NCBI GenBank assembly: GCA_965655095.1
Contig: OZ296651.1
Coordinates: 54,932,001 to 54,996,000 of the forward strand
From: Haplodiscus bocki
Lineage: Eukaryota
Direction of reading: 5' to 3'
DNA: 64,000 nucleotides
The notes under the pieces were generated by a model, which was given only the letters and a program-made list of their open reading frames with translations, made no database searches and was not told where the DNA came from. The translations under genes and the position numbers were made by a program. Of this stretch, positions 1-64,000 are shown one piece after another (within the stretch, counting starts at the first letter, position 1; each line of letters starts with the position of its first letter).

Positions 1-1469
1 ACAGTTCATTAACGTGCAAAAGAAGATTCCCGAAAAATGGCCCATTATTGCACTGTATTTGAAACTTCTTTTAGTTGTTAGAGTATAAACGTAACCAGGT
101 CCCACGCTAATGACACTCTCATATAACCACAGACGTCATGAAAGATTGCCTGTTATCATTATATATTCGAAAAACTCAATTAGTGTCGTTGAAGGCTGTC
201 GCCTGTTCCAATATGGCCACCAGAAGGAGCCCTTGATTTAACTTCATGCAATTCTATTGTTTTGGCTACGTAGATACAAACTGCAAGAAAAACGTTTTTG
301 GATGTTGTGTTTTCCGCAAACCAGTGAGTTGCTTTCAAACGTTTCGCAAAACATCCTCCGAGCAAAACTATTAAGTGCGCAAATTTGAAATAAGAGAAGC
401 GTCTGTGTCAAAACAAATTTTTTGAAAGAATGACGTATCAATGATTGTGTTGTCATCATAAACAGGAAAAAGCTGCGAAGCGTACTTGTTGGCTGCTTGA
501 GTCGTCGAACCGATGATTTGAAGGGGTTGACTCATACGTTTGAATCACGTGAATTGGGCATTTGTTACACCTAACTCAATATCCAATGTGCGGCTGTGAT
601 CATTTACATAAAGTCGCCCAAATCCTTTTTGAAGAAGATCAATGTTAAGTAACAAGCTGTCTTTGGAAGGTACATCTAAACCACGGGAGGAATGGTTTTT
701 GAGCCTTTACCCAACCGTTTTTGGCAGGAGCCGCAGCACCATTTTCTTGGCGCCATTTGTCAAACAGTAGATTCAAAGGGTCAGGAAACTGCTGGGGGCT
801 TCAGTGGCGAATATGAGGCGTTTGCTTGGTGATTCTCCGTGCGCTGTCCGGTTTTGGATTCTAGAAATTGTCTCTAGCGTAAGTGTTTGCCAAGAGAAGT
901 TGCAGCAGAGCAAGTATTTCAACTAAATTGAAAAAATGTTTGTGCAGCTGTTTGGTGTTCATTTGGAGAGCCTTAGGAAATCAAATATACCTATCGATGT
1001 ATCTTGTCGATCGCGAAAAATGTTTTGGTTGTTCCCATCAACGGTGACGCGGTTTTTTGGACGACATTCGAGATATGTCTTGACCATTTACTTTTTCCTC
1101 CAGCTATTCCCGATTGAAGTAGGCTGCCTAAACTTTTTTTTGGCGTTTTCTGTTGATAATAGGTGTTTTCTTGTGACGTTGTTGTTCGTGTTTTTGTTTT
1201 TTTTTGGTCCTGAAACCTTGAGTTCAAAATAATTTGAGCAATCAACTATTGTTCGTTTGCGATTGGGCGCTTCGTGGTCACTTCAGTCTCGTCATTTGGA
1301 GAGTTTGTATGCGGCAATGAAGCTGGTACCTGAGCAATGATTTTTCTGTTTTTGTTTGTCGCGATATTCCAGACGTTTGCTTTTGTTTTGTTTCGTTTTT
1401 CAGAAAGCAGTACTCGTCGTTGGTTATTAGAATAAACTCTTTGAGGCTATGTTTGATGTCATACCAGGC

Positions 1470-1787
1470 TTCTAAATGATTTGGCACTGACGGAAGAATG
1501 ACTTTCAATAATCGTAAACCCGTAGGAGAAGCCACAGGCAGACGCCTACGTTTGAGTGGAATCTTTTTCCTTGAACAGAGAGTCGCTCTAATGCTCTTTT
1601 CTCGTGAAAGTTTTGATATTCTGGCGTGCACTTTTTTCTCCAATTTGAATTTCGCTTTTTTCATGTTGAAGTTGTAAACGCAAAGGAATTTAATTCTTTC
1701 ATCAGAACAATTCCAATTGAAACATCTTTTCAAAGAAAGAATAAACATTTTGTGCAAATCAACAGTATTAAAATTTTGTAAACTCAT
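1470..1787 (-). pseudogene. Small basic polinton ORF downstream of the ATPase (second copy ~4365-4680)
   Basis: 'CSDERIKFLC...FN...SRKKIPLKRRRL...GLRLLKVILPSVPNHL' is K/R-rich and resembles the small basic ORF that follows the ATPase in animal polintons. The assignment is from recalled pattern only. Confidence 0.5.
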
Positions 1788-2445
1788 TGTCGGGATTCAA
1801 GTATGGTTGCTCCGTTGAACAGATGAATAGCGATGGCTCGTCACCAAAACACTTGGAAGAATACCCCAGCGTCTTGCTACTTCTCACGTCTAAATCAATC
1901 ATCATTTGAACAAAAAAGTATTATTTTTGTGTGCTTCATTGTGAGGGTCGCTCACCCAGTTGACGTCCCAAAATACCAATCTCTTCCGAGTATCTTGTGC
2001 TTTTGAAGGGAATTATCCGCGCGACATTCAAGTCGATTGTTTCCGAGTTTTTTCTGATGAAACAGAATGTGTCTTAAATCCATCAACTGGAGGTTGCGAT
2101 GTCGACCGGCAATATCTATTGCTAGAAGTTCTTTGCTTTGTAACGGTTCATCGAATAAATTATCCAAAACAAATTTCGTTTGCTCTGCGCTGCAGCTTTT
2201 TCTAAAGAGTTCCATTCTTATCCTTGAATAAATTGAATATCAACAAGTGTGGACTCACAAGGCATCGAAAATAGTTCCGTAATGTTGATAATGCTTGAAA
2301 ATTTAGAATATTTTGTCGAAGCTAGGTGAAAGTGTTTTCCCCTGATTGACAATCCTACCTCCAATCAGTCTAATTTTCCCCCCGATCCCGATGGACCCGC
2401 AACAGAAACGAAGCAGTGAGGCTCGGTGCTCTTTCGCTTGTTCAA
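1745..2445 (-). pseudogene. Polinton-type DNA-packaging ATPase (A32/FtsK-HerA superfamily), copy A, frameshifted
   Basis: Minus strand gives Walker A 'FVSVAGPSGSG(K)' at ~2375-2415, Walker B 'FVLDNLFDE', 'AGRHRN', 'LRHILF', 'LNVARIIPFKSTR..EEIGILGRQLG' and 'MMIDLD'. This is the motif order of polinton ATPases. Confidence 0.85.
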
Positions 2446-4639
2446 TGCTTTGGAATGTGTAAGATATGACCTGAACAAGCTGACAAGAGGTTAATTTACT
2501 TAATGCGACTCTGTTGTCCGCCGTGCAAAAGGTGACGAAAGTTATTCAAAAAATAACAAGTATCAAATTAACTAACTAATGAATCAATCTTACGAGTGAA
2601 GCTCGATCGAGTTCTGAGTCGTCACCGCTGCAAAGATTCACTCTAAATGGTCGTTCTTGTTTTCCTCAAAAACAACTCAATCAATGTTCTATTGAGAATT
2701 GTCTTAAAAATCAGGTTCATCCGCCACCTCTTCTTGATTCTTACAAAGTTCACTGTAGTGGTCACTCGAACGTTTCGATTCAACGCCTTGCATCGATAAG
2801 AAAGCTATTCTCTGGAAACTTTGCGTGTGCTCGGGAAACCCAACCGTTTTGCGCTTCGATTGATTTGGTTAGAACGGAAATTTATTGGAATATACAGATT
2901 GGACAAAGTTCATTAACGTGCAAAAGAAGATTCCCGAAAAATGGCCCATAATTGCACTGTATTTGGAACTTCTTTTAGTTGTTAGGGTATAAACGTAACC
3001 AGGTCCCACGCTAATGACACTCATATGACCACAGACGTCATGAAAGATTGCCTGTTATCATTATTTTTTCGAAAAACTCCATTAGTCTCGTTGAAATCTG
3101 TCGCCTGTTCGAATAATGCCACCAGAAGGTGCCCTTGATTCAACTTTATGCAATTCTATTGTTTTGTCTACGTAGATACAAACTGCAAGAAAAACGTTTT
3201 TGGACATTGTGTTTTCCTCAAACCAGTGAGTTACTTTCAAACTTTTCGCAAAACATCCTTCGAGCAAAACTATTAATTGCGCAAATTTGAAATAAGAGAA
3301 GCGTCTGTGTCAAAACAAATTTTTTGAAAGAATGACGTATCAATGATTGTGTTGTCATCATAAACAGGGAAAAGCTGCGAAGCGTACTTGTTGGCTGCTT
3401 GAGTCGTCGAACCGATGATTTGAAGGGGTTGACTCATACGTTTGAATCACGTGAATTGGGCATTTGTTACACCTAACTCAATATCCAATGTGCGGCTGTG
3501 ATCATTTACATAAAGTCGCCCAAATCCTTTTTGAAGAAGATCAATGTTAAGTAACAAGCTGTCTTTGGAAGGTACATCTAAACCACGGGAGGAATGGTTT
3601 TTGAGCCTTTACCCAACCGTTTTTGGCAGGAGCCGCAGCACCATTTTCTTGGCGCCATTTGTCAAACAGTAGATTCAAAGGGTCAGGAAACTGCTGGGGG
3701 CTTCAGTGGCGAATATGAGGCGTTTGCTTGGTGATTCTCCGTGCGCTGTCCGGTTTTGGATTCTAGAAATTGTCTCTAGCGTAAGTGTTTGCCAAGAGAA
3801 GTTGCAGCAGAGCAAGTATTTCAACTAAATTGAAAAAATGTTTGTGCAGCTGTTTGGTGTTCATTTGGAGAGCCTTAGGAAATCAAATATACCTATCGAT
3901 GTATCTTGTCGATCGAGAAAAATGTTTTGGTTGTTCCCATCAACGGTGACGTGGTTTTTTGGACGACTTTCGAGATATGTCTTGACCGTTTACTTTTTCC
4001 TCCAGCTATTCCCGATTGAAGTAGGCTGCCTAATTTTTTTTTGGCGTTTTCTGTTGATAATAGGTGTTTTCTTGTGACGTTCGTGTTTTTGTTTTTTGTT
4101 GGTCTTGAAACCTTGAGTTCAAAATAATTTGAGCAATCAATGATTGTTCTTTTGCGATTGGGCGGTTCGTGGTCACTTAAGTCTCGTCATTTGGAGAGTT
4201 TGTATGCGGCAATGAAGCTGGTACCTGAGCAATGATTTTTCTCTTTTTGTTTGTTGCGATACTCCAGACGTTTGCTTTCGTTTTGTTTGATTTTTCAGGA
4301 AGCAGTACTCGTCGTTGGTTATTAGAATAAACTCTTTGAGGCTTTGTTTGATGTCATGGCAAAATTCTAAATGATTTGGCACTGAAGGAGAAGTGACTTT
4401 CAATCGCAAACCCGTAGGAGAAGCCACCAGCAAAGGCTTACGTTTGAGTGAAATCTTTTTCCTTGAACAGAGAGTCGCTCTAATGCTCTTTTCTTGTTAA
4501 AGTTTTGATTTTCTGGCTAGCATTTTTTCTCTACTTTGAATTTCCCTTTTTTCATGTTAAAGGTGCAGTCGCAAAGGAATTTAATTCTTCCATCAGAACA
4601 ATTCCAATTGAAACATCTTTTTAAAGTAAGAGGAAAAGT

Positions 4640-5332
4640 TTTGTGCAAATCAACTGTTTTGAGTTTTTTGTAAACTCATTTTCGAGGTTCAAATACGGTT
4701 GATCCGTTGAACAGATGAATAGCGATGGCTCGTCACCAAAACACTTGAAAGAATACCTCAGGGTTTTGTTACTTCTCACGTCTAAATCATTCATCATTTG
4801 AACAAAAGAGTATTATTTTTGTGTGCTTCATTGTGAGGGTCGCTCACCCAGTTGACGTCCCAAAATTCCAATCTGTTCCGAGTATCTTGTGCTTTTGAAG
4901 GGAATTATCCGCGCGACATTCAAGGCGATTGTTTCCGAGTTTTTTCTCTTGAAACAGAATGTGTCTTAAATCCATCAAATGGAGGTTGCGATGTCGACCG
5001 GCAATATCTATTCCTATAAGTTCTTTGCTTTGTAACGGTTCGTCGAATAAATCATCCAAAACGAATTTCGTTTGCTCTGCGCACCAGCTTTTTCGGAAGA
5101 GTTCCCTTCTAATCCTTGAAAAAATTGAGTATGAACAAGTGTGGACTCACAATGCATCGAAAATAGTTCCGTAATATTGATAATGCTCAAAAAATTAGAT
5201 TTTGTCGAAGCTAGGTGGAGGTGTTTTTTCCTGATTGACAATCATACATCCAATCAATCTATTTTTCCGCGATCGTGCTGGACCCGCAACAGAAACAAAG
5301 CAGTGAGACTCAGTGCTTATTCGCTTGTTCAT
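4640..5332 (-). pseudogene. Polinton-type packaging ATPase, copy B, degenerate Walker A
   Basis: ATG at 5332 gives MNKRISTESHCFVSVAGPARSRK, followed by 'LDDLFDE', 'AGRHRNLHL' and 'GRQLG'. It is paralogous to copy A. Confidence 0.85.
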
Positions 5333-8300
5333 TGCTTTGGAGTGGGTAAGATATGACCTGAACAAGCTGACAGGGAGCTAATTTACCTAATGCGAATATG
5401 TTGTCCGCCGTGCAAAAGGTGAGGAAAGATTTTCAAAAAGTGACAAGGCTGAATTTAGCTAAGTGATTAATCAATATTACGATTAAAGGTCGATCGAGTT
5501 TTAAGTCGTCACCGCAGTAGAGATTAACACTAAATGGTGATCGTTCTTGATTTTTTCCCTCAAAAACAACTCGATCAATGTTCCCTTGAGAAATGTTTTG
5601 AAAATCAGGTTCATCCGCCACCTCTTCTTGATTCATACAAAGTTCACTGTAATAGTCACTCGAGCGTTTCGATTCAACGCCTTGCATCGATGAGAAAGCT
5701 ATTCTCTGGAAACTTCGCGTGTGCTCGTTAAACCTAACCGTTTTGCACGTCGACTGATTTCATTAGAACGGAAATAATCATATTCGAAAAACTTCATAAA
5801 CGTGCCACGTAAAGTTCCCGAAAAATGGCCCAGAAGTATACTTTTTTTGAAGTGGTTTTAAGTTCTTAGGGTGTAAACGTAAACAAGTTCCACGGTATTG
5901 ACACTTCTCATGTAATCATAGACGTCATGGAAGATTGCATGCTGTCGTTAATTTTTTTGAAATTTTCAAGTACCTGCGTTGAAGGCTGTCGCCTGCTCTA
6001 TTATTGCCACCAAAAGCCGCCCTTGATTTAACTTCATGCACATTCATTGTTTTGTCTACGTAGAGACAAAGTGCCAGAAAAGTAGTTTTGGATGTTGTGT
6101 TTTTGGGAAACCAGTGAGTTACTTTAAAAATTTTCGCAAATGTCCTTCGAGGAAAACGTTCAAGTATGCAAATTTGAATTAAGAGATGCGTCTGTATCAA
6201 AACAAAACTTTTGAAAGATTGACGTGTCGAAATTTATGTTGTCATCATAAACAGAAAATAGATGCGAAGCGTAGTCGTTGGCTTCTTGAGTCGTTGAACC
6301 GATGATTTGAAGTGGTTGAGTCGTACATTTGAATCACGTGCATTGAGCATTTGTTCCACTCAAATCAGTGTCCTTTCTGCGGTTCTGCTCAGTTACGTTG
6401 AGTCGCCCAAGTCGTTTCTGATGAAGAGCTATTTATGATAACATGCTGTCTTTGAATTGTGCATCTGAGTTTTCCAGGTCGAGCTGACGTTTAAAAAGAA
6501 ATAATGATTTCTCTGTCCCAAGTGGTGCTCCCAGTGAATTTTGTCGTTTGTACTCGCTCACACTTTTGAATTTGCAATCAAGTCCCTCTGTGGTCTTCTG
6601 ATTCATGACGGATTGCGTGTTCTCGCCTCTGACTGGAATGGAACTCGCCGATGATTTGTTTGTTTCTGCTCTGAGCTTTTTTTCGGGATATAAAACAGTC
6701 ATCATTTATGCATGCGCATTGTTCGCTGTCGATGAAACTCGAAAAACAATAGTCTGCTTCAATAGTTTCCCCGTCCGCACAATCAGGAAGACGAAGTAGG
6801 GTATGATATTGGTTCTAGGGCAGCGTTTCGAACATTCCTTCCGATTGCGCACCGATGAATTCGTTTTCAATGTGTTCTCGGCTTAGATTTTGAGCGTTTT
6901 GCGAGCACACTAGAATATCAAGAGTCGTGCACAAACTGGTAGGCATCGAATCAGGAAACGCATTTTTTAAGGTTTCAAAACGCTTCTCGGTATTGGTAGT
7001 TTCGTGCGTATAAAATAGAACTTCTCTGAAAACAGCTGTCTTTTGTTTCAACCAGCGAAAATTGTAAGCAACTCATTGTAGTATTATATCATGTAAAAGT
7101 GAACCGTGTCAGAGTTTTTATCTCACCCACGTCCTAATGGGAAATTTTCAATTCAGTCTATTGTGGAGTCTTCCATCAAAAAGGAAAGGTATACTTGGCA
7201 CAGTCACGATAATTTATCAGCCTCTGTTCACAACTGGTCCACGTGAGTGCCAAGTGTGCTAGCCAGCTGTAATGTATCAAAGTGGTACTGCTGTTACCGT
7301 TTTTCCTATGTTTTCGATTTTTGAGTGAATTTATCTTTTATAGAATGCTTAACAAAAAATTTATTTTCACGACGTTGCTGCTTGATGCTTCGGAAGGTTA
7401 GTTTAGCATCGTTTAATCCTGTGTCAGGGGGTTTATAGCTTTATTTCCACTCTCAGAATCGACTGATTCTCCAAAGTTGAATTTTTTCACTCGTAGAAAA
7501 AGTTGTCACAATTTGACTGATGAACAAATAAATGTCAAAAGAATCGAGGCGAGATGTCATAAACTAAATTCAGTGTCCTTAGTCAATAAAGTTCAGTTTC
7601 AGATGATTTTGTACTTTGACCTTTTTGACTGGGAAAATTTTCGTTTTGGGAGTCAGAAATTGCAGCAAACCCCCCTTCCTTTACTTACATTTAGTGTCTT
7701 TTGAAGCAAAAATTAACCTGATTCGATAATCCGAACAAGTTTTCGAAAATGTGATTCCAACTGTTCGGACAACTGAGATCTCATTAGTGTCCTTCAATGT
7801 AAGCTTCATCTACAGATACTTAGTCTTTCGAACTTTGTGTTGTAGGTTTTGATCGACGAGAATGACCCTGAAGGTGCCATCGACCTTCTTGAAGGAACCC
7901 AGTATCTTGTTAAATTCAAACTCATAGCTCCCCTTGTTGAAAGTGGTGCATTGTCTTTGATTTGATTGATTTGTGAGTTCGATTGATCACCATTTACCAT
8001 TGCTGAAGCTTTGATTGAGAACTAGTTCTTTTTTGAAATCACTTGTGTTTATCTTTTGTACCTTATAAATATTTTGTATTTGGCAATTAGCATGAATAGA
8101 GTTTTTGTAGGTCTGAAAGTAGCGCAACTTTAAAAATAAGATGCTCGACATAGTTCGCAGCATGGTGTTGCAGTTGCTATCACCAATTGGTGACAACGAT
8201 TGGACCACAGCCTGCTATAGGTTATGATGATACAACTATGACCTGTGTTGTCCAAATCATGCTTGTCAAACCTCATCCGAAGAAGCCAATGTATTACTAC

Positions 8301-8408
8301 GGTTACTGTTCAGCATACTAAGTCAGTTTTCAGGAACGAAAAAAATCTTTTTCGAAAAATGGGAAATTTCTCTAGATCTCTTAGCTCTAAGGCTGTACTT
8401 CAATAATA

Positions 8409-8880
8409 GACAAGACGATCGGTTACCATCGGCATATTTTTCCCCCACCAAATTTGTTGCCTTTTAAAAAAGGTTGAACATGTTTTTTTTAATACTTTAC
8501 AAATTTTGTAATTTTTTTGCAAATTTGAAAATTTTCTGATTTTTTTTGAAAACCTCAATTAAGGTAGAAAAGACTCAAGAAATACTATCATTTGATACGC
8601 ATTCTTCAGCAAATTTGCCACCTTCACCGATTTTGAAAAATGTTTTTTTTTCTAAAAACCCCAAATTTTTTCTAGAAAAACCCAATTTTCGTACATATGT
8701 GAGAAAGCTTACTATTTCAGTTGCATTCTACGACAAATTTTCTATAATTTGGTGATAAAAAATTCGAATTCAGAATTGTCTTCTGGTCATTCCGTCCGGA
8801 CAATTGGCAAGTCAACGTACAAAACGTACCGCATTAAGTGGATGATTTTCCTTCCATATTATAAATATGGGCGGAAATAG
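8409..8880 (-). mobile_element. HINE family 1 (DINE-1-like non-autonomous Helentron) copy
   Basis: Begins CAAGACGATCGGTTACCATCGGCATATTTTTCCCCC and ends CCATATTATAAATATGGGCGGAAAT. The body is shared with the other family 1 copies. Confidence 0.75.
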
Positions 8881-10754
8881 CAAAAGAGACCATGAGAGGC
8901 TTGTAAAGAACAGGAAACGTGATCCGCTGGCCCACCAACTCCTGGCCTTAATACCGTTTAGCTTATTAATCGTCAATCTTCACCATAAAAACGTCGATAA
9001 TTGCATCAAAAAATACGGGTATTGCTTGAAGTACATCACAAATTCATGCCAAAAAACGAAAAATTTATCCGAAAAAAAATTCAGTTATGAAGCCACGAAT
9101 GTCAGCGGAAGAGCACATAGTTCCGGGTCGGTCTTCCAAGAGTACCTAGTTGGGAAATTTCAGAGAACGAAAAACAGGAAAAAGTCGGTGAAAACGGAAA
9201 AATGAAGAATACTTTAGAGAAAAAACTCCCTTTTCTCACTTGGTGTCTTTTTTTACTCACACCTACCGCCGAGATACATATTCCTCGAACTAATGAATGA
9301 AGTTTCAATTTGCTCCTAACTAAAGTTTTTAAGATTGCAACCTGTGCCCAGCTATCTAAGATGTTCATTACAGTTGCAACTTACAGTGCAACGGTAAGTG
9401 GGAGCGGGACTGATTTGTTCACCTGTACGCGCCCTACAGTTTACCTCAAGTTATGAGTCAAAGAAAAATCAGTTTAATTATAATTATGGATAGTTTCCTG
9501 ATGTTCAAAGTATACCATCATTCTGGGCCGATTCGAACGAAGGTTTTGTAAAATACAACTTAAGCGTAAATTTGAACAAGAATACCTGATTTTTAACATC
9601 GAAGGTGTTTGATATTATTGGAACTCATCTTGACCTTTTTTCCGACATTTGAAACGTCTACTTGTAAAAACTAATGTAGCAAATGTAATGTAGTGACTAC
9701 CTTTATTCATCCGACTGCCTTTATTGCTTTGTAAATCATGTGAACTTCACTTTCGATTATCTGCCGCTCGATTTTTTTGCCATGAACGTGAAAATTTGTC
9801 AAAATGTCCTTGTATTCTGCACCCCAGCAGTTAATTTTTTTAGAGGCGTAGCGTGAATGTCAGTAGTAGCTGATATTGCCTGCGTAAGCAAGTGGGTATC
9901 ACGGAAAGGTTCCGTATTAATTTGTCGTAAACCGTTTAGTTATTCAACCATATTTAAAGTTATCGAAATTTCCGGTATTCATTTTTGCGGGGGAATTTTC
10001 AGTTTTTCCAAGCGGTATCACGAATGTTATTTATTAGACTTGAAATATAATCGTTTAATTCTTTCGCTTCGACGTCCGAGCTCCATCAGGGGCCTATTTT
10101 TACGGAGACTCTTTAAAATCTTAATTTTCATTGAGTTTAAAGCAAGGTTGCTTTTTTCATACTGAAAGGTACAAATTTAATCACAAATGACTCACGCTGT
10201 TTTTGATCCTGTCGAAAATTTTCATTTTCTGACGTCATCAGAGAGTCTAGTGGTGTAGTGTAAAAGGAAAAAAGACGTAATTTGAGACATATGGCGGGCA
10301 CTTGTCTCTTCTTGCGTTCTAAAAGTTTCATTTTTTAAACACTGGTCTGAAAAAAAGCTACAGCGCTTTAATAGGACACGTTTAACATGAGAATAATTTG
10401 AAATGAGACTGGTGAACCAAATTAGACATGATTGTTTTATCAAATATATTGTAACAACAACTATTGCGAAGTTGCAACTTTTTCGAGTGAATAACTAAAG
10501 TGCAAACTTTAGTTTCTTCCCAATATTTGCAAACTTGTTGCTCAAATATGGATTATTTCGAGTGTTGACCCAAGGCTGATTTTGATTATTCTGATAGCTA
10601 ATAATAGATGGATTGACATAAGTTTATTCAATTTACATTTTTAGTTGACGGTTTAGTGATATTTTAACTAAAACGCCCGACTATTACAGTACGTTTTTTA
10701 AAGATCGAAAAAGTCAACGCGTATACAACGTGTCTCGTACGATTTTTTAACATT

Positions 10755-10910
10755 TAATATGGCCCATCGGGTACGTGAAAATAGTTCCAAATCCATAGGT
10801 CGCAGGTTCGAAACCCGCTATAGGCTATTTTCTGTACATTTTATATATCTCGCAGTGGTTGTCACAATGATTTTCGCAGCCACAGGTCGTGAGTTCGAAC
10901 ACCTGTGTAG
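10755..10910 (+). mobile_element. Two tandem tRNA-like (A box/B box) heads, SINE-like; second head repeated at ~14460-14516
   Basis: TGGCCCATCGG...GGTTCGAAACC, then (TGGC)GCAGTGG...G(G/A)GTTCGAAC. No intact cloverleaf is evident. Confidence 0.55.
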
Positions 10911-13900
10911 GTCATTAGTACTACGGCACATTTTAACCTCACGAAGTACTCGTAGTGTTACGCTTTTTCGCACGACATTTTGCGACTTCGTCCCAAACAA
11001 AGAATTTGAAAAGTTTTGAAATTTTGTCCAAGACGCTGTAAAGCTGCGTGTGATTACAGGAAGGACAACTATAGTAGCGGTCAAAACGCGCAACTCAAAA
11101 AATTCTTGCTCTTTAATTTAATTTACTTTAATTTCTTAGCTTAGACCCTGAACTCTTCCGAGTTTTTTCCTAATTTGCGATGCATATGCGAATAATGGTC
11201 AAGGTAGAACCCTATGCATCAGCATAGAGACCGTTACAAGGCAAATTCAAAGAAAATCATGACAAGTGCAATTCTCAAGTTCCTCTGAAGAACTCATTCG
11301 AAGCAGCACTAGTAGCGGGAATGGCCGAGTAAGTTTTCAATTGTAATGGGGTTGATATCCAGGTAAGGGTGCAGATTGTCTGAGGATGTGGGAACTGGAA
11401 AAAAAATTAGATTTTTCCCAAATCCCGTTCACTGGAAAGCGAGGTTAGGCTAACTAGGAGGAGGACTGGCGAACTTTTACTCTCGAATAGTTTTCAATTC
11501 CAATGCGGAATACAATCGCGGCAATGAAGTGGTCAGTCTCAGTTGGCGAGAATTCACGGCATTAAAAAATTGTAATCAAATAATTGAACCTTTTGTACTG
11601 CGTTCGGAGAGGAAATAACTGGTAGGAAGAGTGGAGGTCGGCGAAGTCGAATCATTGGAAAACATTTCATTTCAAGTTAGTATCCGGACAAATGCGTGGC
11701 AATTCCTAGACAGTGGAGATAAAGGGATCAACAACTTTGTGGAAACAATAGACTTCTTCCTTTTTGGGCTTAGGGAGGGGAAATAAGGGAAGGAGCAGCA
11801 CGAAAATTCAAGGTGGCTAAATATATGCAATTCTAATTGTTGTATTAACCCCAGCCTAGGCGTGACTTTTCCCAAGCCTTGCGGATGGGGGGGAGGAAAA
11901 AAATGGGCAATATTCAGAATTTCGTACATACATCAGGGACGGTATGGTAAAAAGTTGGAATGGTTGGTGGATTAAAAGTGGGAAAGTTTTCATTTCTACT
12001 GCAGGGTGGTATCCAGGAAAGCTGGCTCTTTGCGCAGCCTGTGAAAGTCCAGATATTCTCATAGTTTTTGTACAATGAGAATAATTCAACTTCAGAGTTG
12101 GTTAGGGAGTTTGGGCCGGTCAATGGAAGTGGCAGGTGAATTCAAAGGTAACTAGAATTACCATATTTAAGCTGCAATGAATTGGCTCGGAGTGTACAAG
12201 AGACGGTACAGTTTGATCATTTGACGAACCTAACTCGCTCTTGCCCATTTTGTTTTGTTTTTGCTGTCTCTGTGAACTGAATTATAACATTCGAACCATC
12301 AAGCTATATCTAAACAATCGCATATCTAAGGGACTCACTGTTGAAGTCAGCCCCTTTGGTGGTTGAACTGAACCTGGATGACCTTTGTTGACTTGAGATT
12401 GTTGTGCTTCAATATGGGTATGTAAACTGTTTTCCTTCGTGAGATATCGACCTTCAGCGTTTGCCCATTATTTTGAAAGATTCCATACTGCAACGATTCC
12501 TCAGGAAATGGCCTGTAAAACGAAATTAAAACTCGTTTAGAACGGACTGCAGCCAACGAGCTGTGGTCTATTTAGCCAATTAGTCATTAAAAAGGGAAGT
12601 GACATATTTGGAAGTCCTCGTTAAAGTTAGCTTGGACTTCCTTTTTTCACAAGCCTCCGTAGTCTTCTTGCTTGATGCATTTCTCCTTGGGTATGATTTT
12701 CTTGGGAATGATTGGCAGCCCGTTCAAGCAAACCCCTTACCCAGAAGTCCTTCAAATGGTTTCCCCAAATTTTTTCCAAAGTTCTATCCGCCTTCAGCTG
12801 CTACATTATTTTTACGTTAGCATACCGAAAGCTGAGCGCAGCCTCTTAAAACACCGACACTGGTGATTTCCATACCAATTTTCCGATTTCCACTTTGAAG
12901 TCGAACCTTTTTGTTCCAACCTCGGTATCTCTTTACCTATTTGACGCAGTTTTCTCTTTTTTGGAAAAACCTCACAATACTCTAATCGACCGCTTTATTT
13001 TTTCTGGTTACGGTCTGATTGGTTTTTTGAAGGAAACTTGAAAATCGAGCTAATTTTGGATCTTTTCACGATATTTGTCTGATAAAATGTCTTTTAGTTC
13101 CAAATGTGGGCATCCGAACCGCCTAATGTTTGCACGAGTTAAACGAGCAGACTCCGTTTTGTCACCTACTTGATTTTGGTCCAAGTGCAACATTTTTTGG
13201 ATTGGTTTTTTATGCGAAAGAAACTTGAAAGTGGATCTTATCGTCACCTATTCGACAACATTGTCTTATAAGAAGTCCTTTCTTCACGCGCGTAGGCCTC
13301 CCAATTTCCTAATTTCTGCACAAATTTGTTTTGAAGAGACCCTCGTTTGTAACATACCAAAGTTTGGTTATGGTCGGAAGATTTTTCGAGTTCTTTTTCA
13401 AAAGATTATTGAATATCGATCTTTTTTGCCTATATCCTTCTTTATATAAAGCTTTATTTATTTTGGCTCCTGTGTCTTTGATTCAATTTTTTACAGCTTT
13501 AGTGGACAGATTTGCTCAAACCTAGCAGATTTTACAGTTTGGCTCTAAAAGTGTCCAGTAGGTTTCCTGTTCGAAAAAAATCTTGAAATTTGATCTGCTC
13601 TGAAATTTTCGTTCAATATTAGTCGTTTTTACTGGATGGTAAGTCTAAGAACACCGAGATTTTGAAAACTTAGAAGGACGAGACCTGATAAGGTTATCTG
13701 ATCCATTTTGGTAGAGTGGACGAATTTTTTCGATAGCTTTTCTGTCATGAAACTTTCACAATTGAGCTATTTGAGGCTATTTTGAAATTTGGTATTTTTC
13801 TGTCTATGAAGGTGAATATAAAATTGACCCAGATTCTGCGGTAGCACGGCAAAAAGACTCCAATCAGTTACCTATTGTTTTTGTGCTTTCCGGCGTCGAT

Positions 13901-16900
13901 CAGAAGGTTTTCAAGAGGATTTTAACGAAAGAAGTTTCAAGATCGAGATGTTTCAGCTATTTGAAATATTCTTGCGTGAAACTTTGTCCTTTATCCTGGA
14001 AGGAAAAACTGAAAATGGCAAAAGACTCCAATGTGCCCCCTATCGTTTGGTTGCTAGCAGAAACTCTTTCAGTAGTTTTTTTCCGAAAAAATTGAAACTG
14101 CGAAAAAATTAGGATTTTTCAAGTCTAGCTTCGTTTTAAATGCTTGAAGCACTGAGGTTTCATTTCGAAGTAGCTGGCACGTTTTGTTGGCTTTTGGGAA
14201 AGTTCTTGCGGAGACTCTAGCACTAAACCCTGAGCGCTTATGTTTCATTTTTTTAACGGAAACTATACCAAAAGCCTATTTTCTTCCGAAAAAAAGTTGG
14301 AACTTTGTTCCCAACGCTTTTCGTGATAAAGCTACATTTTTTGCGAAAAAGTTGGAGTTTTTTCCGAGAGCTTTTTGTGATAAACTACTTCTAAGATGGA
14401 AGGAATCGAATCGAGGAGTTCGAAACCCCGTATAGGCTATTTTCTCTACAATTTATATATGGCGCAGTGGGTGTCACAATGATTTTCGCAGCCACAGGTC
14501 GTGGGTTCGAACACGTGTGTAGGTCATTAGTACTACGGCACATTTTAACCTCACGAAGTACTCGTAGTGTTACGCTTTTTCGCACGACATTTTGCGACTT
14601 CTTCCCATATAAAGAATTTGAAATTTTGTCCAAAACGCTGTAAAGCTGAGTGTGATTACAGGAAGGACCACTATAGTAGCGGTCAAAACGCGCAACTCAA
14701 AAATTCTTGTTCTTTAATTCAATTTAATTTACTTCTTAGGTTAGACCCTGAACTCTTCCGAATTTTTTCCTAATTTGCGACACATATGCGAATAATGGTC
14801 AAGGAAGAACCCTATGCATCAGCATAGAGACCGTTACAACGCGAATTGAAAGAAAATCATGAAAAGTTCAATTTTCAAGTTCCTCTGAAGAACTCATTCG
14901 AAGCAGCACTAGTAGCGGGAATGGCCGAGTAAGTTTTCAATTGTAATGGGGTTGATATCCAGGTAAGGGTGCAGATTGTCTGAGGATGTGGGAACTGGAA
15001 AAAAAATTAGATTTTTCCCAAATCCCGTTCACTGGAAAGCGAGGTTAGGCTAACTAGGAGGAGGACTGGCGAACTTTTACTCTCGAATAGTTTTCAATTC
15101 CAATGCGGAATACAATCGCGGCAATGAAGTGGTCAGTCTCAGTTGGCGAGAATTCACGGCATTAAAAAATTGTAATCAAATAATTGAACCTTTTGTACTG
15201 CGTTCGGAGAGGAAATAACTGGTAGGAAGAGTGGAGGTCGGCGAAGTCGAATCATTGGAAAACATTTCATTTCAAGTTAGTATCCGGACAAATGCGTGGC
15301 AATTCCTAGACAGTGGAGATAAAGGGATCAACAACTTTGTGGAAACAATAGACTTCTTCCTTTTTGGGCTTAGGGAGGGGAAATAAGGGAAGGAGCAGCA
15401 CGAAAATTCAAGGTGGCTAAATATATGCAATTCTAATTGTTGTATTAACCCCAGCCTAGGCGTGACTTTTCCCAAGCCTTGCGGATGGGGGGGAGGAAAA
15501 AAATGGGCAATATTCAGAATTTCGTACATACATCAGGGACGGTATGGTAAAAAGTTGGAATGGTTGGTGGATTAAAAGTGGGAAAGTTTTCATTTCTACT
15601 GCAGGGTGGTATCCAGGAAAGCTGGCTCTTTGCGCAGCCTGTGAAAGTCCAGATATTCTCATAGTTTTTGTACAATGAGAATAATTCAACTTCAGAGTTG
15701 GTTAGGGAGTTTGGGCCGGTCAATGGAAGTGGCAGGTGAATTCAAAGGTAACTAGAATTACCATATTTAAGCTGCAATGAATTGGCTCGGAGTGTACAAG
15801 AGACGGTACAGTTTGATCATTTGACGAACCTAACTCGCTCTTGCCCATTTTGTTTTGTTTTTGCTGTCTCTGTGAACTGAATTATAACATTCGAACCATC
15901 AAGCTATATCTAAACAATCGCATATCTAAGGGACTCACTGTTGAAGTCAGCCCCTTTGGTGGTTGAACTGAACCTGGATGACCTTTGTTGACTTGAGATT
16001 GTTGTGCTTCAATATGGGTATGTAAACTGTTTTCCTTCGTGAGATATCGACCTTCAGCGTTTGCCCATTATTTTGAAAGATTCCATACTGCAACGATTCC
16101 TCAGGAAATGGCCTGTAAAACGAAATTAAAACTCGTTTAGAACGGACTGCAGCCAACGAGCTGTGGTCTATTTAGCCAATTAGTCATTAAAAAGGGAAGT
16201 GACATATTTGGAAGTCCTCGTTAAAGTTAGCTTGGACTTCCTTTTTTCACAAGCCTCCGTAGTCTTCTTGCTTGATGCATTTCTCCTTGGGTATGATTTT
16301 CTTGGGAATGATTGGCAGCCCGTTCAAGCAAACCCCTTACCCAGAAGTCCTTCAAATGGTTTCCCCAATTTTTTTCCAAAGTTCTATCCGCCTTCAGCTG
16401 CTACATTATTTTTAGGTTAGCATACCGAAAGCTGAGCGCAGCCTCTTAAGACACCGACACTGGTGATTTCCATACCAATTTTCCGATTTCCACTCTGAAG
16501 TCGAACCTTTTTGTTCCAACCTCGGTATCTCTTTACCTATTTGACGCAGTTTTCTCCTTTTTGGAAAAACCTTACAATACTCTAATCGACCACATTATTT
16601 TTTCTGGTTATGGTCTGATTGGTTTTTTGAAGGAAACTTGAAAATCGAGCTAATTTTGGATCTTTTCACGATATTTGTCTGATAAAATGTCTTTTAGTTC
16701 CAAATGTGGGCATCCGAACCGCCTAATGTTTGCACGGGCTAAACGAGCAGACTCCGTTTTGTCACCTACTTGATTTTGGTCCAAGTGCAACATTTTTTGG
16801 ATTGGTTTTTTATGCGAAAGAAACTTGAAAATGGATCCTATCGTCACCTATTCGACAACATTGTCTTATAAGAAGTCCTTTCTTTACGCGCGTAGGCCTC

Positions 16901-18028
16901 CCAATTTCCTAATTTCTGCACAAATTTGTTTTGAAGAGATCCTCGTTTGTAACATACCAAAGTTTGGTTATGGTCGGAGGATTTTTCGAGTTCTTTTTCA
17001 AAAGATTGTTGAAAATCGATTTTTTTGTGTATATCCTTGTTTATATAAAGCTTTTTTTATTTTGGCTCCTGTGTCTTTGATTCAATTTTTTACAGCTTTA
17101 GTGGACAGATTTGCTCAAACCTAGCAGATTTTACAGTTTGGCTCTAAAAGTGTCCAGTAGGTTTCCTGTTCGAAAAAAAATCTTGAAATTTGATCTGCTC
17201 TGAAATTTTCGTTCAATATTAGTCGTTTTTACTGGATGGTAATAAGTCTAAGAACACCGAGATTTTGAAAACTTAGAAGGACGAGACCTGATAAGGTTAT
17301 CTGATCCATTTTGGTAGAGTGGACGAATTTTTTCGGTAGCTTTTCTGTCATGAAACTTTCACAATTGAGCTATTTGAGGCTATTTTGAAATTTGGTATTT
17401 TTCTTGTCTATGAAGGTGAATATAAAATTGACCCATATTCTGCGGTAGCACGGCAAAAAGACTCCAATCAGTTACCTATTGTTTTTGTGCTTTCCGGCGT
17501 CGATCAGAAGGTTTTCAAGAGGATTTTAACGAAAGAAGTTTCAAGATCGAGATGTTTCAGCTATTTGAAATATTCTTGCGTGAAACTTTGTCCTTTATCC
17601 TGGAAGGAAAAACTGAAAATGGCAAAAGACTCCAATGTGCCCCCTATCGTTTGGTTGCTAGCAGAAACTCTTTCAGTAGTTTTTTTCCGAAAAAATTGAA
17701 ACTGCGGAAAAATTAGGATTTTTCAAGTCTAGCTTCGTTTTAAATGCTTGAAGCACTGAGGTTTCATTTCGAAGTAGCTGGCACGTTTTGTTGGCTTTTG
17801 GGAAAGTTCTTGCGGAGACTCTAGCACTAAACCCTGAGCGCTTATGTTTCATTTTTTTAACGGAAACTATACCAAAAGCCTATTTTCTTCCGAAAAGAAG
17901 TTGGAACTTTGGTCCCAACGCTTTTCGTGATAAAGCTACATTTTTTGCGAAAAAGTTGGAGCTTTTTTCCGAGAGTTTTTTGTGATAAACTACTTCTAAG
18001 ATGGAAGGAATCGAATCGAGGGGTTCGA
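10805..18028. repeat. ~3.6-kb head-to-tail duplication (copy 1 ~10806-14417, copy 2 ~14418-18028)
   Basis: 11281-12760 matches 14881-16360 at an offset of exactly 3600, and the ORF track is duplicated. GTTCGAA is present at the left end, the junction and the right end. Confidence 0.95.
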
Positions 18029-18949
18029 AGAGCAGCATCAGCTACGTTTTCTTAAACGAAAGATATACCAAAATACGTAGTTTGGGATCGTCAGAATCAA
18101 CTCCGTCTTTTGAGTATTTTAAACCACACGAGCACGCCGCCGACTCAGGGCGTTCTCGGCCTCTTTGCTTTTCCCTGAAAAATTCCTTCAAAATTGTCTT
18201 GAAACTGTTTATCGCTTATTGTGCCCGTTAACAGGTCTAGTCTCCCACCATTTTATTGTTATTGTGGTTTTGGTTATAGGCACTGTGCATTATTATAAAT
18301 ATGGTTTTAGGACTTCGGAAATCGATTTTTGGTTTTTTGACGCTTCTTCGTTGCTTTTGCGACCTCATTCAAAATGACTAATTTCGTGCGACCTTTGAAA
18401 ATACTATTTTTTCAGACTTGGAAAAGCGGAGTGAGAGTACAGGAGGGACCACAGGGGGGAGCATCATAGCAGCCACGAGAGCGCGCAAATCAAAAAAAAA
18501 TCTTGATCTAGTAAATATACAAGTAAAGGCGTAACCCCCGGGACTTTTGAATGCTTTTTCCGGGTTCACGGGAAAGCAGAATAAGCGTTAAGTATGGGTC
18601 CCTATGTTTTTGCGAGTGAGTACTCCCAAAATTTTTGCGAAGTCATATCCGCCTGGGCCGGCTCTGTAATTGAAATGGCAGCAAAATCTTCGGACACCAA
18701 ATGGAAATTTTTCGGACGTGAAAAAAATTCCAATGAATTCGGAATTTTTGTAAATAAATTGCTCAAAAGATTCCTTTGGACACCTAGAAGTTAATTTCGG
18801 GAGTTTCAACGCTTTTTACTCTGGTTTTCGCTAGGAATTGATATCTCTTTCGAATAAAGGATGAAAAATCTTGAAAACTTTCATTGTCATTCTGATAAAG
18901 TTTTGTCATTTTTGAATATCCTGGAAAGTAGGCCTTGAAATCACGCGAT

Positions 18950-19800
18950 TTTTGCATAGCTATATCCTAGACTTTTTAACACAGCATAGTATTTTTAAAT
19001 GCAGATTTTTATGTACAGCATAGTTTTTGGCTGCGATCCGACAGTTTTTCGAGAGGTTTTTTTCGGAAAACATCAAAATGGAGCTACTTTAGTCCATTTT
19101 TACACCATCAAATTGAAACTCATTTTTTGGCACATAGGCTTTACAAAAGTTTTTTTGCAAATTTTTGCACAATTGTCAAAACCAGACTTCTCTTTACATT
19201 TATTTTATTTTGGTTGCGTTCTGACAATTTTGGACAGGCTTTTTGCAAAATCTTGAAAATGGAGCTTATTGTGTTCATTTGGGTGAAGATTGGTCAAAAT
19301 AGAAATAAAAGATTTTCAAAACACCTAGTGTTTGAGAAACCAGAGTTATCTAATTCTATGTTCAAAAATATGTATTTTGGTTACGGTCCGACAATATTTC
19401 GACTGTCTTTTCGAGAGAAGCAGAAATAGGGCTAATTTTGCATATTTCAGCCATACCTCTGCATATTAAACGTCTTTTATTTTGCCATACCGAAAACCAA
19501 ATCACCTGAATTTTGCTCATGGGTTGCGGAAATACCCCAAATCTCCGTTATGTGAAACTTAGGTTTCTGACGGAATAGGAACTGGATTATCGGCCAATTT
19601 TAGAATACATCTTCAGGTTCGTAGTAATATTTTATCGACCGTTAAATACATTTCTATGTGAACAAGAGCATGAAACATCGTATCCAAGTTTTTGGAGTGG
19701 TCTGATCTTTTTAACTGATTTTACGAGAATAGTCGCAAAAATTTGCTATTTTCAACAAAATTTGTCTTTGTACACTTCTAACATAGTGTCTCAATACTTA
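18950..19800. repeat. Degenerate ~175-185-bp tandem repeat; related units at ~12990-13760 and ~16590-17360
   Basis: Motif resembling TTTGGTTACGGTCCGACAATTTTTCG recurs at ~19025, ~19210 and ~19376, and at ~13003 and ~13363. Confidence 0.5.
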
Positions 19801-21466
19801 TTTGACTCGGTTTAATTTTTGATCTTGAGAATACTGTAACCACCTAACCTGAATTGATTTTGGTTTCGAAAGTTTCAAAGCTGTGTTTTGACCCCGTAAA
19901 CATGAAAACTGATCATTTTCTTCGAGTTAACCGACGGGTTCAATTTTTGAAGATTTTTCATCACTGATGTCTGATGCAAAGCTTTATATGCCGACCACAT
20001 AGGCATATTGGGTCCTCATTTTCTCCGTATTCAATTTTGGTATCCATCCGCTTGAAGTTCTGAGATGGAAAGACATTGAAAATGATCAGTCTCTCGTAGT
20101 TTTCCTTATGACCAGTTTTTCATTTTTTTCTTTTACAAAAGGACAGCTGCTTTTAATGAGCCCCGGTGGGACGGGGACTCTCTGGAAAGCTGCTTAACCA
20201 TTGTTCGTGACATGGAATTTTCTTACCGGTTTTTCAGCGAACAGTGTTAGATGCTATGGCTTTTCTAGAAGGATTTAAACAGCATCACAAGCGTGAAGAT
20301 TTTTATTTTTCTTATCTCTTAACAAATATCGATAAAATTTTTCGTCTTCTTGTTGTTTTCCGCCTGCAAAAGGCCGTTTTGGTGTGTTGGTATCCATCCT
20401 AATTTTCTCAAGAATACGAAGATCGGTAGAATGGCAATGTTCTTGTCTGACTACTTGTTTGGCTCTGATATTTCTGCTCCCCACTGGGTCCCATTGTCTC
20501 GTTTGCACCGAAGTGGTGCATGAGCAAAGGGATTATCTGGGAAGCGCTGAGATTACAAAAAATGTATCTGCAACTTTCTGCAGAAAAAAAATACCTTGAG
20601 AATGTGCCGGCACAAATAAAATATATGCCGGAAGCTAAAGTATGGGAGCAGGTGGGATAGGGAAAATACGGGCCCGAATCATAAGTTTCTCATTGGAATG
20701 GGTGGTGAGGTGATTTCGTTCAGACCTTGCTGAAACAACAGTTCAACTATGACGGCTTTGTTAAAGCATTTATCTGATTGAAGAGGATTATAGAAGCTGT
20801 ATTGAAGTTTATTCGGAAGCTTGCAGCTGTTAACGAGTTATGTAGAAAACATTCATGGTGATATACTTATTTTTTTAAGGAATATTGGGTTCTCATGAAA
20901 AGAAGTAGCACAGGTCTGATGTCTCGTATTTGTCAAAAAAAGTGTCTTAAAATGCCAAAATTCCGTAGGCGGACACTTTGGTTCGTTATGCACTGTCTGC
21001 GAAACTCTTTGCGTAAAAAATCTTCAGTAGATTTCATAGAAAATATTTAGCAAGAAATTAAGTCGAAGTTTTTTTCGGAAAAAGTTATATTGGTGGTTTC
21101 GCTGCTTGCGTAATTCATTAGTTCGAAAGTTACTACGATTATTATTGCTGCTTCGTTTTTGAATTTTCCGAGAATTTAGGTAGTTTGAGGTATCAAGAGA
21201 AATGCCCCTGTTTTTTGTCTTTGAGAGCTGGTAGTGTAATCGTGGTCTATAATCTTCGGCGTTAAAGTGTGATTTGGTGTCTGAACAGCTCGTCGCATAA
21301 CCGACGAGAAAAAATGAAAAACCGCTGTATGTGGTAGCTGTGCGCTGACTAAACAAAACTACGCGATACACTCTGCTGTGGGAATATTCGCAAATTGCTT
21401 CACAACGCAGACAGCGAATTTTATACTTCTATAGCGGTGGCTATTGTTTTCGTAATACCATGATAT

Positions 21467-21839
21467 CAGGGTTGGTCGATACATATTGATGAATATAAAT
21501 TGATATTAATCCGAGATATATCCGATTTTTTTATTCCTAATTGATATTTTTTACAGCCTTTCTAATATGCATCGTAATTTGATCAGTATCTGGCAAAATT
21601 AATTCGAAAACAGTATCATTATTGCCAAAAAGCATAAGCTAACATGCCTCAATAGCAAATTCTAAAGGTTTTAAAGACTTCAAGACAAAATGGATCCTAA
21701 AATTTTTAGTTTTCGTGTATAGTTTAGCTTTATGATGGTTTTCAGTGCAATTTTCTAAACTTTTCTATTTATAGGATGTATATCTTCAAAAGTATCGGAT
21801 CGGTTGTTGTTTATATTAAATGTATTTTTGCCAACTCTG
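21467..21839. mobile_element. hAT-like MITE
   Basis: Imperfect TIRs CAGGGTTGGTCGATACAT / ATGTATTTTTGCCAACTCTG, flanked by an 8-bp near-duplication CATGATAT / CATTATAG (6/8). Confidence 0.6.
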
Positions 21840-22672
21840 CATTATAGGTAAACGCAACTGCTCCCTTTTTCTTACGTTACATTCGTATTAATGAAAACAT
21901 TTGAGCTCTTAAATTGTTCGACCGCTGAGCATTTTCTGGTTGAACCATTTACACTTTCAATTTTTATGGAAACGGGCAAACGAAACAAGCAAAGACTCTG
22001 CTGTTGGCAGGAATTTTCATAGTCGTCAGGCTTTCAAGTGGAATAAGAATGCTCTTCTGTCGACGTTTTACATTTTGTCATTGTTGCTGATAGTGGAAAG
22101 TGTTTGTCGTAAATCGCAATTGCACATTAACGAAACTACACGATAACAGTTCCATGAATCACAAGTCTCATCTCTCAATGCTCACTAGTCAGATTATAAT
22201 GTAACCAGTTAAACTTTCTGGTGTTTGCATTTGTGAGTATTTTTTCGGTATATGCACGGAGAGGAAGCATCACGAACTTTTCCTCGGTTTTGGAAAGTAA
22301 GACACAATTCATAGCATCAGTGGATGTAATTTGAGCATTTCTAAAAATTGTCCATTCGAATTGAGTATTTTGTTTCACGAAAAAAGTCACCGTCCTAAAA
22401 TGTCGACAAAAACTAATTTTCGTTTCCAAGCATGGTAATCGGGACTTCGCTAATGGTCAAAGTTGTATTTGAAGATCAACTTGAGGATTAATTTTGAAAT
22501 GACTATAATTGATAGATTCAACTTCAAAAGTTGAAATAAATGGTATCGTTCAATAACGTTCCACTATTTAATTTTTGAACCAATGGGATTCAACAACTTC
22601 TGAAATCGATTTTATGGTTCAATAGCGTTTTTCAGAAAAAACTGGTTAGCTGGTCTGATTTGGGTTGGGAAC

Positions 22673-23767
22673 ATGAGCGGGTACAAATGCCTCAAATGTG
22701 AGGAAGGTCCTTTTGCTAGAAGACATGCTCTGGAATCGCATCTTTACGAATGTCACTGTGGCAATATATACCCAATGAAATGCAATATATGTGAATCCGA
22801 ATTCCGGTCCATGCATAACCTCAAAAGACATCTGGAACGAATGCACAGCTCTTATACACAGCCCCCCTCTGATTGCTTTGTAATTAGAATATGCCCTTAT
22901 TGCGAGTCAGAATGTTTCGACTATTTTGATTTACAAAGCCATATTCTTTCGAAACACCAGCAGTGGAAGTTTTCATCAAAATCTGCAAAAAATAGTGCTC
23001 CTAAAAACCACCGAGTTGGCAAAAAGAAAACAGTAGATTCTTTTCTGGTACCAAGTAACGATAAATTCGTTTGCTTGATTGCAGGATGTGGTGCTAAATA
23101 TCCTAATAGAAAACTCCTCAGCTCCCATTTACGGGATCACAACCTGAAAAATTCTCCAAAATGTGAAAGGTGTGGAAGGTATAAAGAAACTGGTCCACAA
23201 AGTTTTGTTGGCTGTGAAAACGCAGATTCAAACAACGACGTTACTGAATGTCCCTGTAAGGCTACCCATTTGTTCGAATGTGACAAAAGTGATTTCTGTA
23301 AGAAGGCCTACAAAGCAGCTTGGCTTCTTGCTCGTCATTCGTTATCAAAACACGAAAATGTATCTTCGGCATTTGAGTGCAGATATTGCAGCACCCAATT
23401 TAAATCAGAGAAGAGCCTCCTGGAACACATGAAAGTTCATTTCCATCCGAAAAGTTATCATTGCAATGACTGTGGAGATCGATTCAATCAACGGTCGGCT
23501 TTGACAAGGCACGTTGCAACTGTTCACAACTTACGACGCTCCAATTTTTGCTGTGTATGTGGATTGAGTTTTTCTCAGAGCGGCAACCTCAAAGTCCATG
23601 TAGAAAAAGTTCATGAGCTGAAATGCCAGAAATGTTTCGGAGTTTTTCGCGCCAAAGATGTGGTTGAGTTAGAAAGCCATGTGAAAAATTGTCAAGAGAA
23701 ACCTATTTATCTCATGGAGGATGATTTCAACGATGTCATGCAAGAAATTGAAATTCATGACATCTGA
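22673..23767 (+). CDS. Multi-C2H2 zinc-finger protein (~8 C2H2 fingers plus a terminal C2HC), single coding exon, 364 aa
   Basis: Repeated CxxC..F.....L..H...H motifs, e.g. CNDCGDRFNQRSALTRHVATVH and CCVCGLSFSQSGNLKVHVEKVH, in an uninterrupted ORF. Confidence 0.92.
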   Translation: MSGYKCLKCEEGPFARRHALESHLYECHCGNIYPMKCNICESEFRSMHNLKRHLERMHSSYTQPPSDCFVIRICPYCESECFDYFDLQSHILSKHQQWKFSSKSAKNSAPKNHRVGKKKTVDSFLVPSNDKFVCLIAGCGAKYPNRKLLSSHLRDHNLKNSPKCERCGRYKETGPQSFVGCENADSNNDVTECPCKATHLFECDKSDFCKKAYKAAWLLARHSLSKHENVSSAFECRYCSTQFKSEKSLLEHMKVHFHPKSYHCNDCGDRFNQRSALTRHVATVHNLRRSNFCCVCGLSFSQSGNLKVHVEKVHELKCQKCFGVFRAKDVVELESHVKNCQEKPIYLMEDDFNDVMQEIEIHDI

Positions 23768-23814
23768 GTCCATTTTATTGCAATTTCTCTACTTTCAAGC
23801 ATGTGGAGAATATA

Positions 23815-24642
23815 GACAAGACGGCAGGCCACCAGCGGTATATTTTCCGCCCTCCAATTTTGTTGAAGATGCATTTTAGAAAGATGGAAGCGTTTTTCTT
23901 CCAGAAAATACATATTTCAATTTTCTAATTTTCCCTATTTGAGTTTCTGCAAAAAATCTCACATTAAGTTGGAAAAGACATAATTTTAAAAAATAATAAG
24001 AGTTGATTCGCTTTCTACAGTAAATTTGCCACCCTTGTTGATTTTGAAAAATTCTCAAGTTTTTTTCAAGAAACCCGGAAGTTCGTACGTATTTGAGAAA
24101 TATTATTTCAGTCGCATTCTGCGGCAAATTTGCTATAATTTGGTGATTACACTTGCGCAAGCAAGTGTTGTATCACAGGCGTCTGAATTCTTTTTTTGTA
24201 TCCGTTCACAACTCGCACAAGTTACTAGATTTTGACCAGAGAGAGGGGAGAGTGGCGTAAACTCGAACCTGGTACCTTTCGCATCGCAATCGCAGGCTCT
24301 ACTTACTGTGCCATTGCTGCTTGTTGATCAGCATTATTATTTAAAATATCTAGCGAATGAAATATTCTCGTTTTCTTACTTGTACATAAATGTGGAAAAA
24401 TTAACTGAGTTTCTTGTTATCAGTAGTGTTCGTGTTTTCATGGCACCTTCAAAAATCAGATATATTTAGTCGATTCGTTTACTAGTTTTCCGTTGGCGCA
24501 AGTCTTGCGAAGTACAGATTCGCCTGTGTAAAAAATTACAAATTCAGAATCATTCGAACATTTGCAATTGACAAGTAAACGTAAAAAAACGCAGGCGTTG
24601 AGTGGATAATTTTCTATATTATAAATATGGGCGGAAAATATA
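23815..24642 (-). mobile_element. HINE family 1 copy interrupted by a family 2 element
   Basis: Runs from CAAGACGGCAGGCCACCAGCGGTATATTTTCCGCCC to ATATTATAAATATGGGCGGAAAATA, with a perfect 12-bp subterminal inverted repeat TATTTTCCGCCC / GGGCGGAAAATA. Confidence 0.8.
24147..24529 (+). mobile_element. HINE family 2 copy with an internal antisense tRNA-like cassette (~24253-24316)
   Basis: 5' hairpin ACACTTGC-GCAA-GCAAGTGT; 3' subterminal repeat GCGCAAGT followed by stem-loop GCGAA-gtacaga-TTCGC. It is inserted at a T of the host element (GGTGAT|AAAAAATT) with no evident TSD. Confidence 0.7.
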
Positions 24643-25869
24643 AACTTCAAAATCTCATAATGGATTTTATCAATGACAAGTATTTCTTTTGCAAATTTAC
24701 AATGTGTGGAAAGAATCCGTTATAACTTATATTGTAATATAGTTTTTTCCATTAGTTTCAGTTTTTTTTGAAGTTAGCTATTATATAGGATTACCGAATT
24801 GATTGCCGAGACGAAGTTTTTGAACTGATTTGTACAGATGAACAATTTTGAATCGTAAAATGTGCGATCTCGGGTTTTTAAACCATGCCAAAACTTTTAG
24901 TACTCGTGTTCTGGACAAAAGATCACCGATAGATTGAAACACGAATTTTGATTTGTTCAAAATCGGTTATTTTTCATTTTAACCGAATCAATTGATTGCT
25001 TGAGCTGTCGCGAGAAAAGGTTTGAAATATTTTTACAGACAAAGAAAAAAATTTCTGAGAGATTAATGATATCGTGCGGTCAACATGCAAGAACATCAAA
25101 GGGACACCCTTAGAAAATTTTCAGCACGGAGAAACAATTTTTTTCGGCGAAAAAATGTGAAACCCACCCACCCCCTATGATGCATAAAAGTTTTTGATAT
25201 CAACTTTCCGGTACACCATATTGCCCTACGAAATTTTTTGGCAATGAAACAGAGAAAAAATCGGCCTAAAAGTTCTCCGGCTTTTTTTGTGTGATACCTC
25301 CGTTATTGTTAACCGAAATTTTCGCGTACGTCGGATGGCGAGTGTCAACTTTGATCTCTTCTCGCCGTGTTTCACAAACCGAAGGTTTTGCAGTTTTGCG
25401 ACGTCATCAGAATGTCCATCGACGCATCTTTAATGCTATCAAACGACATTTTTCGCTTCTTTATACAGTTCGAATTGATTCAACATTGGAATGCAAAAAT
25501 GCCTGACCAAGAAAATCGACTTTTCCTAATAAACTCGTGATTGGTGGGTGGTCTCGTAAAATTGTCAATCACGTATAATTACATAGTTTCAAATGTTTCT
25601 TCCCGATCGTTGATTTTTCTGTTCAACTTATTTCGTTTCTTCATCTATTTGAGAAAGTCGTTTTTTTAGATCACGTGGAGTTTTCAGTCAATCGACTCCT
25701 TTCTTCATCGTGTTTACCTTGTATACCAAATTTAGAAAGTTTTTCCTGGAAACAAATTTGATTTCACTTTTGACCGGAGTTTTTTGGAGGGTGAACGACA
25801 TTTCTGCGAAAAAAAACAATACTTATACTTGAAACTTCAAAAGTATTTTCACTTGCGTTAATCCCTGAA

Positions 25870-26680
25870 ACTGTTCTTCTCAATGACTAGTGGCCCGATG
25901 GGGTCTGTCCAGCGCTGAATCAACTGCTCATGGCCTTGATGAATTTTGACTTTTTTTTGAAATGTCAGTGGTGTTTTTGGCATCGTTGTTAGTTGAAACT
26001 ATTTTTCTCAATGACTAGGCGTGTCATGGTGTTCAGCTTGCACTGATGCAATTACCCCACTACATGGAGCTTTTGGCGAGCACTGCAGATGGTCTATTTT
26101 GCATTTTCTACTGCAAAGTATATCGAACAATGGAAATTAATTTTTTCTCCTCTTTCTGACTGAATGATGAGAATGGCTCCCTCCAGTGTTGATTCAACTA
26201 GTTGATAGCTGAAGTTTTCCATGAGTAGTTATAATTGCCTTGCCTCAATATTTGTTGCGAAATACCTTAATTTATATTCATAAAATCCTAGTTGTTTTCA
26301 GTCAGTACTGGTGGGATTGCGTCTATCCAATGCTTATCAAATTTTTCGACGTTTGCAGCTTCTAAAGAGCAGAGGTGTGTAGCTTTCTCAATTTTATCGC
26401 CAAATATCTTGACCTATGTTTTGGAAAAGCTTTCAATTTTTTTTGGTGGTTGTCAAAACTGATTTCCTCATAACTAGATTTCCGATTGGGTGTCTCCGGC
26501 TCATTCAGCTTTTAATTGCTTAGAGAATGAGCGAAGTGGCCAGTGTCATTCTTTTCAATCTTTAATAATCATTGGCTGAACTTGCATTAGGGAAGTAAGG
26601 AATTTTTTGCGTCTCTCTTGGGAGACTACTTGTAAGATAGCGTCCATCCAAGGCTAATCAACTTTTCCGTGCTTAAAAAC
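25870..26680. repeat. Old degenerate tandem repeat (~130-160-bp units)
   Basis: A pattern like 'TTCTCAATGACTAG...TCCAGYGYTGAWTCAACT' recurs at ~25880, 26005, 26160, 26300, 26470 and 26620. Confidence 0.4.
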
Positions 26681-28414
26681 TCAATGAAGTAGCCGGGGTA
26701 TTCTACTGCACCCTCTCAACCTAAAAATGGAACTCGTCTGTCTTCTCTCAAACGTCTGCCCAGAGATGTCTTGATATATGACTAGAAAAAGGTTCTGTCG
26801 ATTGCCTTTCCAAGTCCGCGACTAAGCATTGATTTTTTTGCGCAATGCCTATTGATTCGGGAGCAAAGGTAGGTACGATTCCTTTGGAGTAGGTGCATTT
26901 TGCATTTTCTCTTCGTCAGTGAAAATTTTTTCCTGCAACTGCCACATCAAAGTTCTGTATCGAAATAACAGTTCTCGTCGGTTTTCATTACACTCAATGC
27001 TGTTTCTCACCTGCGCGCAAGTCTTTGGAAAGCGCAGCTTCACCTCTTTGTCAAGCTGGCAAACTGTCAGATTATTGCGCTCGAATTGAGTTTTGTTAAA
27101 GCGTTCACATCTCGCACAACAGGATTAGTGCCATGAACATCCCTTGTACCGGCGCAATCAGGTACTTTTCTCGGACTGGTTAATGACGACGGCTACGTGC
27201 GCGTCATTACTAAGATTATCGGGGATTGAATCCTATCTCTGATGATTTCTTTCCGGGAATTCTTGAAAGTTTTTTATTTGTAGCATTTTTTCGCTTATCT
27301 CACTCGAATGGGAGAGATGTGTTTTCTACTTTCAGAATTTTTTCTGTTTTCAGAATTTTCTTCAACGTCAGTCTAAATTTTCTGAAATCATCTCTGCATT
27401 TCGCTAAGATATTCAATTGGTAGCAGAAATTCAGTTTCCGTATAATTATCGATGTTGTGCCAAAATTGGGACCGTTGAGACGAAATTTTGCAGTTTTGCT
27501 CCTATTTTTCGTTGTTTCCCTACCACTTCGAATTTTTCGGTCTGAAATTCACAAGGTTAATACCAACTAAGAAGGCCAAGAATTGTTTGCCAATTTTTGT
27601 TGAGAAATTCTAAACTAACCCAAATTGAATGTTCCAAAATAATTGAATTTTTGTTAAATTGGATATATTTTTTCGTAACCTCCAGTCCTTTGCCTTACGA
27701 GTAATCTTTTCAATAACACATGAGTACGAAACATCATTTTTTCAGGTGTTTGTTAGAGCTGTTTTTCGACTCTTGCGAAAGTTGTTTTGCTTGCTACCCC
27801 CCTAATTCTTTTTTTCCGGTGCAAGTGCATAAAATCAACTTATGGCATGCAAGTCAACCCATAGCGCATGCAGTTAGAATAAATCGAAAGTGTGGAACTT
27901 GGAAAAATCCCGAAAATTTCTGAAATGATACTTTCTGTTCCAGAATCGGTCTTTTGGCTACAGTTGCGTCAGATGTGTGCGAAGCAGAAAGTTCTCCTAT
28001 GGTTGGTATACTTTTCGAAGATGAACTAAAAACCTCATACGGAAAGTGTACTTTTTTCTGTAACCTTTTCCTTTTTTGCTGCAAAAGAAAACTTCTGCAG
28101 TTTTTAGCAAAAAAACGAAGGTATTTTTGAGACTGATTCGGGCAAATTTCAATTTGTTCGAAGAAGTAGAATTTCGTTTTGATGATTTTGGAAATTTGCT
28201 GACTTTCTTCGTCATTGTCTGGTATTCTTCCAGTTTTTGGTAGCGCTGATCCGTTTTCTGGAAAACCTAACTATTCGTTCGCCAGCTGTCCACACTTGCG
28301 AGTTGAGCGAAAGAAGTGTATCAGTGTCGACATCTCCCCTTTTTTGTCTACTCGGTCAAAGCTCGCTTTTTTCCGAGTTTTTAAGTTGTTCCGAAATTTG
28401 AAAAATTTTCGATA

Positions 28415-28482
28415 TGGGTGGGGTTCAAACGCGCAACCTGTGACTCCGGAAGCGTTTGGCTTATCAACTGCGCCATCTGCAA
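28415..28482 (-). mobile_element. tRNA-derived SINE-like head
   Basis: Minus strand reads TGGCGCAGTTGATAAG...GGTTGCGCGTTTGAACCCC, giving an A box and a degenerate B box. Confidence 0.45.
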
Positions 28483-31400
28483 CGATTACAGGCTTTATTC
28501 GTTGGAATTATGTACTACAGCTGCGTCTGGCGGCAAATTTCTAACGTATATTTTAGACGTGTTTCCATTTATTATCTATCATAGTTTTGTGGCCGTTATA
28601 TGATTTTTCAAAACCACGAGCCAGAACGTTTCTTTTGGTGAGAAGGACTGCTTTTTTCGTCGACTATTTTTGTGTATTGGGAATTTACGCAGGTTCTTCA
28701 CTGGCGTTTATTGTCTAAACTTTTCTTCTCAGACTAGTGGTTGAATTGGGTCCATTGGAAACTTATATAACTGCTCGTGGCTCGGCGGTTCTGCGAATTA
28801 GACTCGATAGTTCGGGCTGTATTTTTTTGCCGAAATATTTTGACTGGAATTCGAATACTTTTTTCTTTCGTGGCTCGTTAGTCTTGTTTCTCGTCGAGTG
28901 TTGCTCGTACTTTATCCATCTAGCAGTGATTCAACTACTCGCTGTCCGGATTTTGAGTGACGAACCTGGGAAAGTCTTTTATGTTTTTGATGAGAAAGTT
29001 CTCGATTTCAAATTAAGACATCGCAGAGTTTTTTCTTTTGTTGGTTAGAATCGTTTTTTTGTTTATTAGTCATATTTGATCCATCCATCGCTAAATGAAC
29101 TAGCTGCAGTCCAGAAGTTGAGCGAGGTTACTTGGATAGGTTGTTCTTATACCATCTGAAGGATAGGAGTAGTGTGTATCAAAAGCGGACTATGGGTAGG
29201 TTTTTGATGTCATTCAGGAGTCTAGTTATCTAGTATAAACGGTCATAAATGCCTTTATCCGCAGGGACATGATCATCTCGCTTCCATTTGCTGTGCAAAC
29301 TTCTTAGGCTTTGGGGCAAAATGGCGTAACCTGAATACATGATTAACACATAATTTTTTCGAATTAAACAATGTGGCAGGTATCGGTCAATTTTTTTTGC
29401 GTTTTCTACCTTACAAATAACCTAAACTTCGCCAGGGAAAATGGCATAACCTGAAAATACCAGAGACACTCATCAGACTTTCCAGTCTGGGACCCTGTGA
29501 CAGCTACTTGTCCCAAGTTGACTTTCTTCAAACTCTTGATTGACAGCGGATGTATTTCCAAAACGCTCAATCACCGCTCTGATTATGTTATCACTTGTTT
29601 TTATGCAATACGTGATTTTGAATGATCAGTTACAGTGTGTTGAAAACTTCCGTTTGCCTCTGTATACGTTCTTCTTTGCGTGAACTGTTGACTGGAACTT
29701 GAAAAATTGAAATTTTTTCTTTCGTTAAAATAGTTCGTCTCATTGATTATCGGTCAAATTGGTTACGTCCAATGCCGTTTTAACTATTTGAGGCTTGGAG
29801 GTGCTTTATAACAGCTTGGATACTTTACTTCTTAATCGTTTTGGAGGAACTCTTCAGTGGAAGGTGAAAAACCGAACGTGTTTGTACGTGCGTTGTTCGT
29901 AAAGTTTGTTTTTCTCACACACCAGCGACTATTTTGCGTCATTTTTCTCCATTTGTCTCTTTCAATTGCTTTCTGTCTAGTCTAAATTTTCGGTTGAACA
30001 CGATGATAGGTCTTGTTTACTCTGAGTCGTTTGTAATTGAAACGTTAAACTAGATGTTCATGACGGCCAGTTGTTTGATTGCGCCCATCCAAAGTTTTCT
30101 ATTGGTCGGATTGTGGCCATCCAGCCCTCAATCGACTACCCATTACCTCAAGGAATTGTGTAGTATCAGGTATTGTCAATTTGATTCAGTTCAAGTTGCT
30201 GTTATTGCTTAGCTTTAGATTCCATCCTGTTGGTTTGGCAAATAGCGTCATCTTCATTTTATGTAATGGAAAATGTGATGCTTTCTTCAGCCGTGGTGTA
30301 GTGTGAAGTCGGAGTGTGACAGGGTTGATGCACAGCAGTACAATTTGTCTAGTTCGTACGTCTTCTGGGGACCTATTTTAACTTCTTCTCGAATCGACCC
30401 ATTTTGAACTTAAGTGTTTCTTCAATGTGATTTTATTGACGGCTTTTGGTCGGATTGTATCCCTCTATTTTAGCAATTCAAATTCGTGATGCGTAGAGGC
30501 TCTCTAAAGTAGCAGCGATGAACTCTTTTTCACTGCCAAAATTGTATCCCTGGGGAAAACATCCAAGTTTGTCGCGCTTCTGTTGTCTAACTTTCTCGGA
30601 AACCATCGATGACATCAGCGTCATTGCGTCCTGTATTGGTCAAACGATAGTCAGAAAGTATACTTAAGGTTCCGGGTGGTGTTTACTGTCAACTCATCGC
30701 AACTTCTTTAAAACTCGAAATTTTTCTCACCTTTGTTTGTAATGATGTAACTATCAGAACCATAGATGTCCTGAATGTCATACGCGAATCGGTTCTTTTG
30801 TCTGTGTTTTTCCATGCGCTCTAGGATTTTTGGGAATAATTGTTTGCGTAGCCTATTTTCCAGGGTGGTTGCTTTCACTTGAAATATATTCCGTCTTTGA
30901 GCGAGCAAACGAACAGCTGAAAGGTAAATATCTCGCGAAGTATTTTCAGATTCAATTACAAAATGAAGAATTTACTTCTTTCAAACCTTTTTTTCAAGAA
31001 TAGTCGTCTCATTGCGCCGATTCTCAGGCAATTCGTCTACTTTGACCTGGAGAATCTGCAAAGTGGCAGAGATTGTCTTTTTTGTACTTTTTCCTCGAAT
31101 CGTGTCGATTGCATCTTCGTCTGTGTTACATTTGCGACTAGCCAATGTTATGGACCAGAATCGTCAACCAATCTTTTCTATCCGTTCGAAACTGGCATCG
31201 GGTAATCAGGTGTTCACCAACTCAAATTCGGTGGGAAATTAGCTCCGCTGGCTTTTTCAGCTTGCTGTGCAACCTTTACTGAAAATAATTAAACCGGTAA
31301 ACACTGACTATTTAGCAATGATAATTGTATAAATTATTGCGTCGATTAAAGTGATGTTTGGCTGTGAACTATTCATTGTTTTTCATCGAGAGGTATGCTC

Positions 31401-32181
31401 AACACTGCATTCATCCACATTTTTTTTCAAAAACGCGCATTTTTGTGAATATTCCGAGGAGGGACGTTCCATTTCATACTTTTCACGGGAATTTTCTCGT
31501 TCGTTTAAAGTTTGGATTTTCCACTTGCATCTTTTTTCAATGTTCTCCTCGCAGACCATATTTTCGAGTGCAGCCATCCAGTGCTCCGTAAAAGAGCCAC
31601 AAAATGGGTTAACTGTGGAGATGCTGGAATGTGCCATTTACATTCCATGCGAAACTTCTTGACTTGTAGTTTGAATTTGGAACTTTCTCCCTTTCACATA
31701 GTTAGATTGTGTTTCTGGAAGACGACTGGTCGCATTAAGTGATCATTCAAAAACATCTATTTTGGGGACTTTGTGAAGAAGTGGACGAGTCTTTTTTCGG
31801 TCGTGTCATAGTGTACACTTGAAATAATTTGACCGTTCAATTGTCTTTGGAGTTTTTTTCCCGACGTCTTCAGAATTTTCTTTTCAGACTACTGATTGCA
31901 TTGTAGATAACTAGTGCTCACTAACAGGTCTGCAATAGGGGAACTTTTCGGAAGCGGTGATGTACCATCTCAAACATTCCACGCAAGCTTTCTTGGCTTA
32001 AAGCGTGAAAACGGAAATGATTTTTTACTTGCATCTTCCTTCCAAGTGTTTTCTCAAAGACTACTGGTTGGACTGTAGGCAGCAAGTCCCCTTTCGAAAG
32101 CCGGGAATATGGTCAGCCTCTAAAAAAGTCGAATGAGCAGTTTCATTTCTCCCGCGCGAAGTCTGTTGATTTTTAGTGTAG

Positions 32182-32808
32182 AACAAGACGGCTGGCTAGC
32201 ATCGGCTCATTTTGCGCCCACCAATTTTGTTGAAGACGCTTTTTAAAAGGATGAAAAAATTGCTGTTTCTTCCTAAAATTTTGTAATTTTTCCGAGTTAC
32301 AAAATTTTCTGATTATGCAAAAATTCACAATTAAGATGGAAGAGATATTTTCACGATATGAAATCATTTGATGCCCATTCTACAGCAAAGTTGCCACCTT
32401 TAGCCGATTTTGAAAAAGATCAGGTTTTTCTTTGAAAAAAAAACTTTCCAAAAAGAAACCAAAAGAAATCGGTAGGTTTGTCATAACTGCCTTTTACGTG
32501 CCAGAAGAACTTTTTGAGAAAGATTTTTGAAAAAAAAATTATTTAGAGAAATCCATAATTTAATATTTTCGGACTTTGAGCGGATAATTATTGGCGTTTT
32601 GGCGAATATTTCTCGACAGGGTTGTCAAAACTCCATTCTACGTGTACAGGCGAACATTTCAGGGATTTCAAAAATTTTTCGAAAAAGTGAGCAAATTTTG
32701 GGCAACATCGTTTTTAACATGAATGCAGTTGGAGAACATCGGATAAAAAGCGTTCCTTTTGAGAGGAAGATTTTCCTTCCATGCTTTATAAATATGGCGG
32801 GAAAATTT
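32182..32808 (-). mobile_element. HINE family 1 copy
   Basis: Runs from AACAAGACGGCTGGCTAGCATCGGCTCATTTTGCGCCC to CCATGCTTTATAAATATGGCGGGAAAAT. Confidence 0.72.
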
Positions 32809-33297
32809 TGGCAGATTCTTTAGTTCCCTCTTTTCTCAAGGTAGTTTCCTAGAAGACTACCGGTTAGGTTGCGGCCCTCCAAAGCCCATTCGAAAGCTGG
32901 AAATAACGATATAGAAAATGGGCTAATATTCTGAAGCAGGAATATTCAGTTTCATCTATTTTTTACTTTGTAGAATAGTTTTTTTGACGTTTTTCGTCAG
33001 TCGAAAAACTTAATTGCGACTTTTTTCCAACTTTTAGTTCTCGGACGTTATCGATTAGATTGCTGTCACTCAATGCCAAACATCAATCGTGATAAATTGT
33101 TTTCGAGTAGCTGTATCTCCGTTCGTACACAGTGCAACCGTTTTTTCTGTATATTCCATCGAGCTGTTGTCAGGTGAGCTATCAGTCGATGCTCTTCATC
33201 ACCTTCGCCGCAAATGTATGTATGCGGAGCACAGCTTCGCTTCTGTGTTCTGTTTTTGTTGCCTGTTTGATTTTCGAAAGAGTCGTCTCACTTTTCA

Positions 33298-33677
33298 TTA
33301 CAGTTGCGCAAGCAAGTGTTATAACAGTCTCCAATTTTTTTTTGATCTCTTCACAACTGACACAAGTTCCTAGATTTTAACTTTTTAAAAAGCGGAATGG
33401 CCTAGGCTCGAACCAGCGACCATTCGCGCCGCGGTTGCATTCTCTACTGACTGTGCCATTGTCGCGTGAGAATCAGTGTTTTTAGTTAAAATATCAAGCG
33501 AATGTATTTTTATAGCGTTTCTTACTTTTGTACAAGAATTAACTGAATGTATGACACTTGTTATCAGTAGTTTTCGTAGTATAGTTGCATGCTTCAAAGG
33601 TCGGTCATATTTAGTCAATTTGTTCACTAGTATTCCGTTGGCGCATGTGTTGCGAGGCGCAGCGTCGTCTCTGCGTT
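33298..33677 (+). mobile_element. HINE family 2 copy with an antisense tRNA-like cassette (~33395-33462)
   Basis: Colinear with 24147-24529, from CAGTTGCGCAAGCAAGTGT to CCGTTGGCGCATGTGTTGCGAG. The minus strand has TGGCACAGTCAGTAGAG and GGTTCGAGCC. Confidence 0.7.
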
Positions 33678-34086
33678 CCGATTTGCACATGGATCGCTTG
33701 ATCAAATTGTGTGGAGGAACAAATTTGCGTTTCGTCGTAATTTTTGGTCTCAAAGCCAACGGCGTAGAGGCTAAGAAGAGGCTTTGTAGGTTTTTTACAG
33801 ACCACCCAACGATTGTGGTTATGTTGTGTATTCACGCTGGTGATGTGCAACGACAGACTTGCTTCTCAACTATTTTCAATTGCAGCTACGTTGTGTAAAA
33901 CTTAACTACTGCATGAACTGGTGGCGCCGCTCACAATCGCCCGAGGGCTACCGCGAGCAAGTTTTCCATTTTGATTTTTTTGCGAGAGTAGTTGTTCATT
34001 TGCTTATAATAATATCGAAGACGAAGGGTTTTATAGAGACGACGCTGACTTTTTTTGCCTTACCATCAAATTATGTCGCGGGCAAT

Positions 34087-34480
34087 TTTGCCTCACTACA
34101 CTAAGTGAGGTAATCTCAGCTTACTAGTTCATAATTACTTGGAATCATGTTTCACTACTGCGTACAGTCATGCTGCAGACATCAGTTGTCTAAAGTAACG
34201 GTTAGTTAACTTTCAGTATGGGTAAATTTTGAAGTCCAAAGTTTCTGGATGTTTTTTTGGAGGAATTTTGTGCAAGCAACAAATTTTTCTCGGAATGTGA
34301 AGTAGTTTTTTATTTGTTTTGTATGAGAACCGGGCACTCATTTGAGAAGTTATGATGCCCTAATCTTTACGGGTTTTGGGTCATCTCTTTTTGAATAAAT
34401 TTGGCTGAAAATCTCTTTACATATTTTCGAAACCTTAATTGTTGTTTTTCGTAGCTACAAAACATTCCTAAAACTTTCTC
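34087..34480 (+). repeat. Dispersed repeat with a 5' hairpin; second copy ~35751-36050
   Basis: TTTTGCCTCACT-acact-AAGTGAGG at 34087 and TTTTGCCTCACT-acacat-AGTGAGG at ~35751, each followed by ~300 bp of similar sequence (e.g. TGTGAAGTAGTTTTT, TGATGCCCTA). Confidence 0.6.
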
Positions 34481-36339
34481 TTTTCAATCATTTCAAAAAG
34501 CAAACCATCGAGTAGTCACTGGAGCCAACCAAAGTGAGACTATGAGTTATATTTTTCATGCCTATGCATGGAGTCTGAGATGTCGGTTCCGCAGTTTTCG
34601 CCAGCTTGGTCCATTCGGTTTTTCGTCCGCTAAATTTTTGTCTTAAATGACGCTTATCTTCCGGTTTCAATGCTTTGATACTGGACTCACTCAAAGGGAC
34701 CAATTTTGGTTTTTGTTATTCATGGACAACTGGATATAATTGGTGTTTTTGCAACACTATTGTTAGGGTTTTTCAATAATTGAAACCATAGTCTGAAGGG
34801 CTTCCTGCTTTCTTCGGATATTTTTTTCGAACTTTAGCCATTTTTACAATTCAAGTACTTCCAGTTTTTCTCTTTCCCTATCAAGAATTTTGGAAAGATA
34901 GCCATATTTAAAAATTAATTAGTGATAAGGTTTTGCATTTGAAACGAGAGCAATGAACCCTCTTTGACGCCAGCACCGACATGTCTGGAATACCATTTTT
35001 GCCCGTTAAGTCTTCAAATGGAAATTTTTTGTTGCAAGCCCAGTTTCTCCTCGTCGCCTGTCGGACGAATTTTTCTGAAGTTCAGCAGAAACATAACGAG
35101 GTGATTTTAACCAACTAACCAGTAAATTGTGATTGCGGTCCAAAAATTTTTTGCTATAGGTGTTTTTGCAAAATTTTTCTGAAAATCCCGTCTATTTGAA
35201 AAAGATCAACTTTAATTTGTAATATCCTGGGACCTAGGTCTTCTATTTTTCCTGATATTGCATAGGCATATAAGGAGGCGTTAATAAAACCTATTGTAAA
35301 TTTTGGTTGGGGGCCAGATAATCTTTCGATACGTTTTTTTGCACCATGAAACATGAAAAGCTTTTTTCTTGCTGTCTGGGAAAAATTGCGTCAAATTTAA
35401 AGTCCCTTATCCCGGCATCTATGTATTCAAATTGGTTAAATTTTATGCCTTTGTTCATTGCTCTTTTGATGAAAAGCTACTTTAATTTAGAAGGGATCTT
35501 GGGTAACCAGCTTTTTGTCATTTTAATGCTTGAACAAATTTTTCAAAAATGCGAAAAATAAAGTTTCTCAGTCGTGTGCAAATGGAGAACCTTGTGCTCA
35601 ATTCACAGTAATTGACTGGTTAAACTGGAAATATTCAAGTACTTATTTGTTTTATTGCGCCGTATTTAATATGGAAGCGGAAGCCGAACGATTTTAAAAG
35701 CATGACGCTGTATTTCTTTTTTCGAGACCATCAAACTATGACGCGGACACTTTTGCCTCACTACACATAGTGAGGTTAGGTCAGCTTAGCTCATTTTTAG
35801 GCATAGAGTCATTTGCTAGCCCACAAAATTAAACGTTAGTAATTTTCAGTAAAAGTGATCTTTCAAAACTTAATTTTGTACACAAGTTATTTTGTGAAGA
35901 AACTTTGTAAAAGCATCTTTTCTTTGACTGTGAAGTAGTTTTTATCGATGTTTCATTTGAGAATAGGACAATTATTCGAGAGTTTTGATGCCCTATAACT
36001 TCTACGCGCTCTCGAAGTTTTTTCTTTAATTTTGACCGAAATCTGATCGCAAGAAAGGTCGAAACCCTGATAGATGTTTTTTTTGCAGCTCCGAATCTCC
36101 TTCAAAATTTAGCTTCAAAACATTTTCAAACAAAACAAAATGCTGAGTAGCAACGGAACCGAACGAATATGAACCAAAAAATTCGCGTTGTATCGTTTTA
36201 CACAGAGACTTCGATTTCAATTTCCCTTCGGCAGATTACTTGAGCTGAATCAATTTAGTTTTGATTTTTCGTCTGCGAAATGTTACCCTGGAATTACGCT
36301 GAAGTTATTGTTTTCAATGCTTCGATATTCGAGCCCCAC

Positions 36340-36653
36340 AAAGGGCCGACTTTTAAATGTGGGAGGAAACTCATTCGCTTACCGCTTGCGTTTTTTTACG
36401 CATACTCACTACCAATTGCATGATTCTGCCAGAATTGTGCCGCGTGCAAAACACCTTTTTTCGACCAAAGTTTTGGATTTTTTGGAAAAAAAAACAGATT
36501 TTTCAAAATTGGGAAAAAACAGCAGTTAATGTAGAATGCGTGTAAAAGCGTAATTCTTGCTGAAAATGCTTTCGCCCGAAACGTGGGGTTTTTTGATGTA
36601 TTTTCAACAAAGTTCAAAGGTGGAAAAATCCCGCTGGTCGCCGGGTGTCTCGT
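36340..36653 (+). mobile_element. Diverged HINE family 1 copy
   Basis: 3' end GGTGGAAAAATCCCGCTGGTCGCCGGGTGTCTCGTT; the body contains GTAGAATGCG and CAATTGC...TACG blocks shared with other copies. Confidence 0.55.
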
Positions 36654-36888
36654 TCAGTAAACGCCTTAGAATTCTATCGTTCCAACCAACGATTTTCAGA
36701 CACCGGTTGATGTCTTCATACCAGTGGGCAGCGTCCACTTGAAGTTTTTCAATAGTATCGTATCCAAAAATAAAATCAAATGAGTGTTTTCGCTGTTTTT
36801 GATGTTGTCGATACTTTTTTTTCTTTTGAAAGATATTACACAAACCAAAAATATTTTTCATTAAGGTAATGTTGATCTTTAAGTTAAT

Positions 36889-37344
36889 ATGAAGTCAAGA
36901 AAGTGTAAAATTTGCAGATCCTCACAGGCCAAATACAAATGCCCCAAATGCCTCTCTCCTTATTGTTCAGTGGACTGTAACCGAAATCATCGGGACATGT
37001 GTATGCCACCGGAGCCATTGGCAATAGTCAAACAGGAACCAGACCCTTTGCCAGAACGAGTTTCTGCTATCGGGGATGAAGAAGAAATTGCCAATGACTC
37101 TCCAGACTATGTGCATCCAGCTAAACTGGCCAAACTTGCCTCAAATGCGGAGCTAATAGAACTCTTAAAGGATTCGGAACTTCGGGAGATGATACAACTT
37201 TGTAATAGAGCTTCGAATAAAGAGGAAGCTATAAAAGAATTTATGAAAAATGATTTGTTCATGAAGTTTGCTAATATTTGTTTGACTACTGTTGATTCAT
37301 GTGCCAACATTTATTTTGATATTCCTGGTGAAATTTCCCGGTAG
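36889..37344 (+). CDS. ZNHIT3: Zinc finger HIT domain-containing protein 3 (box C/D snoRNP assembly factor), 151 aa, single coding exon
   Basis: N-terminal zf-HIT CKIC..AKYKCPKCLSPYCSVDCNRNH..C. C-terminal helical region 'ELIELLKDSELREMI...MKNDLFMKFANICL' and overall size are typical of ZNHIT3/Hit1. Confidence 0.9.
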   Translation: MKSRKCKICRSSQAKYKCPKCLSPYCSVDCNRNHRDMCMPPEPLAIVKQEPDPLPERVSAIGDEEEIANDSPDYVHPAKLAKLASNAELIELLKDSELREMIQLCNRASNKEEAIKEFMKNDLFMKFANICLTTVDSCANIYFDIPGEISR

Positions 37345-37780
37345 TAAGTTATTTTGCACTTTTTCCAGATTAAATCTGTAGCCAGCCTATTATCCACTGT
37401 TTTCTCACACTCTGAGTTCAAAAGAGTAACTACAGCTTTCGTCTCACTGGTTGTGTTTGTTGGGCATGAGAATTTAGACATATAAAATATATAGAGGCGA
37501 ATGGTGATGTTGAGATTTTTGCTTGTGCAAAACTGAATTATCTTAAATGGTAAATTCGCTATTTTGAGCATTCCAGGAAAACAGATTTATGCTCGGAAAT
37601 TTTCAATGCTCTTAGAACTTTCAAAAAGGTTATAATCATTGCTTACCGCATATCAGCAGCTTAATTTCTAGTTCGTTCATTTTTACCCAAATTTGATTCT
37701 TCCTCGCTATAATTTTGTCCAGCTTTTTCAGCGCTTCTTGGGTGTTTTTTTTGGGTTTTCTGTTCTCTATCTTCTATCAT

Positions 37781-39783
37781 TGTTGAGGGAAGTTGAGCTA
37801 TATCAACTTTTAACTGTTAAACAGTCCACGCCTAAGTTGTAGCAGGAATTCGGTGAAGTTACTTTACATCAACGGCATCTAAAATCGCGATTCGATTGTA
37901 TCTGAGCCGATCATAATTGATTAAATCGCTTATAATTGTCAGTCCATTGCATGCTCATAATTGCGATTCATGAGTATTCATTTAAAGCACTCATAGCTTG
38001 AGTGATGAATTTGGTAATGACGCGAATTATTTCAGCCATGAAAGTTATGACGAAAGTGATGAAATGTTTTTATACTGATTACCTGAAATGGTAACTGTGA
38101 CTTACATCGGCTATCACATCACATTAGAACTGAATTTACAGTTGTTGACTAACAAACAACCATAACAGACAATCGACCTTTTGAACTTCATTTTAACCGT
38201 TAGATACGGATAGAATACATTGTATTCAAATACGGTTAGTTCCAATGAAACATTATTGGACTCCTGTTCTCATCCTAGTGGGCATTAGTTTTTCAAGAGA
38301 GTATAACATGGCGCAATCAGCCGGTTGTTAAACCGACCAAAACAATATGGCCGATTCCGATAAAATCCCATTACCCCACCTCTATCAATCCGTTCGGATG
38401 GTACAAAGACATTCAAATCGAAAGCATGGTTAAAACGGCTCCAATAGTATATCGACGGGGTATAATCGAACGGATATACGAAATATGTATAGAACCGATG
38501 CTGACGACAATAGAGATGAAAAAAAAACGAAATACCTGGTCAACGAAAAAAAAATACAAAAGACTTTCTTTGGGTATTAGATCCGACTGCAATACGCGTA
38601 ATGACAACAGCCGAATTCTCTGGAGAAAACCACCAAAATGAACGTATTGCGATTTAGCGTTTTGGCTAATTATTTTGCACCTTCACGGAATAAAAACCAG
38701 AGCCGAAGAGATTTCTTCCGGGCAAAACAACAGCAGAACTGAACATCCGAACAGCATTGGATGAAATTATGTAAACTGCAAAAAGACTGCGATTTCAAGA
38801 ACATATCTGCCGCTGAATTGATGGCATTCAAATTCATCATCCTCATTATTGATGAAGAATTACCGGACAGACGAAAAGGAAATGATGGTAAAAGTGATGA
38901 TGAACCGGATGAAACAAGACAATAAAGCATACGGAAACGACTTCATACCAATAGTAAAAATGAAGAAACAAAACAATATCCAGAAGATAGAGAAACGGAA
39001 CCGAGAAACTTTCAAAAAACAAAATCATGCCATTGGTGCGGCAACCAGAACTGGCCCCCAGAAAACATGTGCCCGGCGACTCAAGGAACCTGCCATAATT
39101 GCGGGGGAAAAGCCATTGTGCGAGAGGGTCTGCAAACCGAAACAAGTAATGAAGAGTCACCTAAAGGAACCGGTAAAACAAACTGATGACGAATACGAGC
39201 CGACTCAATTGATAAAGTCAATACATCAAATACAGAAAAACCAACGACCACATAAAAACAAAACTCAAAATAGACAGAAAAAACCCACCTAATAGTTGAT
39301 ATTGGATCAGCGATTAGAATAATACCGAAAACTTCAATCAAAACATCAAATCTATTTCCACTAACAAAATTGGTAACTAAATAGCTCGATGTCAACAAGA
39401 AGGAAGTAAAATTTGAAGGGAGCAAACTAGTAACCGTGAGAAACGGAAAAATAGAAAGCAATCACTATTAATAATTTCAAGCCGCGAAGACTTCACCCGA
39501 TTGCTCGGACTAAATTCGTTTGATGCATTGAATTTTGACCTGCGGACTAATATCAAATTGCACCAATTACGACTAAATGATTAGGACTTTCGAAGTTCTT
39601 CTCAACCGTTTGATACGGATAGAATACATTGTGCTGAAACTACTGCACCTTCCATACTTTCACGTTATCTTTTCTACCTTCTATCAATGGAATTTACCGT
39701 AATTGTGCGGATAGTTCCAATAGAATTTTATTGGACCCCAGTTTTCATCGTAGCCATCATTAGCTATTCAAAATAGTATAACA
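37781..39783 (+). mobile_element. Internally deleted, decayed Ty3/Gypsy-type LTR retrotransposon
   Basis: Direct repeats (AACCGTT.GATACGGATAGAATACATTGT ... AGTATAACA) end at 38308 and 39783, and a PBS-like TGGCGCAATC follows the 5' LTR immediately. Gag and protease remnants lie inside, with no RT or integrase. The 5' start (TGTTG at 37781) is inferred. Confidence 0.8.
38347..39530 (+). pseudogene. gag-protease remnant of the Gypsy element
   Basis: Frameshifted translation gives 'RNKNQSRRDFFRAKQ...HWMKL..LQKDCDF', zinc knuckles 'CHWCG...CPA...CHNCG.KSHCAR.VC' (~39028-39133) and a degenerate aspartic protease site 'LIVDIGS' (39298-39306). Confidence 0.78.
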
Positions 39784-39984
39784 ATAACATTCTGCAATTT
39801 CGATGAAGCTATTCATTATCCATTTTGTAATTATGTTTTCGAGGTGTGTTTTCGGTTAATCTTTTTAAGGGAACCTCGTTTCGAATAACATCTTGACATG
39901 ATCCGTAAATTATTTACAGTCTCCAAAATTGAGCTTCTCAGTTCGTTTTTTTCGTTCGAAAATTTTGTGCGGTTGATAAATAAT

Positions 39985-40403
39985 ATGAGCGGAATCTTTT
40001 CGACCTTCAACTGTGGTAAAGATGCCTTTCAGAAGAAGTCGTTTTTATGGAAAAAAAAGTATCATATGGATTTTTCAATATTTTTAGAGAAAGACACTAA
40101 TTTTCGTTGGAAAAAACGAATTTCAAAGAAATCTTACCATTTTATTTGCTTTATACAGCAAATTTCAGACACCTTTTCCCGATTTTGAAAAAAAACCTTT
40201 TTTCAAAAAAAACTTCCCCTAAAAACTTTTTTGTGCGTATTTAAGCAATGCTACAATCTCATTCGCATTTTACGGCAAATTTACTATAATTTGGTGATTA
40301 AAAATTTTCCAACGTAAAATCTCATGCAATTGGCAAGTATACGTAGAAAACGTGCCTGTGGAGTGAATGATTTACCCTCCATATTTATATGGGTGGAAAA
40401 TAA
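39985..40403 (-). mobile_element. HINE family 1 copy ending ~45 bp upstream of the SSX2IP-like ATG
   Basis: Shared body (TACGGCAAATTT.CTATAATTTGGTGAT, TTGGCAAGTATACGTA) and end CCATATTTATATGGGTGGAAAATAA. Confidence 0.68.
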
Positions 40404-40446
40404 TAATTGTTGATGAATATCAGATTTTGTTGATTTTCAAGGTTTC

Positions 40447-41628
40447 ATGTCAACACCCTTAGCTAAAGGTGTTCCCCGAGCGAAATGTAACGGCAAAAAC
40501 TATGATTTAGATGCCTCTTTTGCTTCACCGGGACCGTGGTTTGATTCTGAAACGTCCTCAGAATCCAAACTAATGAGCATGGTTACCTTCATTGATCGAG
40601 AACTCACAGCTCTGGGTTTGAAAAACTTGAAACGAGAACAAGATGCAAACTCACCTGGTGATGTCACAAAAGTATCGTTAGCATCTGCATGTGTTGAGGC
40701 TTTGAACAGAATAGAAATGTCGACAAAAAGAAACGAAGAAATGCAATTAGCTTACAAAACATTATCGTCGGAGAACGCACTATTGGTGTCACAAAACAAG
40801 AAACTGAAGAGCACAGTTGACTGTCTAGAAAGAGAATGTGCAAAGTTTAGAGAGACGGAGCGCCGTAAACTGTCTGAAAGCAACAAAACTCAGCAGAAGT
40901 TGAACATGGAAAAACAGAACAGTCGGAAGAACCAAGCTGCGGTTCAGCAGAAAGTTTCTCAATTAGAACACGGGTTGAAGAAAAAAGAGAAGGAAGCTCA
41001 AGTTTTGAAAGAAAAGGTTGATTCTTTGCTGACCAATAAATTGAAACCACTTCAAACGCAGAGAAGCTCCTCAGCTACGTCTATACAACCAGCCAGTATT
41101 GAAATTTTGAACGATAACAAACCGAAGCGGGCGCGTTGGATGATTATTTCAGATTCCTGTGAAAACTGTCAAAAAATGGAGACATTAACTTTTGTTGTCT
41201 CTAGTTTAGAGGAAAAGCAACGAGTTCTGTTGGAAGAAAATTCAGAACTGAGGAATTCATTTTTCAAAATTGAACATAAACTGCATGAGAACAATAATAT
41301 AGAAAATGAGGGAGCTAAAGAGTTGGAAGAAAAAGAGGTACCTAAATCTAAATTTGCGGAGATGCCCTTTGATATAATTCAAGAGGATTTGTACAAAAGT
41401 ATCGCAAGGCGGATCGATGACCTAAAATGTAAGACTAATCGTGCTGAAAGTTTTCACTCCCATACAACCGAAGCCGTTATATCAACAACAAAACTTCCTA
41501 AAAACGAAACTTATCCAGTGCATTCCATTTTGAACCGTGCTGACAATGGCAGCAGTGTAAAGCTTATCTCCGAAAGAGGATCGACTTTATCAAACAGTCT
41601 GTTAACAGATGATGAAGACAGCTCATAA
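40447..41628 (+). CDS. SSX2IP: Afadin- and alpha-actinin-binding protein (ADIP/SSX2IP/Msd1)-like coiled-coil protein, 393 aa, single coding exon
   Basis: 'VTFIDRELTALGL' N-terminal motif, a long coiled coil ending 'QLEHGLKKKEKEAQVLKEKV', and a second coil 'LEEKQRVLLEENSELRNSF'. This matches the ADIP family layout. Confidence 0.78.
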   Translation: MSTPLAKGVPRAKCNGKNYDLDASFASPGPWFDSETSSESKLMSMVTFIDRELTALGLKNLKREQDANSPGDVTKVSLASACVEALNRIEMSTKRNEEMQLAYKTLSSENALLVSQNKKLKSTVDCLERECAKFRETERRKLSESNKTQQKLNMEKQNSRKNQAAVQQKVSQLEHGLKKKEKEAQVLKEKVDSLLTNKLKPLQTQRSSSATSIQPASIEILNDNKPKRARWMIISDSCENCQKMETLTFVVSSLEEKQRVLLEENSELRNSFFKIEHKLHENNNIENEGAKELEEKEVPKSKFAEMPFDIIQEDLYKSIARRIDDLKCKTNRAESFHSHTTEAVISTTKLPKNETYPVHSILNRADNGSSVKLISERGSTLSNSLLTDDEDSS

Positions 41629-42071
41629 TAATGATTCTTGTTCATTATTAACATGTTTTGTAATTTGGTACAGTTTGTGTTTAATAACAATTTTTTACGT
41701 TTCTAACTTTTTAGCGAAAACAGTTGAGTGAATATGCTGAAACAGCATTCGTTTTAGTGGCACTTTAATGAGCTCTAATAGCTTTGAAATGAGTTGGAGT
41801 TGACATCAACAGCACTTCATTCAAACGCAGCTAGCTGTTTGTGCCTTTTCAAATTCCAATGCCTTTTGAGTCTGTACTCAACGGTACTTTAAGTTGAGAA
41901 CTTTCGCTCAAAAAAAGACCGGTGAGCGTTTGAAAAAAAACTATTACTGCTACATACAGCTATATATGCCGAAGCACTTATCTTGAGAAGTTGGCTGAGT
42001 GTTTCTTCTATCATAGAACGTGTCAGTTCAGGTAATCTCATCTTGTGGTCTCAGTTCCAACAACTGTTCAA

Positions 42072-42557
42072 CACAAGACCGTCGGCCGTCACCGGCGTAT
42101 TTTCCGCCCTCCAAGTTTGCTAAAGATTCCTTTTAGAAGGATGAAAACGTTTTTGAAAAACTACAATCTTCAGCAAATTTTGATAATTTTTACAAATTTA
42201 AAGTTTTTCTAATTTTTGCAAAAACCCTGAGTTTTGTTGGAATAAAAATAAAGAAATATCATTTTATACCCTTTTTGCAGCGAGTTTGCCGGTTTTGAAA
42301 CTCGATTTTTAAAAAAAAACCCTAATTTTGTACGTATTTCAGAAACCTTACTTCCTACAAAGTAGTTAATTTGGAGTAATATTTCTAAATAATGCCTTTT
42401 CGGACCGAAATTTAGGTTTTTTTTTTCTACAGAAAATCGAAATTTTCTTCAACTCAGAAAAACAGCAACTTTGCTGTAAAATGTCTTTTTCTCGTTTAAA
42501 ACGCATTTTAAAGTTAGTGGGCGGAAAATACCCCGATGTTAGCCGGGCGTGTTGTTT
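42072..42557. mobile_element. Composite HINE family 1 sequence with two outward-facing 3' ends
   Basis: Left end CAAGACCGTCGGCCGTCACCGGCGTATTTTCCGCCC; right end GGGCGGAAAATACCCCGATGTTAGCCGGGCGTGTTGTT. Confidence 0.65.
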
Positions 42558-43623
42558 CTCATTTATATCAAAGTAAATGAATAGTATTTGCAACACCGAT
42601 CAAGCCTAAAGACGTAGTTTTTTGTGCATCATAAATGATTGCTGAAAAATGTATATTTTTAGCATCGTTTTTTGATCAGCTTTTGCTGGCTAATCTTTGC
42701 TTCGGGGTTTTCCATTAATATTTAGTTTTAAAAAGGATATATTCTCGAAACAGAGATGCTAGCGATTGCAATTGCGAACGCTGTTGGGGAACAGAATTCG
42801 TAGCGGTACTGTTCAAAGAATTTAATTCCATCGATTTTCTCTTGAAGTCATATAGAGAAAAGTCCATTTGTAAGGTGACTGCGAAACACATCCGAATGAC
42901 GCTAGAATCGGAGGCGATAAAAATACCCTTACCACAGCACTGTCGGTCAAACTATGACGTAACATTATAAGCGATAACGTTATAACCGGAATCCATTGCA
43001 TAAGGGTTTGGGACAATGATATGTAGCTCTGATTTGTTAACTGTATATCAGCCGCCCATCGTTTAAAGTGTGCAGCATATTCAGACAGTTTTAAGGATCA
43101 GAATTATAAATTTTTCTTGTGGGATCAGAAGTTGTGCCCATTCGTGACCTGAACAAGTTCTTTGGGAATTTTATGTGGTTTATTTATTGCTACGTATAAC
43201 ACACACACAACTCTCAATAACACTACATTATGGTCACATCAAAATTTGCCATTTTAAGACGGCTATAATATAGAAGCTAATAAGCGGTGCTTTCTCAAGA
43301 ATTGAGGTGCTTTTCGATATTTCGCTGACTTTCGCATCATGTAAAAAACTCAGTGTTTTGGAAATAGGATACCATCGTCTTCATTGCTATGCAATATATC
43401 AACTGCAATTTGGAGAAACCCGGACTGGTTGTCATGTTCCAGTCAAAGATACTTGTGTCATCTGCGCTTTAGTTGAATAAATTGTATACATGTGCCTAAT
43501 TATCTATATTCCACTGGGATTTTTAATGCAAAGCTCCCAGGGTTTATTACATGATGCGGATGGAAAGTATATATGGATTGCGACTTTTTGCGGTATCTCT
43601 TTTTGAGACATTATAGGTTTAAA

Positions 43624-44889
43624 ATGTTTACAAAATTTCTACGCACCCAACCTAGCACAAGCAGTGCTTCCCAAAGTAATTCCTCTTCTCCGAAAGTTAA
43701 TTTTGCGCAGAGGCAAATAGTTGTACAGTCAAACCAGGGTGTGTATCGAGAAAATCATGCACGATCTATGAACCAACAGCATCCTTCGAATTTGACGAGA
43801 AATGCTTACAGCGAATTCTCGGAAACTTTAGTTAACTCACCTCTGAGTCCTCAAGAGAAGTCGAAAGCAGACAATTGCTCGAGGATGTCGGGTCCTTCTT
43901 TTGGTCTTCCGAGTCCGCACTGTGAAAGTAGGAACTTCGTACAACTTTCTCCAAAATTTAGAGCGACAAACAATGGACATAAGTCTCCCATCTTCGCGTT
44001 TGCAAATTCTCCACAATCTCATTACAATGGAGATGGCGTCTCCTCGAAATACCATGATACGATTGAAAGCAACGTTCAATTAACCCCGGACCCTGACTGT
44101 GCACCGATGAACTTAACAGGTTCTAGTGATTCGGGCTCCTCCAAGGTACATTATGAAAACCCTATTCTGCCTAAAATGACATCGGCTGTACAGGCTATGA
44201 ATGAAAAGCTTCTTCCAAAGTTGAAAGAATCCGAAAATTTCAACTCCAAGCAAAATTGGAGAGGTATGTTGAACTGTGGAAAACGTACAATTGAAATTCA
44301 GCAGTCTTTAAATGAAGCTGTGCCATTGCTACAGTCAAACTTTGTTGAGTTTGAAGAAGAATGTGATTCATCCGAACCAGAAGCTTCTCCGGAAATTTGT
44401 GAACCGAATGCCGTTGCTAACAGTAGCCAATCAGGTTTGATAAGAGCAAGAAGCAAGTTCACTTCGACCGAGGATGACGCTGAGCCTGATTGGATGCGCT
44501 CTTACGGGCGTCCTGCTACCGTAGAAAACGAATGCCCGGGAAATGTCCCTTCTAATTCCTCCAATGAGTATCCACCAAATCGCAAACAAGATTTGAGGTA
44601 TGAATTGATTGCAATGTTCCGAGAGCAACAAGAAGCTATGAAGCCTCAAACTTCTGCAACATTAGAGAATAGACTTCCGTTGAGTCAAGAAAATGGGTTA
44701 CCGATAAATGCTATAAGTCCACTTGCTTATAATTGGGCGAGTTTTGGTAGAGATGATGTCCCTAATGTGCATTCTCCACAAAATACATTTACAAAGCCAG
44801 TTCACGACAATCCTCTGGTGAAAAGGCGTGCTAGAATGGCAAATACGCCCGTGCACCCTAATCTTCAACAGTTCAGTAAAAACTTTTGA
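43624..44889 (+). CDS. Hypothetical S/N/P-rich, probably disordered protein (~421 aa from ATG 43624; the ORF is open from 43573)
   Basis: 1.3-kb uninterrupted ORF in AT-rich DNA with many SP/TP sites and no domain I recognise. An acceptor-like TAG|G at 43614-43617 lies just before ATG 43624. Confidence 0.7.
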   Translation: MFTKFLRTQPSTSSASQSNSSSPKVNFAQRQIVVQSNQGVYRENHARSMNQQHPSNLTRNAYSEFSETLVNSPLSPQEKSKADNCSRMSGPSFGLPSPHCESRNFVQLSPKFRATNNGHKSPIFAFANSPQSHYNGDGVSSKYHDTIESNVQLTPDPDCAPMNLTGSSDSGSSKVHYENPILPKMTSAVQAMNEKLLPKLKESENFNSKQNWRGMLNCGKRTIEIQQSLNEAVPLLQSNFVEFEEECDSSEPEASPEICEPNAVANSSQSGLIRARSKFTSTEDDAEPDWMRSYGRPATVENECPGNVPSNSSNEYPPNRKQDLRYELIAMFREQQEAMKPQTSATLENRLPLSQENGLPINAISPLAYNWASFGRDDVPNVHSPQNTFTKPVHDNPLVKRRARMANTPVHPNLQQFSKNF

Positions 44890-46284
44890 ACTGTTTCATT
44901 TAGTTGTCGCGTAGCTTCAGTTTAAATGATGAAATCACGGCTTTGAAATTTGATGCCGAGATGGCGCTCAGTTGTTTTAGTTGGTAACTTGAATCGAATT
45001 ATTAATTTTGAAATTTGCTGAGTTTTTATTCTAACAAAAATCTGACATCGAGAAATGCTGTCTAAGCTTTTGTAGTCGGAGCTTTTAATGAGAAATGTCC
45101 CGAATAATATAGTGACTTTCTTTCGCTTTCTTTTGCAAGAAGCTCTGCGTGTCTTGGAATCGATCCAATTCTAGTGGACACGGCAGGAAATTCTCCAAAT
45201 GGTGGAAAGGTTTTTCTAAGAAAGCCCTAATTTCGGAAGGAGACAAAAGGTACCCGCTCCGAACTTTTTTTCGTAATGTGAGACAATTTTCGGACTAAAA
45301 TCGTTTTTTTTTGCAAATTCGGTTTACGCTTATGCCGTTTGTTACAGCGCTTTCGCCTATTGAGTTTGTGCTGAAAACAGTAGACTAGTCACCGCCAACA
45401 TAACAGCTTTGCCCAGTTGGGAGGTTACGTGGCAATAAATAGAACACCTGGGTGTAATTTTTGAAAGGTAGCCTTAAATGGGACATGATTTGGTAATTTT
45501 GCAAAATTACGCTTTAAAAAGGGTCCTGGCTAAGAAGACTTTTTTGGAATCATTTTATGAAAACCGGTCGTCATAAAACAGTGACTAAATTATACTGAAC
45601 ACTGAGAATTCGTGCATCGACGCGATTATATCGTACCGCTTTCAGTGGCCGCTTTTTCTCGGCGTTTATATCAACTGCGTTTGTTGAAATGTTGCTTCGG
45701 TTTTCGCTTAAATGAGCGCTTTGAGTTCAACCGAGCAATTCACTGTCCCTATGCTTCACCGAAAATTTTGTAAAATACAGTTTTGGAATGGAGGCTAAAT
45801 TTTTTATAACACCAAAGCTTAAGAGGTTTATCCGTACTCGGAGACGAAAAATTGATACCCCGTTTTTAATTGATTGATTTTTAATTGAAAAATTTTGAGC
45901 GCGAAAATCCAGAAAACCCGTATATCAATTATTTTCCCTTATATCCACTTGCATGCTCCAAAAGTTTCATGATATACATGCCAAAAAAGATCGTGGCCAA
46001 AATACCTATTTTGCAAAAATCGATAATCCGAAAGGCAAGTAGCAACTTTTTTCAACTTCTTAACCTTTCCAGATAGTGTATATCAGTTTTGAAAAATTAA
46101 TCCCTCTGAGTGTAAAGCATTGGCACTGAAAAAACTTTGTACGAAGAAAAATCCTGATACTGCACTAGACATTTTTTCCCGAAAACCCAAAACTTTTGAA
46201 CATCAGAAGCTCCCTTCCTGAGTATTTTGCTTTCCGGGCATATTTCGGCTGATGTACTCAAGTGCTTGATTCCCTGATAGATAT

Positions 46285-46757
46285 GGCAAGACGGCCCGCA
46301 ACCACTGGCATGTTTTCCGCCCTCCAATTTTTACAAAAATGCTTTTTAGAAAGTTGAAAGCGTATTTTTCTGACAGATACTTTCTGCAAATTGTCTAATT
46401 TTTATATATTTTCTGATTTCTTGTTGAAAAAACTCATTTTAGATAGAAAAAAAAGTTTTAAGAAATAATATCCTTTCGTACGAATTCTACAGCAAATATG
46501 CCATTTTTACTGATTTTGAAAAATATTTTTGTTTCTAACAAAACCCAACTTTTTTCCCAGAAAAACTCAAATTTCGTATTTGAAGAACCTTTCTATTTAA
46601 GTTGCACTCTACGGCAAATTTGCAACAATTTGGATAAAAAACTTTCAAACTCAGAAATGGCAGGACATTTTGCCCGGACATTTGGCAAGTATACGTAAAA
46701 AACCTTCGCGTTGAGTGGATAAATTTCCTTCCATATTTAAATGTGGGCAAAAAATTA
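46285..46757 (-). mobile_element. HINE family 1 copy downstream of ovo (duplicate at ~54025-54497)
   Basis: Runs from CAAGACGGCCCGCAACCACTGGCATGTTTTCCGCCC to CCATATTTAAATGTGGGCAAAAAAT. Confidence 0.75.
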
Positions 46758-47298
46758 TTGTTTCCTCAAACCTATGGTCTCTTCCATAATTCTGCAGCGT
46801 TTAATACAGGTTAGAATGAATTACTGCTAGTGAAGCATGAAATAAGCAGGATTTCCTATTTAATGGGAAGTGTACTCTCACTTCAATTCAAAGCATTCCT
46901 AAGCTCTGCAGTCAAAAAGTATTGTCGAGTGTGAATTTTGTGTAAATCATAGACAAAGCAGTCATTAGGGATATTTACAAATTATCACGCGACGAATGAC
47001 AATAAGTAAATACATCCATCCAAATTACATTTAGAAAAATTAATAAGATCAAGTAATTAAGAATCACTGGTTTTAAAAGCAGCAGTAACTAATCGACATT
47101 AGGTTGAAAATTGGTTGAGGTAATTAGTGTAGCACAAACAAGGAAACAAAATCCGCTTACTGGAGATTGTCTCTATATGAATTAATTGCAAGTTTCTAAT
47201 TACAATTAATTCATCTCTAAGTCAGTTTTTACTGTGAACTCAATGGAAGACGACATACTAAATGAGTCAATTCGTAAGTGTTTATCGGCTGTCATTTC

Positions 47299-49850
<2,552 letters not shown>

Positions 49851-50039
49851 GATGTTCAGTTACCAGTTGAAGCTGAGCACTATTTTATTGTTTCACCAAC
49901 AATAGAAGGTATTCGAATGAACGTTCGACTGACAATATAATGTATCAATGCTTTTTAAATATAGATGTCGTAGTTTTGATTAAAGATTCACAGTTTTGAA
50001 TATGACGAATATATTCGACTCCTATATTTGCTATTTTGC

Positions 50040-50260
50040 TGGCGTTTTGTTGCAAGTTCAACCGGTTACCTTTGAAGCATCACCTGTGAGTTTGACTAAC
50101 TCTGATTGACTACTGACTAATAATCTACAGTTAACCATTTAAAGTTTGCTTTGCTCTAGAAGCATCTTCGCGGCTCTCGCCTGTCACTCGTTGCTCATAT
50201 AAGGCCGAAGTTTTTGAGTCATTCAACTTTTGCCAACACTTTCTCATTGGCTGACGAGCG
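50040..50260 (-). promoter_or_regulatory. Putative ovo proximal promoter/5' region (duplicate at +7740)
   Basis: CCAAT on the minus strand at 50246-50250, a TATA-like stretch at ~50196-50202, ACAGTTA at 50127-50133, E-box CACCTG at 50081-50086 and AACCGGTT at 50060-50067. Confidence 0.45.
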
Positions 50261-51399
50261 CGATATTTGAAACTTCGGCTTGCTGGTTATTGAACTATAG
50301 CGGCCTATAGACACTTTAAATCAATTTTGTAACATATTTAAACCAATACAACAGTTATTCTACTATCGAAAGTAAACATATAGAACCAAATTAAAATCAT
50401 CAGTAATGAAGAAAGTTCGGCGGTTTGCATCAGGCTTAATATTTATCATGAATGAATATCTTCGAATATTAGCTCAGATATTTGCTAAAACTTTTAGACT
50501 ACTTCTTAACGGTCATTCACTTCTAAACTATCTCGAGAGCTTAAAGTCACGAATCTTTACGAAATATCAATTCAATACCGAATATGCAATGCTTTAATAG
50601 GATCGTTTTTTCATCAATATATAGCATGTACTTTTTTGGTTACATTACGAATGTTTTAAAATGGTGCAATGTTTGAAACTAGCAGCTGTCGTAGATTTTT
50701 GAACTCGCAGTTGTTTACGGTGGTGTAGAGGCTGATTCAGTGAAATAAAATGTTTGGCAACATATCTTAAGTCTGCATATAACCTGATGTCATCAAATCA
50801 CGAGTTTTATCATATTTTCATTTAGAAAATGTATCAAGTGAATAAGCTTATAACAAATGTGAATATGGTATCAGAGCAAAAAACCTTATACCGTCAACTT
50901 TCTCTATAGAAAAACATACTGTAAAAGCATTCATACAAAAGTGTCCACTCAACGAAGTTTTTGGTATTATGGTACAGAGTTTTTTACAAGAAGTGCGCCC
51001 AAAAATTTTTCGCTCAAAGTCCAAAAATTCATAAATTTAGTGCTGTTTTACCTTTCGTATCAATGCTTTGACCAAGAATTTTGCTGAATTAATTGGAAAT
51101 GATGATATTTGAAGAATTCGTACTAACAGTGCTGTAAATTCAACCATAAAGTTTGATACAACACGTAAAGTTTGATAACCCTCTGTTATGCTGATTTTTT
51201 TTGGAAAAACTAATTAAAGCACTGACCCCCCCCCCCCCACGAAAATTTTAACCCTTACGGGCAGTAGCAGTACCAAAGCTGTCAATATGAAATCTTTTTA
51301 CAGTTTTGAATCGCAAGAAATAGACACGTTTTTTTTTAAAAAAATCAACTTGCTAAACCTTCAATAAAAATTCAAATTAGGAAGGCGAGTTAACCTTCG

Positions 51400-52022
51400 A
51401 TAAAAATGGAAGTTCAGTGTCGCCAGCAAACGGAAGCAAATGTACATAATTTTTTTTCACTATTTGAGCCCCTCTTTTGACTGAAATCATTCTGACAAAA
51501 AAACTCCAAGCGTCAACAGAATTTCAGTCGCATTTTGACCAATACCCCAAAGATGGGCAAAAAATTTAAGTATTGAAAATTTGAATTAGCTTGGGTTTCA
51601 AGTATGTTTTGAAATAAGGAATCTCAAATTGGCGCTTTTCAATCAAATTGTTTTGCTGCAAAGATGCCAACTCATTTTGAATTTTTCAAGGTACCGAACT
51701 GGATTAATTTTGCTCCGTGGAAGGGAAGTGCATGTTTTTTTTGAAACACTTCCTTTGAAGATGCATTCCTTTTACCATAAAAGTTGTGGAATATGATGAC
51801 TTATTTTGCATTTTTCCCAAAAAAAACTTGGGGAGAACGATTTTCTAGAAACCTCACTGTATTAGGCGCATTCTTGGGCAAGTTTGGAGCATTTTGACAA
51901 AATACAAAAGTTTGAGCGTGAAATTATACTTTGTGAAAATATTGGCAGATTTCATGTAAAAAAAAACGAAATGTTGAATGAATGATTTTCCCACCGTCTA
52001 TGAAATATGGACGGAAAATATT
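51400..52022 (-). mobile_element. Diverged HINE family 1-like copy (duplicate ends ~59752); left boundary uncertain
   Basis: End TGAATGATTTTCCCACCGTCTATGAAATATGGACGGAAAATA matches the family terminus. Confidence 0.45.
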
Positions 52023-55000
52023 TAGAAGTGAACAATTTGTCCTGTTTTTAGAGAAAAAGTGCTATTGATCGATCAACGAAGTAGACAGAGATTTTTTAAA
52101 TCGTAAGAAAAATTTCGCAGGTGGAGTAATCGATGTTATCCTGGAGCTGCCCGTACGGCTGAATTTGCTGGTTGCTTTAATGTAATGAACTTGTAAGCCC
52201 TTCTCTCTTTCGAGAAACCTTGGAATTGTGAAATTTGCTCATAAACACGAAGTGGATAGATTCGAATTGCGCTCAAGCGTCTCACAAAAAAGTCACTGAA
52301 GTAGTAGGGCACTTTTACAATTTGGTTAAAAACACTTGCGATTAAAAAAATGATCAGAGGTAGTTCATTGAGTTGAAAGAAAGATCTTACTAATAAAGTT
52401 CCAAGGAAAAAGTATGAATAGTGATCAACTTACTTCTGATATTTTTTCTCTCAACAGCGATTCGATGTCGAAGAAACATTGAGTCGAGGCATCTTTGTAC
52501 GTCTTTTCTGGCATCCAAGTGCAAGAATCTGAAACAAAAATTATTAGGGACTCAAAACTTCACCATACTGATTGGATGGTTCAATCAGCCGTTTTTAAAA
52601 CAGCAAATCCATTTGGAACATTCATCTGCTTCAGAACTCCTGCGAGCAACGAATGAACTACAGAGATCAAATGAGTTTGAACTTGATTAAGTAAATTTTG
52701 CTTCAAAACTGCACTATATAATTAAGGCTTATTGTTCGAGTAAATCAGACCTAAAAACTAAGATGTTAAATGATATATGCTATAGTTTTTGTATAACTGC
52801 AATTGGGTGTCAGGACATTTCACCCCGAAGACATTTCACCTCAGGACATTTAACCCTGGTACATTTCCCCCCATGGAGATTTCATTCAACAGAAATTTCA
52901 CCCCGAATTGAAAAAAGCTTTAATGGGCGCTCATTATTTTCCGCCCATATTTATATTATGTAAGTAAAATTTTGGAAGGAGACAAAAGGTACCCGCTCCG
53001 AACTTTTTTTCGTAATGTGAGACAATTTTCGGACTAAAATCGTTTTTTTTTTGCAAATTCGGTTTACGCTTATGCCGTTTGTTACAGCGCTTTCGCCTAT
53101 TGAGTTTGTGCTGAAAACAGTAGACTAGTCACCGCCAACATAACAGCTTTGCCCAGTTGGGAGGTTACGTGGCAATAAATAGAACACCTGGGTGTAATTT
53201 TTGAAAGGTAGCCTTAAATGGGACATGATTTGGTAATTTTGCAAAATTACGCTTTAAAAAGGGTCCTGGCTAAGAAGACTTTTTTGGAATCATTTTATGA
53301 AAACCGGTCGTCATAAAACAGTGACTAAATTATACTGAACACTGAGAATTCGTGCATCGACGCGATTATATCGTACCGCTTTCAGTGGCCGCTTTTTCTC
53401 GGCGTTTATATCAACTGCGTGTGTTGAAATGTTGCTTCGGTTTTCGCTTAAATGAGCGCTTTGACTTCAACCGAGCAATTCACTGTCCCTATGCTTTACC
53501 GAAAATTTTGTAAAATACAGTTTTGGAATGGAGGCTAGATTTTTTATAACACCAAAGCTTAAGAGGTTTATCCGTACTCGGAGACGAAAAATTGATACCC
53601 CGTTTTTAATTGATTGATTTTTAATTGAAAAATTTTGAGCGCGAAAATCCAGAAAACCCGTATATCAATTATTTTCCCTTATATCCACTTGCATGCTCCA
53701 AAAGTTTCATGATATACATGCCAAAAAAGATCGTGGCCAAAATACCCATTTTGCAAAAATCGATAATCCGAAAGGCAAGTAGCAACTTTTTTCAACTTCT
53801 TAACCTTTCCAGATAGTGTATATCAGGTTTGAAAAATTAATCCCTCTGAGTGTAAAGCATTGGCACTGAAAAAACTTTGTACGAAGAAAAATCCTGATAC
53901 TGCACTAGACAATTTTTCCCGAAAACCCAAAACTTTTGAACATCAGAAGCTCCCTTCCTGAGTATTTTGCTTTCCGGGCATATTTCGGCTGATGTACTCA
54001 AGTGCTTGATTCCCTGATAGATATGGCAAGACGGCCCGCAACTACTGGCATGTTTTCCGCCCTCCAATTTTTACAAAAATGCTTTTTAGAAAGTTGAAAG
54101 CGTATTTTTTTGACAGATACTTTCTGCAAATTGTCTAATTTTTATATATTTTCTGATTTCTTGTTGAAAAAACTCACTTTAGATAGAAAAAAAAGTTTTA
54201 AGAAATAATATCCTTTCGTACGAATTCTACTGCAAATATGCCATTTTTACTGATTTTGAAAAATATTTTTGTTTCTAACAAAACCCAACTTTTTTCCCAG
54301 AAAAACTCAAATTTCGTATTTGAAGAACCTTTCTATTTAAGTTGCACTCTACGGCAAATTTGCAACAATTTGGATAAAAAACTTTCAAACTCAGAAATGG
54401 CAGGACATTTTGCCCGGACATTTGGCAAGTATACGTAAAAAACCTTCGCGTTGAGTGGATAAATTTCCTTCCATATTTAAATGTGGGCAAAAAATTATTG
54501 TTTCCTCAAACCTATGGTCTCTTCCATAATTCTGCAGCGTTTAATACAGGTTAGAATGAATTACTGCTAGTGAAGCATGAAATAAGCAGGATTTCCTATT
54601 TAATGGGAAGTGTACTCTCACTTCAATTCAAAGCATTCCTAAGCTCTGCAGTCAAAAAGTATTGTCGAGTGTGAATTTTGTGTAAATCATAGACAAAGCA
54701 GTCATTAGGGATATTTACAAATTATCACGCGACGAATGACAATAAGTAAATACATCCATCCAAATTACATTTAGAAAAATTAATAAGATCAAGTAATTAA
54801 GAATCACTGGTTTTAAAAGCAGCAGTAACTAATCGACATTAGGTTGAAAATTGGTTGAGGTAATTAGTGTAGCACAAACAAGGAAACAAAATCCGCTTAC
54901 TGGAGATTGTCTCTATATGAATTAATTGCAAGTTTCTAATTACAATTAATTCATCTCTAAGTCAGTTTTTACTGTGAACTCAATGGAAGACGACATACTA

Positions 55001-55038
55001 AATGAGTCAATTCGTAAGTGTTTATCGGCTGTCATTTC

Positions 55039-57590
<2,552 letters not shown>

Positions 57591-60538
57591 GATGTGCAGT
57601 TACCAGTTGAAGCTGAGCACTATTTTATTGTTTCACCAACAATAGAAGGTATTCGAATGAACGTTCGACTGACAATATAATGTATCAATGCTTTTTAAAT
57701 ATAGATGTCGTAGTTTTGATTAAAGATTCACAGTTTTGAATATGACGAATATATTCGACTCCTATATTTGCTATTTTGCTGGCGTTTTGTTGCAAGTTCA
57801 ACCGGTTACCTTTGAAGCATCACCTGTGAGTTTGACTAACTCTGATTGACTACTGACTAATAATCTACAGTTAACCATTTAAAGTTTGCTTTGCTCTAGA
57901 AGCATCTTCGCGGCTCTCGCCTGTCACTCGTTGCTCATATAAGGCCGAAGTTTTTGAGTCATTCAACTTTTGCCAACACTTTCTCATTGGCTGACGAGCG
58001 CGATATTTGAAACTTCGGCTTGCTGGTTATTGAACTATAGCGGCCTATAGACACTTTAAATCAATTTTGTAACATATTTAAACCAATACAACAGTTATTC
58101 TACTATCGAAAGTAAACATATAGAACCAAATTAAAATCATCAGTAATGAAGAAAGTTCGGCGGTTTGCATCAGGCTTAATATTTATCATGAATGAATATC
58201 TTCGAATATTAGCTCAGATATTTGCTAAAACTTTTAGACTACTTCTTAACGGTCATTCACTTCTAAACTATCTCGAGAGCTTAAAGTCACGAATCTTTAC
58301 GAAATATCAATTCAATACCGAATATGCAATGCTTTAATAGGATCGTTTTTTCATCAATATATAGCATGTACTTTTTTGGTTACATTACGAATGTTTTAAA
58401 ATGGTGCAATGTTTGAAACTAGCAGCTGTCGTAGATTTTTGAACTCGCAGTTGTTTACGGTGGTGTAGAGGCTGATTCAGTGAAATAAAATGTTTGGCAA
58501 CATATCTTAAGTCTGCATATAACCTGATGTCATCAAATCACGAGTTTTATCATATTTTCATTTAGAAAATGTATCAAGTGAATAAGCTTATAACAAATGT
58601 GAATATGGTATCAGAGCAAAAAACCTTATACCGTCAACTTTCTCTATAGAAAAACATACTGTAAAAGCATTCATACAAAAGTGTCCACTCAACGAAGTTT
58701 TTGGTATTATGGTACAGAGTTTTTTACAAGAAGTGCGCCCAAAAATTTTTCGCTCAAAGTCCAAAAATTCATAAATTTAGTGCTGTTTTACCTTTCGTAT
58801 CAATGCTTTGACCAAGAATTTTGCTGAATTAATTGGAAATGATGATATTTGAAGAATTCGTACTAACAGTGCTGTAAATTCAGCCATAGAACAGGTAAAC
58901 TTTGATGACCCTCTGTTATGCTGATTTTTTTTGGAAAAACTAATTAAAGCACTGACCCCCCCCCCCCCCCACGAAAATTTTAACCCTTACGGGCAGTAGC
59001 AGTACCAAAGCTGTCAATATGAAATCTTTTTACAGTTTTGAATCGCAAGAAATAGACACGTTTTTTTTAAAAAAAATCAACTTGCTAAACCTTCAATAAA
59101 AATTCAAATTAGGAAGGCGAGTTAACCTTCGATAAAAATGGAAGTTCAGTGTCGCCAGCAAACGGAAGCAAATGTACATAATTTTTTTTCACTATTTGAG
59201 CCCCTCTTTTGACTGAAATCATTCTGACAAAAAAACTCCAAGCGTCAACAGAATTTCAGTCGCATTTTGACCAATACCCCAAAGATGGGCAAAAAATTTA
59301 AGTATTGAAAATTTGAATTAGCTTGGGTTTCAATTATGTTTTGAAATAAGGAATCTCAAATTGGCGCTTTTCAATCAAATTGTTTTGCTGCAAAGATGCC
59401 AACTCATTTTGAATTTTTCAAGGTACCGAACTGGATTAATTTTGCTCCGTGGAAGAGAAGTGCATGTTTTTTTTGAAACACTTCCTTTGAAGATGCATTC
59501 CTTTTACCATAAAAGTTGTGGAATATGATGACTTATTTTGCATTTTTCCCAAAAAAAAACTTGGAGAATGATTTTTTAGAAACCTCACTGTATTAGGCGC
59601 ATTCTTGGGCAAGTTTGGAGCATTTTGACAAAATACAAAAGTTTGAGCGTGAAATTATACTTTGTGAAAATATTGGCAGATTTCATGTAAAAAAAACGAA
59701 ATGTTGAATGAATGATTTTCCCACCGTCTATGAAATATGGACGGAAAATATTTAGAAGTGAACAATTTGTCCTGTTTTTAGAGAAAAAGTGCTATTGATC
59801 GATCAACGAAGTAGGTAGACAAAGATTTTTTAAATCGTAAGAAAAATTTCGCAGGTGGAGTAATCGATGTTATCCTGGAGCTGCCCGTACGGCTGAATTT
59901 GCTGGTTGCTTTAATGTAATGAACTTGTAAGCCCTTCTTTCTTTCGAGAAACCTTGGAATTGTGAAATTTGCTCATAAACACGAAGTGGATAGATTCGAA
60001 TTGCGCTCAAGCGTCTCACAAAAAAGTCACTGAAGTAGTAGGGCACTTTTACAATTTGGTTAAAAACACTTGCGATTAAAAAAATGATCAGAGGTAGTTC
60101 ATTGAGTTGAAAGAAAGATCTTACTAATAAAGTTCCAAGGAAAAAGTATGAATAGTGATCAACTTACTTCTGATATTTTTTCTCTCAACAGCGATTCGAT
60201 GTCGAAGAAACATTGAGTCGAGGCATCTTTGTACGTCTTTTCTGGCATCCAAGTGCAAGAATCTGAAACAAAAATTATTAGGGACTCAAAACTTCACCAT
60301 ACTGATTGGATGGTTCAATCAGCCGTTTTTAAAACACAAATCCATTTGGAACATTCATCTGCTTCAGAACTCCTGCGAGCAACGAATGAACTACAGAGAT
60401 CAAATGAGTTTGAACTTGGTTAAGTAAATTTTGCTTCAAAACTGCACTATATAATTAAGGCTTATTGTTCGAGTAAATCAGACCTAAAAACTAAGATGTT
60501 AAATGATATATGCTATAGTTTTTGTATAACTGCAATTG

Positions 60539-61343
60539 GGTGTCAGGACATTTCACCCCGAAGACATTTCACCTCAGGACATTTAACCCTGGTACATTTC
60601 CCCCCATGGAGATTTCATTCAACAGAAATTTCACCCCGAATTGAAAAAAGCTTTAATGGGCGCTCATTATTTTCCGCCCATATTTATATTATGGAAGTAA
60701 AATTTGTCACTCAAAGCGGTGTGTTTTCTTACGTTTACTTGCCAATTGTCCGGACTATTCTGAATTTGAAAGTTGCCGTAAATGCAACTGGAATAGTAAG
60801 ATTTCTCAAAACGTATGAAATTTGAACCCTTCCATGAAAAAAAGGGTTTTTCAAAATTGTTAAAGGTGGCAGATTTGCTGTAGAATGCGTATCAAATGGT
60901 ATGACTTCTTGAAAATGTCTTTTTTCCTTAATTGTAAAGTTTTTTTGCAAACAAAATCAGAAAACTTTCAAATTTGGAAAAATTAGAATATACATGAAGT
61001 ATTTTTTGAAAAAAAAACCGTTTTCATTCTTTTAAAAGGCATCTTTAACAAAATTGGACGGCGGAAAATGTGCCGGTCGTAGCTGGCCGTCTTGTATTAA
61101 TATGCATGATCTATTTAAGTGATCGATAGTACCATAAATAGAACGAGGTGTAAATAGCAATAATTCTGTGCGGAGGCCCTAATTGAGTATTCTGTGCAAT
61201 GAGGTGTTAATTGCAATACGGTCTTGCTAGGTCAGTAAATTGAGTGATAAGTATAAGTTGCAGTACCAAGAATAAAAAATATTTCTTTAATTAGACTTCC
61301 TAATTAACATGCTTTCAAAATTGGGGTGAAATTTCCTGAAACC
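60539..61343. mobile_element. MULE-like MITE with subterminal tandem repeats, interrupted by a HINE; its left part is also copied at ~52807-52933
   Basis: TIRs GGTGTCAGGACATTTCACCCC / GGGGTGAAATTTCCTGAAACC; 9-bp TSD CTGCAATTG (60530-60538) / CTGCCATTG (61344-61352); repeated ACATTTCACCCC-like units. Confidence 0.8.
60667..61096 (+). mobile_element. HINE family 1 copy in canonical orientation, nested in the MULE-like MITE
   Basis: 5' TTATTTTCCGCCCATATTTATATTATGGAAGTAAAAT (subTIR plus partial inverted repeat); 3' GGCGGAAAATGTGCCGGTCGTAGCTGGCCGTCTTGT (subTIR, stem-loop, TCTTGT). Confidence 0.8.
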
Positions 61344-61708
61344 CTGCCATTGTATCATTTTAATTTACTGTACTATAGAATTATTGATGAGTGAGAAAAG
61401 TCTGATTTGATGAGCCAATAAACCTGAGTCATGGTCAGACAGATTTTCAATAAGTCTTCCAGTTCCTGCGTTGCAATAAGCAAGGAAAAGCACATTTTCA
61501 ATTTTCATCGAATAGGCAATGAACCCAATTGTCTTAGTTGAAAATTTGAAAACAGCGATACCGAATAAAAATCAAATTTACAACCTCTGAAGTAGAAATG
61601 ACGATTATTTCTTAATTATAATCTATCGTTCTATATTATTTGATATTGTTTTGTGAAAGTTGAAAATGATAACATTTTGTATCATTTCACTAAAGCGTAC
61701 CATTTAAC

Positions 61709-62006
61709 GGAACTTTTTCCTCCCCCTCCCACGCATTGCCAAAAGTTTATGCGAATTGATTTTCAGAAGGATAATTAAAACATTTCCCTAGCTTTTTTTT
61801 CGAAAATTTGAAATGTTGAATAATATTTCCAAAAATCTTCCAGCTCCCCCCCCCCCTGCGATATTTTTTTTCAATTTTGCAATGGCATTTTGGTCTTTAT
61901 TCAACATTTCAAAAATATGCTAAGACCTTCAGAAATTTTATTATCTGTTTGAAATTCAATTTTAAATTTGACAATGCGTGGGGGAGGGGGAGTGGGGAAG
62001 AGTTCC
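61709..62006. mobile_element. Fold-back MITE (~300 bp)
   Basis: GGAACT..CCCCCTCCCACGCATTGCCAAA pairs with TTTGACAATGCGTGGGGGAGGGG..AGTTCC; internal TGAAATGTTGAATAA pairs with TTATTCAACATTTCA. Confidence 0.72.
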
Positions 62007-62051
62007 AATATTCCCATTAAAAAATTATATTGAATAATTGAATGAATAAAA

Positions 62052-63023
62052 AACAAGACGGCCGGCTAGCACCGGCATATTTTTCGCCCGACTACAAATA
62101 TTTTGATCAACTCTTCCAAACGGTTAAAAACAGAACTACACTTTCGATATTAGTTTTCAAAGAGTTTTTACAAACATCAATTTGACCACTGATTTCTGTA
62201 CTTTATGCAAAAGGGTATCACGATTTTCCGTTGAAAAATTTTTGTCTCACAGTGCCGAAAAATTTCGTCGAGGAACCTTTCTGTGTTTCGGAAAATCTCT
62301 GGTTTCGAAAAATTTTATGGATAAGAGGGGGGGGGGGAGTATCGAGATTTTCTGTCGAAAATTTTTTGTCTCACAGTACCGAAACATTTCGTAGAGGAAC
62401 CCTTCTGCGCTGTGTTTCAGAAAAATTCCGGTAGCCAAAAAGTTTATGGCTAAGAGGGGGGTTAGTATCAAGATTTTCCGTCGAAAATTTTTTGTCTCAC
62501 AGTACCGAAACATTTCGTAGAGGAACCCTTCTGCGCTGTGTTTCAGAAAATTTCTGGTAGCGAAAAAGTTTATGGACAAGAAGGGGGGAGTATCAAGATT
62601 TTCCGTCGAAAATCTTATGTCTCACAGTGCCGAAAAAAATCGTAGGTGAACCCTTCTGTGCTGTGTTTCAGAAAATTTCCGGTTGCGAAAAAGTTTATGG
62701 ATAAGAAGTAGGGAGTATCAAGATTTTCCGTCGAAAATTTTTAGTCTCACAGTGCCGAAAAACATCGTAAAGGAACCCTTCACTGTTTCACTAATTTCCG
62801 GCATCAAAAAATGCTAAGGGTAAATCGTAAAAATATTTGGCACGACAGAGACTCGAACCCGGAACCTACTGTTTGAGAACGCTGTTGTCCTAACCATACT
62901 GCTATCATTTATTTTTGAATAAATAGAGTTGGCAGTTTTGGTCAGATAAAAAAAAATTTGACCCCACTGTACACTGTACTGAATGAATAATTTTTCTTGT
63001 ATATTTATATACGGCGAAAAATA
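62052..63023 (-). mobile_element. HINE family 1 variant carrying a ~125-bp tandem array and a tRNA-like cassette
   Basis: Runs from AACAAGACGGCCGGCTAGCACCGGCATATTTTTCGCCC to ATATTTATATACGGCGAAAAATAA. The minus strand has TAGCAGTATGGTTAGG and GGTTCGAGTC at ~62840-62905. Confidence 0.75.
62214..62800. repeat. ~125-bp tandem repeat, ~4.7 units
   Basis: GTATCAAGATTTTCCGTCGAAAATTTTTTGTCTCACAGTRCCGAAA starts at ~62215, 62339, 62466, 62590 and 62714. Confidence 0.92.
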
Positions 63024-63040
63024 ATAATTTGTGTATGTTT

Positions 63041-63095
63041 GTGTGTGTGTGTGTGTGTGTGTGTGGGGTGGGGTGGGGTGGGGTGGGGGGGGGGG
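63041..63095 (+). repeat. (GT)12 microsatellite fused to a (GGGGT)4+G11 tract with G-quadruplex potential
   Basis: Read directly from the sequence. Confidence 0.85.
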
Positions 63096-64000
63096 TTAGG
63101 TGAGGAAAGAGATCCCATTAACAACTTAGAACTTAGCTTCAAAACGACTTAATTCCGTCTTCCGGTGCATGGAGGGGTGTATCAAACAGATGGGAAATGA
63201 TTTAAATTAACAAAAAACTAAAACGAATTTTAGGGACTGAACTTTCTGAAACGAAATCTTTGCGATGACTCATTTTGTGAAAAATCACGTTTGCGAGATT
63301 AACTGCTCACGTTATTGACTATTTTCTCAACTATTTCAATTTAAAACTAATTCAGTATTTTTGCACCAGTGAAGGGGATGAACGTTTTATCTAATCACTA
63401 AGAAACTGAAAATGGCAGATTACCAGATAACAACTTACGGTTATGGATGAACGTTTCCACATTTTGATGGTTTTCCAGGAAATTTACTGAACTTTTAAAG
63501 TGTGTGCGACGAAAAGATAGAGTCGGAAAAAGAATAGGATGTGCAAAAGCGAGCAAGGACTAGAAGACAAGAAGTGATGTACCGGTAGTTTGTGCGGAAA
63601 GTAAACAGTTGTTGCTACACTGAATCATGTTTTGTACGCCTTGGAGTCTGAGTTGAAAATGGTGACAGAATTTGTAGATGCTTTGCAGTACAACGATCAG
63701 AATTTTCGAATTGGCTTCTTTCGGATATTGGGTGACTTGATTTTAAGACTCACCAGCTGTTAATGAGATGACACGCCGTGAGTGACGCGACTTTTTCAAG
63801 TGCTTCTTTTTTTCCCACTCATTGTGACTTTTATCTTCTGATGAAGACAGAAGTGGATGAGGAGAGAAGAAGGTGAATAAAATTTCCGTAAGTGAACAAC
63901 AGCTTGGTTCACGTTGCTCTGCAATTAGTTCAATCAGCCATTGACTGGCTCAATTTAACTTTCATTAATAACACACAATCCATTTTTACTAATGAGTTTG

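Follow-up and report, generated by a model that had tools for sequence, protein, structure and literature searches.

Probable microhomology-mediated tandem duplication of ovo exons 2-5 leaves a 5'-truncated second copy in Haplodiscus bocki

Results

The window, a stretch of 64,000 nucleotides of the genome assembly of the acoel Haplodiscus bocki (contig OZ296651.1, positions 54,932,001 to 54,996,000), carries on its minus strand most of the gene of the developmental regulator ovo. Of the five coding exons of this gene, exons 2-5 lie in a unit of 7.74 kb that is present twice. Self-BLAST and alignment showed that positions 45229-52972 and 52968-60705 form a direct head-to-tail repeat of 99.29% identity, with 33 substitutions and 11 indels (gap openings) in 7752 aligned columns. 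There is no N letter in the window. The spliced ovo model was checked and searched exon by exon, and the features of the locus are as follows.

45229..52972, minus strand: copy A of the unit (distal), following copy B in transcription order; ovo exons 2-5 with 441 bp from intron 1 at one end and 2.07 kb of 3' flank at the other, without exon 1 (self-BLAST, alignment, exon check)
47299..47949, minus strand: exon 5, copy A; rest of zinc finger 4, C-terminal region ..RVETEI and stop codon
48131..48270, minus strand: exon 4, copy A; zinc finger 3, linker and start of finger 4 (93% identity to Symsagittifera roscoffensis, 65-76% to ovo/OVOL proteins with names)
48350..49577, minus strand: exon 3, copy A, 1228 nt; disordered region and zinc fingers 1-2; allele N118, L258
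52434..52528, minus strand: exon 2, copy A, 95 nt; ..SCTWMPEKTYKD..REKISE, AG acceptor and GT donor, in-frame ATG (tblastn with residues 57-90 of S. roscoffensis OVO, P0123)
52968..52972, no strand: junction of unit end and unit start, gap-free, 5-bp AATTT microhomology (boundary sequences compared)
52968..60705, minus strand: copy B of the unit (proximal), the nearer one to exon 1, with which it makes the complete five-exon gene (self-BLAST, alignment, exon check)
55039..55689, minus strand: exon 5, copy B, identical to copy A
55871..56010, minus strand: exon 4, copy B, identical to copy A
56090..57317, minus strand: exon 3, copy B; K118, Q258 and four silent differences from copy A
60168..60262, minus strand: exon 2, copy B, identical to copy A (tblastn, exon check)
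60706..64000, minus strand: intron 1, single-copy part within the window
69152-69029 in window numbering extended past its end (L011:5152-5029; G000:C4:55001152-55001029), minus strand: exon 1, single; ATG, MPNFFLLKKRKKEYDLEAERKQFHESVKDEAYDDMYSPNYV, donor G/GT in phase 1

The sequence-only reading had taken this repeat for a whole-gene duplication of ovo with both copies intact. The young tandem repeat and the open frames stand, but the whole gene was not duplicated: there are five coding exons and not four, and the ATG-bearing exon 1 occurs once, outside the unit, about 8.3 kb upstream of it and 5 kb past the window end. No second copy of exon 1 was found in the window plus 10 kb. What had been described as about 3 kb of upstream sequence is in fact intron 2, exon 2 and 441 bp of intron 1. 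Vertebrate OVOL1/2 carry a SNAG-like N-terminus of the form MP.F.LKK, and exon 1 encodes such an N-terminus together with the start codon (MPNFFLLKKRKKEY...), once per locus. Its product matches the S. roscoffensis OVO model at the N-terminus (74% identity over 31 residues), and its phase-1 donor and the exon 2 acceptor complete the codon G/AT at a conserved V-D join. Since exon 1 is single, lies upstream of the unit and has a donor that fits the exon 2 acceptor, the right breakpoint falls within intron 1. That exon 1 is single and outside the unit also means that copy B alone is part of a complete gene, which has 745 codons. Any promoter upstream of exon 1 would likewise be outside the unit. 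A whole-gene duplicate would have every coding exon, the start codon and its own 5' region in each copy, and the two copies here do not. Copy A lacks the 5' end and a promoter; it is a tail copy and falls short of a complete second gene.

Members of the ovo/OVOL family have four C2H2 zinc fingers, a conserved tetrad whose order is fixed (PMC3380836). The duplicated gene encodes this tetrad: exon 3 codes for fingers 1-2, exon 4 for finger 3 and the start of finger 4, and exon 5 for the remainder of finger 4. It has Pfam zf-C2H2 matches and collinear BLASTP matches to named ovo/OVOL proteins (e.g. P0057 residues 70-125, 127-172 and 173-234). Over the fingers, its closest named relatives are OVOL1/2/3 and 'transcriptional regulator ovo', with 65-76% identity. 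No other locus of the genome (G000) exceeds 43% identity in the finger region, and the duplicated gene is the genome's only ovo/OVOL orthologue. The nearest named relative is S. roscoffensis XP_063723422.1 (P0123), labelled 'GLI3-like' at its source, which matches fingers 1-2 completely (100%) and finger 3 at 93%, and has in common the N-terminus MPNFFLLKK, the C-terminal ..ETEI and the V and D residues at the exon 1/2 join. It differs in that exons 2-5 are present twice in the H. bocki assembly, and identity is only 39% in the disordered part of exon 3. The closest relative is the species of P0002, at 75% identity. The sequence-only reading held that ovo is usually single-copy in invertebrates; this should be put more loosely, as two OVOL genes are reported for Nematostella and likewise for a leech (PMC3380836).

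Both copies of exons 2-5 keep their frame and all AG/GT splice signals, in agreement with the sequence-only reading. The two replacement and at least four silent differences that it had counted in the large exon are exactly six, two replacement (N/K at 49224/56964 and L/Q at 48805/56545) and four silent, with copy-A-specific letters at 48375, 48805, 49020, 49086, 49110 and 49224 of exon 3 and their counterparts in copy B at 56115, 56545, 56760, 56826, 56850 and 56964. Exons 2, 4 and 5 do not differ between the copies. Alignment and exon check also bear out that the zinc fingers are unchanged at the protein level and that indels are confined to non-coding DNA. The coding dN/dS between the copies is 0.14 (P = 0.023), the substitution divergence of the whole unit is 0.43%, and the differences are mosaic, leaving two tracts of 1.9 and 1.3 kb without any. 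An age estimate from the 0.43% divergence was rejected as unreliable, since the differences are mosaic and the copies may stem from two different alleles.

The junction was reported as gap-free with 5 bp of AATTT, and the boundary sequences agree with this. It reads ..GTAAAATTT followed by TGGAAGG, where the left boundary of the unit reads CCCTAATTT followed by CGGAAGG and the right boundary GTAAAATTT followed by GTCACTC. The left breakpoint lies 2.07 kb downstream of the ovo stop codon. Microhomology of at least 5 bp would arise by chance with a probability of 0.008 for random breakpoint pairs in this window, and beyond these 5 bp the two sequences joined at the junction have nothing in common. 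A search of the 1.5-Gb genome with the complete junction sequence found it at this one place. Open reading frames across it are only of 21-40 aa, with TTG starts, and an exact-pattern scan of metagenome contigs for the junction gave no matches, as expected. The direct orientation of the copies, the lack of filler, the short microhomology and the lack of long homology at the breakpoints are the features of a microhomology-mediated tandem duplication. Non-allelic homologous recombination between repeats was considered and rejected, 5 bp being all that the breakpoints share, and no inverted-repeat pairs that would mark a complete MITE were found around the right breakpoint. A second tandem duplication of 3.6 kb lies in the window, 27 kb from the ovo repeat; its copies are 97.85% identical, and its junction is also gap-free, with 7-8 bp of microhomology. 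That this older duplication has a similar junction suggests that the same process was active here at different times.

Could the repeat be an artefact, in which a single segment of the animal (or pool) is represented by its two haplotypes in tandem, as the sequence-only reading itself cautioned? Under-collapsed heterozygous regions are a known weakness of acoel assemblies built from pooled wild animals (PMC9911081), and the low divergence, the non-coding indels and the low dN/dS fit two alleles of one constrained gene, as do the mosaic differences with their difference-free tracts. However, the sequence at the junction and around it is free of gaps and N letters. Since the joined sequences share only 5 bp, an overlap-based assembler would need a read that carries the join, and two haplotypes alone would not be sufficient to create it. 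The genome search found the two copies of the unit and no haplotig copy in the 1.5-Gb genome, and the older duplication nearby is of the same type.

Further evidence against haplotypes in tandem comes from a contig of 233,256 bp in a different public assembly. Two large-exon ORFs are found there, one with N and L at the two replacement sites, exactly as in copy A, and the other with K and L; copy B of the window (K, Q) is absent from the collection that holds these ORFs. The same contig also carries a 109-aa ORF that crosses the right boundary of the unit. That both ORFs lie on one contig is inferred from their equal contig size of 233,256 bp, and the contig may come from the same assembly at an earlier stage or after different polishing. 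Nine further short ORFs, taken from exon 1, the unit and the flanking DNA, had no exact match among the collected proteins, which says little since they may not have been called as genes. The combinations (N, L), (K, L) and (K, Q) would amount to three alleles at two loci, with N fixed in one copy and K in the other. Both the ORF pair, which repeats the N/K difference, and the novel microhomology junction speak indirectly against the artefact, and we regard this explanation as rather unlikely.

Discussion

Here, we have shown that a 7.74-kb unit containing exons 2-5 of the only ovo gene of H. bocki is repeated in tandem in the assembly, and that the first exon with its start codon is not part of the unit. 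The repeat is probably a genuine and ordinary microhomology-mediated partial gene duplication. We consider it likely that a young event of this kind left exon 1 and copy B as the working gene and copy A as a truncated passenger that contributes little. The 7.74-kb segment would have been duplicated by a non-homologous, microhomology-mediated event, either a replication template switch or end joining, with one breakpoint within intron 1 and the other downstream of the stop codon. On the minus strand the resulting order would be exon 1, an intron 1 of 8.8 kb, exons 2-5 of copy B with their own 3' end, the junction, and exons 2-5 of copy A, with the working gene left undisturbed.

Tandem segmental duplications mediated by microhomology often give partial gene duplicates. 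The spacer-free head-to-tail copies, the 5-bp microhomology and the joining of otherwise unrelated sequences resemble the products of FoSTeS/MMBIR or of microhomology-mediated end joining. As in FoSTeS/MMBIR-type events, the breakpoints lie in an intron and in intergenic DNA, and the older neighbour has 7-8 bp of microhomology. We find no structural difference from microhomology-mediated segmental duplications, the mechanism being deduced from the junction alone.

How copy A might nevertheless be used depends on how its exons could enter a transcript. This would be possible only by read-through and in-frame cis-splicing (from exon 1 or exon 2 of copy B to exon 2 or 3 of copy A), by an internal promoter, or by trans-splicing of a spliced leader onto the exon-2 acceptor. 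It is conceivable, albeit improbable, that copy A is expressed alone, from a promoter in intron 2 or by spliced-leader trans-splicing at the exon-2 acceptor, and gives a SNAG-less OVO that starts at the exon 2 ATG (MPEK...). As a gene of its own, copy A would mean that the duplication begins to split repressor-type and activator-type isoforms into two genes. Its exons 2-5 are fully intact with every splice site kept, and S. roscoffensis shares the in-frame ATG of exon 2 (TWMPEK / TCMPEK) and has a second predicted isoform (P0124) in which exon 3 is joined to a different N-terminus. Matches to the published acoel spliced leader number 1641 in this genome (up to 3 mismatches), and 30% of S. roscoffensis genes are trans-spliced (PMC9911081). 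The single ovo/shavenbaby gene of Drosophila gives repressor and activator forms through alternative promoters and processing (see PMC10762455). By analogy, the H. bocki locus may yield forms with and without the N-terminal part.

On the other hand, the copies are too young for intactness to signify much, with only six coding differences in total. The dN/dS of 0.14, which could be taken as a sign of constraint on a second gene, is equally explained by descent from two pre-existing alleles. A search of the window for the alternative first exon of the S. roscoffensis isoform X2 was negative, and the predicted proteins of the two copies would differ by two residues only. That the locus holds a gene for full-length, SNAG-bearing OVO and another for SNAG-less OVO, with copy A transcribed alone or trans-spliced from read-through RNA, appears very unlikely to us.

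That exon 1 and copy B form the working gene, with copy A as a probable passenger, is chiefly of value for annotation. Automatic annotation, like a reading from sequence alone, would count two ovo genes at this locus, where there are one complete gene and a 5'-truncated tail copy. If real, the ovo repeat together with its 97.8%-identical neighbour would be a datable example of microhomology-type tandem duplication. The repeat would matter more only if copy A is expressed, and in an animal with trans-splicing a promoter-less downstream copy is not necessarily silent. If this were true, the SNAG-less copy A would be a first step in splitting the repressor and activator isoforms of a master regulator into separate genes, a step enabled by spliced-leader trans-splicing.

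Extent of the duplication

Self-comparison of the window revealed a direct tandem repeat of a 7.74-kb unit, in which copy A (45229-52972) and copy B (52968-60705) align over 7752 columns at 99.29% identity (33 mismatches, 11 gap openings). The sequence reads GTAAAATTT followed by TGGAAGG at the junction, CCCTAATTT followed by CGGAAGG at the left boundary of the unit, and GTAAAATTT followed by GTCACTC at the right boundary. The breakpoints therefore have only five bases, AATTT, in common (P = 0.008 for at least five shared bases in random breakpoint pairs from this window). The whole window contains no N bases, and the gap-free junction with AATTT microhomology described by the sequence-only reading is borne out. 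On either side of the junction lie members of two dispersed repeat families (52801-52934, equivalent to 60534-60667, and 53048-53240, equivalent to 45308-45500), of which the chromosomes carry dozens of copies at 75-91% identity. Elsewhere the former often occurs as MITE-like inverted pairs ∼370 bp apart; no inverted partner was found at the ovo locus.

The ovo gene was modelled by tblastn with the OVO protein of Symsagittifera roscoffensis (XP_063723422.1) and inspection of splice signals, examined and searched exon by exon. The model has 745 codons plus a stop.

Coding exons of ovo (window coordinates, extended beyond 64000 for exon 1; L011 is the 10 kb that follow the window)
Exon 1, single: L011:5152-5029, window-extended 69152-69029; minus strand; 124 nt, with ATG
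Exon 2: copy A 52528-52434, copy B 60262-60168; minus strand; 95 nt
Exon 3: copy A 49577-48350, copy B 57317-56090; minus strand; 1228 nt
Exon 4: copy A 48270-48131, copy B 56010-55871; minus strand; 140 nt
Exon 5, with stop codon: copy A 47949-47299, copy B 55689-55039; minus strand; 651 nt

Exons 2-5 are intact in both copies, as had been claimed: AG precedes each, GT follows each internal exon, and there are no internal stops. Exon 2 is itself internal, having a tttcag acceptor and two initial bases that complete a split codon, and the S. roscoffensis protein has 56 N-terminal residues more than exons 2-5 account for. In a search of the window and the next 10 kb, the N-terminal counterpart (MPNFFLLKKRKKEYDLEAERKQFHESVKDEA...) was found once, as exon 1, with 74% identity to the S. 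roscoffensis N-terminus over 31 residues. Exon 1 opens with ATG and closes with TAT GTT G before gtaagg; its terminal G and the initial AT of exon 2 make GAT, so that the join reads NYV-D-SCTW where S. roscoffensis has TTV-D-SSTC. The stretch 49730-51130, elsewhere described as the 5' end of ovo, is intron 2.

Apart from a 126-bp array, no repeat of 60706-74000 was found elsewhere in the region. The array (62215-62831, in intron 1) has 4-5 copies of a 125-126-bp unit at 61-93% identity. Thus ovo has five coding exons, and with the single exon 1 lying outside, the unit holds exons 2-5 only. The right breakpoint (60705) is inside intron 1, 441 bp before exon 2, and the left (45229) is 2.07 kb past the stop codon. 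Hence the proposal of a whole-gene duplication carrying all coding exons and ∼3 kb of upstream sequence has to be abandoned. Along transcription the order is exon 1, an 8.8 kb intron, copy B, the junction and copy A. Judged from sequence, exon 1 and copy B are a complete gene, while copy A is without a start-codon exon and without an upstream region of its own.

Beyond the unit, an open frame of 295 codons on the strand opposite to ovo (44002-44886, plus strand) stops 343 bp short of the left breakpoint; it matches nothing in Pfam and may represent the final exon of a neighbouring, convergent gene. At 3-3567 and 2907-6454 there is an overlapping direct repeat (89.6% identity, ∼2.9 kb period).

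Family assignment

A tetrad of C2H2 fingers is the defining feature of the ovo/OVOL family (PMC3380836), and the four fingers here are collinear with those of named ovo/OVOL proteins. In comparison with five vertebrate and echinoderm members, fingers 1-2 are 68-71% identical, and finger 3 with its linker 65-76%; finger 4 reaches 44-54% in four of these proteins and 31%, over a longer alignment, in the remaining one. To their S. roscoffensis counterparts, fingers 1-2 are 100% and finger 3 is 93% identical, and exon 3 only 39%. On every feature tested, the predicted protein is an ovo/OVOL family member. Two OVOL genes are reported from several invertebrates (PMC3380836), so a genuine second ovo would have precedents. 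Open frames at 22682-23683 (plus strand) encode several C2H2 fingers unrelated to ovo, with weak tblastn matches only.

Differences between the copies

Alignment of the full unit gives 44 difference events, with all indels in non-coding DNA. The six coding differences are all in exon 3, exactly two replacements (N/K and L/Q) and four silent changes (dN/dS 0.14, binomial P = 0.023), in keeping with the earlier count. Two tracts, 46492-48374 (1883 bp) and 49857-51142 (1286 bp), are free of differences, while the other three segments of the unit differ by 0.5-1.3%; under an even spread, so long a gap has P = 0.0002. This unevenness suggests gene conversion between the copies or a mosaic origin from two alleles, which could have been joined by exchange between homologues. 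An origin from two alleles would explain dN/dS < 1 without selection on copy A, and either way the 0.43% divergence is not a clean clock and gives no date.

A real duplication or an assembly artefact

The divergence and pattern of the copies are also expected of two alleles of a constrained gene, as would be seen if the assembly had laid two haplotypes of one segment in tandem. Haplotypes falsely placed in tandem usually border on a gap or contig end and leave no novel junction, and an overlap-based assembler would presumably need a read carrying such a join. Here the junction sits within continuous sequence and joins sequences with only five bases in common, which counts against such an artefact. 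In the whole 1.5-Gb genome, the junction sequence occurs once, the unit has only these two copies (the window being C4:54932001-54996000), and no separate haplotig copy was found.

The public protein collection contains three relevant ORFs: one matches the large exon of copy A exactly (N,L), another is a large-exon ORF with (K,L), and a 109-aa ORF crosses the right boundary (60496-60822); copy B of the window (K,Q) is absent from the collection. We infer that the three ORFs lie on one 233,256-bp contig, of an assembly possibly made from the same reads, so that the species would be two-copy in another assembly or haplotype as well. On that contig, perhaps from the same reads, N/K appears kept between copies and L/Q appears to vary within copy B. 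In P0002/P0122, the closest relative in the collection (75% identity), there is one ORF per contig, compatible with a species-specific duplication, short of proof.

A 3.6-kb tandem duplication of greater age lies ∼27 kb away (10806-14424 and 14418-18029, 97.85% identity, 59 mismatches), with a gap-free junction and 7-8 bp of microhomology (GTTCGAA), so an event of this type has already occurred in the region. Although under-collapsed heterozygous regions tend to persist in acoel assemblies made from pooled wild animals (PMC9911081), we consider an artefact unlikely in view of the junction, the two-copy contig, the missing haplotig and the older duplication. The duplication is probably real in the animal.

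Mechanism and possible use of copy A

A real duplication of this segment would most likely have arisen by a microhomology-mediated event, through a template switch during replication or through end joining. The function of ovo would be untouched, because exon 1 would splice to the nearest acceptor, that of exon 2 in copy B, which has its own 3' end. One route to copy A would need transcription past the end of copy B; judging from exon phases, read-through splices from exon 1 to exon 2 of copy A, or from exon 2 of copy B to exon 3 of copy A, would be in frame. Other routes would be an internal promoter or spliced-leader trans-splicing at the exon-2 acceptor. The published 32-nt spliced leader of S. 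roscoffensis (PMC9911081) has 1641 occurrences genome-wide with at most three mismatches, many of them exact among the matches listed; the reversed control has none genome-wide. With an exon 3 only 39% identical to the S. roscoffensis protein, the species is thus another acoel with this leader in common. Past the exon-2 acceptor, the first ATG lies in frame and is conserved between the two (TWMPEK here, TCMPEK in S. roscoffensis). Given the leader copies and this ATG, the trans-splicing route is not far-fetched on sequence grounds. Products of copy A would lack the N-terminus of the main protein and otherwise depart from it at two residues.

With exon 1 unduplicated, the ovo unit is not a whole-gene duplicate; it fits a partial tandem duplication of the microhomology-mediated type, which is common among structural variants. 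Its significance would grow only with evidence that copy A is expressed, as a form lacking SNAG.
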